A stretch of DNA of 64,000 bases from an uncultured Acidobacteriota bacterium. Lineage in GTDB: Bacteria; Acidobacteriota; UBA6911; RPQK01. A program made the position numbers and the translations under genes. The stretch is from contig CAVUUN010000014.1 of assembly GCA_963744645.1 (NCBI GenBank), positions 450,110 to 514,109 of the forward strand, read 5' to 3'. This document shows positions 1 through 64,000 of the stretch, piece after piece (positions within the stretch are counted from its first letter, which is position 1; each line of letters starts with the position of its first letter). The notes below the pieces were generated by a model. The model was not told the origin of the DNA. It searched no databases and saw nothing but the letters and a program-made list of their open reading frames with translations.

Positions 1-29
1 TTGTACCATGCCAGCACCTTTGCGGGGAG

Positions 30-110
30 TTTCGGGGACATAATACTTAATTCCCCCACCGTTACCGCTACCTTCCCGTCGCAGAGGAATTAAGTTTTGT
101 GTCCCCGAAA
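30..110. repeat. MITE-like element copy 1, AT-rich 25-bp terminal inverted repeats (TTTCGGGGACATAATACTTAATTCC ... GGAATTAAGTTTTGTGTCCCCGAAA)
   Basis: Near-perfect inverted termini read directly in the sequence. The same termini recur at 24699-24780 and 37858-37939, with a degenerate copy at 6579-6665. It is AT-rich against a GC-rich background. Confidence 0.7.
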
Positions 111-148
111 CTCCCTCGTAAGCCGCGCGAATGCGATAATGGTGCGAA

Positions 149-1228
149 ATGCAAAGCGTCGACCAGGTTCTGAAAAAGGTGTATTCGGAGGAACGGTTGT
201 CACCCGCTGAAGGCGTCGATTTACTGCGCTCAAACCAGCTTCAGGAGATCGGGCGCGCGGCCGATTTCGTGCGTCGACGCAAACACTCGGATGGGGTGGT
301 TTCATTCCTGATCGACCGCAACGTCAATTACACGAACGTCTGCGTCGCCCGCTGCAACTTCTGCAATTTCTACCGGCGGCCAAAAGACTCCGAGGGGTAT
401 GTCCTGCGCTTGGAAGAGATTTTCCAGAAGATCGAAGAGACGATAGCGCTGGGTGGAACCGGGTTACTCATGCAGGGCGGCATGAACCCGGCTCTCAAGA
501 TAGATTTTTACGAGAACCTGCTTCGTGCGATTCGCGAGCGCTACTCGATTCACCTGCATTGCTTTTCGCCTCCTGAAATCGTGGTTCTGGCGAAATTGAG
601 CAAAATCAGTCTCCGCGAAACAATCCGTCGTCTCCGGGAGGCCGGGTTGGATTCGATTCCGGGAGGTGGCGCCGAGATTCTTGTTGACCGCCTTCGCAAG
701 CTCAACAGCCCCGGCAAATGTTCCTCGCACGATTGGCTGGAAGTCATGCGGATCGCGCACCAGGAGGGGATGGCGACGACCGCGACGATGATGATCGGCG
801 GAGGCGAAACCCTCGAGGAGCGGATCGAGCACCTCCACCGACTGCGCGAGTTGCAGGACCAGACCGGCGGTTTCGTCGCCTTCATCCCCTGGAATGTCCA
901 GCTCGAGGGCACCCGAATGCAGGAAACGATCGAGAAGGAGGTTTCGGCTGTCGAGTACCTGTTGCTTCTAGCCGTCAGCCGCATCTACCTCGACAATTTC
1001 CAGAATCTCCAGGTCTCTTGGCTCACTCAGGGACTTCAGATCGGTCAGGTCGCTCTCCATTTCGGCGCGAACGACGTCGGCAGCATCATGATCGAAGAGA
1101 ACGTTATCAGCACCGCCGGCGCTCACTACAGCGCGACTCGCGAGGATTTGTTGCGACTGATCAGGCAAGCGGGATTTACGCCCGCCCAGCGCGACACGCT
1201 CTACCGCACTTTCCGGAAGATCGCCTGA
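149..1228 (+). CDS. radical SAM enzyme of the MqnC/MqnE (futalosine-pathway menaquinone) / CofH family
   Basis: 359 aa with a CxxxCxxC cluster (CVARCNFCNFY). Length and motif spacing are typical of MqnC/MqnE-type radical SAM enzymes. MqnC cannot be separated from MqnE by eye. Confidence 0.65.
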   Translation: MQSVDQVLKKVYSEERLSPAEGVDLLRSNQLQEIGRAADFVRRRKHSDGVVSFLIDRNVNYTNVCVARCNFCNFYRRPKDSEGYVLRLEEIFQKIEETIALGGTGLLMQGGMNPALKIDFYENLLRAIRERYSIHLHCFSPPEIVVLAKLSKISLRETIRRLREAGLDSIPGGGAEILVDRLRKLNSPGKCSSHDWLEVMRIAHQEGMATTATMMIGGGETLEERIEHLHRLRELQDQTGGFVAFIPWNVQLEGTRMQETIEKEVSAVEYLLLLAVSRIYLDNFQNLQVSWLTQGLQIGQVALHFGANDVGSIMIEENVISTAGAHYSATREDLLRLIRQAGFTPAQRDTLYRTFRKIA

Positions 1229-1229
1229 C

Positions 1230-1270
1230 GGAATGGGGAATGCGGAATGGGGAATGCGGAATGCGGAATC
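1230..1270. repeat. heptamer tandem array GAATGSG x~5.5, immediately after the stop codon
   Basis: ggaatggg gaatgcg gaatggg gaatgcg gaatgcg read directly. Related array at 59805-59848. Confidence 0.8.
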
Positions 1271-1301
1271 AGAGCCACACTCCCTGGTTGCTCTAGGCGA
1301 T

Positions 1302-1422
1302 AATCCGCGCACTTCGCTGAAAGGCGCTGCGTTTGCGGTTCTGTTCAGCTCGCCGACCCTTTTGGCACTGCCGAGTCGTGCAGAACCGCAAGCGGAGCGA
1401 TTTCCAGCGAAGTGCGCGGATT
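1302..1422. repeat. ~120-bp imperfect inverted repeat (REP-like), family B copy 1
   Basis: Left arm AATCCGCGCACTTCGCTG...GCGTTTGCGGTTCTG pairs with right arm CAGAACCGCAAGCGG...CAGCGAAGTGCGCGGATT. The cores GAAGTGCGCGGATT and GCGTTTGCGGTTCTG are shared with 59868-59994. Confidence 0.75.
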
Positions 1423-1482
1423 CTCACCGAAAGTTTTTCTGCCCGCCCTTGAAGACCGGCCCCTAGTCAGCTGGTCAGCCGC

Positions 1483-2055
1483 TCAGCTTTTCACGAAACC
1501 CACGGGTCTCTCGGCCTTGATGATTTGCTGGACCTTCCTGAATTCGGGTGCCTCGGCCGTCCGCAGGAGCTCGAACAGGAGCATTTCGGTGCTGCTTACT
1601 CCCACTCCCAGCCGCGCAAGCCGCTCAAGCGCAATCTGCTTGTTTTCGACGGACCGGGAGGAAACCGCATCCGCGATGACCTCGACCCGGAACCCGTGGT
1701 CGAGAAGGTCGCGAGCCGTCTGGTACACGCAAACATGGGCCTCGATTCCCACCAGGATCGCTTCCCGACGTCCGCTTTCTTCCAGCTTCTCGAGAAAGGC
1801 AGGGTTGCCGCAACAACTGAACGAAAGTTTGGACCAGGGCTCGCAGCTCAGTCTGAGGAGTTCGTCCAATTCCGGGATCGTTCTGCCCAGTTTCTCGGGG
1901 TTCTGCTCATTCCAGAGAACCGGGATCTTCATTATCTGCGCGCCTGAAATCACCTTTCGGAGGTTGACGAAGAGGCTTTCCTTATCGTTCATAAGTTGAG
2001 CCAATTTGCCCTGCACGTCGACCACAATTAGTGTGGCGTTGTCTCGGCTAAGCAT
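1483..2055 (-). CDS. isochorismatase-family (cysteine) hydrolase
   Basis: MLSRDNATLIVVDVQ... N-terminus and a ~190-aa length are typical of isochorismatase-like hydrolases. The ORF extends to 2190, but the ATG at 2055 gives the canonical N-terminus. Confidence 0.65.
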   Translation of the reverse strand: MLSRDNATLIVVDVQGKLAQLMNDKESLFVNLRKVISGAQIMKIPVLWNEQNPEKLGRTIPELDELLRLSCEPWSKLSFSCCGNPAFLEKLEESGRREAILVGIEAHVCVYQTARDLLDHGFRVEVIADAVSSRSVENKQIALERLARLGVGVSSTEMLLFELLRTAEAPEFRKVQQIIKAERPVGFVKS

Positions 2056-2189
2056 AGTTCGACCATAACCGATTGCCCTTTGTGCGGCAAGCTCCAACCC
2101 GCCGGTCTTCCCGAAACCTCGGACCCTGCCCGAGCGTATTCTGATCAAACGCTCGATTTGAGTTTCACGACGAATCAGGAGAGATACCA

Positions 2190-2777
2190 ATGAGTTTGCG
2201 CAAATTCGTTTGTTTGTCGGTGATCTGTGTCGCCACCGGCTTCATGCTGCAGGCGGCGGTGAAGGTAGGGGATAAAGTCGATCCTTTCTCGCTCGTCGAC
2301 GTGAGAACGGGTCAGGAAGTGGCTCTCACCAAGCTCGCCGGGCCAAAAGGGGTCGCGGTGATCTTCATATCGACGCAGTGCCCCTACTCCAACGCCTTCA
2401 ACGGCGTGATGGCAGGCGTGGCCAGGGATTACAAGTCGCGTGGGATTAACGTGGTGGGAGTCAACTCGAACAGCACCGAGGCTGCCGATACCGTCAAACA
2501 GCACGCGGAGGTCAAAGGCCTGGATTTTGCCGTGCTGAAAGACAATGGCTCGGCCGTCGCGGACAAGCTCGGCGCTCAGCATACGCCCGAAGTCTTCCTG
2601 CTCGATAAAGACCTGGTGGTCAGGTACCACGGCTCCGTCGGAAACAGCAAGTTGCCGACGACAAAACCGGAACAGGCGAAGGCCGACGACCTCCAGCCGG
2701 CTCTCGACGCGGTCCTGACCGGTAAGCCGGTCGCGGTGCCGGAAACGAAGTCCTTTGGATGCGCGATCAAGAGGTAA
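2190..2777 (+). CDS. secreted thioredoxin-fold protein (redoxin/AhpC-TSA-like, CPYS variant)
   Basis: N-terminal signal peptide. The thioredoxin-fold region has CPYS in place of CxxC. Confidence 0.5.
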   Translation: MSLRKFVCLSVICVATGFMLQAAVKVGDKVDPFSLVDVRTGQEVALTKLAGPKGVAVIFISTQCPYSNAFNGVMAGVARDYKSRGINVVGVNSNSTEAADTVKQHAEVKGLDFAVLKDNGSAVADKLGAQHTPEVFLLDKDLVVRYHGSVGNSKLPTTKPEQAKADDLQPALDAVLTGKPVAVPETKSFGCAIKR

Positions 2778-2779
2778 CG

Positions 2780-3256
2780 ATGGGTCTGATCCGAATAATA
2801 GTGGTTGTCGCGCTCTTGACTCACCCGCTGCTCATGGCGGCGTCGCTTCCGACGTTGAACGAGGACCAGGTGGCGGGCCTGGTTAAACAGCACCGGGGCA
2901 AGGTCGTGGTTTTTAATTTCTGGGCCACGTGGTGCGGCCCCTGCCGGGAAGAGTTTCCTGACCTGGTCAGGCTCTACAACGAGAACAAGGACCGCCTGGT
3001 GCTGGTGTCTGTCTCCATGGACGAGGCTGAGGATTCGGCACAGGTGCTCGCGTACCTCGAAGAGCAGAAGGCCGCGTTCCCCGCCTACCTCAAGAACTTC
3101 AAGGATTTCCAGAGATTTGTGAATGCCGTCGACCCGCAGTGGGGCGGCGGAATCCCTGCGACCGTCGTCTTCGACCGGGCGGGTAAGCGCGTGTACGGCC
3201 ACGAGGGCAAGCTGCGCTACAACGAGCTCAAGAAGATCATCGACGCGCAGAAATAA
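2780..3256 (+). CDS. TlpA/ResA-family thiol-disulfide oxidoreductase
   Basis: WCGPC active site (FWATWCGPCREEF) with a hydrophobic N-terminus. The ORF begins at 2759; the ATG at 2780 is the likely start. Confidence 0.75.
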   Translation: MGLIRIIVVVALLTHPLLMAASLPTLNEDQVAGLVKQHRGKVVVFNFWATWCGPCREEFPDLVRLYNENKDRLVLVSVSMDEAEDSAQVLAYLEEQKAAFPAYLKNFKDFQRFVNAVDPQWGGGIPATVVFDRAGKRVYGHEGKLRYNELKKIIDAQK

Positions 3257-3276
3257 GGACGCGAAAGGCGGCAAGA

Positions 3277-3407
3277 GGCGCAAAGGCATTCACGCAAGAG
3301 ACGCAAAAGGCGCGAGAGAAACGCAAAAGAGAAGCAAAGGACAGACCCGCCTTCCTCTTGCGTTTCTCTCGCGTCTTTTGCGTCTCTTGCGTGAATGCCT
3401 TTGCGCC
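3277..3407. repeat. 131-bp near-perfect hairpin (50-bp arms with 1 mismatch, 31-nt loop) between tlpA-like and argR
   Basis: GGCGCAAAGGCATTCACGCAAGAGACGCAAAAGGCGCGAGAGAAACGCAA ... TTGCGTTTCTCTCGCGTCTTTTGCGTCTCTTGCGTGAATGCCTTTGCGCC read directly. Confidence 0.85.
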
Positions 3408-3487
3408 CATTGCCCCCTCTTGCGCCCCGCCTCCCCACATTCCCCTTGACTTGCTCTCCCCCCTGTATGACCATACACAGTTCCCGT

Positions 3488-3913
3488 ATGGACAAAGAGA
3501 AAAGGCATAAAGCAATTCTCCAAATTCTCACGCATGAAAAGGTGACCAGCCAGGAGCGGTTGCGTAAAAAGCTCGTCAAATCAGGGTTTGACGTGACTCA
3601 GGCCACTCTCTCCCGGGATTTGCGGGAACTGAACGTCATCAAGACGGCGGGCGGCGACGGATCGTATAAGTATACAGTGATGGATCGCTGGATGGGTCTG
3701 CCGATTCGCCGATGCGAGGTCAGCGGGAACCTTTTGGTGGTCTGCACCGATGCGGGAATGGCCCCCGGTGTCGCCTACAAAATCGACGAGTTGAATATCC
3801 CGGGAGTGCTCGGGACTGTTGCGGGTGAAGACACGCTCCTGGTCGTAGTGGGAGAGGATTTCGACGCGCGCGGTGTGAGGAAAGAACTATGGAACAGAGC
3901 AGCCGAACTGTGA
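3488..3913 (+). CDS. argR: arginine repressor
   Basis: MDKEKRHKAILQIL...SQERL...TQATLSRDL winged-helix N-domain plus a C-terminal oligomerisation domain. Sits upstream of argG/argH/argF. Confidence 0.85.
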   Translation: MDKEKRHKAILQILTHEKVTSQERLRKKLVKSGFDVTQATLSRDLRELNVIKTAGGDGSYKYTVMDRWMGLPIRRCEVSGNLLVVCTDAGMAPGVAYKIDELNIPGVLGTVAGEDTLLVVVGEDFDARGVRKELWNRAAEL

Positions 3914-5124
3914 CGAAGATAGTGCTGGCGTATTCCGGGGGGCTCGATACCTCGGTCATGCTTCATTGGCTGAAAGCGAAGTATGGATGTCCGGTCATCG
4001 CCTTTGTGGCGGACGTCGGGCAGGGCGAAGATCTTGCCGCGGTCGAGCGGAAGGCTTACCAGACGGGGGCGGACACCGTTGTCATCTCCGATCTGAGGAC
4101 CGAGTTTACCCGGGACTTCGTGTTCCCGGCCGTTCAGGCCCACGCCCTCTACGAGGGGGAGTACCTGATGGGGACTTCCCTGGCCCGGCCGATCATCGCG
4201 AAGGAACAGGTGCGTGTGGCGCTGGCTCACGGAGCGGACTGCGTCGCTCACGGGGCAACCGGGAAGGGAAACGACCAGGTTCGATTCGAGCTGACGTACC
4301 AGTCCCTGGCGCCGCAGTTGAAAATACTCGCCCCGTGGAGGAGTTGGGAATTCGGCGGTCGCACGGAACTGATCCAGTATTCCCACGATAACGGTATTCC
4401 GGTCACCTCCACCGCCGAAAAGCCGTACAGCATCGACCAGAACATCATGCACACCTCCTATGAAGGGGGAATTCTCGAAGATCCCTGGTCCTCTGCGCCC
4501 GAGCACATCTTTCTGAGGACTGTCTCGCCACAACAGGCACCGGATCGGGTTACAGAAGTCCTGATCGCCTTCGAGAAGGGTGTTCCGGTCGCAATCAACG
4601 GCCGGCCCCTGGAGCCCTTGCCGCTTCTCGAGGAATTGAACCGGCTTGGCGGCGAGAACGGCGTCGGCAGGGTCGACCTCGTTGAAAACCGGATGGTCGG
4701 TATGAAATCGCGGGGAGTCTATGAGACGCCCGGCGCGACTATCCTGCACAAAGCCCATCGCGCAATGGAATCGCTGACGCTGGATCGGGAGGTTGCTCAC
4801 TTCAAGGACACTCTTGTCCCGAAGATCGCCGAGTTGATTTACTACGGTTTCTGGTTCTCGCCAGAGATGGAATTGCTCCTTGGCATGATCCGTGCCACCC
4901 AGGAGAACGTGACAGGAGAGGTGAGACTCAATCTATACAAGGGAACCTGTTCGGTGGCCGGTCGTCGCTCGCCTTTCAGCCTGTACGATTCTTCGTACGC
5001 GACCTTCGAAAGGGACGTCGTCTATTCTCAGGCCGACGCTGAAGGGTTTATCAGGCTCCAGGGTCTGCGGCTGAGGATCGCTTCGGCCAAGGGATTTCGC
5101 CGGCCCGGAATGACGATTGAGTAA
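3910..5124 (+). CDS. argG: argininosuccinate synthase
   Basis: KIVLAYSGGLDTS PP-loop N-terminus and full-length similarity. The GTG start at 3910 overlaps the argR stop (GTGA). The ORF track starts at 3889. Confidence 0.9.
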   Translation: MTKIVLAYSGGLDTSVMLHWLKAKYGCPVIAFVADVGQGEDLAAVERKAYQTGADTVVISDLRTEFTRDFVFPAVQAHALYEGEYLMGTSLARPIIAKEQVRVALAHGADCVAHGATGKGNDQVRFELTYQSLAPQLKILAPWRSWEFGGRTELIQYSHDNGIPVTSTAEKPYSIDQNIMHTSYEGGILEDPWSSAPEHIFLRTVSPQQAPDRVTEVLIAFEKGVPVAINGRPLEPLPLLEELNRLGGENGVGRVDLVENRMVGMKSRGVYETPGATILHKAHRAMESLTLDREVAHFKDTLVPKIAELIYYGFWFSPEMELLLGMIRATQENVTGEVRLNLYKGTCSVAGRRSPFSLYDSSYATFERDVVYSQADAEGFIRLQGLRLRIASAKGFRRPGMTIE

Positions 5125-5132
5125 GGCAGGCC

Positions 5133-6596
5133 ATGACCAAGCAGCGTTCACCCGTTAAGAAACCCTGGGGAGGCAGATTCAAAGATGCCCTTGATCCCCT
5201 GGTGCGCCAATACACCGCGTCTCTGCATCTGGACCGTCAGCTGGCGACCTATGACCTGCGCGGCAGCCGGGCGCACGTTTCCATGCTCGCCAAGCAAGGC
5301 ATAATCTCGGAGAAAGAGGCGGACCGCATCCTGACTGGCCTCAATGTCATCGAGAAAGAAATCGCAAAAGGGGAGTTCCCGTACCGCGAGGATCTCGAAG
5401 ACATCCACATGAACATCGAGACCCGCCTCCAGGAGCTGGTAGGAGAGGCGGGTAAGAAGATCCACACCGGCCGGAGCCGCAATGATCAGGTTGCCCTTGA
5501 TCTGAAGCTGTTCTGCCTGGACGTGGCACGCGACTGGCAGGGGAACCTCCTCGAGCTCCAAACCAGCCTGCGCGACAGGGCCAGGCAGGCCGGGTCCCAG
5601 CTGTTTCCCGGATGGACGCACCTTCAGGCCGCTCAACCTCTTGGCTGGGCGCACTACCTGATGGCGTTCATGGAGATGTTTTGCCGGGATTACCGTCGTC
5701 TGGACTCCTACGCCGAGTTGCACTCAGTCTGCCCGCTGGGGGCCGGCGCGCTATCGGGCAGCACGCTTCCTCTGGATCCCGAAGAGAGCGCCCGCCAGTT
5801 GCACTTCAAGACCTGCTTCGGGAACAGCTACGACGTCGTCGGTGATCGCGATTTCATCCTCGAGCTTCTCCAGATCGCCAGTCAGTCGATGATTCATGCC
5901 AGCCGGCTCGCCGAAGACTTCATTTACATGTCGAGCACGCCGGTCGGCTGGATCGAGTTGCCTGATTCCCTGTGCACGGGAAGCAGCATGATGCCGCAGA
6001 AGAAGAACCCGGATGTGCTCGAGCTGACCCGGGGGAAGACGGCGCTGGTCCTTGGTCACGCGTCCGGGCTTGCGACCCTGTTGAAGGGTCTCCCGTCCTC
6101 ATATAACCGGGATCTGCAACAGGACAAGGAGCACCTGTTCCACGCGGTGGCGACGACGACCGAAACCCTTGGCATTCTCCCTCTGGTAATCGCCGGATTT
6201 CAGATCCGAAGCGACAAGACGGCGTCGGGACTCAAGCAGGGGTTCCTGATGGCCACGGACCTGGCCGAGTACCTTGTCCGGCGCGGCGTGGCTTTTCGCT
6301 CCGCTCACGAAAAAGTAGGGAAACTGGTGGGTCAGTGCCTGGCTGAGGGCATCGGCCTCGAAGACCTTTCTACAGCGAGGATTAAAGAACTGATTCCGGA
6401 GTGTGACGAAGACGTCTCCGAAGTGCTTTCACCAGAGGGGACGCTTAGTCGCCGAACGCATAAAGGCAGCGCCGGTCTCCAGTCGATCAACGACCAACTG
6501 GCTTTCTGGGACCGGTGGATCGACTCCGAAACGCATCGTTTCACGGAGCCCAGTCGCAGCGGAGTCTCAGGGGAGTTTCGGGGAGAGAATATTTAA
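5133..6596 (+). CDS. argH: argininosuccinate lyase
   Basis: WGGRF N-terminus and fumarate-lyase family signature. The C-terminal 11 codons and the stop lie inside the degenerate MITE copy at 6579-6665. Confidence 0.9.
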   Translation: MTKQRSPVKKPWGGRFKDALDPLVRQYTASLHLDRQLATYDLRGSRAHVSMLAKQGIISEKEADRILTGLNVIEKEIAKGEFPYREDLEDIHMNIETRLQELVGEAGKKIHTGRSRNDQVALDLKLFCLDVARDWQGNLLELQTSLRDRARQAGSQLFPGWTHLQAAQPLGWAHYLMAFMEMFCRDYRRLDSYAELHSVCPLGAGALSGSTLPLDPEESARQLHFKTCFGNSYDVVGDRDFILELLQIASQSMIHASRLAEDFIYMSSTPVGWIELPDSLCTGSSMMPQKKNPDVLELTRGKTALVLGHASGLATLLKGLPSSYNRDLQQDKEHLFHAVATTTETLGILPLVIAGFQIRSDKTASGLKQGFLMATDLAEYLVRRGVAFRSAHEKVGKLVGQCLAEGIGLEDLSTARIKELIPECDEDVSEVLSPEGTLSRRTHKGSAGLQSINDQLAFWDRWIDSETHRFTEPSRSGVSGEFRGENI

Positions 6597-6665
6597 TTCC
6601 CACCCCTTTGCCGGGCCGCCCCGTCGAAGGGAATTGAGCGTTTGGTCAGCGAAATCCCCCAAAAC
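6579..6665. repeat. degenerate MITE-like copy overlapping the argH 3' end
   Basis: GGGGAGTTTCGGGGAGAGAATATTTAATTCCC ... GGGAATTGAGCGTTTGG resembles the termini of the 30-110 element. Confidence 0.5.
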
Positions 6666-6690
6666 TCGGGACGAGAAAACCAACAAGACG

Positions 6691-7668
6691 ATGAAAAACT
6701 CAGGACCTCTGACTGACTTGATCTCTTTGAAGACCTTGACCTCGCTGCAGTGGAAGCAGTTGCTGCGGATCAGCGAGGAGGTCAAACGCCATCCCGCCAA
6801 CTTCCGGCAGATGCTGCCCGGCAGGAGCATCGTCATGGTTTTCGAGAAGGCCTCGTTGCGCACCCGGCTCACTTTCGAGTTGGGAATCAAGCAGCTTGGC
6901 GGAGACGCCGTCTATCTCGATTACCAGGAAGCAAAACTGGGGGGCAGGGAGGCGCTTGTCGACGTCGCGAAGAACATGGAGCGCTGGTTCCACTGTATCG
7001 TCGCCCGAACCTTTTTGCACTCGACGGTCGTCTCGTTGGCCGAACACGCCAGCATCCCGGTCATCAACGCGCTGACGGACGAGGAACATCCCTGCCAGGC
7101 ACTGGCGGATCTGTTCACCCTCGTTGAGAAGTGGAGCGACCCGGCCGGCAGAACCATTGCCTTCGTGGGCGACGGCAACAACGTGTGCGCGTCGCTGATC
7201 CATGCCGCCGCCCTGTGCGGGATGTCCTTCGTGGCCGTCACCCCGGCTTCGCACAAACCCTATGCGGCAGCCGCCGAGGATTTCAAACGGCTCAGCGTGA
7301 ATGAGAATGCCCGCTATTCCTGGACCGAGAGTCTGGCCGACCTGAAGGGCGCAGACGCCGTGTACACTGACACTTGGGTCAGCATGGGCCAGGAAGAAGA
7401 ATCCCGGCTGCGCATGGAGATCTTTGCGCCCTACCAGGTGACCCCGGAAGTGATGGGGCTGACGGGGAAGACGTCCTATTTCATGCATTGCCTCCCCGCG
7501 CACCGGAATCACGAAGTGACCGACTCGGTCATGGATTCCCCGTCATCCCTGGTCTTCGAGCAGGCCGAGAACCGCCTGCACGTCCAGAAAGCCCTGATGC
7601 TCTACCTGCTGGCGCCCCGTGAGGTCGAGCGTTATCTCCATCTCGACAAGTGGGCGGCTTGGGGCTGA
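6691..7668 (+). CDS. argF: ornithine carbamoyltransferase
   Basis: STRTRLTFE-type carbamoyl-phosphate motif, HCLP motif and DxxxSMG. ATG at 6691; the ORF track starts earlier, at 6403. Confidence 0.85.
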   Translation: MKNSGPLTDLISLKTLTSLQWKQLLRISEEVKRHPANFRQMLPGRSIVMVFEKASLRTRLTFELGIKQLGGDAVYLDYQEAKLGGREALVDVAKNMERWFHCIVARTFLHSTVVSLAEHASIPVINALTDEEHPCQALADLFTLVEKWSDPAGRTIAFVGDGNNVCASLIHAAALCGMSFVAVTPASHKPYAAAAEDFKRLSVNENARYSWTESLADLKGADAVYTDTWVSMGQEEESRLRMEIFAPYQVTPEVMGLTGKTSYFMHCLPAHRNHEVTDSVMDSPSSLVFEQAENRLHVQKALMLYLLAPREVERYLHLDKWAAWG

Positions 7669-7674
7669 TGCGCA

Positions 7675-7703
7675 TTGACAGCGGCAGCCGCAAGTGTTAC
7701 TTT
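7675..7703 (+). promoter_or_regulatory. candidate sigma70-like promoter for metK (TTGACA-17-TACTTT)
   Basis: -35 TTGACA at 7675-7680, a 17-nt spacer and a weak -10 TACTTT. The leader is too short for a SAM riboswitch. Confidence 0.3.
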
Positions 7704-7754
7704 TTTCATTTTCTTTAGCCCCAGAATGCTTCTAGGGAGCTGATAAGGAGGAGT

Positions 7755-10186
<2,432 letters not shown>

Positions 10187-10189
10187 AAA

Positions 10190-10290
10190 ACACGGACTAA
10201 CACGGACGACACGGACTGACACGGACGTCTAGCGGCGCTCCGTTTCGGTCCGTGGCCGCCCGTGTCTCATGTTCGTGCTCGTCCGTGCTA
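10190..10290. repeat. tandem ACACGGAC-type units x4 followed by inverted GTCCGTG copies
   Basis: cacggactaacacggacgacacggactgacacggac ... ggtccgtgg ... gtccgtg read directly between ahcY and the rhomboid gene. Confidence 0.8.
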
Positions 10291-10302
10291 TCATTTCTGT
10301 AC

Positions 10303-11043
10303 ATGCGTTACGGCTCTCAGGTTGCCATCGGTCCGTCGCTCACACCGACCGTAAAGATCATCATCCTCGCCAATTGCGCGATCTTTGTCCTCCAGCAGAT
10401 CTTTGGCCCGGTCGTAATTCGGCTTTTCGGCCTGACTCCTGCCCTCGTGCTTTTCGGGCTGTACATCTGGCAGCCCTTCACGTACCTGTTTCTCCACGCC
10501 GGGCTTGGGCATATCCTGTTCAACATGCTGGGGCTCTGGATGTTCGGCTCAGACCTGGAACGTCACTGGGGGAGCAGCCGTTTCCTGCGGTTCTTCTTCT
10601 TTACCGGGGCTGGCGCGGGAGTCTTGTCGGTGCTGGTCCATCCGTACTCCACCGTTCCGACTATCGGAGCGAGCGGCGCGGTTTATGGCATCCTGATGGC
10701 CTTCGCACTGCTCTTTCCCGACCGCATCATCTTCCTGGCATTCCTCCCGCCCATCCGGGTGAAGTACCTGGTGATGATCATGGGGTTCATAGCCTTCGTC
10801 CTCGCGATCGGTCAATCCGGGACGCCGATCGATAACATCGCTCATCTTGGCGGGATGGCCTTTGCTTTCCTGTATGTGAAAGGCTGGGTGTCGCCCGCGT
10901 CCATCCGCGAAAGCATCTTCCGGTGGCGGATGAAACGCCTGCAGCGGCGCTTCAAGGTGTACGAGGGACAACGCGACAAGCCGCGCCCGCGCACTGCGCC
11001 TCGACCGCGAAAAGCCCGCGACGATGATTTCTGGATCAACTGA
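10303..11043 (+). CDS. rhomboid-family intramembrane serine protease
   Basis: Multi-TM protein with a GASGAVYG serine motif and a catalytic His in a C-terminal TM segment (AHLGGM). Confidence 0.8.
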   Translation: MRYGSQVAIGPSLTPTVKIIILANCAIFVLQQIFGPVVIRLFGLTPALVLFGLYIWQPFTYLFLHAGLGHILFNMLGLWMFGSDLERHWGSSRFLRFFFFTGAGAGVLSVLVHPYSTVPTIGASGAVYGILMAFALLFPDRIIFLAFLPPIRVKYLVMIMGFIAFVLAIGQSGTPIDNIAHLGGMAFAFLYVKGWVSPASIRESIFRWRMKRLQRRFKVYEGQRDKPRPRTAPRPRKARDDDFWIN

Positions 11044-11045
11044 GA

Positions 11046-11200
11046 GCTGCGCACTGCGCACTGCGGACTGCGCGACTGCGAACTGCGAACTGCGAACTGC
11101 GCACTGCGAACTGCGAACTGCGCACTGCGCACTGCGGACTGCGTGCACTGCGGACTGCGCCTGAGAACTACCAACTGCGCACTGCCGGCTGCCGGCTGCC
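11046..11200. repeat. heptamer tandem array CGNACTG x~16 plus GCCGGCT repeats
   Basis: cgcactg cgcactg cggactg cgcgactg cgaactg ... read directly. The ORFs 10549..11238(-) and 10842..11207(-) are artefacts of this array. Confidence 0.9.
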
Positions 11201-11262
11201 TTTGCAATCCGTCCCCCGCCTGGATTAAAATTCACCAAAAAGATAGGAATAGTAAGTCTAAA

Positions 11263-11679
11263 ATGAAAATCACGGCCAAGGTCGAGTATGCAGTTCTCGC
11301 CATTTTCGAACTGGCGCTAAGTCCGGGGGATCGCCAGGTGCAGGCGAGGGAGATCGCCGAGAGGCAGAGAATCCCGCTGCGTTTCCTTGAACAGATTCTC
11401 ATTCAGTTGAAAAAGGCCGGCCTGGTGAAGAGTGTGCGGGGTGCGTCGGGCGGATACCTGTTGGCGCGGGGACCGGCCTTGATCAGGCTCAAGGATGTGA
11501 TGGAAGCGGTCGAGGGAGAACTGACCTTGGTCGATCGCTCCGTGGCACCCGGCTCAATCGTTTCAAAGGTGTTCTCTGAAGTTGAGTCGGAATTGCTCGA
11601 TCGCCTGCAATCGGTTTCAATTCAGGACCTGGTTGTCAGACAGCAGCGCGACGACGGGATAGTCTCCTACCAGATCTAG
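11263..11679 (+). CDS. Rrf2-family transcriptional regulator
   Basis: Winged-helix N-terminus (AVLAIFELA...REIAERQRIPLRFLEQILIQLKKAGLVKSVRG) typical of BadM/Rrf2. No Cys ligands. Confidence 0.7.
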   Translation: MKITAKVEYAVLAIFELALSPGDRQVQAREIAERQRIPLRFLEQILIQLKKAGLVKSVRGASGGYLLARGPALIRLKDVMEAVEGELTLVDRSVAPGSIVSKVFSEVESELLDRLQSVSIQDLVVRQQRDDGIVSYQI

Positions 11680-12530
11680 TCAGGAAGTGCGTAAGCGGCT
11701 TTCATGTCTTTGATAGCCACGGCCGTGCGGGCACACACCCGGCAAAACGCGTTGAAATCGAGGCCGAGGCGGGTGTAACAACCCGGGTCCATTTCGAAAT
11801 TCAGGCCCTCGCTTCCCAGTCCGACTCCGATTGTCTTGGCAACGAGGTTCGCCAGCGCCACCGCATCCACGCTCGCAGTGGGGTCGGGTAGCGGCACCTT
11901 GTGATGGCGGGCAATAGCCTCGACCAGGAAGTCTGGAAAACCCCACAGCTCGGCCATCGCCGCACTGACATCGGAGTGATCGTAGCCCAGCAGGCGACGT
12001 TCGGCCTCCGCGAAGGTGACGTTGTCCGTCTGGGCCAGTTGCGAGAGTTCTTTCCCCGAGATCTGCAGAACCCGAACCATCGCAACCTTGCCCACATCAT
12101 GCAGGAGAGCGGCGAGAGTGGCGGACCGGGAGATGTCCTTGCGCGGATTCTCACGAATTGTTTCGATCACGGCCATGGACGCGACTGAACCATGCAGCCA
12201 GAAATCGAGAGCGCTCAGTCCGAAAGGCTCCGCACTCCAGCCGGTGCGCAGGAGATAGTCGGTCAGCAGAGCGTCAATCACGGCACTCAGTCCGAAGCGG
12301 GGAGCGGCGTCGCTCAGTCGCTCGATGGGATACCGCCCGGAGTAGAAGGGCGAGTTGAAAATGCGCAGCAATCGAGCGGAAAGAGCCTCATCGGGCTCGA
12401 TCAGCGCCGAAATCTCGCCTCGCAACTGCTCGTCATCGGCATGCCCTAATTCTCGAAGCAGGCGAGTGACGGCGGCAGGCAGTGGCGCGAATTGTTGGAG
12501 ACTGTCACGGAGTTGGGCAGGAATGGCCAT
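11676..12530 (-). CDS. HDOD-domain signalling protein
   Basis: HD-related output domain pattern (...LLHDVGK...HH...). 284 aa. Confidence 0.65.
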   Translation of the reverse strand: MAIPAQLRDSLQQFAPLPAAVTRLLRELGHADDEQLRGEISALIEPDEALSARLLRIFNSPFYSGRYPIERLSDAAPRFGLSAVIDALLTDYLLRTGWSAEPFGLSALDFWLHGSVASMAVIETIRENPRKDISRSATLAALLHDVGKVAMVRVLQISGKELSQLAQTDNVTFAEAERRLLGYDHSDVSAAMAELWGFPDFLVEAIARHHKVPLPDPTASVDAVALANLVAKTIGVGLGSEGLNFEMDPGCYTRLGLDFNAFCRVCARTAVAIKDMKAAYALPD

Positions 12531-12573
12531 TACATGAACCCCCCGGGGTCCGAAACGACGCCGGAAGGATAAG

Positions 12574-14097
12574 TTGCATTCGCCTCCGCTGTCAACCGAT
12601 TATAATTCGCCGATGATCTCAAGCCGTATGCGGTTTCGAACGGGACAAAAGGCCGGCCTCATCCTCGCCATTGTCCTATGGTCCGCTTCCCTGGCGGCCC
12701 AGCCGGCCAATCTTCGGGGCCGACTCGATGCGCTGCTTGGCGACCCCGCCCTTGGTGCTTCAGTCTGGGGCGCCAAAGTCGTCTCGCTTCCCGGCGGAGA
12801 GATCCTGTACGAGAGAAATGCCCGGTTGCTTCTTGTCCCCGCGTCCAACCTGAAGCTTGTAACCGCCATCGCCGCTATCCGGAGACTGGGTCTCGATTAT
12901 CGATTCACGACGCGGATCGAGACCGATGGCGAGATCAGGGGCGGCGTCCTGCAGGGAAACCTCATCATCAGGGGATCCGGGGACCCCACGCTCGGAGCGC
13001 GGCCTTCGAGTCCGGATCTCGAACACATGGAAGCGGGGAATCCCTGGGAGGCTTTTGACTCCTGGGCGCAGCAACTGAAGGCGCTCGGCATTCATACAAT
13101 CCGGGGCGACCTCGTTGGCGACGACAGCCTACTGGCTCCTGCCGAGCCGAGCCCCGGCTGGGCCTGGGACGATCTGGCCTGGGGATACGCCTCCCCTGCC
13201 GGCGGGCTCCTCTTCAACGAAAACCTGGTTCTTCTTCATGTTGTGACAGGAGAACCGGGATCCGTTCCCCGGTTGGAGATCGTCCCTGATCTTCCCTTTC
13301 TCCAGGTCGTCTCAAACGTCAAGACTGCCCGCGACGGAGAATTGCCTGAAATCCAACTGACACGCGAGGTCGGGGAGAACGTCACGACGGTTAACGGGTC
13401 TGTCCGTCCTTACGCGGACCAGTGGAGGTCGGTGAGTGCCGGCGACCCGACGAGGTACTTCATGTCGGCGCTGCGTCGGGCGATAAACCGGGCGGGAATT
13501 GAGTTGGAGGGGACGGCCCGATTCGCAGGGGACAGAGAACAGGCACCGGCGCGGCTCTTGTTCAGGCACGATTCTCGGGACCTTCGCTACGTCCTTCGTG
13601 TCCTGCTTAAGACAAGTCACAACCTGTACGCCGAGGTACTCGCAAGGATCATCTCGCCGGATCCCAGACGCAAGAGCCTCGAGTCGGGAATCGGGCAGAT
13701 CGAAGAAATGCTGACGGAAGCGGGGCTTGAGGATGATGCTTACTTCATCGTCGATGGATCCGGCCTGTCTCGCTATAACCTCCTGTCCGCGGATGCACTC
13801 ACCGGTCTATTGCGCTACGCGGTCGAGAAGGGCTACGGCCGGGATCTTCGGGACTGCCTGCCGGTCGCGGGAGTGGACGGGAGTCTGAAAGAGCGGCTGC
13901 AGGGCACCGCAGCGGCGGGGAGGGTCTTCGCAAAGACCGGGAGCCTCAAGCACGTGAGAGCCTTGTCCGGCTATGTCGAGGCAAAGGACGGCCGGCTCGT
14001 CGCCTTCTCGATCATCGCCAACAACGTCAGGGCAGACAAACTCAAAGCCGAAACCGTGCAAGATCGTTTCGTGGAGATTCTGAGTTCTGAGTTCTAA
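12574..14097 (+). CDS. dacB: D-alanyl-D-alanine carboxypeptidase/endopeptidase (PBP4, peptidase S13)
   Basis: SxxK (ASNLK), SxN (SHN) and KTG (KTGSL) motifs with a signal peptide. The last 6 codons lie in the heptamer array. Confidence 0.8.
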   Translation: MHSPPLSTDYNSPMISSRMRFRTGQKAGLILAIVLWSASLAAQPANLRGRLDALLGDPALGASVWGAKVVSLPGGEILYERNARLLLVPASNLKLVTAIAAIRRLGLDYRFTTRIETDGEIRGGVLQGNLIIRGSGDPTLGARPSSPDLEHMEAGNPWEAFDSWAQQLKALGIHTIRGDLVGDDSLLAPAEPSPGWAWDDLAWGYASPAGGLLFNENLVLLHVVTGEPGSVPRLEIVPDLPFLQVVSNVKTARDGELPEIQLTREVGENVTTVNGSVRPYADQWRSVSAGDPTRYFMSALRRAINRAGIELEGTARFAGDREQAPARLLFRHDSRDLRYVLRVLLKTSHNLYAEVLARIISPDPRRKSLESGIGQIEEMLTEAGLEDDAYFIVDGSGLSRYNLLSADALTGLLRYAVEKGYGRDLRDCLPVAGVDGSLKERLQGTAAAGRVFAKTGSLKHVRALSGYVEAKDGRLVAFSIIANNVRADKLKAETVQDRFVEILSSEF

Positions 14098-14187
14098 GTT
14101 CTAAGTTCTGAGTTCTGAGTTATCAAACGGGGGCCACCGAACGGTCAACCCCGAACTCCGAACTCCGAACTCAGAACTCAGAACTCC
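14078..14187. terminator. inverted heptamer arrays (TCTGAGT x6 / CMGAACT x5) forming a long hairpin that fills the convergent dacB-rarA gap
   Basis: ttctgagttctgagttctaagttctaagttctgagttctgagtt ... ccgaactccgaactccgaactcagaactcagaactcc. The arms are reverse complements and the element abuts both stop codons. Confidence 0.6.
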
Positions 14188-14190
14188 CGC

Positions 14191-15561
14191 TCACTCTTCT
14201 CCCGGGGCCTTGTCTTTCGCGCTTTTCAGCTTTTCGATCTGGGCGAGGCGCTCTCGAACCCGCTGCTCGAATCCCTGCTCGGAAGGGTGGTAATACCTTC
14301 GCCCGGCCAGATTTTGCGGAAGACAGTCCATCCGGGCAACGCGGTCTTTCTCGTCGTGGGCGTACCGATAACCCTTGGAGTAGCCCAGTTCCTTCATGAG
14401 CTTGGTCGGGGCGTTGCGAAGGTGAAGCGGAACCGGATCGTTGCGGGTTGTCTTGACATCCTCCTGCACACGGCCGTAGGCCACGTAGAGCGCGTTTGAT
14501 TTGGGCGCCTGGGCGAGGTAGACGGCCAGTTGGGCCAGGGCAAGGTTGCCCTCCGGCTGGCCGATAAATTCGACGGCCCGCATCGCGGAAATGGCGTGCG
14601 TCAATGCGGCCGGCTCCGCAAGCCCCACATCTTCCGAAGCGAAGCGGACCATGCGACGAGCGATGTAGAGCGGGTCTTCGCCGGCTTCGAGCATTCGTAC
14701 CAGCCAGTAAAGCGAGGCGTTCACATCACTGTTGCGCAACGATTTGTGGAGGGCCGAGATCAGATTGTAGTGCTCTTCGCCGCCCTTGTCGTAGAGGAGC
14801 ATCCTCCTTTGCACCGCTTCGTCGACCATCTCGGCGGTAATAACGTGGGTCGGGTCATCTTTCTTCAGGGCAAGCTGCGAAGCGACTTCGAGGGCGTTCA
14901 GGGCTATCCGGGCGTCGCCGTTTGCGAAGGCGGCAATGCGCCGCAGCACCTCGTCCTCGGCTGACAATGCCATGGACCCCAAGCCCGCTTCCGGTTCAGC
15001 GAGCGCCCGCCTGAGGATCTCAACGAGATGATCCTCCTCCAACGGCTTCAGGACCAGGACACGGCTCCGTGAAAGGAGCGGCGAGATGACCTCGAACGAA
15101 GGGTTTTCGGTGGTTGCTCCGATCAAGACGACGGCGCCGCTCTCGACATGGGGCAGAAAGGCGTCCTGCTGAGCCTTGTTGAAGCGGTGAATCTCGTCGA
15201 CAAAGAGGATGGTGCGCCGGCCGAAGGCACGCCGCTGGTAATCGGCCTCTTCGACTATCTGCTTGACGTCCTTGACGCCGGCCAGAACCGCACTGATCGC
15301 CGCGAAGTGGGACTGGGTCTCGTTCGCGATGATCCGGGCGAGCGTGGTTTTGCCCACCCCCGGCGGGCCCCAGAAGATCATGGATGAGAGTTGATCGGAC
15401 TTGATCATCTCACGCAGGATCTTGCCTTCGCCCAGGAGGTGGTCCTGTCCAAGCACGTCTTCGATCTTGCGCGGGCGCATCCGCTCGGCCAGGGGCGCGT
15501 CCTTCCTGACGGGCTCTTGCTCGTTGTCGGGTGGTAGCGAGGAAAACAGATCTGGACTCAT
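14191..15561 (-). CDS. rarA: replication-associated recombination protein A (AAA+ ATPase)
   Basis: Walker [10 protein letters not shown] and full-length RarA/MgsA similarity. Confidence 0.9.
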
Positions 15562-16349
15562 GTAAACATCTTTTGCCGGAATATTTCGTACATGATGATT
15601 GAGCCGGCTACAGAAGCGTTCAGACTCTCCGTCTCTTTTCGCATCGGGATGACGATGCGATCGTCGGCGAGCGAATCGACCTCCGGCGTCAGCCCCGCCC
15701 CCTCGTTCCCGATCACTATCGCGTTCGGAGGCACGGGAACCGCGCGGTAAAGATCCACGCCCCCCTCGGTTGAGGTCGCAGTGACGCGGTAACCGCGGTC
15801 CTTCAATTCCAACAGCTCGATGCCCTCAAGGAAAGGCACTGCAAACAGGGACGAAGCGGAAGCGCGCACCACCTTCGCATTGAAACAGGAGACTGTACCC
15901 GGGCTGCAGACCAGGCTGAACATCCCGGTTGCCGCGGCCGTTCGGAACAAAGTCCCCAGGTTTCCGGGATCTTGCAGCTGGTCGAGGTAGATGACCCACC
16001 CGCCGATCTGATCCCAATGCCGGCCTGGTTTGGGGAAAAACGCGACAACCGCCTGCGGCGATTTCACGTTGGAAATCGACTCGAGCAGCCTGGGCGGGAG
16101 GCGAACGGCGTCGACCGCGCGATCGCGCAACTCGGCAATCCGCCGATTCTCGGTATCCGAGTACAGGAGCAATTGGATTTCGTGCTTGATCGCCAGTTCG
16201 CGGATCTGTTTCAAGCCTTCGACGGGCACCCATGGGCAAGCCTCGTCCTCCGGGTGCTTGGAGTAGTTCAACCACAACTTGAAGCGCGGGTTCTGACGGC
16301 TCTCAATGCTGTCAAATGCAGCAGCCACAATGAAATGGTATTCTACCAC
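15558..16349 (-). CDS. SpoU/TrmH-family RNA 2'-O-methyltransferase
   Basis: C-terminal SPOUT motifs (IVIGNEGAGL ... IPM...ESLNASVAGSIIMYE). Confidence 0.7.
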   Translation of the reverse strand: MVEYHFIVAAAFDSIESRQNPRFKLWLNYSKHPEDEACPWVPVEGLKQIRELAIKHEIQLLLYSDTENRRIAELRDRAVDAVRLPPRLLESISNVKSPQAVVAFFPKPGRHWDQIGGWVIYLDQLQDPGNLGTLFRTAAATGMFSLVCSPGTVSCFNAKVVRASASSLFAVPFLEGIELLELKDRGYRVTATSTEGGVDLYRAVPVPPNAIVIGNEGAGLTPEVDSLADDRIVIPMRKETESLNASVAGSIIMYEIFRQKMFT

Positions 16350-16367
16350 GTGGTCGTCACCGAGCCT

Positions 16368-17000
16368 ATGGCCACACGTGCCGTTGATCCTGAACAGCCC
16401 GACTCCGGAATGATTCGGGACGCCGTCCGGGCGGTCAGGGAAGGTAAAGTGCTGCTGTATCCAACGGACACGATTTATGGACTGGGCTGTGATCCTTTCC
16501 TTCCGAGTGCCCTCGGAAGAATCTTCGAACTGAAGGAGCGCCCGGTCGAAAAGGGGGTCCTGCTCCTGGTCGGATCACCGGCTGAAGCGGTGTCCCTGGC
16601 CGCGCGCCTGCCCTCAACTTTCGCGCGATTGTCGGCCCGCTTCTGGCCGGGACCGGTGACGTTTCTGCTCCCGGCGGCTCCGGGAGTTTCCGAACTGGTC
16701 GTCGGTGAGCGGGGCCTCGTCGGCGTCCGGTGTCCCTCTCATGTGTTCCTCAACCGTTTGCTGGATGAGCTCGCCCGCCCTCTCGTCTCCACGAGTGCGA
16801 ACATTTCCGGGGAACCGCAGCCACCGTCAATAGCGGATTTGCGGCGCCTGTTTGAAGGAAAGGTCGACCTGTTCCTGGACGCCGGTGAGCTGCCCACGCG
16901 CCTGCCCTCCAGCGTAGTCGATTTGAGCGTCGATCCACCCCGGCTGGTGCGGCGGGGCGCACTGGCGGCCGAAATCGAACAGGTGCTGAAAGACCGCTGA
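16368..17000 (+). CDS. tsaC: L-threonylcarbamoyladenylate synthase (YrdC/Sua5 family)
   Basis: YrdC fold motifs (LLYPTDTIYGLGCDP, STSANISGEP). ATG at 16368 follows the end of the upstream minus-strand gene. Confidence 0.8.
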   Translation: MATRAVDPEQPDSGMIRDAVRAVREGKVLLYPTDTIYGLGCDPFLPSALGRIFELKERPVEKGVLLLVGSPAEAVSLAARLPSTFARLSARFWPGPVTFLLPAAPGVSELVVGERGLVGVRCPSHVFLNRLLDELARPLVSTSANISGEPQPPSIADLRRLFEGKVDLFLDAGELPTRLPSSVVDLSVDPPRLVRRGALAAEIEQVLKDR

Positions 17001-17056
17001 CCAGCTGGCCGACGTCTTCCCTTGGCGGCGAAGCGTCGCTGAACACACACATGTCA

Positions 17057-17213
17057 GTGAGCGAGCTCAAGGGGCGGGAAAGGTATGTAGTCCCGCCTCA
17101 GGCGGCGTAACCGTAAGCGAGATCATGGCGGTCCGGGCGCGCTCGCATCGTCGAGCTTGCCGACCCGTTCGGCCGGCTCAAGCCGGGACTACATACCTCT
17201 CTCGGGGCTCGAG
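17057..17213. repeat. family-D repeat: ~32-bp core (CTCAAGGGGCGGGAAAGGTATGTAGTCCCGCC) present as an inverted pair
   Basis: The 17066-17097 core pairs with the reverse complement at 17182-17213. A solo copy lies at 31720-31770. Confidence 0.7.
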
Positions 17214-17264
17214 TGCAGTCATCTGGCGCGTTTCTTGGAGGCCAACCGGTTCGCGGGACTCCCG

Positions 17265-17299
17265 TCAGTTGTCAGTTGTCAGTCGTCAGTCGTCAGCGC
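17265..17299. repeat. heptamer tandem array GTCAGTY x5 overlapping the 3' end of the XdhC-like gene
   Basis: gtcagtt gtcagtt gtcagtc gtcagtc gtcagcg read directly. Confidence 0.8.
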
Positions 17300-18149
17300 T
17301 TTTAGCCTTCGCAATCTGTTCCATGACGAACTGCTGTTTCTCGCTTCGCTTGTGGACGCCTTTCCGGATCGCGATCATCTCGGCAACCACTGCCACCGCA
17401 ATTTCTTCCGGTGTTTCGGAACCGATTTCGATCCCGATCGGTGCGTACAGATTCTTGAACAGATCGGGCGTCCATCCTTTGTCGAGCAGGCTTTGAACGG
17501 TCATCACGATTTTCCGGCGGCTGCCCACCATCCCGACATAGCGGGCACCCGTGTGAACCGCCAGGCCGAGGGCGATCTGATCCCAGCGATGGCCGCGAGT
17601 GACCATCAGAAGGAAGCTCTCAGAGTTGATTCGCAGTTCATCCAGTGGGGCGTCAAATGCCCGGCAGACGACGTCGACCTTAGGTGAGAAGCGAGCCGGA
17701 TTCGCAAAGGACTCCCGATCGTCGATCACGCTGACGTCGAAGCCGACAGTCAGGGCCAGATCGGCTATGGCAACGCCGAGATGTCCCGCGCCGAAAACGA
17801 CGAGTCGCGGGTCCGGAAGGACAGGTTCCACGAAGACCTCCAAGATTCCGCCGCAGATGAAGCCTTCCTTTTCGGCGTCTTCGTTAGTCAGCTCATACTT
17901 GAGCAGGCTCGACAATCCGGTGGTGATCGCTTCCTGCCCTTTGCGGCAGACGTCGGCTTCAACGCCGCCACCGCCAACCGTGCCGATGATCGTACCGTCG
18001 GCAAAGACCAGCATCTTGGCGGTGTCTTTTCGCGGAGTGCTCCCCGACTGACTGACCACGGTGGCCAGGGCTACTCGCCGCCCTTCTCTCCGCGCCCTGA
18101 GGATCTCCTCGTAGATGTCCGGTCGCTGTTTCCGTCCCGCTTGATGCAT
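17286..18149 (-). CDS. XdhC/CoxI-family (molybdo-dehydrogenase accessory) protein
   Basis: Two-domain XdhC-like architecture with a Rossmann-like GAGHLG segment. Confidence 0.6.
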   Translation of the reverse strand: MHQAGRKQRPDIYEEILRARREGRRVALATVVSQSGSTPRKDTAKMLVFADGTIIGTVGGGGVEADVCRKGQEAITTGLSSLLKYELTNEDAEKEGFICGGILEVFVEPVLPDPRLVVFGAGHLGVAIADLALTVGFDVSVIDDRESFANPARFSPKVDVVCRAFDAPLDELRINSESFLLMVTRGHRWDQIALGLAVHTGARYVGMVGSRRKIVMTVQSLLDKGWTPDLFKNLYAPIGIEIGSETPEEIAVAVVAEMIAIRKGVHKRSEKQQFVMEQIAKAKSADD

Positions 18150-18155
18150 CAGCTG

Positions 18156-19583
18156 TCAGACTCTCTCTTTGGCTGCCGCTTGGGCTACCTTACGGCGGTT
18201 TAGATGACTCTTTCGGAAACCGTACGCGACATAGATTATCAACCCGGCGGCCATCCAGACGAAAAGTCGCCACCAGGTCACGGCGGGAAGGCTGTACATC
18301 AGATAGAAGCACGCAAACATGCCCAGGATGGGGACGACCGGGAATAGCGGCGCCTTGAACGGCCGCGCAATATCGGGTCGCGTGTAGCGCAGCACCAAGA
18401 CGCCGCCGCAGACAATGGCGAAGGCCAGCAGTGTTCCGATGCTGACCAGGTGGCCGAGCTCATGGATCGGCGCCAGCCCGGCGACGATGGCCACGGAAAC
18501 ACCGGTGACGGCCGTGGTGATGTATGGGGTCCTGAAGCGCGGATGCACTCTGCTGGCGATCTCCGGCAAGAGACCATCCTTGGACATGCTGTAGAACACG
18601 CGAGGCTGGCCGAGCAGCATGACCAGGATAACCGAGGTGATACCGGCGATGGCGCCGAGCGAAATGAAGACCGAAAGCCAGGGCATGTCGAGCGCCCGGA
18701 TGGCAAGCGCAATCGGGGCGGGAACGCCAAGCTGCGGGTAGTAGACGACACCAGTGAGCACGGCCGCGACAGCGAGGTAGAGGACCGTGCAAACGACCAG
18801 CGAGGTGAGAATGCCGATCGGCATATCCCTCTGTGGATTGCGTGCCTCCTGGGCGGTGGTGCTCACCGCATCGAAGCCGATATAGGCGAAGAAGATGACG
18901 CCCGCTCCGGTGACCATCCCCGACACGCCGAAAGGCATGAAGGGGTGCCAGTTAACAGCTTTGACATAGGGAGCCGCTACGGCGAGGAACAGCAGGACGA
19001 CCCCTACTTTGATGATCACGATCGTCGCGTTTACGTTCGCCGATTCCTTGATTCCGATGATCAGGATGACGGTCAGGAAGAGACAGATGGCGGTTGCCGG
19101 GATGTTGAAGACCCCGGCCGGCTCGCTCCAGGGCGAGGCAGACCATCTCGCGGGGATGTCGACTCCCAGGCTTCGGAATATCTCCACGAAGTACCCGGAC
19201 CATCCCACGGCGACGGTTGAGGCGGCGAGCGAGTATTCGAGGATCAGGTCCCAGCCGATGATCCAGGCGAAGAGCTCTCCCATGGTGGCGTAGGCGTAGG
19301 TGTATGCCGATCCGGACACCGGGATCATCGAGGCGAATTCGCTGTAGCACAGGCCGGCAAACACGCAGGCCGCGCCGGCCAGTACGAAGGACAGGATGAT
19401 CGACGGCCCCGCGTGCTCCGCAGCCGCCGTTCCCGTGATGACGAAAATGCCGGCGCCGATGATCGCCCCAATGCCGAGCGTCGTGAGCTGAACCGGTCCC
19501 AGCGTCCGCTTCAAGGTCACGCCCGAATCCGCCTCGCTCAGAATCTCCTCGACTGGTTTCGTCTGGAATAGCCGTTTTAACAT
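18156..19583 (-). CDS. APC-family amino acid permease
   Basis: 12-TM profile and an N-terminal amino-acid permease signature ([17 protein letters not shown]). Confidence 0.85.
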
Positions 19584-20666
19584 CTATTTGTGACTCTCTT
19601 TCAGGATATAGGTCGGCTTGCCCTGGGACTCGTGGTACGTCCGGATGATCAATTCAGCGACGAGCCCGAACAGGATGAACTGAACACCAACGATGAAGAA
19701 GAAGATGGACAGCAGGAGCAGCGGGTTTCGATGGGCTTTTACCGCCCAAAAGAACTTCTGATACAGGGTTGCCGCCGCCAGCAGGCCGCCTCCGGCGAAA
19801 GACAGGAAGCCCAGACCGCCGAACAGGTACATTGGCTTGGTCGAGAAGCTCCCCAGGAACTTGATCGTGATCAGGTCGAGCAGCACTTTGAAGGTGCGGA
19901 AGATGCCGTACTTGGATCGCCCGAACTTCCTTGGATGGTGACGGACTGGGATCTCCACGACCCGGGCCCCCGCCCAGAAGGCGTAGATCGGGATGAACCG
20001 ATGCATCTCTCCGTAGAGGCGGATGTGCTTGACGACATCCTTCCGGTAACCTTTCAAAGTACAGCCGTAGTCGTGAAGCCGAACCCCGCTGATGCGGCTG
20101 ATCACCCAGTTGGCTATGTGCGAGGGGAAGACGCGGGTCAGCCACGGATCTTGCCGATCCTTGCGCCAGCAACTCACCACATCGTACCCTTGCGCGATGG
20201 CCTCGAGTATCCGGGGAATGTCATCCGGATCGTTCTGCAGGTCGGCATCAAGCGGAATGATGACTTCGCCGCGTGCGTGGCTGAAGCCGGCCGACATTGC
20301 CGCCGTTTGTCCGAAGTTACGCACGAACTCGAGAACGGAGACAGTGTTGTCAGACCGCTCCAGATCGCGCAGGATCCGGGTGCTCCCGTCAATGCTTCCG
20401 TCATCCACGAAAAGGATCTCGTACGGTCGCTGGAGCTGATCCAAAGCACTCTTCAGTCGCGCATACAGTGGCTGCAGATTCTCCCGCTCGTTGAACACCG
20501 GGACGACGATCGATACGTCAGGTTCGATCACGTTTGTTTGTTGGTTGGTTGGTGATGAGGTAGATGGAACGGATCCAGGGGTAACGCTTGTTTCGATTTC
20601 CGCCACGTTTGAAACCTTCAAGGAAAATACGCGCCGTAGTATATAACTTCGGTCGCCGATCAACAA
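19584..20666 (-). CDS. GT2 polyprenol-phosphate glycosyltransferase (ArnC/GtrB-like) with C-terminal TM helices
   Basis: IVVPVFNE...DDGSxDGS...DADLQNDP GT2 motifs. The ORF overlaps the upstream GT-C gene by 149 bp. An in-frame GTG at 20531 (NVIEPDVSIVVPVF) would cut the overlap to 14 bp. Confidence 0.8.
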   Translation of the reverse strand: MLIGDRSYILRRVFSLKVSNVAEIETSVTPGSVPSTSSPTNQQTNVIEPDVSIVVPVFNERENLQPLYARLKSALDQLQRPYEILFVDDGSIDGSTRILRDLERSDNTVSVLEFVRNFGQTAAMSAGFSHARGEVIIPLDADLQNDPDDIPRILEAIAQGYDVVSCWRKDRQDPWLTRVFPSHIANWVISRISGVRLHDYGCTLKGYRKDVVKHIRLYGEMHRFIPIYAFWAGARVVEIPVRHHPRKFGRSKYGIFRTFKVLLDLITIKFLGSFSTKPMYLFGGLGFLSFAGGGLLAAATLYQKFFWAVKAHRNPLLLLSIFFFIVGVQFILFGLVAELIIRTYHESQGKPTYILKESHK

Positions 20667-22143
20667 TTTGCAGGGGTTTGCCGGTTCTCTCGCTCAGCCG
20701 GGCGTAGTCTTCTTCAGCCACGAGCAGGTAAACGGGTCGAGGAGAACGGAGCTGCTTGACCGCCTCCTCCATTTCGTAGATCTCGAGAACCGGGCGGTTA
20801 AGGTAGTAGGCCAGGCTGGGCGCCGTGTACCGGAAGTAGCCCGCCTCGTACTCCCGGCCGATCCTTCGCTCGCACGCATCTCTCTCAATGCTCTCCGCCA
20901 AAGGGGCAACCGGCTTGTATTGTTCGAATTTCGGCAGGTAAACCCAGAGCCCGGCCGTGTAAAAACCGACCAGGAAGACAGCAGCCGGCAACACCTGGCG
21001 CATCGAAAGCAGCAAACCCGACGTTGCACAAAGAAGCGGGGGAAGTATCGCCAGTGCGGAGCTCCCGAAGATCTGGCGGGAGAAGAGAAAAAGCACGACC
21101 GCGGCTGCGAGGAGCAGAACACCTGATAGGGCGGCAGCCAGTCTGCCCGGTTTCTGCTCGCTCCAGTGGATCCCGAGCAGAAGAGCGGCCGCGGGATAAG
21201 CAGGCAGGATGTAGTATTCCTGCTTGTTCACCGAAAAAGAAAAGAAGATCACGTACCCGATCAGCCAGATCCACGACGGGGCGATCGCGAACCGCGCGGC
21301 TGTGGCAGGCCACGACCGGTTCCGGCTAAGCCACCAGGGGAGGGAAGCGACCGTGAACAAGGACCACGGCAGAAAATCACCGGCGAAGATTCCCAGGTAG
21401 TACAGCGGCCCTCTCGACGGTCCGTACGTCATGTAGCCGTAGCGGCCGAGGTTCTCGCGCAGAAAGAAGTCCAGGACCGGCTGCGGTCCCATCCAGATGG
21501 CGAGAGCCACGAACCAGGAAGAAGCGACGACCGCAAAACAAAGAATTCCCGGCAACCAGGGGGCGGCTCCCAGCAGCACCCAACGGCGGCGTAAGATCCC
21601 CGCAGCCAGGAGCAGGAGGACGGGTAACAATGCCACCGGTCCCTTGGCCAGGAACGCGAGCCCAAGGAAGAAGCACGCCGCAATGAAGTCCATGGTCGCC
21701 TGCCTCCCAGCCAGCGGATCAGGAACCAGACCGCCGCCAGAATGCAGAAGAGCATCAGGACATCGATGAGCAACCGCTTCGCGAGGATCTGAAACCGAAA
21801 CGTCGTGGTGAAGATCGCAGCGACAAGGAAGGCATACCGGTCGGGGATCAGAAATCGGGCTATGCCGTACAAAAACAGCACGCTCCCGTATGCGAGCAGG
21901 CCGAGCAGGAGCCTTTCCCAAAGGAGGGAAACGCCGAAGAGCTTGTAAGGTACCGCAACAATCCAATAGGAGAGCGGGGGCTTGTTCAGGCGCGGTTGGC
22001 CGTTGAAGTGGGGGACCACCCAGTCGCCCCGTTCCACCATCTCGCGCGGCGTCTGGACGTAGAATGCCTCGTTTGCATCCCAGACGGAGGAGTCCCGAAG
22101 GCTCGTGAAGAACGGAACGGCCAGCAGGAGCAGCAGCAGCCAC
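20518..22143 (-). CDS. GT-C family glycosyltransferase, ArnT/PMT-like (GT39/GT83 type)
   Basis: N-terminal motif ...RGDWVVPHFNGQPRLNKPPLSYW... and a ~13-TM profile are typical of ArnT/PMT lipid-linked sugar transferases. Confidence 0.8.
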   Translation of the reverse strand: MAAAAPAGRSVLHEPSGLLRLGCKRGILRPDAARDGGTGRLGGPPLQRPTAPEQAPALLLDCCGTLQALRRFPPLGKAPARPARIRERAVFVRHSPISDPRPVCLPCRCDLHHDVSVSDPREAVAHRCPDALLHSGGGLVPDPLAGRQATMDFIAACFFLGLAFLAKGPVALLPVLLLLAAGILRRRWVLLGAAPWLPGILCFAVVASSWFVALAIWMGPQPVLDFFLRENLGRYGYMTYGPSRGPLYYLGIFAGDFLPWSLFTVASLPWWLSRNRSWPATAARFAIAPSWIWLIGYVIFFSFSVNKQEYYILPAYPAAALLLGIHWSEQKPGRLAAALSGVLLLAAAVVLFLFSRQIFGSSALAILPPLLCATSGLLLSMRQVLPAAVFLVGFYTAGLWVYLPKFEQYKPVAPLAESIERDACERRIGREYEAGYFRYTAPSLAYYLNRPVLEIYEMEEAVKQLRSPRPVYLLVAEEDYARLSERTGKPLQIVDRRPKLYTTARIFLEGFKRGGNRNKRYPWIRSIYLITNQPTNKRDRT

Positions 22144-22177
22144 CTCGTTCTAGGTTTAAGGCTCCCCTCGGTTTGTC

Positions 22178-24674
22178 TCAGAATAGCCTCTTCTGCAATT
22201 CCTCCATGACGTCCGCGGAGCTTCGGGCGCGACTCTTGCCGGAGAGGTCCATGTCCTTGCGCTCGAGCTTGACCAGAATCTCACGGGCACGCTCGAGAAC
22301 CGGGGATGGCATCCCGGCGAGCCGAGCCACTTCGATCCCGTAACTCTTGTTTGCAACCCCGGGAAGCACTTTGTGGAAGAAGATGATCTGGCGGCCGGAT
22401 TCCCTGATCGTCACGCAGTAGTTCTTGACACAGGAATACAGGCGGTCGAGCTTGGTCAATTCCTGGTAATGAGTCGCAAAGAGCGTCCGCGCCTTCCTCT
22501 GCGTTTCGGTGACCAGGAACTCGGCCACCGACCAGGCCAGCGACAGGCCGTCAAAAGTAGCGGTGCCCCGGCCCACTTCATCGAGCAGGATCAGGCTTCG
22601 ACTGGTGGCCGTGTTGAGGATATTCGCGGTTTCAATCATCTCGACCATGAAGGTGGAACGTCCGCGGGCGAGATTATCGCTCGCGCCCACCCGCGTGTAA
22701 ACCCTGTCAACCAGCCCGATGCGCGCCTCGTCGGCCGGCACGAGAGACCCCATCTGCGCCATGATGACGATCAAGGCGTTCTGGCGCAGGTACGTACTTT
22801 TGCCCCCCATGTTCGGGCCGGTCAGGATCAGCATCTGGTCCGTGGAGGTGTTGCAGAACAGGTCGTTCGGGACAAACGGCTCACCCCCCTGCAGTTCCAC
22901 GACCGGGTGGCGCCCGCCGCGAATCTGGATCTCCTCGCTCGAATCGAGGATCGGCCGGGCATAGCGGTTCCGGCGGCCCACTTCCGCGAGCGCCAGGAGG
23001 ACGTCCACCCGGGCGAGGAAGTGCGCGACTGACTGGATGCGTGCCGCCTGGCCGCCGACCTCCCGCCGAATCTTCAGGAAGAGATCCTTTTCGATCTCCA
23101 GGATCCGTTCCTCGGCGTTCAGCACCTGGTCCTCGTACTCCTTGAGCTCCGGAGTGATGAAACGCTCGGCGCCCACCAGCGTCTGCTTCCGGATGTAATC
23201 CTCCGGCACGGCGTGCAAATGCGACTTCGTCACCTCAATGAAATAGCCGAAAACCTTGTTGTACCGGACCTTGAGGGAAGGTATCCCGGTTCGCTGCCGC
23301 TCCTTGCTCTCGAGCGAGGCAATAAATGACTTGCCCGATCCGGAGATCTTGCGGAGCCGGTCCAACTCCTCGTCGTATCCCGCGCCGGATCATCCCCCCG
23401 TCATTGAGTGTCACCGGGGCATCTTCGTCGATCGATTGCTGCAGCAGACTGACAACGTCGGTCAACAGGTCCAGGGGCGTGGACAGCAGGCTGCTTTTGC
23501 AGTCGGCCAGGTGCGTCTGCAGCTCGGGCAGGGAGGCCAGCGAGTCGCGCAGGGCCAGCAGGTCGCGTGCATTGGCCGTTTCGAGGACCACCCGGCTCAG
23601 CAGTCTCTCCACGTCATGGATCGCTTTGAGGACTTTGCCAATTCGGTCCATTCGCACCAGCGAGCCCTTCAGCTCTTCAATGGAATCCAGCCGCTCGTTG
23701 ATCACCCGCACGTCCAGACTCGGTCGCAAAAGCCAGCTGCGCAGAAGCCGGGCACCCATGCCCGTCTTCGTCGAGTCGAGGACGGACAGCAGCGTCCACT
23801 GTCGGGAACCGTCGTTTGTCTTCAGGAGCTCCAGGTTGCGGACGGTCGCCTCATCGAGCTTCATGTAGTTGGACAACTCGAACAGCCTGACGGTCAGCAC
23901 GTGGCCCAGCTGCGAGCGCTGGGTCTGCTTGACGTAGTTCATGAGGGCGCCGGCCGCGCCGATGCCTGCCTGCTGCCCGTCCAGCCCGAATCCTTCCAGC
24001 GTGGAGACCTTGAAGTGGTCCAGGAGCAACCGCTGCGAGTAGTCGAGATTGAAGCTCCAATCCGGCTGGCCGGTCAGGACCGTGTTGGCGCGGAGGTCGG
24101 CCGGGTACCAGCCTTCAAAAGCCGTGCGATCACCGTCTGCCACGACGAGCTCGCGGGGATTGAAATGTGAAAGGACCTGGAGCATCTGCTCGCGGGCCTG
24201 GTCCCCAGCGAGCTCCGTGATCCAGAATTCTCCGGTCGAAACGTCCAGGAAGGAGGCGCCAACACGCTCGCTGCTCTCCAGAATGGCGCCGATGAAGTTG
24301 TTTTCCCGGGATTCGAGGAGGGCGTCTTCGACTGCCGTTCCCGGCGTCACGATCCGGGTGATCTCGCGGCGAACCAGTCCTTTCGCCTGTTTCGGGTCCT
24401 CCACCTGTTCGCAGATGGCGACCCGGTGTCCCTTCTTGATCAGTTTGCTCAGGTAGCCGTTGACGGCGTGGTAGGGCACCCCGCACATGGGGATCGGTTT
24501 ACCGCTTCGGTCCGCGTGCCGGGAGGTGAGGGTGATCTCAAGCTCCCGACTACCCGTCACGGCATCCTCGAAGAACATCTCGTAGAAGTCGCCCAGTCGG
24601 AACAACAGCAGGACATCCGGATTCTCGCGTTTGATCTCATGGTACTGCCGCATCATCGGCGTCAGGTTGTCCAT
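22178..24674 (-). pseudogene. mutS: DNA mismatch repair protein MutS, split by a +1 frameshift into an N-terminal part (23235-24674) and a C-terminal part (22178-23365)
   Basis: The N-terminal ORF carries mismatch-binding and connector domains. The C-terminal ORF carries the clamp and ATPase (GPNMGGKST). The frames diverge after DGGMIR, where GYDEELDRL continues in the +1 frame, next to a GGG run at ~23378-23380 (coding strand). Confidence 0.85.
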
Positions 24675-24698
24675 CCGGGTACTTTAGCAAAAAGCGAA

Positions 24699-24780
24699 TT
24701 TCGGGGACATAATACTTAATTCCCTCCCCGTTACTGAGCGGTCTCCGTTGGCAAAGGAATTAAGTTTTGTGTCCCCGAAA
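24699..24780. repeat. MITE-like element copy 3, in the mutS upstream region
   Basis: Termini identical to the copies at 30-110 and 37858-37939. Confidence 0.8.
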
Positions 24781-24783
24781 TTC

Positions 24784-24811
24784 GAGACAAGGAGACAGGG
24801 AGACGAAGGAG
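24784..24811. repeat. heptamer array GGAGACA-type (purine strand)
   Basis: gagacaa ggagaca gggagac gaaggag. This is the reverse complement of the unit in the 36566-36665 array. Confidence 0.7.
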
Positions 24812-24955
24812 CCATAGACCGGAGGGCGACGAGGAGGCGGGGAGAAGGAGTCCGACGATGTTCCGGATTCCGGGTGACGCTCCTTTTTGATTTCGCTTGC
24901 CGGGGAGCTCCGACATGCGGATGTTGGACAGGGGGAAAGCGGCGCCGCCGAGTCG

Positions 24956-25190
24956 TGTCAGAGCCGCGCGAGCGCTTTCCAGCGAAGCAAGCGGTTTCGA
25001 GTCCGGTCAGAGCCGCGCGCGAGCGCTCTTCCAGCGAAGCAAGCGGGTTCGAACAGAAAGCTGAACGCGCGAAAAATCGGACGAAGAAGCGTACCGGCGA
25101 TTAATGGAAGGTTGAGCTCGGGGCAGGCGATCTGCTTTCTGTACCGACCCGCTTGCTTCGCTGGAAAGCGCTCGCGCGCGGCTCTGACAG
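24956..25190. repeat. complex repeat: 36-bp unit (CAGAGCCGCGCGAGCGCTTTCCAGCGAAGCAAGCGG) twice direct and once inverted
   Basis: Copies at 24956-24994, 25009-25047 and inverted at 25148-25190, read directly. Track ORFs here are spurious. Confidence 0.75.
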
Positions 25191-25219
25191 CGACTCGCCC
25201 GCCCCCCGCTTCGGTCAAG

Positions 25220-26530
25220 TCACTTCAAATCGGGAGTGGGAGACCGTCCCAGCGGCAGGCTGGCCGAGACGACGCCCCGGATGGTGCGGACGATGGTCCC
25301 CACCAGCGTCTGGTCGCTGACAATTTCCACGGTCCCTTCGGCGCTTTTACCCGAGAACTCTGACACGAGCTCGTCGATAAAAGAGGCCCTCTGCTCCCCC
25401 GGGGCCAGGACCACCTCCACCGTATGCTTCTTGAACAGGGGGAGGTAGAACGTGATGGAGACTTTCGCCTCATGATCAGAGACATTGGCCAGCGCCAGCG
25501 CGGTGTTGGTCTCCTCGGCCAGGTTTTTTTGAAAGATTCCGAAGAAGCGGTAGCCGGGTATCGCGCCCTGGATGCCCGTCTCCGAGACCGGTTTGCCCTC
25601 GGAGTCAAGGATGCGGTAGACGGCGGCGAGCTCCACCGGATAGTTCGAGGCGACACAGGCGTAGCCGCGGTCCAATTCAGAGACCGAGCCCGTGGTGCGG
25701 ACAATCTTCGACTGGACGTCTTCAAGCACGGAGTCGAAATGAGCGCCCTGTTGTCCGTCGAGGATGACGGGCAAGGGCGCGCCGGACGGGTCCCGAAACT
25801 CGAGCGAGAGCATGGCCACAGCATGGAGCGGCCACGAGTATCGGTTGGGTATGGCCGAACTGGTCATGCTCAGTTGGGTCTGAAGTGTCCTTTCTCCTTC
25901 GGCAAGCCGGCCGTGCGCGGCTTGGGCCACACATCGGCGAAAAGCAGGTGGATTAGTGAAACTGGCGTGGATCAGGAAGAGTGCCTCCGGCTCGTGAGCG
26001 TCTGAATACTCCACCTCAACACGGCTGATTGCGCGGCCTTCAAGGTCTTGCAGCAGAACCGGATTGAGTAGCGTATACCCCGGCAACAGACTAGTCGCCT
26101 CCTCTCCCAGCAGAACTCCATCCGAATTGAACAATCTTTCGGTAGCGGTGACTGCTGTGCTTGCAGCCAAGTGGAGTGAAAGTTGCCGGACGGGCTGGCT
26201 GAAATGAATGACGAGCGGTCCCGCGTCTTCCCCGTCCGGCGCGTCATTGAGAATGGCTGGAGCGTCTGTTTGGGGGCCCTCAGGCCAAACAAACACACTT
26301 CGGCTCCCGCTGATCGGTGTTTGCTCGGAGCGGTTGTCCAGCGTAATGCCCCAGTCGCCGAAGACCTGGCTGACATCTGAACCGGCAGGAAGCGGCGGGG
26401 GTACGAGCATCACCGCCTGCTCTGCAGACGGGTCGTGTTGTGAGAAGACTGCGGAGGCCGCAATTGTACCCGCTGCGGCCAGCAGGAAGCAGATCACAAA
26501 CCTCATCGCGGGTGTTGTCACTTTGCGCAT
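25220..26530 (-). CDS. hypothetical exported protein (signal peptide), no recognisable domain
   Basis: 436-aa ORF with an N-terminal hydrophobic signal (MRFVICFLLAAAGTIAASA). No family recognised by eye. Confidence 0.5.
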   Translation of the reverse strand: MRKVTTPAMRFVICFLLAAAGTIAASAVFSQHDPSAEQAVMLVPPPLPAGSDVSQVFGDWGITLDNRSEQTPISGSRSVFVWPEGPQTDAPAILNDAPDGEDAGPLVIHFSQPVRQLSLHLAASTAVTATERLFNSDGVLLGEEATSLLPGYTLLNPVLLQDLEGRAISRVEVEYSDAHEPEALFLIHASFTNPPAFRRCVAQAAHGRLAEGERTLQTQLSMTSSAIPNRYSWPLHAVAMLSLEFRDPSGAPLPVILDGQQGAHFDSVLEDVQSKIVRTTGSVSELDRGYACVASNYPVELAAVYRILDSEGKPVSETGIQGAIPGYRFFGIFQKNLAEETNTALALANVSDHEAKVSITFYLPLFKKHTVEVVLAPGEQRASFIDELVSEFSGKSAEGTVEIVSDQTLVGTIVRTIRGVVSASLPLGRSPTPDLK

Positions 26531-26960
26531 TCATCCTCCTGTCAAAGAGTGGTGCACCCTTGTCCCGCCTTTTGAAAAAGGGCAGTAAAGGTTGGGAAAA
26601 CCAGCCGGCTTACCTGACTGTCAACCGAAGTCATCGAAGACGTGAGTACTCGAACTTTCTGCCCCTCAGGATTGTAGCCGCATTGGCTCGATACGGTTCG
26701 TTCTCGTTACCAGTTGGCTGCGCTCTCAAAGTACACAGAAAAGCTTAGTTCTGCATAATGTTTTTGGTTATTCCAAAAAATCACCGGCAAACGCGGAAGG
26801 GATACGAACGAGCTCATGCATTTGCAGAGAGAACCGAAATAGCGGCGAATAATGGGAACAGTGTGGAATAGTGACGACAGTGATCTTGGCGGCGCCATTA
26901 GCGTTCGCGAGATCGGGCCTTGGTGGTGCATCGCGGTGCAGAATGGTGTAAGATGAGGGC

Positions 26961-27218
26961 ATGCCAAAATCAGAGAAGGTCGTTCGTCAGAGCGTATCCC
27001 TGCCACCCCGCATCGCGAGAGACGTGCGCACCATTGCGCGAACTCGGAATACGAGCGCCAACCGAGTTCTGGTGGAGTTGATCGAAACGGGGCTTCAATG
27101 CAGGGAGGCCGAAAAACAGCGCTTCTTTGGTCTTGCCGATCGACTCGGGCAGACAACCGATCCAAACGAGCGGCAGCGCATTAAAGAAGAACTCGCGCGC
27201 ATGACCTTCGGTGACTGA
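26961..27218 (+). CDS. ribbon-helix-helix (CopG/Arc-like) DNA-binding protein
   Basis: RHH pattern VSLPPRIARDVRTIARTRNTSANRVLVELIETGL. Sits downstream of an AT-rich patch (26700-26960). Confidence 0.55.
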   Translation: MPKSEKVVRQSVSLPPRIARDVRTIARTRNTSANRVLVELIETGLQCREAEKQRFFGLADRLGQTTDPNERQRIKEELARMTFGD

Positions 27219-27370
27219 TGCCCAAGATCCAATGGATCGGTCTTCCCCCTGCTCTTCGCCAGCACCTCTTCGACCGACTGGAGGAACGGCAGATATCGAT
27301 CGAGGACCTGTACAAGCTGAAAGTCTGGAGGGAATCGGAACCTGAGGCACCGGATGGGCCCTTGGTATAA
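27218..27370 (+). CDS. 50-aa ORF translationally coupled (ATGA overlap) to the RHH gene
   Basis: MPKIQWIGLPPALRQHLFDRLEERQISIEDLYKLKVWRESEPEAPDGPLV. Missing from the ORF track because it is under 60 aa. Translated by hand. Confidence 0.3.
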   Translation: MPKIQWIGLPPALRQHLFDRLEERQISIEDLYKLKVWRESEPEAPDGPLV

Positions 27371-27620
27371 GGACTTTGGTTCCTTCAAGATCTGCGGCGA
27401 GGGCAAATTCCCCAAGACCTTTCTGCTGAAAGGGCAAGCAGCGAAAGGAACGCCTCTTTGAGGCTGTGGAGTACTGACCAAGGCTCATATCAATCCTAAG
27501 CCAGTCGATACCGCGACCAGTGGCGGCGGGGCTTGCTCTCGGTCGGAACATGCCAGGGCGCAACACGAATAACCCGAGACAACGAGAGAAGCTGCCTGGA
27601 CACTCGCAAGTCCGGGTACA

Positions 27621-28928
27621 ATGTGCGGCGGAAAACCTGGAATGAGCATTTTCGCCACGCTGACCGCCCTTGGTGGAGCCACGCTTTGCTACGGACGGTT
27701 TTTAAGATCGCAGTTCTGGACCGACCAGGCCCGGGCCAGTTACGTCGAGCGGATGCTTGATCGAACGCTGCGCGATGCTGCCCGCATCCCTTTCTACCGG
27801 GACCGCCTCCGCAGCTGCCAGCCCGGGAATCTCCACGAAGCGCCGATCCTGGCTCGCAGCGACTTGCCGCTCCTTAACAACGAGGTGCGTCGGATGCACC
27901 CTGGCAGACGCCTCCAGGCCGCTCGATCATCCGGTTCGACCGGCATGCCGGTTGAAGTCCTTTTCGACACCCCGCACCAGGTTCACCGTTTTGCCGCCCG
28001 CGCGAGGTACCTTCGCGCGAATGGCTGGAGCCCGCTGAAGAAAAGTGCCTGGATCATCTCCCTGCCCGGGGCGACCCCCGACGGTCAGCTGGTCCGGGCG
28101 TTTCGATCCGTCGGCGTCGGCTTTCTCTCTGTCTTCACGCCGCTTGAAGAGCAACTCGCGTGGCTGCGTCGTTTTCGGCCCGAATACCTCTATACGTACC
28201 CATCTAACCTCGGCGGCCTGCTCGACCTTCTGGAGGAAGAGGGTGGGGAAGCACTCGGTCTGAAAGGATTGTTCTCCGGCGGCGAAATCCTGGACGATGC
28301 AACCCGGAAGCGCGCCCGGGAGATCCTCGGTATCCCGGTCGCCGACAACTACGGGACAACCGAGGTTTTCATCGCGTGGCAGTGCCCTGCCGGCGGCTAC
28401 CATATCAACAGCGAACATGTTCATGTGGAGGTCGTCGATCAGACGGGTCAGCCGGCCCGGGTCGGCGAGGTCGGGCGGGTCCTGGTGACTACCCTCAACA
28501 ACCGGCTGATGCCCCTGGTCCGTTACGAAATCGGGGACTATGCGCAGGTAACGGCTGAACGCTGCCCCTGCGGCCGCACCTTGCCCCTGCTGGGACGTGT
28601 TGTCGGCCGCAGCATAAACCTGTTTCGGTTGCCCTCGGGGCGCGTCATCACTCCCTGGGAACTGGTCGTCCGAATCAAATTCATGCCGGAGTTGAAGCAG
28701 TTTCAGGTTGTCCAGAAAGCCCTTGACCGATGCCTGCTTCGTTATGTATCAAACACCGGTCTGCTGAGTGCGCACAATCGATCGAGCATTGAGCGTGGCT
28801 TCGCGGATGTGCTGGGCCCCGAAGTACGGGTCGATTTCGAACGAGTTGAAAGGATCGAGAGAGCAGCGTCGGGGAAGTTCATGACGGCGTTCTCGGAAGT
28901 GAGCCGCGAGCCGTCCGAAACGCGGTGA
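27621..28928 (+). CDS. PaaK/CapK/F390-synthetase-family adenylate-forming enzyme (copy 1)
   Basis: SSGSTG adenylation motif and PaaK-like length and fold. The ATG at 27642 (MSIFATL) is an alternative start. Confidence 0.75.
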   Translation: MCGGKPGMSIFATLTALGGATLCYGRFLRSQFWTDQARASYVERMLDRTLRDAARIPFYRDRLRSCQPGNLHEAPILARSDLPLLNNEVRRMHPGRRLQAARSSGSTGMPVEVLFDTPHQVHRFAARARYLRANGWSPLKKSAWIISLPGATPDGQLVRAFRSVGVGFLSVFTPLEEQLAWLRRFRPEYLYTYPSNLGGLLDLLEEEGGEALGLKGLFSGGEILDDATRKRAREILGIPVADNYGTTEVFIAWQCPAGGYHINSEHVHVEVVDQTGQPARVGEVGRVLVTTLNNRLMPLVRYEIGDYAQVTAERCPCGRTLPLLGRVVGRSINLFRLPSGRVITPWELVVRIKFMPELKQFQVVQKALDRCLLRYVSNTGLLSAHNRSSIERGFADVLGPEVRVDFERVERIERAASGKFMTAFSEVSREPSETR

Positions 28929-30340
28929 CGGTCCCCGCCTGCGCTGGTCTCGAATTTGGGTCCGTTATGAGTGAACCGATTATTGAGAAAGCCAAGCCAG
29001 GGGATCTCGAGGCCATCCTTGAAGTGATGAAACCCTGGAACATGCATCATGTTCCCTCTCCCGAGATGGAGGAACTGGATCTCGAATGCTTTTATGTAGC
29101 CAGGATCGAAGGGCGAATCGTGGGCGCTTCCGGCTACAAGGTGCTCTCCCAGACGCGAGGGAAGACAACCCTACTGGGTGTCCTGCCCGAGCACTGCAAG
29201 GGCGGGCTCGGACGCCTGCTCCAGGATGTCCGCCTGGAGGCAATGCACCGAATCGGAGTCAAGAAGGTCATCACCAACGCCGATCGCGCGGAGACGATCG
29301 AATGGTACAAAAGGCGGTATGGTTACCGAGAGGTTGGCACGCTTCGCAAAGTGAGCTCCTTCGGTGACCCAGCCGCCGATCATTGGACGACGCTCGAACT
29401 GGACCTCGAGGCGTACTTCCGGAATATAGATCGCCGGCAAAGCGCAACCGAGTACGTCGCCCGCAACGAGCCGCATCCCCTCGCCCCTTACCCGCCGCTC
29501 GTGATCAATGTCTGTCTGACCGGCATGGTGCCGGAGAAAGCCACTGCGCCTTTTGTGCCGCTCCAGGTAGAAGAGATCGTGGGGGACGCGGTTCGAGTCT
29601 TTGATGCGGGCGCGAGAGTTGTCCACGTTCATGCCCGTGACGAGGCGGGCGCCCCCACCTGGGATGCGCGAATCTACGAACGAATTCTGACCGGCATCCG
29701 GCGGGAGCGGCCGGAGCTCGTCTGCTGCGTCTCGACCTCCGGGCGTTTGTGGTCGGATTTCGAGCGAAGGTCGGAAGTCCTGGATCTCACCGGCGCTGCC
29801 AAGCCCGACTTTGCCAGCCTGACACTCGGTTCCTTGAACTTCATGACCGGCCCAAGCGTGAGCTCCCCGGAAATGATTGAGCGGCTGGCCGAGAGGATGA
29901 AGGAAAGGCAGATCCTGCCGGAGTTGGAGGTGTTCGACCTGGGCATGATCGGAATAGCGAAATACCTGGAAAGGAAAGGTCTCATCGGCGGCCGGAAGTC
30001 TTTTAACCTGTTGCTCGGCAGTCTTGGAAGCGTTCCTGCCACGATTGGAAATCTGGCCGCCCTGGTTGCGGCGCTTCCGGATGACTCCTTCTGGTCGGCC
30101 GCGGGTATCGGCGTCTTTCAGCTGCCCATGAATGTCGCCGGCCTCATTGCAGGTGGTGGCGTGAGGATCGGGATCGAAGACGCACTCCACTACGATTACG
30201 CTCGGAAAAAGCCCGCCTCCAACCTCGACCTGGTGTGTCGAATGGTGCGTATCGCCTCCGAAGTTCAGCGGTCGATTGCGACACCTGAAGAGGCCCGAAG
30301 TCTTCTCGGCCTGGGCCGGCAACCGACGGTCGGAAGGTGA
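28925..30340 (+). CDS. fusion protein: N-terminal GNAT acetyltransferase domain plus C-terminal BKACE/DUF849 (3-keto-5-aminohexanoate-cleavage-enzyme-like) domain
   Basis: Residues ~15-165 read as GNAT (...RIVGASGYKV...GLGRLLQ...). Residues ~185-471 match the TIM-barrel BKACE family (PLVINVCLTGMVPEK...VHVHARD...LPELEVFDLGMIG...IGIEDALHYDYARK). The start overlaps the upstream stop. Confidence 0.6.
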   Translation: MTVPACAGLEFGSVMSEPIIEKAKPGDLEAILEVMKPWNMHHVPSPEMEELDLECFYVARIEGRIVGASGYKVLSQTRGKTTLLGVLPEHCKGGLGRLLQDVRLEAMHRIGVKKVITNADRAETIEWYKRRYGYREVGTLRKVSSFGDPAADHWTTLELDLEAYFRNIDRRQSATEYVARNEPHPLAPYPPLVINVCLTGMVPEKATAPFVPLQVEEIVGDAVRVFDAGARVVHVHARDEAGAPTWDARIYERILTGIRRERPELVCCVSTSGRLWSDFERRSEVLDLTGAAKPDFASLTLGSLNFMTGPSVSSPEMIERLAERMKERQILPELEVFDLGMIGIAKYLERKGLIGGRKSFNLLLGSLGSVPATIGNLAALVAALPDDSFWSAAGIGVFQLPMNVAGLIAGGGVRIGIEDALHYDYARKKPASNLDLVCRMVRIASEVQRSIATPEEARSLLGLGRQPTVGR

Positions 30341-30341
30341 G

Positions 30342-31652
30342 ATGCAACCGCTGACTATCCTCGGCGGCGGTCCGGCGGGACTGGCTGTCGCTTACTATGC
30401 ACACCAGGCAGGAATCCCGTTCGTTCTCTACGAACGGTCAGAAAGCGTCGGGGGGCTCTGCCGCACCTTTCGCCTGGGGGAGCACGGATACGACTCCGGC
30501 GCCCACCGCTTTCACGATATCTATCCCGCGATCACCCGAGACGTGCGTCGCCTGCTGGAGCTGCATCCTGTCACTGCTCCCAGTCGCATCTGCAGCAGCG
30601 GGCAGTTTCTCCAGTTCCCGCCGACGCCGCTCAATCTTCTGTTCTCTTCCTCCCCTGCAGAGTGGGCTCGGATCGGCATAGGTCTTTGGCGCGGCCGGAG
30701 GCGGCAAGGGGGCGGGTCCAGCTTCCAGGATTTCGCCGTGTCCCGCTTCGGAGAGAGACTGGCGCGCCGATTCCTCCTGGATTATTCCGCCAAAGTCTGG
30801 GGTTTGCCTGCCGACCAGTTGTCCGTCGATGTTGCAACGCGCCGGCTGAACGGCCTGAATCTGCGAACCCTGGTTTCCGAACTTATTGCCCCGCGAAAGA
30901 GAGCGGGGAACTTGGACGGCCATTTTCTCTATCCGAAGAACGGGTTCGGAGAAATCGCGACGACCCTGGCCGCTGCTCTGCCGCCGGACAGTGTCAAAAC
31001 CGGTCAGGAAGTCACCCGAATCGAGTGCCAGGATGCGGCTGTCCGGCGAATTCATTTTGCCTCCGTTCCGCCGGCCGACGTCCCCGGCCGCATGGTCTCC
31101 ACGCTCCCGCTGAACCTGCTCATTGAGTTCCTTGGGGACGCTGTCTCCGAGACCGTCAGGGAGGCGGCCCGCGCCCTCCGGTTCCGGCACGTGCGGCTGA
31201 TTTTCCTGAGGCTGGGGAAGCCGAGGGTGTCGAACAATGCCTCGATCTACTTCCCGGATCCGAAGATGTGCGTTTCCCGGGTGTGCGAGCCGAAGAATCG
31301 ATCGGCGGCGCTCGCGCCGGCGCAGGAAACGTCGCTTGCGGTGGAAGTGCCCTGTTGCGAAGGAGAGGAATTGTACGTGCTGCCGAACGAAGAGCTGAAG
31401 GAACGGGTCGTATCCGAGGTGAGCGTCACCGGACTAATTCGCCCCTCGGAGGTTCTCGACTGGGCGCACCATTTTCTGGAGAATGCCTATCCGATCTACT
31501 CTCTGCACTACAGGCAACACCAAAAGGTGGTATTGGATGGCCTGGCCTGCCTGACCAATCTCACGACACTCGGCCGGAACGGCAAGTTTTTCTACAGCCA
31601 CTTCCACGATCAGCTGAACATGGGCAAGGAATTCGTGTCCGGATTGAGGTGA
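30342..31652 (+). CDS. FAD-dependent oxidoreductase, UDP-galactopyranose-mutase / amine-oxidase-like
   Basis: GGGPAGLAVAY dinucleotide-binding motif followed by GGLCRT...GAHRFH (compare UGM GPHIFH). An AGGTGA ribosome-binding site 6 nt upstream of the ATG at 30342. Confidence 0.7.
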   Translation: MQPLTILGGGPAGLAVAYYAHQAGIPFVLYERSESVGGLCRTFRLGEHGYDSGAHRFHDIYPAITRDVRRLLELHPVTAPSRICSSGQFLQFPPTPLNLLFSSSPAEWARIGIGLWRGRRRQGGGSSFQDFAVSRFGERLARRFLLDYSAKVWGLPADQLSVDVATRRLNGLNLRTLVSELIAPRKRAGNLDGHFLYPKNGFGEIATTLAAALPPDSVKTGQEVTRIECQDAAVRRIHFASVPPADVPGRMVSTLPLNLLIEFLGDAVSETVREAARALRFRHVRLIFLRLGKPRVSNNASIYFPDPKMCVSRVCEPKNRSAALAPAQETSLAVEVPCCEGEELYVLPNEELKERVVSEVSVTGLIRPSEVLDWAHHFLENAYPIYSLHYRQHQKVVLDGLACLTNLTTLGRNGKFFYSHFHDQLNMGKEFVSGLR

Positions 31653-31719
31653 GCTGGGGCGGCGAGGGTGTCGAAAAGCCTGGCGGCGAAGCTCGCTGAA
31701 CAAACAGCAAGGCGGGCGC

Positions 31720-31770
31720 GTGAGCGAGCTCGAAGGGCAGGGAAGGTTTGAGTCCCGCCTTAGGCGGCGA
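31720..31770. repeat. family-D repeat solo copy
   Basis: GTGAGCGAGCTCGAAGGGCAGGGAAGGTTTGAGTCCCGCCTTAGGCGGCG is ~85% identical to 17057-17107. Confidence 0.65.
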
Positions 31771-31805
31771 ACCGGAAGCGACATCGTTTGGCCTGTCCAC
31801 CTCGC

Positions 31806-33272
31806 CTACCGCCTTCGGACAAAGCTGGGAAACTTGCCGGACTCGGCCGCGGGGATCGCTTCCACGATCTCCACTTCCACCCGGGTCCCCGGTCCCAATA
31901 CTCTGCCGGTAGCCTCGACAAAAGCCCTGGAAAGCTCGGATGGAGAGGCCCCGGCCGCCGGGACGATCTTCCAGAGCAGCAACCCGGGAGGTGTATAGAC
32001 GATCTGAGCCCGGACGGTGAGCCCGATTTGCGCCGCCAGCTGGTGACGAAGCGTCAGCGCGGAAATCACCGTCCCGTCCGCGCGCGGGATGATCTGGCTG
32101 ACCCGTCCCTGCAATTCCCGGAGGACCGGCAGGGAACGGCCGCATCCGCACGGTTCGGTCGCAATGACACCCAAGTCCCCGAGCCGGTAGTTGAGCAATA
32201 CCATCGCCCGGTTGTGGAGATTGGACACGACCAGCTCTCCGACTTCTCCCGGTTTCACGGCCCTTTGGAGCGCGGACGTCTCGTCCGCCCGGTCGGACGA
32301 CGCTTCGGGAGCCCATCCTGCCCGCCCGCCCGCGAACTCCAGCGACTCGTCTCGGGTCGGATTGCGACTCTGCCGCAGTGCGGCGCCTATGCCCGGGTCG
32401 ATCAGACGAACGGCACACAGGTCTACGTTCAGATGAAATCCGCGGCGCCGTTCGCATTGAAACCCCAGTCGACCGGTTTCGGTGGTTTGATACGTCGAGT
32501 AGACAGTGCACCCTTGTTCCTCCATCGTCCGGCGCACCTCGGCCGAGAGAACATCGCCTCCATAGACCCAGACCCGCGGCAGGAAGATTCTCTTGCCGCT
32601 GTCGGAAATTGTCCTGAAGAGAACCTCTGCGAAGGAACCGTAGGAGAACACAATCTCCGGACGAACCTCGTTGATGCGCTGTGCGATTTCGTCGATCGGG
32701 GTATCGGGCGGCAGCTCAATCCGGTGAATGGCCCGCTGGGGCGCGAACATATGCGCTTCTACAAACCGTCTCACGCGCCCGGCGCCGTAGCCCATGATGT
32801 GGAGCTGCCTTTGCCCCCAGTTTTTGCCCGCGATCGTGGCCAGAATCACCCGGTCGCGCTCGGCGTGGGCAACCTTCGCGAGCACCGCCGAGTGATCCCA
32901 GTAGACCCGCAGTGCGAAACCCTGGGACGAACCGGATGTCTTGAGGCAGAGACGCCTGCTGTCCGGGTACAGGGAAGAACAGAACGTTTCTGGATCCTGC
33001 GCCACGTCGGACAGATCGATCAGTGGCAGCTTGGCGAGGTCGTCCGCTGTCCTGAAGTCCGAAGGTCGCAGTCCCCTCTCAGCCATTGCATTCCGATAGA
33101 ACGGGACCGTCTCCCAAGCGTGGCGGATGATTCTCCGCAACCGCCATCGCTGCAGGCGCTCGATCGTTTCCGGCTTTAGAAAGGGAACGCGCCGCTCGAC
33201 CAATGCGTAGGCGCCTACCCAGGCGGTGTTGCCGGCGCGCACCAGCGCAGAGACGGGGCCAGACTCGGACAT
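31806..33272 (-). CDS. PaaK/CapK/F390-synthetase-family adenylate-forming enzyme (copy 2)
   Basis: TSGSSQG adenylation motif and PaaK-like architecture. A divergent paralogue of 27621-28928. Confidence 0.75.
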   Translation of the reverse strand: MSESGPVSALVRAGNTAWVGAYALVERRVPFLKPETIERLQRWRLRRIIRHAWETVPFYRNAMAERGLRPSDFRTADDLAKLPLIDLSDVAQDPETFCSSLYPDSRRLCLKTSGSSQGFALRVYWDHSAVLAKVAHAERDRVILATIAGKNWGQRQLHIMGYGAGRVRRFVEAHMFAPQRAIHRIELPPDTPIDEIAQRINEVRPEIVFSYGSFAEVLFRTISDSGKRIFLPRVWVYGGDVLSAEVRRTMEEQGCTVYSTYQTTETGRLGFQCERRRGFHLNVDLCAVRLIDPGIGAALRQSRNPTRDESLEFAGGRAGWAPEASSDRADETSALQRAVKPGEVGELVVSNLHNRAMVLLNYRLGDLGVIATEPCGCGRSLPVLRELQGRVSQIIPRADGTVISALTLRHQLAAQIGLTVRAQIVYTPPGLLLWKIVPAAGASPSELSRAFVEATGRVLGPGTRVEVEIVEAIPAAESGKFPSFVRRR

Positions 33273-33380
33273 TCGTGTTCGCTCCCGACCTAATTCTGGG
33301 TCTTCAGCCCTCGGTCATCAATCCGAAAATCGGGAACACGGCCCAGCGGGGCGGCGGAGCAGTGCTAAACTGTCGTCGCT

Positions 33381-34663
33381 TTGAAGCTCACACTGGATCC
33401 GGCAACTTCGCGCGCTTGCGCCCCAGCCACCAAAGGACTGGTTGCAATCGCCGGGGTTTATTTCATTTCCCTCTTCCTGCAGCTGCCGATATCGGACGCC
33501 CTGCTGTCCGGGATCCCGCATTGGAGGATCGGCAAGGGTGCGGTTGCCCCACCCATGGTACTCTCCGGCGATTCCCCCCATTACCTGGTCCTTGTCAACA
33601 GCATCATCGAGGATGGGGATCTTGATCTGGCCAACAATTACAGCCAGGCCGCGGCTGGCGGCTGGCAAGCAGGGGCGCGTTTCCGGGGAGTGGCCCTGGA
33701 CCACCATACCGAGGTCGATAGCGAGGGAAGGGAACGGTCCCTGCATTCGATTTTCCTTCCATTGCTCCTGTCGCTCATCGCCTGGCCATTTTCCGGCACT
33801 CGATGGGTTGAGCCCGTCTGTATCTGCCTGACGATGGGGGCGACCGTCCTCGCTCTCTGGTTGTTCGCGAGAAGAAGCGGGAAGGCTTTTGGCTGGGTGG
33901 TCGTACTTGCCGTCGCGACGCCTCTCTGGTGTTACTCCAGGGACATCTGGACCGAGCCATGGCTGACCGCCGCCTGGATTGGTCTTCTTTTCGTGCAGAG
34001 TCTTCCGGTCCTCTTCGCCGTGGCACTTGCAGGGACACTGATCAAGTACAACTTCGTCCTGGTCCCGCTCAGCATGGCAGTCGTTTTCTGGCTGAGACGC
34101 GACCGGCGCCGGGCTTCGTGCTTGCCGGAGCGGGTATCCTCGGAGTATTGATCGCCGTGGCCGCGGTTCAGTACTTGTTCCGCGACGTGGACCATTTCAA
34201 CCTCTTTCACCTCGGCGGTCATTACCACGGCGCCGACGCCACGCTGCGTCAGAGAATCGTGCCCTTGAAATTTCTTCAACCGACGGGGCTGGTTGGCATG
34301 CTTTTTGACCCGCAAGCAGGTCTCCTGCCGTTCTTCCCGTTTCTGGCCTGGGGCCTCTGGCAAATCCGAAAGGGCGGCTATCTGTTCGTTCCCGTCATTG
34401 TCTTCTTCCTTGTTCTTGGCGCCTACCCGGGATGGACTGGAGGAGCCGGATTTTCGTCGCGGTACCTGGTGCCGGTCCTTCCGGCCCTGGTCATCGCCGT
34501 CGCTGATGCAAAACCCCGCAGCTACTTCTTCGGGCTGGCATTGCTTTACGGTGCATTCTGGGGTGCGCTCGCCGGCATAGGGCCGGCGTATGTCTACGAA
34601 CGCACGCCTGTCCAGATCACTGCCGCTATCCTCAGGCGGCTGTCTGCGCTGGCTGGTATCTGA
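33381..34663 (+). pseudogene. polytopic membrane protein (possible GT-C-fold glycosyltransferase or glycan polymerase-like), interrupted by a frameshift or split into two genes
   Basis: The TM-rich ORF 33381-34151 ends in RRDRRRAS... The TM-rich sequence resumes in another frame (ORF 33929-34663, ...PAPGFVLAGAGILGVLIAVA...). The switch lies at ~34090-34115. Confidence 0.45.
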
Positions 34664-34707
34664 CGGGGCTGTTACTGAGGACGCCTGTCGGCTGGAGGCT
34701 GATTGTT

Positions 34708-36558
34708 GTGTGTGGAATCGCAGGAATTGTTCATTGTCACCTGCCTCCTGATCAGTTGAGGGCCGCGCTTGTCCGCATGGAGCAGTCACTTATCCACCGG
34801 GGGCCCGACGAAGGCAACGTCGTGGTATTCCCCGATGGCTCGGGCGGATTTGCTGCCCGTCGCCTCAGTCTCCTCGACCTGCGGAATGGAAGCCAACCGA
34901 TACCCAACGAGGACGGCACGGTCCACGTCCTGCACAACGGCGAGATTTACAATCACCGGGGTCTCAGGGAGGAGCTCCAGGCGCGAGGCCATTGCCTCCG
35001 GAGCCGGACCGACAGCGAGGTTATCGCGCATCTCTACGAAGACGACGGTGTTGAGTGCCTCCATCGCCTGCATGGGATGTTCGCGCTGGCCTTGTACGAT
35101 GCTCGAAAGCGGCAGCTTCTACTCGCCAGGGACGGGCCCGGCATGAAGCCGCTGTACTTTGCCAACACCCGAGCAGGATTTCTCTTCGCCTCGGAGGCCA
35201 GGGCCCTGTTTGCCTCTGGCCTGATCCGTCCTGAACCGGAGCTCCCTGCCATAGACACCTACCTTGCTATCGGTTACGTGCCCGCCCCGGCGTGCGCTTT
35301 TCGAAATGTCGGGAAGCTTAGGGCCGGCCATTACCTGCTGGTAGAAAAGGAAAAAATGCGGGACGCGGCCTTCTCGCGCTACGAGTATCGCCAGCCGAGT
35401 CCTGCGAAGAGCGACGCGGAGTACGGGGCCGAGCTGGAGGCGCTTCTTTCCGGCGCGGTTCGCTCTCATCTTGCGGCCGATGTCCCCGTGGGGGCCCTGT
35501 TAAGCGGAGGTTGGGACTCGTCTCTGATAGCGACCCTGGCAGCCCGGAGCATGGGAGCACCTCTGAAGACTTTCTCCATTGTCTTTCCTGAGGACCCTGA
35601 GGCGGACGAAAGCCGCTTCTCGCGCGCGATGGCGGAATCGCTCGGCAGCGATCACCACGAGATCGAGTACCGAAATTCCCTGCTGCCGGCACTTATCCCG
35701 AAAATGTCCCGTGACCTGGAGGAACCGTGTGCAAATGTTCCAACGGGGGTCGTTTCTCTGCTTGCTTCCCTGGCCGGCGCCCACGTGAAGTCCGTAGTCA
35801 GCGGCGAAGGAGCCGATGAATTGTTTGGCGGCTACAAATTCTTTCGCATTCGTTCCCCGTACCTCGCTCGAGCCGTTCTCCCCAGGTCTCTCGCCCGTTT
35901 CGCGGCGACCTGGCTCCCGCATCCGCTCGTCCGGTGCGCCTTGAGAGTCGCGGCGGCCCCGGACGAAAGGACTGGAGATCCGGAGTGGTTTCGAATGTTC
36001 TCTCCCGAGGAGAAACGGATGGTCCTGAAACCGGAGTTTCAGGTGGACGGACCGGATGTCTCCCCCACGCTGGTCGAACGCGAAACCCTCGTAACCTGCG
36101 TCGACAGGCTCCAGCGCCGCCTGGCCTTCGATCTTACCGGTCGTTTGGCCGACGGCATTCTCTTCATGGCCGACAAGGTCGCGATGTCGCACTCTCTCGA
36201 AGTGCGGATGCCTTTCCTGGACCGTTCTGTCGTGGAATTTGCCATGCGGCTCCCGTCCCATCTGAAGGTGAACGGGAGGCAAGGGAAGGTCATCCTGAGA
36301 CCACTCGCGAGCCGGCTCCTGCCGCCCGCTATCGCCTCGCGGCGCAAGAAAGGACTCGCCTATCCGGACCGAGCCTGGTCCAAGCCACCGCTTGACCGCT
36401 ACGCCCGCGACCTGCTCCTCGGAGGCGGCCGTAACGGCCCATTCAATACCCGGTACCTGGAACAGAACCTTCCGCGCTGGCAGCGGGCCGCTTGGAAGGG
36501 AGAACGACGAATCGCCGGGCTGGTTTTCCTCCAGAGCTGGTGGAACGAGTTCTGCTGA
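34708..36558 (+). CDS. asparagine synthetase-family glutamine amidotransferase (AsnB/WbpS/beta-lactam-synthetase-like)
   Basis: MCGIAG N-terminal nucleophile, SGGWDSS PP-loop, 616 aa. Confidence 0.85.
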   Translation: MCGIAGIVHCHLPPDQLRAALVRMEQSLIHRGPDEGNVVVFPDGSGGFAARRLSLLDLRNGSQPIPNEDGTVHVLHNGEIYNHRGLREELQARGHCLRSRTDSEVIAHLYEDDGVECLHRLHGMFALALYDARKRQLLLARDGPGMKPLYFANTRAGFLFASEARALFASGLIRPEPELPAIDTYLAIGYVPAPACAFRNVGKLRAGHYLLVEKEKMRDAAFSRYEYRQPSPAKSDAEYGAELEALLSGAVRSHLAADVPVGALLSGGWDSSLIATLAARSMGAPLKTFSIVFPEDPEADESRFSRAMAESLGSDHHEIEYRNSLLPALIPKMSRDLEEPCANVPTGVVSLLASLAGAHVKSVVSGEGADELFGGYKFFRIRSPYLARAVLPRSLARFAATWLPHPLVRCALRVAAAPDERTGDPEWFRMFSPEEKRMVLKPEFQVDGPDVSPTLVERETLVTCVDRLQRRLAFDLTGRLADGILFMADKVAMSHSLEVRMPFLDRSVVEFAMRLPSHLKVNGRQGKVILRPLASRLLPPAIASRRKKGLAYPDRAWSKPPLDRYARDLLLGGGRNGPFNTRYLEQNLPRWQRAAWKGERRIAGLVFLQSWWNEFC

Positions 36559-36565
36559 CTCACCC

Positions 36566-36665
36566 TTAGTCTCCCCGTTTTGGTCTCCCCGTCTCCTAGT
36601 CTCGTCTCCTTGTCTCCTGTCTCTGTCTCCCCCTCCTCCTTCTCCCCGTCTCCCCGTCTCTCCCT
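36566..36665. repeat. pyrimidine-rich heptamer array (GTCTCCY-type), inverse of 24784-24811
   Basis: tagtctccccgttttggtctccccgtctcctagtctcgtctccttgtctcctgtctctgtctccccctcctccttctccccgtctccccgtctc read directly. Confidence 0.75.
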
Positions 36666-36709
36666 TCGTATGTTATTGTCTTCATTCAGCGGAAGGAGTA
36701 CTGGCGCCC

Positions 36710-37402
36710 ATGTACATTCTGGCAATTGACACGGCGACGAATGCCGGCGGGGTTGCGCTCGGTCGTAACAATGAGCTCGTCGCCCTCTGGATGTCCAAAT
36801 CGCCTCTCCGCTATTCCGAAAGTCTCATCTCCTGGGTCGATTTTGTTCTGGCGCAGGAACGGCTCCAGCTTTCCGACATCGGTTGTTTTGCGGTCACGGT
36901 CGGACCCGGGTCTTTTACGGGGCTGCGGATCGGACTGGCGGCCGTCAAGGCTTTCAGCCAGGTTCTCGGTCGCCCGGTCTTTGGCGTTTCGACACTGCAC
37001 GCCCTGGCGCACCGTTTCCGCCATTCCGGGCAGCACATCGTGCCTCTGATCGACGCCCGCCGCCAGCAGGTTTACGCGGCCGTGTACCGCGCCGACGAAA
37101 CCGGTTGTTCGCTTGTCGGCGAGGAGGCGGTTGCCCGGCCGGATCAGTGGCTGGACACGCTTCCGCGCGACCGCCAATATGTGTTCGTAGGTGATGGTGC
37201 CGTCTTGTATAAGTCGACGATCTCGGCTCTCCTCCCTGGCCATCGTCTCCTCGAGTCCGACAATTCAGTTCTTCGGGAATTGGTTGATCTGGCTCAACTC
37301 TGGTCGGCAGCCGGCAATCAGGGGCAGGGATTCAACCTGAAGGGAAACTACCTGCGGCCGCCCGACGCCAAGCTGCCACATCCGCGCGGGGACCATGAGT
37401 AA
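36710..37402 (+). CDS. tsaB: tRNA threonylcarbamoyladenosine biosynthesis protein TsaB (YeaZ)
   Basis: MYILAIDTATNAGGVAL N-terminus and ~230 aa. A GGAAGGAG ribosome-binding site upstream. Followed by rimI, as is usual. Confidence 0.85.
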   Translation: MYILAIDTATNAGGVALGRNNELVALWMSKSPLRYSESLISWVDFVLAQERLQLSDIGCFAVTVGPGSFTGLRIGLAAVKAFSQVLGRPVFGVSTLHALAHRFRHSGQHIVPLIDARRQQVYAAVYRADETGCSLVGEEAVARPDQWLDTLPRDRQYVFVGDGAVLYKSTISALLPGHRLLESDNSVLRELVDLAQLWSAAGNQGQGFNLKGNYLRPPDAKLPHPRGDHE

Positions 37403-37871
37403 CCGGCTGCCACCCGGGGATCTGGTCATACGCGCGGCACGGTCGACGGACATCCACGCGATCTGCGAGCTTGACCGCATCACTCTCCTGAGCAAGTGGA
37501 GCCCCGAGATGTACAGGACCCTGATGACCGATGGCCGGTCCGAGCTCCGGGTGGCGTCCATGGGGGAGCGTCTGATCGGATTTCACGCTGTCACCAAGGT
37601 TCACCCGGACATTGAATTGCTCAAGATCGGCGTCACACCTGAATTCCAGGGAACGGGCGTCGGAATGGCGCTGCTGGACGATGTGCTCGGGCAAGCACGA
37701 TCCCATGGTTTCTCGAGTTGTTTTCTTGAGGTGAGAGCGAGCAACAACCGGGCCATTCGCTTCTACCGCAAAAGGGGCTTTGAAGTGGTCGGGGTGCGTC
37801 GGGCCTATTACCGGGAACCGATCGAGGACGCGCTCGTCATGCGCAAGGACATCGGCGTTTCGGGGACATAA
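37395..37871 (+). CDS. rimI: ribosomal-protein-alanine N-acetyltransferase (GNAT)
   Basis: GNAT motif (IGV...QGTGVGMALL) in the tsaB-rimI arrangement. The last 5 codons and the TAA lie inside the MITE terminal inverted repeat. Confidence 0.75.
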   Translation: MSNRLPPGDLVIRAARSTDIHAICELDRITLLSKWSPEMYRTLMTDGRSELRVASMGERLIGFHAVTKVHPDIELLKIGVTPEFQGTGVGMALLDDVLGQARSHGFSSCFLEVRASNNRAIRFYRKRGFEVVGVRRAYYREPIEDALVMRKDIGVSGT

Positions 37872-37939
37872 TACTTAATTCCCTCCCCGCGACCGAGCTG
37901 TGGCCGTTGGCCAAGGAATTAAGTTTTGTGTCCCCGAAA
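37858..37939. repeat. MITE-like element copy 4, overlapping the rimI stop codon
   Basis: Termini identical to the other copies. A partial right-half duplicate lies at 37992-38031. Confidence 0.8.
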
Positions 37940-38161
37940 CTCATTCCACTGGATGCTTAGATCTCTCGTCCCAGCAGCGCATCCAACCAACCGTTGGCCA
38001 AGGAATTAAGTTTTGTGTCCCCGAAACTCCTCCACGCGCGGGCGGCACTCCTTGCTGGATACCCCCGCCCATCCCTCCCCGGCAACCGCCGCCGTTTCTT
38101 TTGACCTATAATGTTCGATGCCTTCAACCGGTAGAGTAGACTCAAGGGACGGCCGCCGGTC

Positions 38162-39727
38162 GTGAGGGGTACCGGGAATTCGGAAGAGGTAGACCTGACA
38201 ATGGATATAGGTGTGCTGTCTGGTCAGCTGGAAGGCGTCATTTTGGACCGTTGCGACGGAGTTCGCATCGACGTCACCGGGAACTGTAATTTGCGGTGTC
38301 CCTACTGCATCAACGATTTCACCCAGATCGACGGCAACGTTCTGATGACCGAGGAGGTGTTTGACCGAAGCGTCCAACTCCTGCCTCTGCTGAGACCCGG
38401 CGGGCATCTGCTCTTCTCGTGCTATTTCGAACCGACGCTGCACCCGCGGTTTCTCGACTTTCTTGAGAGCGTGCCCGAGCAGTACCGGCAGCAGGCCGGT
38501 TTCACGACGAACCTTGCCCGACGGCTGCCCGACACCTTTTTCGCGCACCTCGGCCGGCTTGGTCTCCGGCACGTGAACGTCTCGCTCGACTCGCTTACCC
38601 CAGCCGTTTTCGAGGAGATGCGGAATCCTGCCCGTTTCGGCGTCTTTCGGGATAACCTCGAACGGCTGGTCGAAGCCCTCGGGAGTGGGGGGCAGGGAAC
38701 CGAGCTCCACATAATAACAATGGTCAGCAAACGGAACCTGGGGGAGATTCCGGAGCTCGTGGACCATTGCGCGACACTCTACAAGGCTCGGCGCCATGAA
38801 ATCCGCGGGATCTGGATGACGGAGGAAATTGAGCGACGGCCATGGATCGTCCAGCAAGCGCCGTCGCTGGACGAACTTCTGGACCTGCGTCGACGCCTTA
38901 TGAGTGGCCCGCGCACGCATGTCGATTTCGTCGTGGATCTGCCGGAAAACCCGGAGGCATTCAGTCCTTTCCCCCATCGCCGCCCGGACGAACCCACCCG
39001 TGACGCCGGTCTGTCGGTTCCCCGGTCCAATGCGACCAGTATTCAAGTGGAAGGGGGACCCACCCCCGGAAACCGCCTCCTGGACGTCCTGCAGGGTCCA
39101 CCGGTGACGCCGGTTCTGCAGATCAGTTCGGACGGCTCCATTCGCTTCCTGATCGCCGGCCGTGACCCGGTGCTCGACCTGAAGAACCATCCTCTGCCGT
39201 TGGACCCGGTGAGCAGGCTGCTCAGGCGCCAGAACGTCGATTTCGGACGTGCTCGCCTGCTCGATGAGGCGAGGCGGGAAGTCCTCGGCCTGAGGCGCGT
39301 GATCAAGGTCAACGAGTGGCTCGCCGAAAACCGGGTTGACCTGGACGGACGATCGACGCATTTCGTTGGACGAATGGATGACGTCAAGATTGTGGAAGCG
39401 AGCGCCGGGCTTGCGGGCGGATACCGGGCGTCCGGCTGGGCGAGGAAGCCGGACGGAACTGCACCGGCCGACGAAGTCCTGCTCATACTCCGGAAGGGGA
39501 ATCGCCGCTGGGCGGTTGGCTCGGGAACTCCCGACCGACAGAGATTCGACGTGGCTGATAACTTCTCCGAATCGCGCCTTCTATACACCGGGTGGGAGGC
39601 ACGACTGCATCTGGATGCCCTCGCGGACTCCCTTCCGGCCCGCTTTAGTCTAGCCGCTTATGTCCTGGATGCCGAGAAACGGATTGCCTACAAACTCGAT
39701 GGGGAGCGTGATGTTGAACTCGACTGA
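38162..39727 (+). CDS. radical SAM protein with a long uncharacterised C-terminal region
   Basis: CNLRCPYC cluster near the N-terminus, 521 aa. No SPASM-type cysteine pattern is obvious in the C-terminal half. Confidence 0.7.
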   Translation: MRGTGNSEEVDLTMDIGVLSGQLEGVILDRCDGVRIDVTGNCNLRCPYCINDFTQIDGNVLMTEEVFDRSVQLLPLLRPGGHLLFSCYFEPTLHPRFLDFLESVPEQYRQQAGFTTNLARRLPDTFFAHLGRLGLRHVNVSLDSLTPAVFEEMRNPARFGVFRDNLERLVEALGSGGQGTELHIITMVSKRNLGEIPELVDHCATLYKARRHEIRGIWMTEEIERRPWIVQQAPSLDELLDLRRRLMSGPRTHVDFVVDLPENPEAFSPFPHRRPDEPTRDAGLSVPRSNATSIQVEGGPTPGNRLLDVLQGPPVTPVLQISSDGSIRFLIAGRDPVLDLKNHPLPLDPVSRLLRRQNVDFGRARLLDEARREVLGLRRVIKVNEWLAENRVDLDGRSTHFVGRMDDVKIVEASAGLAGGYRASGWARKPDGTAPADEVLLILRKGNRRWAVGSGTPDRQRFDVADNFSESRLLYTGWEARLHLDALADSLPARFSLAAYVLDAEKRIAYKLDGERDVELD

Positions 39728-42293
39728 ATCAACCAGGCGGTCCCGCATTGTCCTCCGTTCACTGCAAGTGCCGGTAATCCTCCTGCTGCTCGTCGCCTCC
39801 GTCCTCGGTGCCCCTTCCCTGCCTCCCAAGGAGTTGCTCGGTTTTCAAGTCGGCGAGGACAGGAAGCTGGCCGACTGGGGACAGATCACCAATTACTTCC
39901 GGCATCTGAACCGGACGAGCAGAAAACTGCGACTCGTTGAATTGGGGCCGAGCACCCTCGGGCGGCCCATGCTGATGGCAATCATCACATCCCCCGAGAA
40001 TTTGGCCCGCCTCGATGAATATCGCGAGACTCAGCGCGTGCTGGCCGATCCCCGGCTGGCCGGCGCATCAGCCGGGGAACGGATCAGGAAGGGCAAGGCG
40101 GTTGTTCTCGTGACTTGCGGGATCCATTCCACGGAAGTCGGCTCTCCGCTCCTGTCCATGGATCTTGCCTACCAGTTGGTCACCGCCCAGGACCCGTCCA
40201 CCGCGGCTATTCTTAAGAACGTGATCTTGTTGCTCGTCCCCTCGCTAAACCCGGACGGCTTGGACGTGGTCACCGACTGGTATAGAAAGACTCTGGGGAC
40301 GGCAGCCGAGGGCACCTCCCCCCCACAGCTGTATCACACTTATACCGGTCACGATAACAACCGCGACTGGTTCATGTTCACGCAGAAGGAAACGCGCCTG
40401 ATAGTGGAAAAGGTTCACAACGTCTGGCATCCGCAGGTCGTGATGGATCTGCACCAGATGGGCACTGACGGTCCCAGGATATTTGTCCCGCCTTACACTG
40501 ACCCAATCGACCCGAACGTGGACCCGATCCTCCAGGCTAAAATCGTGGAGCTCGGATCTTTTGTTTTTTCTCAACTCGTCGCGTCCGGAAAGCCGGGCGT
40601 CCTGACGAAATCCATGTTTGACGCCTACACTCCGGCACGCGCCTACCAGCACTATCACGCCGGCGTCCGGATCCTGGTCGAAGTCGCGAGTGCCCGCCTG
40701 GCTACTCCCTACGAGTCCACCAAAACAGAGAAAGGCGTCGGGTTTGACTCCACCGCCGGCTCCTGGAACTATCCGCGCCCGTGGACCGGAGGTCGTTGGA
40801 CACTGAGGGATATCATCGACTACCAGAGGCAGGCGGTTCATTCCTGCCTGGACCACGCCGCACGTTTTCGACAGGAGTGGCTGCGTGCCTTCTATCAGGT
40901 CGGAACGAATGCGGTGGCCTCCCAGTCCCCCTATGCCTTCGTCATCCCGCCCGATCAAGCGGATCAACAGGCTCTAGGCGACCTTCTCGGCATCCTCCGT
41001 CTCGCTCAGGTCGAGATCCATAGAGCCCGCACGGGTTTCAGTGTCGAAAACAGCACCCTGGTCTCACCGCCTTTTGGAGCGGGTCCGTCCAGGGAGTTCC
41101 CGGCCGGCTCCTACGTCATTTTGCTTGGTCAACCGTACAGCGCGTTCGCCAGGACGATGCTGGGGTTACCCAAGTACCCGGATGTCCGGGACTGCGATTC
41201 GGGAGCGCTGGCGCGGCCTTACGATATTACCGCCCATTCCCTTGGCATTATGCTGGGCGTGGAGGTCCACCAGGTGGATAAGGCGTTTGGCGCCCGCCTG
41301 GAGCCGATTGATTACTTTCGGCCGGCCGGTTCTCTCCAGGGTTCTGGTCCTTACTGGCTGTTTTCGCATGATAGCAATACATTCGCCCGCCTCGCCAACC
41401 GGCTGCTGGCGCGTGGGGCCTCGCTTTCCTGGGCACCGAACGGATTCCAGGCGGATGGCTCCGCTTTCCGGGCTGGAACCTTGCTGGCGCGTGTATCCGG
41501 GGAAGAACCGCCGGATGCCGTCCTCGATGGCGCCCCCGTCGAGGTCCACCGGGTTGCGAGCGCTCCCGAGCTTGCCTGGCAGCAGCTCCGACAGCCCAAG
41601 ATCGGTATTTACGCGAGTCACGCTCCTGTAGTCGATGAAGGCTGGCTGCGCTGGGTGCTGGAGCAAAATGAGTTTCCTTACACCGTGCTGCACGACAAAG
41701 ACATCCGGGATAAGGATCTCTCCTTTTACCACGTGATTGTGATCCCGTCGCAGTCTCCCGGCGCCCTTCGACAGGGTTTGACCGCGCCGTACCCGGAGAG
41801 CATCCGCGGCGGGCTCGGTGAGAAGGGAATTCAGAAATTGCAGGATTACGTTCGGACGGGGAACGTTCTTCTGCTCCTGGGTGCATCGGCCGAATTGATC
41901 CCGGCACTCGGCATCGACGGCGCCAACCAGGTTGCCGAGCTGCCGCGCAGCGACTTTTATGTGCCGGGTTCGCTGCTCGCCATCGAGGTCAATAACCTCC
42001 ATCCGATCGGATACGGGATGCCGGACCGGGCGGCCGTAATGTTCGATGACGAGCCGGTCCTCTCGGTGAGACAGGCCCTCCCGATTGCGCGGTACGCGGG
42101 ATCTGAGGTCTTGCTGGGCGGATGGATGACCGGAGAACGATACATACGCTCCGGGGCGGCACTGGCGGAGGTGAAGCTCGGACGAGGCTACATCGTCGCA
42201 GCCGGATTCCGTCCGCATTTCCGCGGGCAGATGCGTTCCACCTACAAGTTTCTGTTCAATACCCTTTTCTACGCCACCACGATCGGCCATTGA
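39711..42293 (+). CDS. secreted M14-family zinc carboxypeptidase with a large C-terminal extension
   Basis: Signal peptide. M14 motifs HSTEVGSP...NPDG...HDNNRD...MDLHQMG. Overlaps the end of the radical SAM gene; the ORF track start is 39660. Confidence 0.75.
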   Translation: MLNSTESTRRSRIVLRSLQVPVILLLLVASVLGAPSLPPKELLGFQVGEDRKLADWGQITNYFRHLNRTSRKLRLVELGPSTLGRPMLMAIITSPENLARLDEYRETQRVLADPRLAGASAGERIRKGKAVVLVTCGIHSTEVGSPLLSMDLAYQLVTAQDPSTAAILKNVILLLVPSLNPDGLDVVTDWYRKTLGTAAEGTSPPQLYHTYTGHDNNRDWFMFTQKETRLIVEKVHNVWHPQVVMDLHQMGTDGPRIFVPPYTDPIDPNVDPILQAKIVELGSFVFSQLVASGKPGVLTKSMFDAYTPARAYQHYHAGVRILVEVASARLATPYESTKTEKGVGFDSTAGSWNYPRPWTGGRWTLRDIIDYQRQAVHSCLDHAARFRQEWLRAFYQVGTNAVASQSPYAFVIPPDQADQQALGDLLGILRLAQVEIHRARTGFSVENSTLVSPPFGAGPSREFPAGSYVILLGQPYSAFARTMLGLPKYPDVRDCDSGALARPYDITAHSLGIMLGVEVHQVDKAFGARLEPIDYFRPAGSLQGSGPYWLFSHDSNTFARLANRLLARGASLSWAPNGFQADGSAFRAGTLLARVSGEEPPDAVLDGAPVEVHRVASAPELAWQQLRQPKIGIYASHAPVVDEGWLRWVLEQNEFPYTVLHDKDIRDKDLSFYHVIVIPSQSPGALRQGLTAPYPESIRGGLGEKGIQKLQDYVRTGNVLLLLGASAELIPALGIDGANQVAELPRSDFYVPGSLLAIEVNNLHPIGYGMPDRAAVMFDDEPVLSVRQALPIARYAGSEVLLGGWMTGERYIRSGAALAEVKLGRGYIVAAGFRPHFRGQMRSTYKFLFNTLFYATTIGH

Positions 42294-42320
42294 GAAGATC
42301 AAGTAAGTGAGGGATCGGAA

Positions 42321-43493
42321 ATGAATCGCAGGGACTTTCTCAAACTCGTTGCCGTAACCAGTGTTCTTTCGGCTGGTATTGTCCTGTTCTTCCTCCGTTG
42401 GCCGTCGCCTCCCACGAGTCGGGCCGAGTTCTCACAGAAAGGTGCGCAGACATTTGACACCCAACTGAGTGAACAGGAGAAGGTCAATATCAGGATCTAC
42501 GAAACCTTGGGTCCGGGCGTCGTCAACGTCACCAGCATCACCGTGGACTACAATTTCTGGTTGGAGCCGATTCCCAGGGAAGGCGTCGGAAGCGGTTTTT
42601 TCATCGATAACGCCGGTCATATCGTCACCAATTTTCACGTCATACAAAGCGCGGAGAAGCTCGAGGTGACCCTCTTCGGCAAAACCCAGGGCTACAAGGC
42701 CACAGTGATCGGGGCTGATCCAATGAACGACATCGCCATCCTGAAGATCGACTGCCCGGCCGAGGAATGCCACCCGCTGAAGCTCGGGAACAGCGAGACG
42801 CTGAAGGTCGGGCAGAGAGTCCTGGCAATCGGCAACCCGTTCGGTTTGGAGAGAACCTTGACCGACGGCATCATCTCCTCGCTTGGCCGGACCATCGAGT
42901 CCCGGGGCGGGGTGATCGATGACGTCATCCAGACCGACGCTGCGATTAACCCGGGGAACAGCGGCGGACCGCTCCTGAATACCCGCGGCGAAGTCATCGG
43001 GATCAATACGGCCATCTATTCGAGGACAGGTGAGAGTGCGGGTATCGGATTTGCCGTCCCGGTGAATACGCTCTCGAGAATCGTTCCGGACCTCCTCCAG
43101 CATGGGAAAGTCCTGCGGCCGTGGTTCGGCGTCCAGGGACGAGCGATGACTACCCAACTGGCGGATGCGCTGCGGGAGTCAGGCTTCAAGATCCCGACGG
43201 ATCAGGGTTTCCTGGTCGAGGTCGTGAAGCCCGGGGGAACGGCTGAAAAGGCTGGCGTCGAGGGTGGCGACCAGCGCGTCTTCTTCGGGAACCGGCCCCT
43301 GATCATCGGTGGCGATCTCATCGTCTCCCTCAATGGTCGGGACGTTCGAACCGCGAGTGACATCGATGACATCCTCAAGGACAAGCGGCCGGGCGATCGG
43401 GTCGAGATCGAACTGTATCGCAAGGGGAGAAAGATCACCCGGGAGATCGAGTTGATCGAGCGGGAACGAGGCGGTGGAGTCTTCCGGTTCTAG
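42321..43493 (+). CDS. HtrA/DegP-family serine protease with a Tat-type signal (RRDFLK) and a PDZ domain
   Basis: His-Asp-Ser trypsin-fold motifs (TNFHVI, DIAIL, GNSGGPL) and a C-terminal PDZ. Confidence 0.9.
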   Translation: MNRRDFLKLVAVTSVLSAGIVLFFLRWPSPPTSRAEFSQKGAQTFDTQLSEQEKVNIRIYETLGPGVVNVTSITVDYNFWLEPIPREGVGSGFFIDNAGHIVTNFHVIQSAEKLEVTLFGKTQGYKATVIGADPMNDIAILKIDCPAEECHPLKLGNSETLKVGQRVLAIGNPFGLERTLTDGIISSLGRTIESRGGVIDDVIQTDAAINPGNSGGPLLNTRGEVIGINTAIYSRTGESAGIGFAVPVNTLSRIVPDLLQHGKVLRPWFGVQGRAMTTQLADALRESGFKIPTDQGFLVEVVKPGGTAEKAGVEGGDQRVFFGNRPLIIGGDLIVSLNGRDVRTASDIDDILKDKRPGDRVEIELYRKGRKITREIELIERERGGGVFRF

Positions 43494-43615
43494 GAGATTT
43501 TTCGTGGATAATCGTCTTTTTTGCGTTCAAAACGCGAAAAAGTGCCTCCAGGCTTCGTATTTTTTCGGACTCGAACGTTATAGTAAGTGAACGTTTTCAT
43601 CGGAGGTGAAAATCC

Positions 43616-44062
43616 ATGGTCAATCGAGTCATGTTGATAGGCCGTCTCGGCCGGGACCCCGAGATGCGCTATACGTCATCCGGAACCCCGGTTACGAACT
43701 TTTCGCTCGCGACGGATGAAGTCTGGAAGGATCAGAACGGCGAACGACAGACGAAAACCGAGTGGCACAACATTGTCGTCTGGAACAAACTGGCCGAAAC
43801 CTGCAATAACTACCTCAAGAAGGGGAAGCTGGTTTTTATCGAGGGCCGCATCCAGACCAAGGAATGGGACGACAAGGACGGCAATAAAAGGAAAACGACT
43901 GAGATCGTCGCTTCCAACATGCAGATGCTGGATCGCAGGGATGCGGGTGAGGAAGGGCGGGCGGACTACCGCGCTTCTGCTCCGGTATCGGCCGCCGCAC
44001 CTGCCACCCCGGCCCCGAAAGTCATGGAAGCCGGCATCACGGACGACGACATCCCGTTCTAG
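43616..44062 (+). CDS. ssb: single-stranded DNA-binding protein
   Basis: OB-fold N-terminus and an acidic C-terminal tail DDDIPF. Confidence 0.95.
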   Translation: MVNRVMLIGRLGRDPEMRYTSSGTPVTNFSLATDEVWKDQNGERQTKTEWHNIVVWNKLAETCNNYLKKGKLVFIEGRIQTKEWDDKDGNKRKTTEIVASNMQMLDRRDAGEEGRADYRASAPVSAAAPATPAPKVMEAGITDDDIPF

Positions 44063-44173
44063 TCTGAAAGAACACGGATCCGGGCAGAAGAGGTTGTCCA
44101 CGAATCACACGAATGGAATAAATCTCTTCTGCTCGAGTCCGCATCGCCTTTTGCCTGAGTTTGGCATTCATCC

Positions 44174-45935
44174 ATGAAACTGAAAGTCTCGCTCGCCCAG
44201 ATCAATCCGACGACTGGGGATCTGCAAGGCAACAGCCGCAAGATCATTGCAGGCATCGAAAAGGCGCGCCGGGAGGGAGCACACCTGGTGGTTTTCCCCG
44301 AGATGTGTCTGACCGGCTACTGTCTGGACGAAAAACTCCTGATCAACCTCGGCTTTCTGCGGGCGAACCGCCGATACTTGCTCAACGAGATTGCACCTGC
44401 GTGCAAGGACATCGCGGCAGTCGTCGGGTTTCTGGAATTCGACGAGTCGCGCCGGGGACCGGACAGTCGTGTCATCCGGCACAACGCCGCCGCGGTCATC
44501 CAGGACGGCCGGCTCCTCACCGTGGTCAAGAAGCGATTGCTGCCGTCGTATCGGTATTTCGAGGATAAGCGGTATTTCGAACCGGGTCGTGAGACCGAGC
44601 CGGTACCCATCCGGGGTGCAGACGGCGCTGTTTCCGTGGGAGTCCTGATCTGTGAGGACTTGTGGGACGACGGTTACGAGCTGAAACCGACCGAGATTTA
44701 CAGCCAGAAGGGGGCCGAGCTTCCTCGTCTGTATCAATGCGAGCCCGTTTGTCGCCAGCACGCCGGGCCGCGAGGACGGGAAGAGATTCCGACGCCGCGA
44801 CCAGATTCGCCTGAAAATCGAGCGTCACGGTTTGCCGATCGCCTATGTCAATACTGTGGGGATCGGCGACAACGGAAAGAACATTATTCCGTACGATGGC
44901 GCGAGCGTTGTGTACGATGCCGACGGTCGGCTGGTCTGCGCCCTTAAAGCATTCGAAGAGGACCAGCAGACGGTCACGCTGGAACAGGGACGGGCAGCGG
45001 AATGCCCGGAACCCTGCAGGGAGCGGGAAGAAGAGATCTATCTCGCCCTGGCCATGGCTGTCCGGGACTACTACCAGAAGGTCGGAATCTTCAAGGGGGT
45101 GTTGGAAGCTGTTTCGGGCGGGATCGATTCGGCCCTCGGAACGGCAATCGCTCACCAGGCGATGGGCCCCGAACTTGTCACCCTCTACAATCTTCCCTCG
45201 AAGTTTAACTCTTCGACGACCCAGGCGCTGGCGCGCCAGCTCGCTGAGAATTTCGGCCTGACGTACCACGTGATTCCAATCCAGGCGATGGTCGATCGGG
45301 TCGTCGAAGATTTTGAGCGAGATCTGCACCCGGTCAGGGATCCTGTGACGATTGAGAACCTGCAGTCGAGGATTCGGGGATTGATCATGATGGCGGAATC
45401 CAACGACCGGCAGGCTTTGCTCCTGACCAACGGAAACGAAACCGAGATAGCGCTGGGTTACGCGACCCTTTACGGCGACATGGTGGGCGGGCTCTCGGTT
45501 ATCGGAGACCTGCCGAAGACCGACGTTTACCGCTTGGCGCGGTATGTCAACCGCCGTTGGGGTAGGCCGGTCATCCCGGAAGCGATCTTCACGATTCCAG
45601 CCTCTGCCGAGCTGCGCGAGGACCAGGTGGACCCGTTCGACTACGAGATCGTGGCGCCGCTGGTCAACGAACTGGCGGAGACGGGCTGGGGACCCGAAGA
45701 GTTCGTCGAACAGTTCCGAACCCGCTCCCTTTCCGCAGAAAAGTACTCGACCGGGACCGGCTCGATCTACGACAGGTACACCGTCGATGAGTTCCGAGAC
45801 CTGGCTGTGCGGCTCTACCGGAGCCTGAACAACTCCGTGTACAAAAGGCTGCAGGGCGCGCCGATCATTGCGGTCTCCGACCGGGCATTCGGCTTCGATC
45901 TGAGGGAGACGATTATTAACGGGTGGAAACCCTGA
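44174..45935 (+). pseudogene. nadE: glutamine-dependent NAD+ synthetase (CN-hydrolase plus NAD synthetase domains), split by a -1 frameshift
   Basis: ORF 44174-44947 holds the nitrilase domain up to ...YSQKGAEL. ORF 44832-45935 holds ...LPIAYVN... and the SGGIDSA PP-loop. The second frame reads FLVCINASPF from ~44721, so one base is missing near gagcTTcctc. Confidence 0.85.
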
Positions 45936-46022
45936 TTGGTTTTTGGTTATAATTCATTCTTCTTCATCTGAGCCCGAACAAGCGGCTCAGACGGCGCGGC
46001 TCGGTGAGCCGATGCTGACCAT

Positions 46023-46334
46023 TCAGTAGATGCAGTTGGGATAGATCCCCAGCACTTCGTTGCAGCGCCTGCATCGCACTGTTTCCGAGATCTCTGCAAA
46101 TCGAGGAATGGACTTCCAGATCTCGATATGATCTGGGCGGACCTCTTCGTCCTCGGCGACGGTGATCTCCGGGTTTCGGCGCAGGTGGAGGACAGCGAAT
46201 CTGTAGAAGCTGGAGAAATCGCAGCGGTAGCAGGCGATTTTCCGAAAGGCGACGGCGAGTTCCACGTACTTGAACCGGTCCTCGAAGACGGTTTGGCCCG
46301 GTTGGAGTGGAAACACGGCGCTGTTGAAAACCAT
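46023..46334 (-). CDS. hypothetical small protein with two CxxC pairs (possible zinc ribbon)
   Basis: 103 aa with CYRC...CRRC. Codon usage is consistent with neighbouring genes. No family assigned. Confidence 0.4.
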   Translation of the reverse strand: MVFNSAVFPLQPGQTVFEDRFKYVELAVAFRKIACYRCDFSSFYRFAVLHLRRNPEITVAEDEEVRPDHIEIWKSIPRFAEISETVRCRRCNEVLGIYPNCIY

Positions 46335-46473
46335 GGCGTTAGCTTATCCGATGGTCGGGAAAGGGGCAAGGCCCAAGACGCACCGTCCGGGGGGATGGGC
46401 GAGGTCTGTTCAAGTGAAGCATGAACCTTTTAGAGGCAAGTGACCATCAACTAAAAATTTTCTGAGATGGAAC

Positions 46474-46502
46474 TTGCAACTCGATAGGGGATTGCGTATC
46501 AT
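46474..46502 (+). promoter_or_regulatory. candidate rRNA operon promoter (TTGCAA-17-TATCAT) with an upstream A/T tract
   Basis: -35 TTGCAA at 46474-46479, a 17-nt spacer and -10 TATCAT at 46497-46502, ~95 nt upstream of 16S. A weaker second candidate lies at 46516-46544. Confidence 0.5.
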
Positions 46503-46593
46503 ACTCCTTACCACGCGGACACAATGTGAACGCGCTGGTAAAATCTGATCTTTGACAACCAGACAGAAGCAGAGATGCGAGGCCTGGATCAAT

Positions 46594-48119
<1,526 letters not shown>

Positions 48120-48345
48120 CGGGAAACCGAAAGAAAACAACGTTCGATAACAATCGGGTCTTGCAGGCTCGCCTCTGTCTGGTTATCCAAGGTCGGATAA
48201 AAAACACCCGGCGCCTTTTTTTTCGAAGAAGAAGGGCGCCGGGTTCGATCTTGACTGGTCTTTGACAATCTGGAAGAGAGAAAACAAAAGGGCAAGAGAA
48301 ATGCCACAAGGCAGGCCTGGGGATTTTGGGCGACTGAAAAACCCG

Positions 48346-51308
<2,963 letters not shown>

Positions 51309-51385
51309 GGATTTTTCAGTGGCTCAAAAACCAAGGCCACCTGTGGCACGCCTTTAGCCCCGAGTTTCTTCTTCCAGATGTTACG

Positions 51386-51464
51386 ATTGCGGATTGCGGA
51401 TTTGGGAGTGCGGATTAAAAAGCCGGTCTTTCAATCCGCAATCCCAAATCCGCAATCCGCAATC
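51386..51464. repeat. inverted repeat of GCGGATT heptamers in the 23S-5S spacer
   Basis: gattgcggattgcggatttgggagtgcggatt ... aatccgcaatcccaaatccgcaatccgcaatc, ~31-bp arms. Confidence 0.8.
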
Positions 51465-51473
51465 TTAAAGGAT

Positions 51474-51590
51474 TTCCGGCGGTCCTGGCGGAGGGGCCAC
51501 ACCCGTTCCCTTTCCGAACACGGAAGTTAAGCCCTCCAGCGCCGATGATACTGCATGGGAAGCCATGTGGGAACGTAGGTCACCGCCGGA
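51474..51590 (+). rRNA. rrf: 5S ribosomal RNA
   Basis: CCGGCGGTCCTGGCGGAGGGGCCACACCCGTTCCC...GGGAACGTAGGTCACCGCCGG is a typical 5S sequence. Confidence 0.9.
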
Positions 51591-51601
51591 ATATAAACGA
51601 A

Positions 51602-51640
51602 AAAGCCGCGGGTTCATCCCCGCGGCTTTTTTTTGTCCGG
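51602..51640 (+). terminator. rho-independent terminator of the rRNA operon
   Basis: AAGCCGCGGG-ttcat-CCCGCGGCTT followed by a T-run of 8. Confidence 0.8.
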
Positions 51641-51728
51641 AGCGCCCGCAAGGACGACAAGAAAGGCAACCACCAGGGCCCAGGCGATCGACTGAAACAA
51701 ACCTCGCCACTCTTCGTCTGATTTAGAC

Positions 51729-52151
51729 ATGCGACGTTTCTTCGGATACTTGGCGCTGGCTCTTTGCCTGATTCCGTCCCTTTCGCTCGGCGGCATGCAA
51801 CGCGAACCGTGGCCCGGCAGCACTCCGCAGGGCCGGCTGGCAAGAAAGATGGACCCCCTTCAGGTCCAGGCAATCGTCGACAACCTGAACGAGGAATCCA
51901 AGAAGCGGCACGGCCAAGCGTTCATCCTCAAATACTACTTTGACCTCGGACCGCTCAACCGGGTGCAGGTTGCCCCGGAACTCTGGAAGGGTTTGACCAG
52001 TGCCGAACGGCGGCGGTTGGGCAACAGCTTCGCGAAAGCTTTTCGAGGGACGGGGCTCCTGTTCTGTCAGTTTCTTGCCGGGGACGCTCCTGTCGGCAAA
52101 GTTGTGTCAGATCCGATTCGCGGAGGATTGAAGTTCGTCTCGGTTGACTAG
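51729..52151 (+). CDS. hypothetical secreted protein
   Basis: 140-aa ORF with a signal peptide (MRRFFGYLALALCLIPSLSLG). No family recognised. Confidence 0.45.
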   Translation: MRRFFGYLALALCLIPSLSLGGMQREPWPGSTPQGRLARKMDPLQVQAIVDNLNEESKKRHGQAFILKYYFDLGPLNRVQVAPELWKGLTSAERRRLGNSFAKAFRGTGLLFCQFLAGDAPVGKVVSDPIRGGLKFVSVD

Positions 52152-52269
52152 CCTGTGTCCGCTCGCCCGAGTGTCTTCCCCGCTACTTCCCGCCCGCTTT
52201 CGCATCTAACCTCAAGTACGTCATATCGACGATCTCGGCTTGACCTATAATGAACGAGAGGAAGAAACG

Positions 52270-52893
52270 ATGACACGCAACGGATTGTTTTTTCTCGGCC
52301 TGTTGGCCGTCGCCCTCCTTGTCTCCCCGGCCGCAATTGCGCAGGGGAATGCGTCGGACCCGACGCCGGCGCAGGACCAGCCGACCACACAGGAGCAGCC
52401 TCAGACGGCTGTTGCCCCGGCACCAGCTCCAGAGAGCCTGACGAAGGGCATCCAGCTGAATCAGGCCAAGAAGTACAAGGAAGCGGAGACGGAGCTCCGG
52501 GCAGCCGTTCAAGCCCAGCCGGCCAATCCAGCCGCCCATTTGCAGCTCGGGATCGCGCTTTTCGAGCAGGGGAAAGTCGACCCGGCCGGGTTGGAACTGG
52601 ACCAGGCGAAACCGATCAGCCTGACCGGTACCAAGGCCGAGCAGGCCGACTACTACCAGTACCATGGCTCCTACCTGGCGAGGAAAGCAAAGTGGGCCGA
52701 CGCAGCCGCGGATCTGCAGAAGGGCATCGAGCTCGATCCTAAAGAGCCATACAATCACTACTACATTGGCGTCGCCTACAACAATCTAAAACGGCCGGAC
52801 AAGATGGTCGAACACCTTCAGATGTTTCTGAAACTGGCACCGAACGCCCCGGAAGCCCCCAAATGCAAGGCGCTGCTCAGGGCCGTTCAATAA
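52270..52893 (+). CDS. secreted tetratricopeptide-repeat protein
   Basis: Signal peptide, a Pro/Gln-rich linker, then TPR-like repeats (AHLQLGIALFEQGK..., YYIGVAYNNLKRPDKMVEH). ORF track start 52240. Confidence 0.65.
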   Translation: MTRNGLFFLGLLAVALLVSPAAIAQGNASDPTPAQDQPTTQEQPQTAVAPAPAPESLTKGIQLNQAKKYKEAETELRAAVQAQPANPAAHLQLGIALFEQGKVDPAGLELDQAKPISLTGTKAEQADYYQYHGSYLARKAKWADAAADLQKGIELDPKEPYNHYYIGVAYNNLKRPDKMVEHLQMFLKLAPNAPEAPKCKALLRAVQ

Positions 52894-52943
52894 CCGATCC
52901 CATGGGCGCGAGGCAGCCATAGTGCCTTGCGCCTCTACTGCTC

Positions 52944-55900
52944 ATGACGAAACGCGGGTGGCGACTGGCAGGAGTGGCAGTGGCGCTTCTCCTGCTGCTT
53001 CCAGTCCTGGCCTTTTTTCTATTACATACGGCACCCGCGAGGCGTTATCTGCTCCAGAAGGCGCAAGCGTATCTTCTGGACCAGGGTGTTCGCCTGGAGG
53101 CAGCAGGGATTGATTACAGCCTGGCCGGGGGCACCCTCCGCCTGGACACCGTCCGTCTTGCGTCTGTAACCGGGCAGGACCTCCCTCCGTTCCTCGAAGC
53201 CCGCAGCGCGACCTTTGACATCGGTATCAGCAGTTACCTGAAGGGATTTCTACACCTTCAGGACGCCCGGTTTGAAGACCTGAAGCTCCGCATTGTTATC
53301 GACGAACACGGGCGCAGCAATCTGCCTGCCTTCACCCGCAGCGAGGCGAAACCGGAGGAAAGAGCTCCGCAATTCCTCATCGAGCACCTGGAAGCATCAC
53401 CTCTCTACGTTCTATACGACGATCGGCCCAACCAGCTCCGCGTCGAATTGCCCGTGGCCCGGCTCCGAGTCGACGGACGAATGCCTTTCAATCATCGCGT
53501 CCTCTTCGGTGCGGAACGGCCTGTTTCCGTTCGGTACGAGGGCACGAGCATGATGCTCGATGTCCTGAACCTGACGGCCGACCTGCCTGGCGACCTGAGC
53601 GGCCTGGGGCTGCGCGAGCTTCAGTTGCGCAGCGGAGGGTCGCAGGTCAGGGTCACCGGCCGGCTCGAGCAGTGGAATGACCCACGGATGAATTTTGAGG
53701 CGCGAGCCAGCCTCGCCCTCGAAGAGCTGGCTCGGGCGGTGAATTTGAACGAGCCGTGCGCGGCACTGCCGTGATTACGGCAACACTGAGCGGGACCGTC
53801 GAGGACCTGATCGTACAGGGCGATATTGCCGGGCACGGGCTTCGCTACCGCCAGTTCACGGATTTGTCGTTTGAGACTGCTGTTGACTGGCAGCGACAGC
53901 GCGAGTCGGTCCGCCTGGACTCCATCAAACTCGATTCTCCGGACTTTTCCGCCCGTGGTTCCAGTCTGCTGGTTCTGTCTGGTGAATCAGGCAGCTCGGC
54001 GACGCTCGATATAGTCAAGGCGGACCTGGCGGCGCTTTCCCGCAGGCTGGACTTGCCGATTGTCGTCGAGAGCCGGGCATCCGGCCAAATGGCCGCCACA
54101 TGGCCGGGGCTCCAGTTCGGTCTGGCTAGTGGACAGGCGGATTTCCGGCTTTCGCAGGGCCGGGAACGCGCAGAGAGGGACCGGCTTCCGGTCGCAGGTT
54201 CCCTTCAACTCCGGCTCCAGGACTCGAAGGTCACCGCCTCGATTCACCACATTCAGATTCCCGGGCTGGTCCTCGACGGGAACGCCAATGTCGATTCCTT
54301 TGAGGATTTGACGCGGTTGGCCGACGGCCGTCTGTCCGGGCAGGTTCGGGCGGAAATCACCGGCCTGGAAACCCTCTATCCGAATCTGCTGAGCTTCCTC
54401 GGGAACGATGCCGACCCGACTCTCAACCGTATCCGACCAGCCGGAACAGGCCGCCTTTCCGCGATACTCACCGGGTCGCCGTCCACGCCCGTCATTTCCG
54501 CCTCCCTGGAAGTTCCGTCCGCAACGGTAGGGAATCTGCACGGAATCCAACTGGCTGCGGAGGCTCACATTACTCCGGCGCAGCTCGACGTGCCGTCGCT
54601 TTCGCTCCAGTGGAACGGGCAGTCAGTTCAAGCAGACGGAACGATTGGTCCTTTCCGGCCGGGAGTCGTCGCTCGATATGCGGGTGAAGGCCAAAAACCT
54701 TGATATCCAGAAGGCTCTCGGGGCACTCGGTCAGCCTGTTCCGGTTTCGGGTGAGGCCACACTGGAGGCGCAAGCGACCGGCACGATTGGCGCTCCGCAC
54801 GTCCGTGCTCAGCTCCAAATGTCTTCGCTCGAGGCTTACGACGAGCCGTTCGGGGCCCTGAAGGCAGATCTGTCTCTCGATGGCCGCGACGGCACGGATC
54901 GATAGACTGGTCCTCGACAAGTCATCCGGGCAACCGGGGTCTTCCGGCAGCTTGGAGCTGGCCGGCTCGTACAACCTGGATTCCAGTTCCTATGAAATTA
55001 CGGCGACAGGTGATCGACTTCGGATCGAGGGGCTGACTCTTCCCGGGCAATCTCCCCTGGCGGGTGTCCTCGAGTTCCAGGCCAACGGGAGCGGGACTCT
55101 CTCGAACCCGGTGCTCGACTTTAACCTAGCCGCTGAGGAAGTGAGTTTCGAGGGCCAGCAGCTCAAAGCCGCACAAGCAGACGGCCAGCTGAGAGACCGG
55201 ATTGTGCGCTTCAACCTGGCTGCTCCGTCCTTCAGCCTCCGTGCGAACGGGCTAGTAGGAATAGACCGACCGTATGCGGCTGAGATTGAAGCGAATATCG
55301 CCGAACTGGACCTTGCTGCCCTGCCTCCCTCGCTCGCTCGGAGTTCCCATCCAGGGACAATTGAGTGCACGAGGGAAGGCGACGGGAGAACTGGCCATGC
55401 CAAGACAGGCCGAGGTTCAAGCGACGGTAACCGATCTCCTCCTGAAGAGCGGCGGAAGGGTGATAGAGAACGAGGGTCCGGTTGAGGTTGCGTATTCAGG
55501 TGAGAGGTTGCAGATTCGGACTGCCGCCCTGACCTCGGGTTCTTCGTTCTTGACGCTCTCCGGGCAGATGCCGCGTGGGACCGCAAGCCGCGCCGGGTTT
55601 GGTGGAGGTCCACGGCAGTGTCGACCTCGCTGAGCTGCTGGCTGGGAGTCTGACCGCCCCGTACTCGGCCGGCGGCAAATTCACGCTCGATGGTTCGGTG
55701 GCCGGCTCCTTCGAGAACCTGGTTCCAACGCTCGCCGTTTCACTGAGAACGGTCGCTTCGCAGCGCCGGAGCTCGTCGAGCCTGTTCAGGACGTCAGCTT
55801 GCAGGCGACGGTGCGAGACGGTCGAATCGATCTGACTCGACTCGCAGGACGTCTGGGGCCGGGAACCCTGGAGGGTCAGGGCGAAGTTCCACTGGGGATT

Positions 55901-57560
55901 ATTCCGGGTATCCCGGAGCAGATTCAGCGAAGAGAAGGACCTGCCCGGCTGACGTTGCGGGCCGCGGATTTTTCGGTTCGGTCGCTTGCCGCTGCTCCTC
56001 AGGACGTTTCGGGAACCCTTTCCCTTCGAGCCGACCTGGAAGCGGCCGATTCACGCCCCGAGTCCTTAACTGGCGCCGTGACCTTTGACCGGCTGGATTT
56101 CCGCGTCGCCGGTGTAGACCTGCGCCAGGACCGGCCGGCCACCCTGCGAGTTGGGGGAGGGAAGCTCCGAGTTGAGCACTTTGCGTTACTCGGCCCGGAA
56201 ACCCGCATCCAGGCGGCCGGAACGGCAGGCTTCACGGGCGACAGCGAGTTGTCCCTGCGGATGAACGGCAGGATGGATCTCGCCCTTCTTGCCGTATTCG
56301 CACAGGATCTGGAGGCCTCCGGTGAAGCGCAGTTCCGGGTGGAAGCATCCGGTACAGCCACCAATCCTCGGCTCGCCGGCTTTGTTGAGTTGCAGGGAGG
56401 TCAGGTTGCGCTTGAGAGTCCGGCGATCCAGCTGAACGATCTCCGGGCGCGGCTGGATCTGGAAGGGGATGGCCTGGTCATTCGCGAGCTCAACGCGAAC
56501 ATGAATGGTGGGTCGCTCACGGCGTCCGGGTCGGCGATCGTGGAGAACGGTGTCGTCAAACCGAGTCTCGACCTCGTCGGCCGCGGCGTATTCCTTGACT
56601 TCCCGGAAGGGCTCCAAACGGTTTCCGACGCGGATGTCAACGTGCGTTCCGCGGGCGACTTCGTCACTGTCGGAGGTCGCGTCCAGATTCTGCAGGGCTC
56701 CTATACCGACCAGCTCAATCTCGAGGAGAGTCTCCTGGGACTGGTCGGATCGGACGACGTGGAAACCGTGTCGGAGCGGGATCCGCTGCTCGCCAGGGTT
56801 CGTTTTAACGTCGAGGTGCAGAGCCGGGAACCGATAGTGATGGACAACAACCTGGCGAAGGTAGGGGCGGACCTCGACATGCGCCTGGTCGGGAATTACT
56901 ACCAGCCAGGCTTACTGGGGCGGTTGAGGTTGGATGAGGGAGGCGAGCTGTACCTGCGGGAGCGGACCTACTACGTGGAACGCGGTGTCATCTCGTTCAA
57001 CAATCCGGCCGAGATTGAGCCGAGCTTGGACCTGAGCGCCCGGACCCAGGTTAAAGACCTCGACATCACGCTTCGGATCAGCGGGACTGCCCCTAACGTG
57101 GAGACGAGTCTGACGTCCGACCCGCCTATGCCCGAAACGGATCTCGCCTCTCTGCTGGTGACAGGCCGGACGCTCGAGAAAGCGCGTGGCGAAGCGGGAA
57201 CCGTTCTCCGTGAGCAGACTCTTTCGCTTCTGACAGGCACCGTCGGTGGGAGGGTGGAAGAAGAACTGAAGCACATCACGGGGCTCTCAGAGGTGCGAAT
57301 CGAACCGAACCTCATCGCGCCCGAATCCGATCCGACAGCTCGGCTCACGATTGGTCAGGACCTGACCGCCAAGCTGGGGCTGATCTACTCGATGAATCTG
57401 GCGGACAGCGGCGACCGGATCTACATCGGTGAGTACGACGTGACCAGGCGGTTCATCGGAAGGGTCGTCCATGAGACGGATTCCCAAGACTCGCTGGAGG
57501 AAGGCTCCAAGTCCCGCTTCGAGGTCCGGCACGACCTTCGACTGGGAGGGAGCGGAGACG
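52944..57560 (+). pseudogene. tamB: TamB/AsmA-family (DUF490) translocation-and-assembly-module protein, fragmented by at least 6 frameshifts
   Basis: Consecutive overlapping ORFs 52944-53774, 53756-54703, 54645-54905, 54880-55485, 55274-55633, 55575-55835 and 55799-57560 each read as TamB-like beta-rich sequence. An N-terminal signal anchor and the C-terminal DUF490 region (...YLRERTYYVERGVISFNNP...) are present. Confidence 0.7.
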
Positions 57561-57569
57561 CTGGCGAAC

Positions 57570-59805
57570 GGGCGGCGCCGCGTCCCGAAGAACGGAGACG
57601 CATCACGGCGCTTCGTTTTGAGGGACAGTCTCCATTTACCGAGAAGCAGCTGACGGACGAATTTGACCTCGATGTCGGCGACAAGTATGAATTCTTCAAA
57701 GTGCGTCAAGGCTTGGAAGCGCTCAAATCGTTCCTCGTGGAGCGCGACTACCTGGAAGCAACGGTCAGGCTGAATCGTGAAAACACCAGCCCCGAATCGG
57801 TCGCCCTCACCGTTCGGGTCGATTCCGGTCCGATGGTTCGTTTCCGTTACGAGGGTTTTCAAACCGGGAGGAGAGATCGAGAGCCGTGTGCGGGAATCCT
57901 GGACGAAAGGGGTGTTCGACGAGCTCCGGCTGGAGATGGCCGGCGAAGTCGTTCGCTCCGCCTTGTTGCTCCAGGGTTACATGGAGGCCAAGATCGAGCA
58001 GGAGACCCGGCTCGAACAGAATGAGAAGGAGGTCGTATTTCGAGCAGAATTGGGCCCCCGGTATGAGGACGTCACGGTCGAGTTCGAAGGTGCATCCCCA
58101 CTGCTTAAGGAACGCCTGGAAGAGGAATTGGGCAGGGATAAGCTCGCCGCCCGGGTTCACACGTCGCTGCAGCAAGTCGACGATCAGATCAAGAGGCTGT
58201 ACAGGAGCGAGGGTTACCTTCAGGCGGAGGTCGGCGCCCCGGTTCCGAGACTTGACCCGTCCACGCGCACAGCCGTCCTGGTGTTGCCAATCAAGGAAGG
58301 GCCTCGGGCCGAACTGACGCAGATCGAGTTTGATGGGAATTCGGTCCACGGCGACGAAGATCTGGCCCGCCATTCGCAGCTCACTGTCGGCCAGGTCTTT
58401 CGTCCGGCGGATCGCGATGCGGCGGTTGTGCGTCTGCGCCTCCTCTATGCCGCAGAAGGGTACAACGATACGGTTATCACGCCGGAGACGCAGTCAGATC
58501 CGGAAACCGGGAAGGTGCGCCTTGCTTTCAGGATCGAGGAGAATCGGAGAGAAGTGGTTCGGGCCATTGAGGTGAAAGGGCAACGGGAGAACGAGCGAAC
58601 GTTTTGTCACGAGCCTGCTGGACCTGGCGGTCGGGGACCCTTTCACCCCGGAGAAGGCAGGCCGTTCTCGCCGCGCGCTGTACAACACGGGCGCCTTTTC
58701 TCTTGCGGATCTGGAAACCGAGGAGATCGGGCCGGCGGGCGCGTCGCCGGGCGAAAAACCTCTGCGCGTGACAGTGCGGGTGCGGGAGGTCAGGCCGTTT
58801 CGGCTGCAGTACGGCGGCTTCTACGACACTGAACGCGGGCTGGGCGCGATTGCTGATCTGACGAACCGGAACACGCTCGGGAACGCGGCCGTCCTGGGGT
58901 TGAGGGCACGCTATGACGACACATTCCGGGAAGGTCGCCTGTACTTTGGACAGCCACAACTTGGCGGGCTGCCGTTCAACAGCAATGCCGTCGCCTTCGT
59001 GAGCCGCGAAATCCGAGTGAATGCCGGTTTCGTAAACGACCGGGTGGGGTTCTCGGTCCAACAGGAGAAGACTCTCAGAAACCAGTTCGTCCTGGCTTGG
59101 GGATACCGGTTCGAGCGTGATCACACGTACGAGCCTGTTCCAGACCCGTTCTTTGATATCACCTTGAAGGTCGCTCCTTTGACAGCGACCTTCAGTCGCG
59201 ACGTCAGGGATGATATTCTCGATGCCTCCCGGGGTTCCTTCACCTCGCACAACCTCGAGTTCGCGCCGAAGTTGCTCGGCTCGGATCTCCGCTTTATCCG
59301 CTACTTTGGTCAGTACTTCCGCTATATTCCGTTAGAGCGAACCGGAAGAGATCCCGTGGAGCGGCGGTTTGCGCAAAAGCCGGTTGGTGTATGCGGGAGG
59401 AGTCCGACTCGGTCTGGCACATGGTTTTGACGACCAGAGGCTGGTGCCAAGCGAGAGGTTCTACGCGGGTGGGGGCACCTCGATCCGGGGATTCGAACAG
59501 GACGAGGTCGGGCCGCGAAATATCATCGGTGATCCAGGCGGGGGGGCCAGTCGTTGTTCATCATGAACCACGAATTGCGGTTTCCTCTTTATCAGATCTT
59601 TGACGGTGTCGGTTTCTTTGACCTGGGCAACGTCTACCGAGGATGCCGGGACTTGGACTTGTTTGATGTCCGCTCTTCGGCCGGTTTCGGTTTGAGCATA
59701 CGGACGCCGTATTTTGTTCTGCGCGGGGATGTGGGCTTCAACCTGTTCCCGAGGGAAGGGGAAAAGCGGAGCGTGTTCTTCTTTAGCATCGGGCAGGCTT
59801 TCTAG
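57570..59805 (+). pseudogene. tamA: Omp85-family outer-membrane protein (TamA/BamA-like: POTRA domains plus 16-strand barrel), fragmented by at least 3 frameshifts
   Basis: POTRA-like repeats in ORFs 55799-58024 (tail) and 57777-58832. Barrel segments in 58768-59430 and 59554-59805, with the canonical C-terminal ...FFFSIGQAF. No intact start or signal peptide was found. Confidence 0.7.
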
Positions 59806-59848
59806 GAATGCGGAATGGCGAATGCGGAATGCGGAATGCGAAAGCGGA
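59805..59848. repeat. heptamer tandem array GGAATGC x~6 directly after the tamA-like stop
   Basis: ggaatgc ggaatgg cgaatgc ggaatgc ggaatgc gaaagc read directly. Same unit family as 1230-1270. Confidence 0.8.
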
Positions 59849-59867
59849 AAGGAGGGGGTCGTCGAGC

Positions 59868-59994
59868 CGAACCGCAAACGGAGCGTTTTGTGCGAAGTGC
59901 GCGGATTGTATCCGGAAGCAACCAACTCCGAGCGTGGTGTCGCTCACTGATACAATCCGCGCACTTCGCACAAAACGCTGCGTTTGCGGTTCTG
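59868..59994. repeat. ~125-bp inverted repeat (REP-like), family B copy 2
   Basis: GAACCGCAAACGGAGCGTTTTGTGCGAAGTGCGCGGATTGTATC ... GATACAATCCGCGCACTTCGCACAAAACGCTGCGTTTGCGGTTC. Shares cores with 1302-1422. Confidence 0.8.
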
Positions 59995-60128
59995 TACCGC
60001 TCAGCCAGCGGCTGCATAGTGCTCCGGAGGTCGATCAGGATGTCCGACTTGGAAGTCGGACCTACGCTGTCACGCTCTGCAATTCGATTGCCTTACGCAA
60101 ACCGGTCCTGCGAGGTTATCCTTAGCGG

Positions 60129-61134
60129 GTGGCACGGGTGACACTCGGAGCAGGCAGGCAGGAAGCCAAGAAGCAGGCGGCGCAGAAGTACCCGATCTCG
60201 GTCATCATCCCGGCTCACAATGCCGCCGCCCATCTTGGCCGGTGTCTGGAAGCCGTTCGGGCCAACGATTTGACCTGCGTGGAGATCATCGTCGTGGACG
60301 ACGCTTCGTCGGATTCCACCCCGTCATTGCACAGGGATCGGGTTGTCGGCTCATCAGGCTCGATCAGCAGGTGGGCCCCGCCGGGGCGCGAAATCAAGGC
60401 GCCCGGCGAGGCGCGCCATCCGTATCTCCTGTTTCTTGACTCCGACGTGATCCTGCCGCCCGGCAGCATTGCCTTCATCCGAGAGACTCTCGAACTCTAC
60501 AGTCACAGGCCGGACGTCTCGGGGGTCCTTGGCCAGTATTCAGAGGGCGGTGCCGTCCGGAGGTTTCCTTACCAATTTCAAGAACCTGACGACCTGTTAC
60601 CTCTACAACATCACCGACACTCAAAGCCCCTATCTGCACACACCGATATTCTGTATCCGTAAAGAGGTGCTGGAATCTGCGGGTGGTTTCGATCCCAGGC
60701 TCTGGAGGGCGGAGGACTTCCGGCTTGGCGTGGTCTTAGGCTCGAGAGGCTACCGGTTCATTATCGACAGGCGGATCAAAGGGCTCCACTTGAAGGAGTA
60801 TGGTTTTGCAGGCGCCTTGAAGGAGGACTGGCTCCGGATCAAGGACCTCCAGTCGGTGAGGCTGGGACCGGGCGAGCGGGCCTTTGCTCTGCGGGCCCAT
60901 CGCTGGACCCGGTTGGTATCGCTGTCGCTTCCCGGCGCGACCTGTTGGCCTTGGCCCTCGCCCTTGCCGGACCTCGGACGGCGTTTGTTTTCCTGGCCGT
61001 TCTACTCTCAGCCCTCTTCCTGGCGCTCAATGCGCGTTTCCTGCTTTATTGCAGGCGGCAGAGAGGGCTCCTTTTCGCAATCCAGTCGGCTGCTTTTCTT
61101 TTTCTTGAAATGCTGTGGGCCGAAGTTGCCCTGA
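60129..61134 (+). pseudogene. GT2-family glycosyltransferase, fragmented by at least 2 frameshifts
   Basis: ISVIIPAHNAA...VDDASSD in ORF 60129-60662. IRLDQQVGPAGARNQGARRA in alternate-frame ORF 60242-60439. The C-terminal half lies in 60469-61134. Confidence 0.6.
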
Positions 61135-61159
61135 TGGCGGGATGCTGCGTCGACGGCGA

Positions 61160-62243
61160 TCAGAAAAACGAATTCCGGAAAATCCGAAGCGCCCGGGACG
61201 GGTTGAACAGGGTGTTGACGCTCATCGCGCATTCATAGGTGCACTGGCAGCCGAGTTTCTGTTGATATTGAACAGCCGAGGCCGCCTCACTGGATGACCA
61301 GAGCGCCGCAAGGTCGCAGCCGTAGTCCCGAACATTCCCCATTTTGCGGTCCAGGGTCTCGCACAGATAGACGTCGCCCGTTTCGCTTAGAACTCCGATC
61401 AACTGGCCGGCGTAGCAGGGCGAGATTCTCCGGTCGGCGCCGGCCGCTTCTTCGATCAGCCGGTAGGTCTGCTGCCTCCTTGGCCACAACGAGCCGGTCG
61501 CTCCATCGCCGGGTGCGCAGGTGGTCCTTGCGATAGATCACCACTTTTCGGGCGAATTCCCGATAGACCTGCATGTCGACATTCTTGAGCGTGGGATCAA
61601 GCGGGTTCCCGCGGACCAGGGTAATGGTGACTGCGTCGGGCTGCAGTTCCTCTTCGACGTAGCGATAGAATTCGCTCAACTGATCCTGGTTCGCGGCCGA
61701 GACGGTCAGGGCGACGCCTACCGAGAGGTTCGGGAACCGGGGCTTAAGCTTCTTGAGCCCATCGAGAGCTTCGATCGCGTGCGAAAAGCTGCGCGGGTTC
61801 TGCCGGATGGCGTTGTGAATCTCGGGTGGACCGTCCAGCGAGACGCCCGTTGCCACTCGTGCAGTTTTGACCCTTTTCAGCACCGCCTCGGCGCCGGACA
61901 CTGTCTTCTCGATGCTGAATCCGTTCGATGGGATCTGAATGTTCCGGACTCCGGAGTTCCTTTCGAACAGATGTGCAATTTCAGCGAGATCAGGCCGCAG
62001 ATAAGGCTCTCCGCCGGTCAGCGAGACGGACAGGAGATTCGGGAGGCTGCGGGTGACGCGGTCGATTTCGTCCGGCGTCAGCTCGTTTTTCTTCTTGTTG
62101 AGCTGCTCCCAATAGAAGCAGTGCGTACACAGGAGGTTGCAGCGGCCGGTGACAAAGAAGATCAGGCTTACCGGGAGGCCTCTTTTGTGGACCAGCCGGC
62201 CGGCAATCTGAAGATCCCTGAGCCCGGAAGACATCCGGACCAT
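61160..62243 (-). pseudogene. radical SAM/SPASM-domain protein (peptide- or cofactor-maturase-like), split by a frameshift
   Basis: CNLLCTHC cluster and SLTGGEPYLRPD in ORF 61287-62243. A Cys-rich SPASM/twitch-like C-terminus (CYAGQLIGVLSETGDVYLCE...GCQCTYEC) sits in alternate-frame ORF 61160-61489. Confidence 0.65.
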
Positions 62244-62446
62244 GGTACCACGCCGGTTCTGCTGCGTCGTGCACGGCGCCCGAACACGCCATCTGACACC
62301 GTCGTTCCTGTCTTGCGGCGATTCGGCGGTGTCAACATGACCACTCTTGCAGGGCGGCTGACACCACCAAAAGCTCCAAACTTGGCCCTGGTTGAAACTT
62401 TTCGCAGGCGGACTCCGTTCTAATTAGCGAAGAAGGAGGACAACCG

Positions 62447-63014
62447 ATGAAGGTGCAACGGATTCTGTCCATGCTGGTGTTACTCGCTGCTTTCGGACTT
62501 CAGGCTCAGGCGCAGGCTCAGAGCGGCTTCAAAGCAGTGGTTGCATGTGCGGGTCGACAGTGCGAAGAAGGGAGGCGAAAACGTCAAGGTGAACGTTCCG
62601 CTTTCCCTGGCGGAAACGGTTCTCGGGATGGTGAAGGAGAAGAACGTTTCATCGGGAAAGATCAAGATCGAAGACAAGAACTTCACGGCTCAGGATCTGC
62701 GGAAGATCTGGAACGCCGTCAAGGCTGAAGGGAATGCGGAGTTCGTTACAGTCCAGACCCAGGAGGTCAATCTCCGAGTCGCGCTCGAGGGCGCGTACCT
62801 GGTGGTGAGAACCGACGAAACGTCCCCGAGCCAGGTGCAGATTACCCTGCCGACGAAGGTCGTGGATGCGTTGCTTTCAGGCAATGAGAACGAATTGGAC
62901 CTTCTGGCCGCCATCCGGGCGCTTCAGGAGACCGATAGCAAGGAAATCGTCTCCATCAAGGACAAAGAGACGTCGGTCAAAGTCTGGATCGACGACAGGA
63001 ATATCTCCGAGTAG
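62447..63014 (+). CDS. hypothetical secreted protein (frame switches between the signal peptide and the mature part)
   Basis: Signal peptide MKVQRILSMLVLLAAFGLQAQA in frame 1 (62447-). A lower-GC, Lys/Glu-rich body in frame 2 (62541-63014). Divergent from the radical SAM/SPASM gene. Confidence 0.4.
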
Positions 63015-63089
63015 TGCGAAAGGCGCGGGCTTGCAGAGGGGCACATCAAAAACGCGGGGAAGCGAGTTCTTCGTGAGGGGGACAGGGAC

Positions 63090-63716
63090 ATGTTAGCCAA
63101 GATTGGAATGGTCATCCTGGTGATTTTCGTACAGTTCGTGTTCCTGATCGGTCTGGTGCTCTACCAAACGGGAATCATTATTGTTGACGTGCAGGAAAAG
63201 GGCCCATCCGGGTACCACCTGTACATTCCCGTCCCCGTTGCCCTGTTGCACGCCGGGCTGCTGATCGTCCCCAAGGAGGAGTTGCGCGAGGTCAGGCAGG
63301 AGATCGGCCAACGCAAAGCCCTGATCATGGGTGTCTGCGAGCAGATCAATCAATGCCCCGACGGGTCGTACCTGGAGTACCGGAGTCAGCATGAGCAGGT
63401 GACGGTTAAGAAAGAGGACGGCGATCTGGTCGTCTTCGTGGATTCCGGTCAGGAGAAGGTCCGCGTCGAAGTGCCCGGTCTTTGCGGTTCGCAACCTCAT
63501 GGCCCAGGTCACTGCCTCTGCACTGTAAGGGCAGCGCTTTTCAGCGGAGTAAGCGGGTTCACGTGGTACGCAGGCGGCCATCATCAGGTCTTGATGCCGG
63601 ACAGCATTAGCAACCCTGCCGCCGAAAAGAGGATGTTTGGCCCCCAGGCCGCAAGGATGGGGGCCAGAAGCCCGCTGGCTCCCATCACCCCGAAAACCCC
63701 AAACGCTCCCCAGTAG
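63090..63716 (+). CDS. hypothetical membrane-anchored protein
   Basis: N-terminal TM helix (MVILVIFVQFVFLIGLVLY). The low-complexity tail overlaps the downstream minus-strand gene, so the true end is uncertain. Confidence 0.35.
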   Translation: MLAKIGMVILVIFVQFVFLIGLVLYQTGIIIVDVQEKGPSGYHLYIPVPVALLHAGLLIVPKEELREVRQEIGQRKALIMGVCEQINQCPDGSYLEYRSQHEQVTVKKEDGDLVVFVDSGQEKVRVEVPGLCGSQPHGPGHCLCTVRAALFSGVSGFTWYAGGHHQVLMPDSISNPAAEKRMFGPQAARMGARSPLAPITPKTPNAPQ

Positions 63717-64000
63717 AGAATTCCGAGCAGGACTCCGGCCGCTACGCCGTACAGGCCGCCCCGGCGTCCCATCGAGAATGCAAAGGGAATTCCAAGGACC
63801 GTCATGATGAGGTTGACCACGGGAAACGAGAACTTCTTGTAGAGCTCGGTCCGGAGTTGGTCCACTTCGAAGCCTGCCTTCTGCAGGTCCGCAATATATT
63901 GCTTCAACTCCGCATAGGTCATCTTGCTCGACTGTTTGACCTCCTGCTCGAAATGCGAGGGCGGCTCGAATTTGACGCGACGCTCCGTGAAGCCCTCGTA
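63584..64000 (-). CDS. LptF/LptG (YjgP/YjgQ) family permease, C-terminal part; the gene continues beyond the window end
   Basis: The C-terminal TM segments ...YWGAFGVFGVMGASGLLAPILAAWGPNILF are typical of LptF/G. The reading frame stays open past 63922 to the window end. Confidence 0.6.
   Translation of the reverse strand, partial: YEGFTERRVKFEPPSHFEQEVKQSSKMTYAELKQYIADLQKAGFEVDQLRTELYKKFSFPVVNLIMTVLGIPFAFSMGRRGGLYGVAAGVLLGILYWGAFGVFGVMGASGLLAPILAAWGPNILFSAAGLLMLSGIKT

Follow-up and report, generated by a model that had tools for sequence, protein, structure and literature searches.

Hairpin repeats in the window

The window analyzed here, a 64,000-nt stretch of a contig from an uncultured Acidobacteriota bacterium, contains three full copies of a short hairpin-forming repeat, one decayed copy at the 3' end of argH and one solo right half. 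Each full copy consists of a left (A) arm, an interior and a right (B) arm, and copy 3 lies at the 3' end of rimI. The features, by position, are:

25..115, plus strand: full copy 1 (A arm 30-54, interior 55-85, B arm 86-110, flanks GGGAG/CTCCC)
5133..6596, plus strand: argH, argininosuccinate lyase, 487 aa, with its stop codon TAA (6594-6596) inside the decayed A arm
6561..6667, plus strand: decayed copy at the argH 3' end (A arm 6576-6600, interior 6601-6629, B arm 6630-6654)
24695..24784, plus strand: full copy 2 (A arm 24699-24723, interior 24724-24755, B arm 24756-24780, flanks CGAA/TTCG)
37395..37871, plus strand: rimI, 158 aa, with its stop codon TAA (37869-37871) inside the A arm of copy 3
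37856..37942, plus strand: full copy 3 at the rimI 3' end (A arm 37858-37882, interior 37883-37914, B arm 37915-37939)
37991..38030, plus strand: solo right half (11 nt of interior, B arm and ACTC(C))

A pattern search of the window placed the left arm TTTCGGGGACATAATACTTAATTCC at 30, 24699 and 37858 and the right arm GGAATTAAGTTTTGTGTCCCCGAAA at 86, 24756, 37915 and 38002, each with 0 mismatches, and found a left-arm match with 3 mismatches starting at 6576. Arm matches appeared in 0 of 100 dinucleotide-preserving shuffles, and none of the copies is expected by chance. The left and right arms are inverted repeats of each other with 2 non-complementary positions. A first-pass annotation had already placed full copies with shared inverted terminal arms at 30-110, 24699-24780 and 37858-37939, and exact pattern matches that are absent from the shuffles bear this out; its ends were too short, as the palindrome extends 3-6 nt further (GGGAG/CTCCC at copy 1, CGAAT/ATTCG at copy 2). 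Its two incomplete copies, given as 6579-6665 and 37992-38031, were also found, with ends now at 6576-6654 and 37991-38029.

Copy 1 is located upstream of the window's first gene; its 30-nt arms are 93% complementary, and as DNA it folds with -26.8 kcal/mol (z -8.6). The fold of copy 2 reached z -9.5 and that of copy 3 z -6.0, while the decayed copy reached only z -2.3. In the latter, the A arm has 3 mismatches and the B arm (6630-6654) is strongly decayed; its outer parts are a partial outer duplicate GGAGTCTCAGGGGAG (6561-6575) and an outer complement CCCCAAAACTC (6657-6667). The solo right half lies 48 nt downstream of copy 3, and its positions 37991-38029 are 100% identical over 39 nt to 37904-37942; half-element duplications of a similar kind were also present at four loci of other genomes (L015, L043, L011 and L057). 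Copy 2 lies upstream of mutS, 25 nt from its start codon (24674, minus strand). mutS has an apparent frameshift at 23235-23365; there, and around 6550 at the argH end, indel errors of the assembly may play a part. An element in the mutS promoter region had been annotated before as copy 3; the copy in question is copy 2, and a promoter scan of the mutS strand gave no support for a promoter there. Downstream of the stem the sequence reads AAACTCC or AAATTCG. An intrinsic terminator was considered and rejected, as no T-run follows the stem and no terminator-like site was found around copy 2.

The 3' ends of argH and rimI

ArgH ends in ...GVSGEFRGENI*, and its last seven codons and stop (EFRGENI*) come from the decayed A arm. 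The whole tail had previously been ascribed to the degenerate copy; this holds for EFRGENI*, whereas GVSG is encoded by GGAGTCTCAGGG (6561-6572), which belongs to the partial outer duplicate just outside the decayed copy. At rimI, GGC GTT TCG GGG ACA TAA encodes GVSGT*, and VSGT, the final four codons, are supplied together with the stop by the A arm of copy 3, so that the earlier reading of this ending as part of the left terminal repeat was correct.

The C-termini were compared with those of relatives that lack the element. A 91%-identical ArgH (L073) has its own TAG stop and ends in ...TEPQA*, without an element, and the ancestral argH stop was probably lost via a TAG>CAG change and a 1-nt deletion. 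A second assembly (P0124) has the argH tail of the window too. In L074 and L077, RimI relatives that lack the element, the tail is a different one, homologous between the two, while in two others (L075 and L076) the element occupies the same rimI position. Where relatives end in ...VSGT* or ...SGEFRGHDI*, the element is present. Because element-free relatives end argH and rimI differently, C-terminal capture at both genes, as the first-pass annotation had proposed, is real. Presence or absence of the element at the two sites differs among relatives. At least five other genes in a related Acidobacteriota MAG also stop inside an A arm, and five were verified with Pfam.

Small remnants of the form TTTCGGGG...CCCCGAAA were observed as well, for example GGAGTTTTGGGcgtggtgCCCCGA in L073; they are candidate excision footprints or preferred targets.

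Conservation, covariation and folding

Among 61 doublets (two inverted arms with their spacer), pairwise identity was 97% in the arms, 51% in the interiors and 33% in the flanks; the doublets were gathered by arm similarity, which inflates the apparent conservation of the arms. Divergence of the interiors so far beyond that of the arms is not explained by simple recent copying from one master and counts against the origin proposed below; selection would have to keep the arms at each site, or they would have to be renewed.

Stem pairs covaried. Columns 9-101 were GC in 32 and AU in 23 of the 61 doublets, with G or A in column 9 pairing with C or T in column 101, and columns 22-88 were AU in 54 and GC in 6; columns 8-102 were likewise complementary. 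A T-G pair at columns 21-89 was kept in 61/61 copies and is a wobble on the A-to-B strand only. Flank complementarity reached 4.1 nt, compared with 2.0 nt when flanks were re-paired, and 0 of 2000 re-pairings reached the observed value. No target-site duplication was present in the 61-doublet alignment; the flanks are inverted complements and not direct repeats. The compensatory changes noticed earlier in the internal segment do exist, but they are located in the arms and outer flanks. The consensus arm does not pair with itself (0.0 kcal/mol), and self-pairing of the acidobacterial arms is weak (-3.1 and -4.6 kcal/mol).

The earlier suggestion of a structured RNA would make the copies small structured RNA genes or cis-regulatory RNAs with a conserved stem and a variable loop, acting in trans or in cis. 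The strong hairpin (z -6 to -9.5), the covariation of the stem and a weak tendency of the interior to pair with itself (mean z -0.66, p = 3e-5) are all in line with it. RNAalifold on the 61 doublets recovered the stem pairs, but no consensus pairing in the interior. Both DNA strands of the element fold equally well, copies overlap coding sequence and occur in both orientations, no promoter/terminator pair brackets them, and the arms form the termini of a transposase unit (see below). No Rfam family matched either: at the gathering threshold only rRNAs passed in the whole window, the best match of the element at E <= 5 was an insect flavivirus element (28.5 bits vs. a cut-off of 41), and a tRNA/tmRNA scan found none. 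We therefore consider an RNA family very improbable.

The arms flank a Y1/HUH transposase gene in other genomes

At 11 independent loci in other genomes, a Y1/HUH transposase gene of about 223 aa has the 24-nt arm TTCGGGGACAYAAWACTTAATTCC as its flanking terminal inverted repeat (TIR). At one of them (L059), an ORF bracketed by two arms matched Pfam Y1_Tnp with 35.5 bits (cut-off 23) and NCBIfam REP_Tyr_transpos with 63.9 bits, which is below the cut-off of 80. At three further loci with different genomic contexts (L064, L066 and L070), the arm is located about 31 nt before the ATG of a homologue of this gene, designated TIRYT, and an inverted arm overlaps the stop codon or directly follows it. 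An inverted arm at the gene 3' end is thus common to all four, in L064 as a variant. A metagenome was also scanned for QRGN codons preceded by an A-type arm; there were 7 matches, and 7/7 were TIRYT homologues with 52-78% identity.

The L059 protein (223 aa) contains PNHVHMI, YLWQGRF and YVELNPVRA. The TIRYT class corresponds to TnpA_REP subclass 2.1 (Quentin et al. 2018) and to RAYT group 1 (Bertels et al. 2017), and the motifs NHVH, WQ and YVELNP of the L059-type protein fit subclass 2.1. Its best solved relative is the TnpA_REP of E. coli (4ER8), and the HUH and Tyr motifs of the two align; the second-best, ISDra2 TnpA, showed weak similarity only (E about 0.01). Members of subclass 2.1 are said to have a helix-turn-helix (HTH) tail, although this tail is described as heterogeneous by Quentin et al. 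The L059-type protein has a tail of about 90 aa to which no model matched; at Pfam E <= 0.01 only Y1_Tnp was found, and no HTH-like tail (Bac_DnaA_C, HTH_23 or HTH_28).

By tblastn, the TIRYT gene was absent from the 64-kb window and from 62/63 genome loci, L059 being the only one with it. L059 belongs to the alphaproteobacterial MAG SHWA01, which also contains doublets (L007, L035 and L051). TIRYT genes with arms were all found in other lineages, with arm variants ending in TAATTGAC or similar, and the exact A+B arm pair of the acidobacterial doublets accompanied none of the arm-flanked TIRYT genes seen. We know of no biochemical work on any TIRYT.

These loci also bear on the nature of the family. 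The copies had been described as MITE-like, and as a dispersed non-autonomous family with terminal inverted repeats they are. A classical MITE would be an internally deleted DDE insertion sequence moved by cut-and-paste and bordered by target-site duplications. Such an origin would suit the small size and large number of the copies, their terminal inverted repeats of about 25 nt, and the occurrence of solo halves and of copies nested in one another. Yet the flanking bases are complementary instead of identical, without a direct repeat, the genes found between such arms were all Y1/HUH with no DDE gene seen, and the interiors are not conserved, unlike those of young MITE families. An origin of this kind thus has hardly any probability left. 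Ends of the Tn3 or Tn7 type, attC sites of integrons and dif/Xer sites were rejected too; their core motifs do not fit the arm, and the arm-transposase link explains the data.

Distribution of the arm

The exact 24-nt arm pattern was found in at least 63 genome stretches. About 47 of these come from one related Acidobacteriota MAG, where the arms mostly form inverted pairs at a distance of 31-35 nt. This MAG contains at least 58 elements. The same arm occurs nearly unchanged in MAGs of at least five phylum-level groups, and neighboring copies were found in both orientations. A search with the arm sequence in the full text of papers returned only unrelated primer matches. For a plasmid vehicle, PLSDB was searched with the TIRYT protein (tblastn) and gave no match at E <= 1e-30; at E <= 1e-5 only relatives with 27-45% identity and at most 69% query coverage appeared, and blastn of a perfect doublet against PLSDB plasmids gave nothing.

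One copy in another genome (L052:487-567) occupies the same intergenic position as copy 1 of the window, in the same orientation. The two may be orthologous by descent, but their interiors lend this no support: other copies are at least as close to the window copy as the L052 copy is. The shared position may instead reflect re-insertion at a preferred site.

The arms might be kept mainly for a function in the host, with transposition rare or extinct. The hairpin would then act on the transcript, by protection of the mRNA 3' end or ribosome stalling, or serve as a protein-binding palindrome, as proposed for REPs. REPs stabilize the mRNA upstream of them, and where a REP follows a stop codon within about 15 nt, ribosome stalling lowers expression. 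The higher identity of arms than of interiors (97% vs. 51%) would suit such a role, as would the T-G pair kept in every copy. Elements were also found at the same gene-end or intergenic sites in genomes whose neighboring genes are 72-77% identical, with arms intact and, in one such copy, a compensated A-T to G-C change. Neighboring genes on the A side read toward the element in 37 cases and away from it in 17, and gene pairs around elements were convergent in 15 cases vs. divergent in 5. On the other hand, arm conservation is inflated by sampling, the hairpin lacks a following T-run and (around copy 2) a terminator-like site, no credible Rfam match was obtained and both strands fold equally well as DNA. 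Adjacent copies lie in both orientations, at 11 loci the arm accompanies a transposase gene, and copies such as that of argH can be left to decay. As the main explanation of the arms, host function is therefore unlikely, but it is compatible with the transposase-based origin set out below and does not exclude it.

Proposed origin of the elements

The arm is the TIR of TIRYT genes, it is present in many copies in a related genome, and its hairpin is kept by covariation. We consider it probable (roughly 0.75) that the elements of the window are non-autonomous TIR doublets of a TIRtron, spread by a TIRYT acting in trans, as REPINs are thought to be. A TIRtron is a unit of about 750 bp, composed of the TIRYT gene for a Y1/HUH protein of about 223 aa and two inverted arms of about 25-30 nt. 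The elements of the window lack the transposase gene, and their arms, about 31-35 nt apart, are predicted to form a long hairpin on each strand. A TIRYT encoded elsewhere in the genome would recognize this hairpin in single-stranded DNA, and would cut and rejoin without target duplication, like the enzymes of IS200/IS605 and REP/RAYT; such action would spread the doublets. Since no cognate transposase was found in the 64-kb window searched, we can only infer mobilization in trans, a single-stranded intermediate and a cognate TIRYT in the window's genome.

Most doublets lie just downstream of genes, where they land or persist. The arm contains TAA in two of its three frames, so that an insertion clipping the last codons of a gene would be tolerated and would leave a short arm-encoded tail (...VSGT* or ...FRGHNT*).

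A bolder version, which we regard as doubtful, is that one TIRYT and the near-invariant 24-nt arm form a single system, spread horizontally across at least five phylum-level groups; the acidobacterial doublets would be long-lived, REPIN-like residents with arms under selection for the hairpin, and would routinely form the 3' ends of housekeeping genes, from the last codons through the stop codon to the stem. RAYT group 1 / subclass 2.1 is regarded as insertion-sequence-like and REP-free, and this version, if true, would extend to it a persistent association of the REPIN-RAYT type.

The doublets provide a sequence-defined case in which hairpin repeats of an HUH transposase probably remodel gene ends in a poorly studied phylum, and they bear on whether REPIN-like persistence occurs outside Gammaproteobacteria. 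Where unrelated proteins carry an odd tail like ...VSGT* or ...FRGHNT*, annotators can now recognize it as repeat-derived, and the repeats explain assembly breaks, as many contigs end inside them. With an arm that is nearly invariant in distant phyla and a small, highly conserved transposase next to it, this is a handy system for testing DNA recognition by TIRYTs.

Comparison with known systems

By their sequence features the elements appear to belong to the already described TIRYT/TIRtron class. TIRYT TIRs carry GGGGWSAS (Di Nocera, De Gregorio & Rocco 2013, BMC Genomics 14:522), and TIR families occur as singles, dimers and clusters, also in an acidobacterium, Koribacter versatilis (PMC3733652; PMC6006769). 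The arms here read GGGGACAC or GGGGACAT; GGGGACAC fits GGGGWSAS exactly, and GGGGACAT, a variant of the A arm, departs from it in the final position. As in TIRtrons, the Y1/HUH gene is flanked by long inverted repeats and not by REPs, the gene's 3' end and the downstream TIR overlap, the protein has the motifs NHVH / WQ / Y[IV]ELNP with a length (223 aa in L059) close to the 225-240 aa or so of the class, and TIR copies are scattered as singles, dimers and clusters. Unlike the described members, the L059-type protein has no Pfam-detected HTH tail, and the K. versatilis TIRYT in the supplement of Di Nocera et al. (aba 1552) is of another sequence type. The arm sequence is not printed in that 2013 supplement. 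A near-identical 24-nt arm across phyla, at least 58 copies in one MAG and systematic stop capture are not described in the accessible part of the 2013 paper.

In REPINs, the ends are conserved, the spacer is less so, and compensatory changes occur (PMC3116915). The doublets resemble them in their two conserved inverted units with a spacer of fixed length, a hairpin in single-stranded DNA and compensatory changes, as well as in leaving solo halves as remnants, in lying mostly downstream of genes, in a Y1/HUH gene with the same flanks and in the lack of target duplication. Unlike in REPINs and REPs, a single arm does not form a small palindrome, and neither of its ends bears a GTAG or CGTC tag; moreover, the arm is common to several phyla, whereas REPs are lineage-specific. 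The enzyme also differs from that of REPIN/RAYT systems, as it is of the group 1 / subclass 2.1 type, treated in the REPIN literature as not REPIN-associated, and matched the REP_Tyr_transpos model only below its cut-off.

TIRYTs and the IS200/IS605 enzymes have their catalytic fold in common, as well as the HUH and Tyr motifs, and a single-stranded, hairpin-guided mechanism without target duplication would be expected of both; however, IS200/IS605 elements end in differing subterminal hairpins and lack long terminal inverted repeats.

Rickettsia palindromic elements, Correia elements and ERIC are small palindromic repeats that join an ORF or provide its stop while the gene stays intact, and the Rickettsia elements insert in frame inside genes. 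The elements described here have no sequence or enzyme kinship with these families and, unlike the Rickettsia elements, replace the last few codons only.

Copies of the element in the window

A pattern search of the window located the left arm TTTCGGGGACATAATACTTAATTCC without mismatch at 30, 24699 and 37858, and its partner arm GGAATTAAGTTTTGTGTCCCCGAAA exactly at 86, 24756, 37915 and 38002; an arm version with three mismatches begins at 6576. No arm match appeared in any shuffle of the window sequence. The five pieces share one orientation:

30-110, + strand, full copy 1, 81-82 nt, both arms exact
6576-6654, + strand, decayed copy, arm with 3 mismatches
24699-24780, + strand, full copy 2, 81-82 nt, both arms exact
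37858-37939, + strand, full copy 3, 81-82 nt, both arms exact
37991-38029, + strand, solo right half, 39-nt exact duplicate of 37904-37942

Apart from one T-G and one T-T position, the arms are paired along 25 nt, and pairing runs 3-6 nt beyond them, with GGGAG/CTCCC flanking copy 1 and CGAAT/ATTCG flanking copy 2. For the full copies a long hairpin is predicted for either strand as single-stranded DNA (z -6 to -9.5), while the hairpin of the decayed copy is far poorer (z -2.3).

The first-pass annotation had placed copy 3 in the promoter region of mutS; the element that precedes the mutS start codon (24674, minus strand) by 25 nt is in fact copy 2. The mutS gene itself (22178-24674, minus strand) consists of two ORFs rather than one (23235-24674 and 22178-23365); they overlap by about 130 nt, and the split reflects either a frameshift or an assembly indel. 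Indel errors in the window are therefore possible, a caveat for single-base differences elsewhere in it. At L074, a locus retrieved for comparison, mutS and the tsaB-rimI operon are adjacent and divergent (L074:1-1508); in the window about 12 kb separates them (24674-36700), and copy 2 lies with other repeats at the mutS edge of this segment. Either a rearrangement or a repeat-bounded insertion may account for the separation.

Among the other repeats, a second family of long, imperfect palindromes (1291-1433, 24965-25178, 59869-59992 and perhaps 3257-3427) has arms of 40-73 nt, 79-100% complementary, with the common motif TTCCAGCGAAG..GCGG; one member adjoins copy 2 upstream of mutS. A repeat class separate from the 82-bp elements consists of 7-nt units (GGAATGC/GGAATGG, AACTGCG, GAGTTCT) in tandem arrays at 1216-1287, 11038-11193, 14078-14186, 51377-51468 and 59791-59862. 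Several form pairs of inverted arrays, which would fold into long hairpins. One of the arrays lies in the 23S-5S spacer; the rRNA operon, 16S-23S-5S, is complete (46595-51591). No tRNA genes were found in the 16S-23S spacer or in the whole 64 kb.

Capture of gene ends

As the first-pass annotation had proposed, the stop codons of argH (5133-6596) and rimI (37395-37871) both lie within a left arm. The ArgH of a metagenome locus (P0122/L073), 91% identical to that of the window, ends in ...RFTEPQA at its own TAG, with no element and 42 nt from the stop to argF. Compared with L073, the window argH has CAG in place of TAG and lacks one base upstream, so that its frame continues through GGAGTCTCAGGG (GVSG), enters the decayed A arm and ends at the arm's TAA. 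The same tail recurs in a second assembly (P0124); as the stop is also lost by substitution, argH reads into the element even if the indel is a sequencing error.

For rimI, five close relatives were compared. L075 (72% identity) has an A arm where the window has one, and its RimI ends there in ...AVSGT; that of L076 (86%) ends in ...ISGEFRGHDI, within a nested partial copy plus arm. The L074 (71%) and L077 (77%) proteins, without the element, have a longer common tail (...KDTNEHE and ...KDANERE). Element-free relatives of both genes thus end differently, and the same terminal residues are found only where the element is present; judged by sequence comparison, the claimed C-terminal capture is real.

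Two element-free sites carry other structures. The argH-argF spacer of L073 (2150-2195) contains GGAGTTTTGGGcgtggtgCCCCGA, a small hairpin that resembles only the outermost arm bases and may mark either a past excision or a favoured target. The longer RimI tail of L074 (1985-2065) and L077 (1400-1500) overlaps a different hairpin, GGACACGAA...TTCGTGTCC, also with GGACAC/GTGTCC, perhaps an older palindrome at this site or an unrelated one.

Gene-end capture is a general effect, beyond argH and rimI. At least nineteen ORFs of at least 150 codons have their stop inside elements. Five of them in one Acidobacteriota MAG (CAYQYP01) were verified by Pfam (nicotinate phosphoribosyltransferase, 4Fe-4S protein, Wzt-type ABC ATPase, acyl-CoA dehydrogenase and metallophosphoesterase), with the ends ...GVSGT, ...ISGT, ...FRGHNT, ...GVSGEFRGHNT and ...RVSGT. 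Two of the three reading frames of the A arm meet a TAA within 21 nt, which explains why insertions at gene ends cost few residues. In a rough neighbour analysis, elements were mostly downstream of genes: 15 flanking gene pairs were convergent versus 5 divergent, and the neighbour on the A side read towards the element 37 times and away from it 17 times.

Anatomy of the doublet family

We collected at least 62 doublets and at least 13 solo arms from the window together with the MAG loci. Each doublet consists of one A arm (..ACATAATAC..) and one B arm (..ACACAAAAC..), each one base off the cross-phylum consensus ACACAATAC, around an interior of fixed length with the loose consensus CCAnnCCGTTAGCG...CCGTnAGCAAA. 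In 61 aligned copies mean pairwise identity was 97% for the arms, 51% for the interior and 33% for the flanks. Conserved arms around a fixed-length, loosely conserved interior indicate that the whole doublet is the inherited unit.

The first-pass annotation had read partly compensatory changes in the interior as consistent with a structured RNA. Compensation was indeed found, but in the arms and flanks: RNAalifold pairing of the 61 copies is limited to the arms and two flank positions, with covariation at columns 9-101 (GC 32 / AU 23), 8-102 (AU 40 / GC 6 / CG 3) and 22-88 (AU 54 / GC 6). Four doublets (L002, L012, L023, L043) share one compensated double change (CATGATACT with CACGAAACT), and L016 carries a different compensated change (ACTCAATT with AATTGAGT). 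For the interior RNAalifold gave no consensus fold across these copies, and its self-pairing tendency is weak (mean z -0.66, p = 3e-5). With no Rfam match, both orientations in use and overlap with coding sequence, a structured RNA gene or riboswitch was rejected; so was an intrinsic terminator, as there is no T-run.

Perfect complementarity extends past the conserved arm by a mean of 4.1 nt versus 2.0 nt for randomly re-paired flanks (0 of 2000 re-pairings reach 4.1). Left and right flanks are complementary, not identical, which means that there is no target-site duplication. Without such a duplication or a DDE parent, the earlier label "MITE-like" does not hold in its classical sense and a classical MITE was rejected; the elements are instead dimers of a terminal inverted repeat (TIR) of the kind described below.

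Many copies are nested between partial copies of the outermost bases (TTTCGGGG ... CCCCGAAA), and half-element duplications occur, among them the solo half at 37991-38029. Composite copies (L011:2930-3071, L057:6026-6171, L015:7221-7347, L043:1649-1829) are of two kinds. In tandem junctions, seen among the MAG loci as GGGAATTA(A) followed by (GA)GTTTCGGGG, a copy whose right arm lacks its outermost ~20 nt runs straight into the start of the next; the others are duplicated half elements. The composites may be traces of a joining reaction.

Association of the arm with a tyrosine transposase gene

A scan with TTCGGGGACAYAAWACTTAATTCC, covering one genome per species and giving lower bounds throughout, returned at least 63 stretches. 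About 47 came from CAYQYP01, mostly as inverted pairs 31-35 nt apart, and represent the same element. The remaining 16 among the matches listed belong to 11 other MAGs, labelled in their record titles as Alphaproteobacteria (4), Gammaproteobacteria, Actinomycetes, Elusimicrobia (2), Planctomycetaceae (2.6-Mb contig), "PVC group" and one unclassified bacterium. As several of these matches lie on contigs of 150 kb to 2.6 Mb, mis-binning is an unlikely reason for the spread. In most of the 16 the arm is TTCGGGGACACAATACTTAATTCC; the partner, where present, is an identical or near-identical inverted copy, and the interiors (2 to about 700 nt) are unrelated.

At L059 the arms enclose a single ORF of 223 aa, with the N-terminus MARLARVVVPGVPHHVTQRGN and the motifs LMPNHVHMIM and YVELNPVRA. 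The protein matches Pfam Y1_Tnp above the cut-off and scores 63.9 against the NCBIfam REP-associated tyrosine transposase model, below its cut-off of 80. Its closest solved relative is E. coli TnpA_REP (4ER8), with which the HUH and Tyr motifs align. At least 8000 homologues were found at E < 1e-20, the best 120 all being 75-100% identical and 218-247 aa long. Three homologues in other genomic contexts (L064, L066, L070) repeat the layout, with an arm variant ~31 nt ahead of the ATG and, inverted, a second arm that overlaps or directly follows the stop, and all seven metagenome matches with an acidobacterial A-type arm followed 70-100 nt on by QRGN codons encode homologues of the L059 protein. 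The association therefore holds in 11 independent loci. The transposase stop lies within the downstream TIR at L059:2560-2590, L066:3671-3694 and L070:3660-3700 (GGG AAT TAA G, as at L059, or GAG ATA A), so that the arm also provides the stop codon of its own gene.

On two AT-rich metagenome contigs (L081:960-1010, L078:1000-1050) TTGACA directly follows the arm upstream of the transposase gene, with a TAATAAT-like box at promoter-like spacing reading into it; the downstream inverted arm is absent or decayed there.

Proposed mobilization and constraint

Neither the window nor the retrieved MAG loci yielded a gene for such a TIR-flanked Y1 transposase (TIRYT). The best-supported reading draws on IS200/IS605 TnpA and E. 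coli TnpA_REP as analogues: a TIRYT would mobilize the doublets in trans, or would have done so in the past, by acting on their hairpin in single-stranded DNA. The arm is a TIRYT TIR, the hairpin is constrained, target duplication is absent, and the elements are numerous and differ in presence among relatives. That a TIRYT uses the doublets of the window's genome as substrate, and through a single-stranded intermediate, we infer; the nested TTTCGGGG remnants would be footprints or preferred targets. A plasmid-borne vehicle was rejected, as searches of PLSDB turned up neither a close TIRYT nor a doublet.

Arm conservation exceeds interior conservation by a large gap, and arms are intact at shared positions in genomes with no more than 72-77% identity between the genes next to them; both are only partly accounted for. 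The copies at window 30-110 and L052:487-567, one such pair, show a compensated A-T to G-C change. Three explanations are possible: selection may act on the arms at each site, re-insertion at favoured sites may renew them, or collecting copies by arm similarity may bias the sample. The elements may also have a host role of the REP type, in which they would protect mRNA 3' ends or, as stems close to a stop codon, stall ribosomes; such a role would be compatible with mobilization.

Comparison with TIRtrons and REPINs

Di Nocera et al. (2013; PMC3733652) coined the term TIRYT for Y1 transposases with long flanking inverted repeats and TIRtron for the whole unit. As described there, the TIRs share the motif GGGGWSAS, overlap the 3' end of the gene and form moderately abundant genomic families of singles, dimers and clusters, one of them in the acidobacterium Koribacter versatilis. 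GGGGACAC of our arm fits this motif. Since the arm is a TIR of this published class, the window elements belong to a TIRtron family, as dimers of its TIR. According to Quentin et al. (2018; PMC6006769), TIRYT corresponds to TnpA_REP subclass 2.1 and to RAYT group 1 of Bertels et al. (2017), with the motifs NHVH / W[EQ] / YIELNP and a median of 238 aa. The L059-type protein fits key motifs and length. Pfam detects in it none of the HTH-like tail ascribed to the subclass.

REPINs are described as hairpins whose conserved ends enclose a spacer of lower conservation and which show compensatory changes (PMC3116915). The doublets of the window and the MAG share all of these traits, and functionally the window elements are the counterpart of REPINs. 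The element class thus belongs to one already described, REPIN-like TIR dimers of TIRtrons; the novelty may lie in this family, which is abundant in Acidobacteriota and whose arm hardly varies between phyla and regularly serves to end genes.

Follow-up and report, generated by a model that had tools for sequence, protein, structure and literature searches.

Clustered single-base frame switches in an Acidobacteriota contig are very probably consensus errors of a long-read assembly

In an uncultured Acidobacteriota bacterium, a row of genes downstream of an rRNA operon is broken by a dense series of frame switches, which very probably are consensus errors of long-read metagenome assembly, concentrated at 54.6-63.5 kb of the window, i.e. 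the whole 64,000-nucleotide stretch of DNA analysed here. That uncorrected long-read indels account for the breaks had been the preferred reading of the original prediction, and sequence comparison argues for it by the reciprocity of the breaks between two near-identical assemblies, their uniform single-nucleotide spectrum, the stop-free repair of the reading frames and an intact relative assembled from short reads.

As the reference for calling private breaks, we used contig_27112 of ENA ERZ25039545, which is 99.6% identical to the window. A GC3-based gene map was too noisy by itself for frameshift calls, and comparison with this relative was used instead: frame switches were placed by nucleotide alignment of the whole window and by tblastn with the relative's intact proteins. 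The positions obtained by the two methods were concordant, and the fragments were collinear with the intact orthologues. The genes of the window carry 23 single-base frameshifts private to it, 18 of which fall within 54,647-63,474 (8.8 kb); each of these 18 was localized against the relative, the orthologue comparison that had been suggested. This corresponds to 2.0 frameshifts per kb in the patch vs 0.09 per kb in the rest of the window, with 78% of the events in 14% of its length (binomial P = 5e-12 for at least 18 of 23 in 13.8% of the window). Where at least 13 single-base frame switches had been predicted for 52,944-63,014, alignment and tblastn gave 17. The genes and breaks are as follows, with (+) for an inserted and (-) for a deleted nucleotide:

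20,521-24,674, minus strand: PMT_2 membrane glycosyltransferase and mutS, with breaks at 21,690 (-1) and 23,385 (+1); unbroken in the relative (507 and 831 aa)
27,356: possible break in an 80-aa hypothetical protein
33,555-34,660, plus strand: 369-aa hypothetical protein, break at 34,114 (-1)
44,174-45,935, plus strand: nadE, glutamine-dependent NAD synthetase (586 aa in the relative), break at 44,720 (+1)
46,595-51,591, plus strand: rRNA operon, 16S (46,595-48,115), 23S (48,346-51,309) and 5S (51,475-51,591), spacer without tRNA
52,944-53,774, plus strand: 276-aa ORF, N-terminal signal-anchor and DUF748/AsmA-like part of a TamB-TamA fusion, 100% identical to the relative
53,771-59,805, plus strand: rest of the fusion (tamBA), TamB, three POTRA and Omp85, 2009 aa in the relative; nine private 1-nt indels at 54,647 (+), 54,887 (+), 55,335 (+), 55,573 (+), 55,745 (-), 57,870 (+), 58,574 (+), 59,334 (+) and 59,542 (-)
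54,647-63,474, unstranded: patch of putative errors, 18 coding and 7 intergenic 1-nt indels vs the relative
60,138-61,206, plus strand: GT2 glycosyltransferase, 356 aa in the relative; six 1-nt indels at 60,321 (-), 60,402 (+), 60,549 (+), 60,942 (-), 61,142 (-) and 61,149 (-), placed to within a few bases only, in a divergent tract
61,160-62,243, minus strand: radical SAM/SPASM protein, 360 aa in the relative; one break, 61,471 (+)
62,447-63,014, plus strand: secreted 188-aa protein; one break, 62,521 (+)
63,090-63,528, plus strand: 145-aa protein; one break, 63,474 (+), just beyond 52,944-63,014, giving a false 208-aa ORF that extends to 63,716

The first ~22 kb had been described as free of broken genes, and no private break was found at 1-21.6 kb in comparison with the relative. 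Three broken genes (mutS, a membrane protein and nadE) had been named at 22-46 kb; outside the patch, the private breaks number four or five, in PMT_2, mutS, the 369-aa protein, nadE and possibly the 80-aa hypothetical protein. The abrupt rise in density downstream of the rRNA operon is real, although it begins 3 kb past the 5S gene and not at the operon, 51.6-54.6 kb being clean.

All 23 events are changes of exactly one nucleotide, 15 insertions and 8 deletions, and seven of the insertions copy an adjacent base. A suggested check on whether the switches fall in homopolymers gave a negative answer: runs of four or more make up 4.4% of the patch, yet they contain none of the 23 sites, where the unbroken sequence has runs of at most 3 nt. 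No motif is common to the error sites and no k-mer is enriched there; a search for methylation-like motifs at the same sites also yielded nothing (best 4-mer P = 0.006 among 108 tests). The patch spans five unrelated genes on both strands, and its intergenic spacers hold seven more 1-nt indels in ~0.66 kb, some of which may be real divergence. Removal of the indels restores every ORF with zero internal stops, in agreement with the earlier description of recent small indels rather than old decay. The repaired proteins are 97-100% identical to those of the relative at the amino acid level (98.4% for the remainder of tamBA), with the exception of GT2 (88.8%), which lies in the divergent tract. 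The fragments were rightly called recognizable, as AsmA/DUF748, TamB (DUF490), POTRA, Omp85, GT2, radical SAM and SPASM domains have been found in them.

None of the 23 breaks is common to the relative, in which nadE, mutS, PMT_2, tamBA, GT2, the radical SAM gene and the genes for the 188-aa and 145-aa proteins are intact. On the other hand, the relative has its own breaks at different places, where the window is intact:

140-8,918, plus strand: control region, with a CofH-like radical SAM gene (140-1,228, a 362-codon frame), argH (5,133-6,596) and metK (7,755-8,918) intact in the window

In the relative, argH is in three pieces and metK and the CofH-like gene are each in two, all by private +1 insertions, four in number, at window-equivalent positions 586, 5,886, 6,082 and 8,166. 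An independent view is provided by L009, an Acidobacteriota MAG assembled from short reads with MEGAHIT, in which the fusion is a single 2288-aa ORF with 66% amino acid identity; the locus is syntenic and the downstream genes are in the same order, all intact. Two further contigs, L007 from ENA ERZ25039469 (an accession near that of the relative) and L008 from ERZ25039502, exhibit a frame switch inside TamB and merely a gap in the gene calls, respectively. In a cluster-membership look-up, the fragment proteins had no source besides the window's own contig, and the only copies of the affected genes in the collection came from that contig and one relative, with no independent short-read copy among them. 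Logan contigs of the same organism exist, one of which (L004) is 100% identical to 36,695-37,886; the patch proteins that were looked up led to no such contig.

The original prediction had placed the cause next to the rRNA operon. The operon is near-identical to that of the relative (a single mismatch, plus a T8/T9 length difference at 48,216 in the ITS). The comparison does not support it as the cause: its 3-kb flank is free of errors, which lie instead near two strain-variable tracts, and in the relative 38 kb separate the operon from that assembly's own error patch (window-equivalent 0.6-8.2 kb). In a grouping made post hoc, 21 of the 23 errors lie no more than 3.6 kb from a strain-variable tract (24.8-27.0 kb or 58.2-62.5 kb). 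The second tract and two elements in it are:

58,150-62,600, unstranded: hyperdivergent strain-variable tract, 5-10% nucleotide divergence vs a background of 0.1-0.5%
59,805-59,849, unstranded: tandem repeat of the heptamer GGAATGC, 6.6 copies, directly 3' of the tamBA stop and 19 bp longer than in the relative
59,872-59,991, unstranded: near-perfect 120-bp hairpin, not present in the relative, with a ~45-bp stem (-93.5 kcal/mol, z = -13)

Divergence in this tract is mostly at third codon positions (pN/pS 0.05-0.2); judged by its sequence, the tract represents a genuine alternative allele that probably arrived through recombination. The patch, which is about as long as one long read, includes a 4.4-kb tract differing by 5-10% between strains. 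Few reads, or reads from several strains, probably went into the consensus of the patch, and the presumed proximate cause is a low effective depth where strains vary.

The contig name of the relative matches the Flye pattern, and assemblies made by Flye from Nanopore reads only, polished once with Medaka, have been deposited under such contig naming (PMC12313526); the platform was presumably Nanopore of the R10 type, with Flye assembly and Medaka polishing. R10.4 resolves homopolymers, but polishing is still required for bins of less than 40-fold coverage (PMC9262707), and sites outside homopolymers fit errors of the presumed R10 type or of low depth. Indel errors of long Nanopore reads in assemblies and MAGs (PMC9262707; 10.1101/2021.08.23.457338, proovframe; Kastor, PMC12007338) similarly consist of single-base indels that leave overlapping, still-homologous ORFs; they increase as coverage falls, and either polishing or a reference comparison eliminates them. 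Those descriptions, however, stress homopolymers, in which the sites reported here do not lie, and the errors here are patchy and found beside strain-variable tracts.

A very unlikely alternative is that the locus is recently decaying, by pseudogenization of outer-membrane biogenesis and glycosylation genes, possibly sped by the loss of mutS. Since all fragments are still recognizable, any such decay would be very recent. The two genomes are only ~1% apart at synonymous sites, too short a separation to make 18 independent hits within 8.8 kb likely. The mutS gene indeed has its +1 insertion at 23,385, which is an insertion like the others. Loss of mismatch repair is known from mutation-accumulation studies to produce transition-dominated substitutions and homopolymer indels genome-wide, and natural bacterial indels are deletion-biased and variable in size. 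Between the window and the relative, transitions and transversions number 126 and 93 (a ratio of 1.35), and the indels are clustered, without homopolymer bias, all of one nucleotide and two-thirds insertions, with no accompanying nonsense mutations, which counts against the pseudogenization in a mutS-deficient lineage that had been put forward as the alternative. Pseudogene accumulation in mismatch-repair-deficient lineages and in host-restricted pathogens resembles the present case in its many frameshifted, recognizable genes, but there it is genome-wide, homopolymer-centred, transition-rich and deletion-biased, none of which applies here. Moreover, metK and nadE are normally essential, and nadE is also broken in the window, just as metK and argH are in the relative. 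An ambiguous sign of decay is the pN/pS ratio, which reaches 0.46 in the low-divergence part of tamBA (7 synonymous and 9 non-synonymous changes) vs 0.10 for the intact genes next to it (Fisher P = 0.03), a rise that may stem from relaxed constraint and not from substitution errors; in the divergent part of tamBA it is 0.07, a value that reflects only the history before recombination. Decay could further draw on one break that is common to both assemblies and by which tamBA could already be dispensable:

53,754-53,773, plus strand: shared frame break, on DNA identical in the window and the relative

This break has the form of a 1-nt deletion where the ...NLNEP codons pass into those for ...RGTAV, outside a homopolymer, and being common to both long-read assemblies it cannot be a random error; the sequences compared suggest either a real split or a systematic error. 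A programmed -1 slippery site can be rejected for this position, where an X XXY YYZ heptamer is lacking. In the short-read relatives L009 and L011, one frame runs straight through the position. On the sequence of the two strains, tamBA may be truly split, or recoded, after residue 276 in this species.

Such a break allows for a mixed history, in which tamBA was inactivated in the common ancestor by the ~53.76-kb deletion and some of its nine later indels are real neutral mutations, with the breaks in GT2, the radical SAM gene, the small genes, nadE and mutS being errors. It would be in keeping with the shared break's position, outside an error-prone context and on identical DNA in assemblies of two strains, and with the following 2009-aa ORF, in which no signal sequence is evident by eye. 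We nevertheless regard this history as highly improbable: over the 6 kb that follow, the relative has no further break and the window has nine, the tamBA indels match those of the neighbouring genes and spacers in spectrum and density, and short-read assemblies contain conserved, unbroken copies of the fusion at 66% and ~27% identity. Programmed recoding by ribosomal frameshifting or transcriptional slippage can practically be dismissed, as its only point is that each fragment stays in an open frame, whereas no slippery or shared motif occurs at the sites, neither the 99.6%-identical relative nor L009 has them, and 18 programmed sites in 8.8 kb over five genes would to our knowledge be unprecedented.

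If the breaks are consensus errors, the underlying biology would be an intact operon-like row comprising a TamB-TamA fusion, GT2, radical SAM/SPASM and two small proteins. The genes had been called tamB/tamA-like; TamB and Omp85 domains are indeed present, in one fused gene of ~2,285 aa rather than in two. DUF490 (PF04357) scores 120 bits in protein P0063, which also has three POTRA stretches and Omp85 (PF01103) at residues 1699-2009, while the DUF748 and AsmA matches in the 276-aa ORF are under the curated Pfam cut-offs (47.5 vs 50 bits and 20.4 vs 29.8 bits). The frame is continuous across the DUF490-POTRA junction in the window itself, and one continuous frame crosses TamB, POTRA and Omp85 in eight other sequences (L001, L002, L007, L008, L009, L011, L013 and L014). 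A search of genome contigs with P0063 alone gave nothing, and an alignment query gave L009-L017; the fusion is also present, without the neighbours, in MAGs of Thermoanaerobaculia and Vicinamibacteria. It is rather likely, as judged from these sequences, that we are dealing with a natural single-chain TAM of ~2,285 aa, with inner-membrane anchor, TamB bridge, DUF490, three POTRA and Omp85 barrel, conserved in L009 together with GT2, radical SAM/SPASM and two small proteins. The TAM of Proteobacteria (PMC4494059; PMC13119328) has the same AsmA-like N-terminus, C-terminal DUF490, three POTRA and Omp85 barrel, but comprises two polypeptides from adjacent genes, in contrast to one chain in the order TamB-then-Omp85. 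BamA-TamB operons have been reported in Acidobacteria by Heinz et al. 2015, in whose text the words "fusion" and "fused" do not occur, and no description of a single-chain TamB-TamA fusion was found in the literature searched. In Deinococcus radiodurans (PMC5382914), a very long TamB homolog is likewise annotated as consecutive ORFs (DR_1462, DR_1461 and DR_1460) and treated as one; tamA is lacking in that organism, whereas here the TamB part is fused to Omp85 and fragmentation is far denser.

Gene calls beyond 52.9 kb should indeed be regarded as provisional, as had been advised. The ~20 CDS fragments of the deposited record should not be taken for pseudogenes, nor as evidence of genome reduction, a mutator phenotype or loss of outer-membrane biogenesis; non-overlapping, clustered, non-homopolymer 1-nt breaks in two near-identical long-read assemblies can serve as a diagnostic that points to consensus error, here with the errors close to strain-variable tracts. 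If the shared break is real, tamBA could already be inactive in the species, and further indels would then be tolerated. The intact TamB-TamA fusion of the repaired locus probably merits a separate look: in E. coli, DUF490 and TamA together make up a stable hybrid barrel (PMC13119328), and a covalent link between TamB and TamA, if true, would provide a naturally occurring test of the hybrid-barrel model for lipid transport.

The rRNA operon of the window is complete (16S 46,595-48,115; 23S 48,346-51,309; 5S 51,475-51,591) and is followed by a row of overlapping ORFs with switching frames, in which Pfam recovered the DUF748/AsmA, TamB (DUF490), POTRA, Omp85, GT2, radical SAM and SPASM domains; the original prediction, which had described fragmented TamB-, Omp85-, GT2- and radical SAM-like ORFs here, was accurate. 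The 16S-23S spacer (48116-48345) has only 230 bp, and no tRNA genes were found in it or anywhere else in the 64-kb window.

A homology search with the 741-aa TamB fragment traced the window to a contig of 1,751,643 bp. The 90% cluster of this fragment contains four fragments from the window and P0063, a 2009-aa TamB-POTRA-Omp85 protein encoded on contig_27112 of a 99.6%-identical ENA assembly (ERZ25039545), which we used as the relative for comparison in the form of a 74-kb composite, joined from four overlapping pieces of that contig and spanning the whole window. The background divergence is 0.1-0.5% (synonymous divergence ~0.01), and two tracts, 24.8-27.0 kb and 58.2-62.5 kb (58150-62600), diverge from the relative by 5-10%. 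In the latter, third positions of codons account for most of the differences (pN/pS 0.05-0.2), and because of this the tract looks like a true alternative allele and not like noise. The former is largely non-coding or hypothetical and has many multi-base indels. Both probably arose by recombination import or are strain-variable islands.

The relative has intact genes for nadE (586 aa), mutS (831 aa), a PMT_2 protein (507 aa), a 369-aa protein, TamB-POTRA-Omp85 (2009 aa), GT2 (356 aa), radical SAM/SPASM (360 aa), and 188-aa and 145-aa proteins. Nucleotide alignment and tblastn with its proteins concordantly revealed 23 single-base frame breaks private to the window, each of exactly 1 nt (15 insertions and 8 deletions):

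Private 1-nt frame breaks in the window (+, insertion; -, deletion)
21690(-), PMT_2
23385(+), mutS
27356(+), 80-aa hypothetical protein (possible break)
34114(-), 369-aa protein
44720(+), nadE
54647(+), 54887(+), 55335(+), 55573(+), 55745(-), 57870(+), 58574(+), 59334(+), 59542(-), the fused tamB and tamA gene (tamBA)
60321(-), 60402(+), 60549(+), 60942(-), 61142(-), 61149(-), GT2
61471(+), radical SAM/SPASM
62521(+), 188-aa protein
63474(+), 145-aa protein

Between 54,647 and 63,474 there are 18 of the 23 breaks (2.0/kb vs 0.09/kb elsewhere, binomial P = 5e-12), while comparison with the relative revealed none in 1-21.6 kb. The cluster of broken frames originally reported at 52,944-63,014 is thus real and even understated, with 17 breaks inside that range.

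Sequence comparison indicates that these breaks are an assembly artefact and would represent no real biological feature. Their spectrum is unlike natural mutation: none of the 23 lies in a run of four or more identical bases, though such runs make up 4.4% of the patch, under half of the insertions duplicate the adjacent base, and no 3-mer or 4-mer enrichment was found at the break sites. The patch spans five unrelated genes, which lie on both strands, and the intervening spacers carry 7 more 1-nt indels; the process tracks position, not genes. Single-base repair of the window yields full-length ORFs with 0 internal stops, whose products are 97-100% identical to those of the relative (88.8% for GT2, inside the divergent tract). 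A cluster-membership look-up found no fragment proteins outside the window's own contig. The locus is conserved and selected, because L009, a short-read (MEGAHIT) Acidobacteriota MAG which represents its species in GTDB, has a single-frame 2288-aa ORF, collinear with the 276-aa ORF at the start of the window's locus plus P0063 at 66% identity, followed by unbroken GT2, radical SAM, 185-aa and 158-aa genes. Conversely, the relative has private breaks in genes that are intact in the window, with argH in three pieces, and metK and a CofH-like radical SAM gene in two each:

Private breaks in the relative
Window-equivalent 586, 5886, 6082, 8166, +1 insertions
L006 (a piece of contig_27112) 5023-6103, CofH-like gene
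L006 10001-11466, argH
L006 12625-13789, metK

Both metK and nadE are normally essential. Finding the former broken in the relative and the latter in the window, in different clusters and at ~1% synonymous distance, points to consensus error, not evolution.

The alternative, a true pseudogenization of an outer-membrane biogenesis locus in a mutS-deficient mutator lineage, is weak. Loss of mismatch repair causes a strong transition bias, which the background substitutions do not exhibit (ts/tv 126/93), and the indels shun homopolymers and form clusters instead of being spread over the genome. The break in mutS is itself one +1 insertion, of the same kind as the other breaks. The low-divergence part of tamBA does exhibit a pN/pS of 0.46 on 16 substitutions, vs 0.10 in neighbouring intact genes (P = 0.03), but this would be equally well explained by substitution errors in a low-quality patch or by generally loose constraint on the repetitive body of TamB. 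One further frame break, at ~53.76 kb, would also suit a decaying locus, since it is common to the window and the relative.

On this evidence the original prediction was right in its main reading, an assembly artefact, though not for the reason given: the errors do not sit in homopolymers, which it had suggested checking, and its proposed cause, the rRNA repeat, is not demonstrated, since the 3 kb from the 5S gene to the first break of the patch are clean and the relative's own error patch lies 38 kb from the operon. The operon itself differs from the relative by one mismatch and one T8/T9 spacer difference (48216, its sole indel). On the other hand, the main patch includes the 58.2-62.5 kb tract, so that strain variability co-locates with errors, and three of the five scattered errors (21690, 23385, 27356) flank the 24.8-27.0 kb tract, a grouping made post hoc. 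Plausibly, a stretch of about one read length was assembled by way of reads from a minor or mixed strain, which would leave a low effective depth for polishing. The contig names match the Flye pattern, the naming style resembles that of an MFD-named MAG (L012), and a contig with an ENA accession near that of the relative (L007, ERZ25039469) also has a frame switch within TamB; another (L008, ERZ25039502) stays in one frame, and its two called genes are separated only by an unaligned stretch. In the Microflora Danica long-read study, assemblies were made by Flye from Nanopore reads alone and given a single round of Medaka (PMC12313526), and R10.4 data are reported to resolve homopolymers well, while bins of <40-fold coverage still need polishing (PMC9262707). 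An origin of the Nanopore/Flye/Medaka type would fit the naming, the switch in L007 and the published error profile.

The shared break is a different case. The DNA at 53,740-53,780 is identical in the window and the relative, with the break at 53754-53773 of the window and at ~9984-10004 of L002, a piece of the relative; the 276-aa ORF ends with TGA at 53,772-53,774, and the next ORF, encoding the remaining 2009 aa, begins at a GTG that overlaps this stop (GTGA). L009 follows the first frame as far as LNEP and, from GTAV on, the -1 frame, which localizes a 1-nt deletion to ~53,756-53,758; the TamB homologue P0007 aligns straight through, and the short-read relatives keep one frame. Because a random error in both assemblies is very unlikely, two readings are left: a split that is real and specific to this lineage, or a systematic error of basecalling or polishing. 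If the split is real, the 2009-aa part would be without an obvious signal sequence.

Several other observations concern strain and spacers. Logan contig L004 (ERR10755943, 1192 bp) is 100% identical to window 36695-37886, and a second run (ERR15459711) has the same protein, which indicates that the same strain is present in other public datasets. A 120-bp near-perfect hairpin (~45-bp stem, -93.5 kcal/mol, z = -13) lies at 59872-59991, after the tamBA stop and ahead of the GT2 start; the relative lacks it, the window has no second copy, and it resembles a small insertion of palindromic or MITE-like type. Tandem heptamer arrays (e.g. CGGAATG, CTGCGCA x20, TTCTGAG, GGAATGC) occupy intergenic spacers, two of them between 23S and 5S, and five have another length in the relative, where the difference is not always a whole number of heptamers:

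Heptamer arrays in the window
1229-1269
11047-11185
14078-14121
14147-14187
17263-17296
51385-51416
51432-51464
59805-59849

The 'tamB' and 'tamA' of this locus are one gene. DUF490, three POTRA domains and the Omp85 barrel follow one another in a single frame in P0063, in the JGI contig L001 (41% identity), and in L007, L008, L009, L011, L013 and L014; in L012, as an exception, the Omp85 part aligns in another frame than TamB and POTRA. In the window, ORF 55799-58024 holds both TamB and POTRA and bridges the junction in one frame. With the 276-aa N-terminal ORF, the fusion comprises ~2,285 aa: an anchor and DUF748, the TamB body, DUF490, three POTRA domains and the Omp85 barrel.

TamB-TamA fusion
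52944-59805, window
9174-16030, relative (L002)
2117-8983, L009

It is conserved from 66% to ~27% identity among Acidobacteriota MAGs and some with other labels, short-read assemblies included. Heinz et al. (2015) described BamA-TamB operons in Acidobacteria, and the words 'fusion' and 'fused' do not occur in their text; no description of a TamB-TamA fusion was found in the literature searched. Besides the artefact, the features that merit attention are the TAM fusion, the break common to both assemblies, the 120-bp hairpin and the heptamer arrays. A 2026 preprint (PMC13119328) reports a stable hybrid barrel between DUF490 and TamA in E. coli, so that a covalent link between TamB and TamA is mechanistically plausible.
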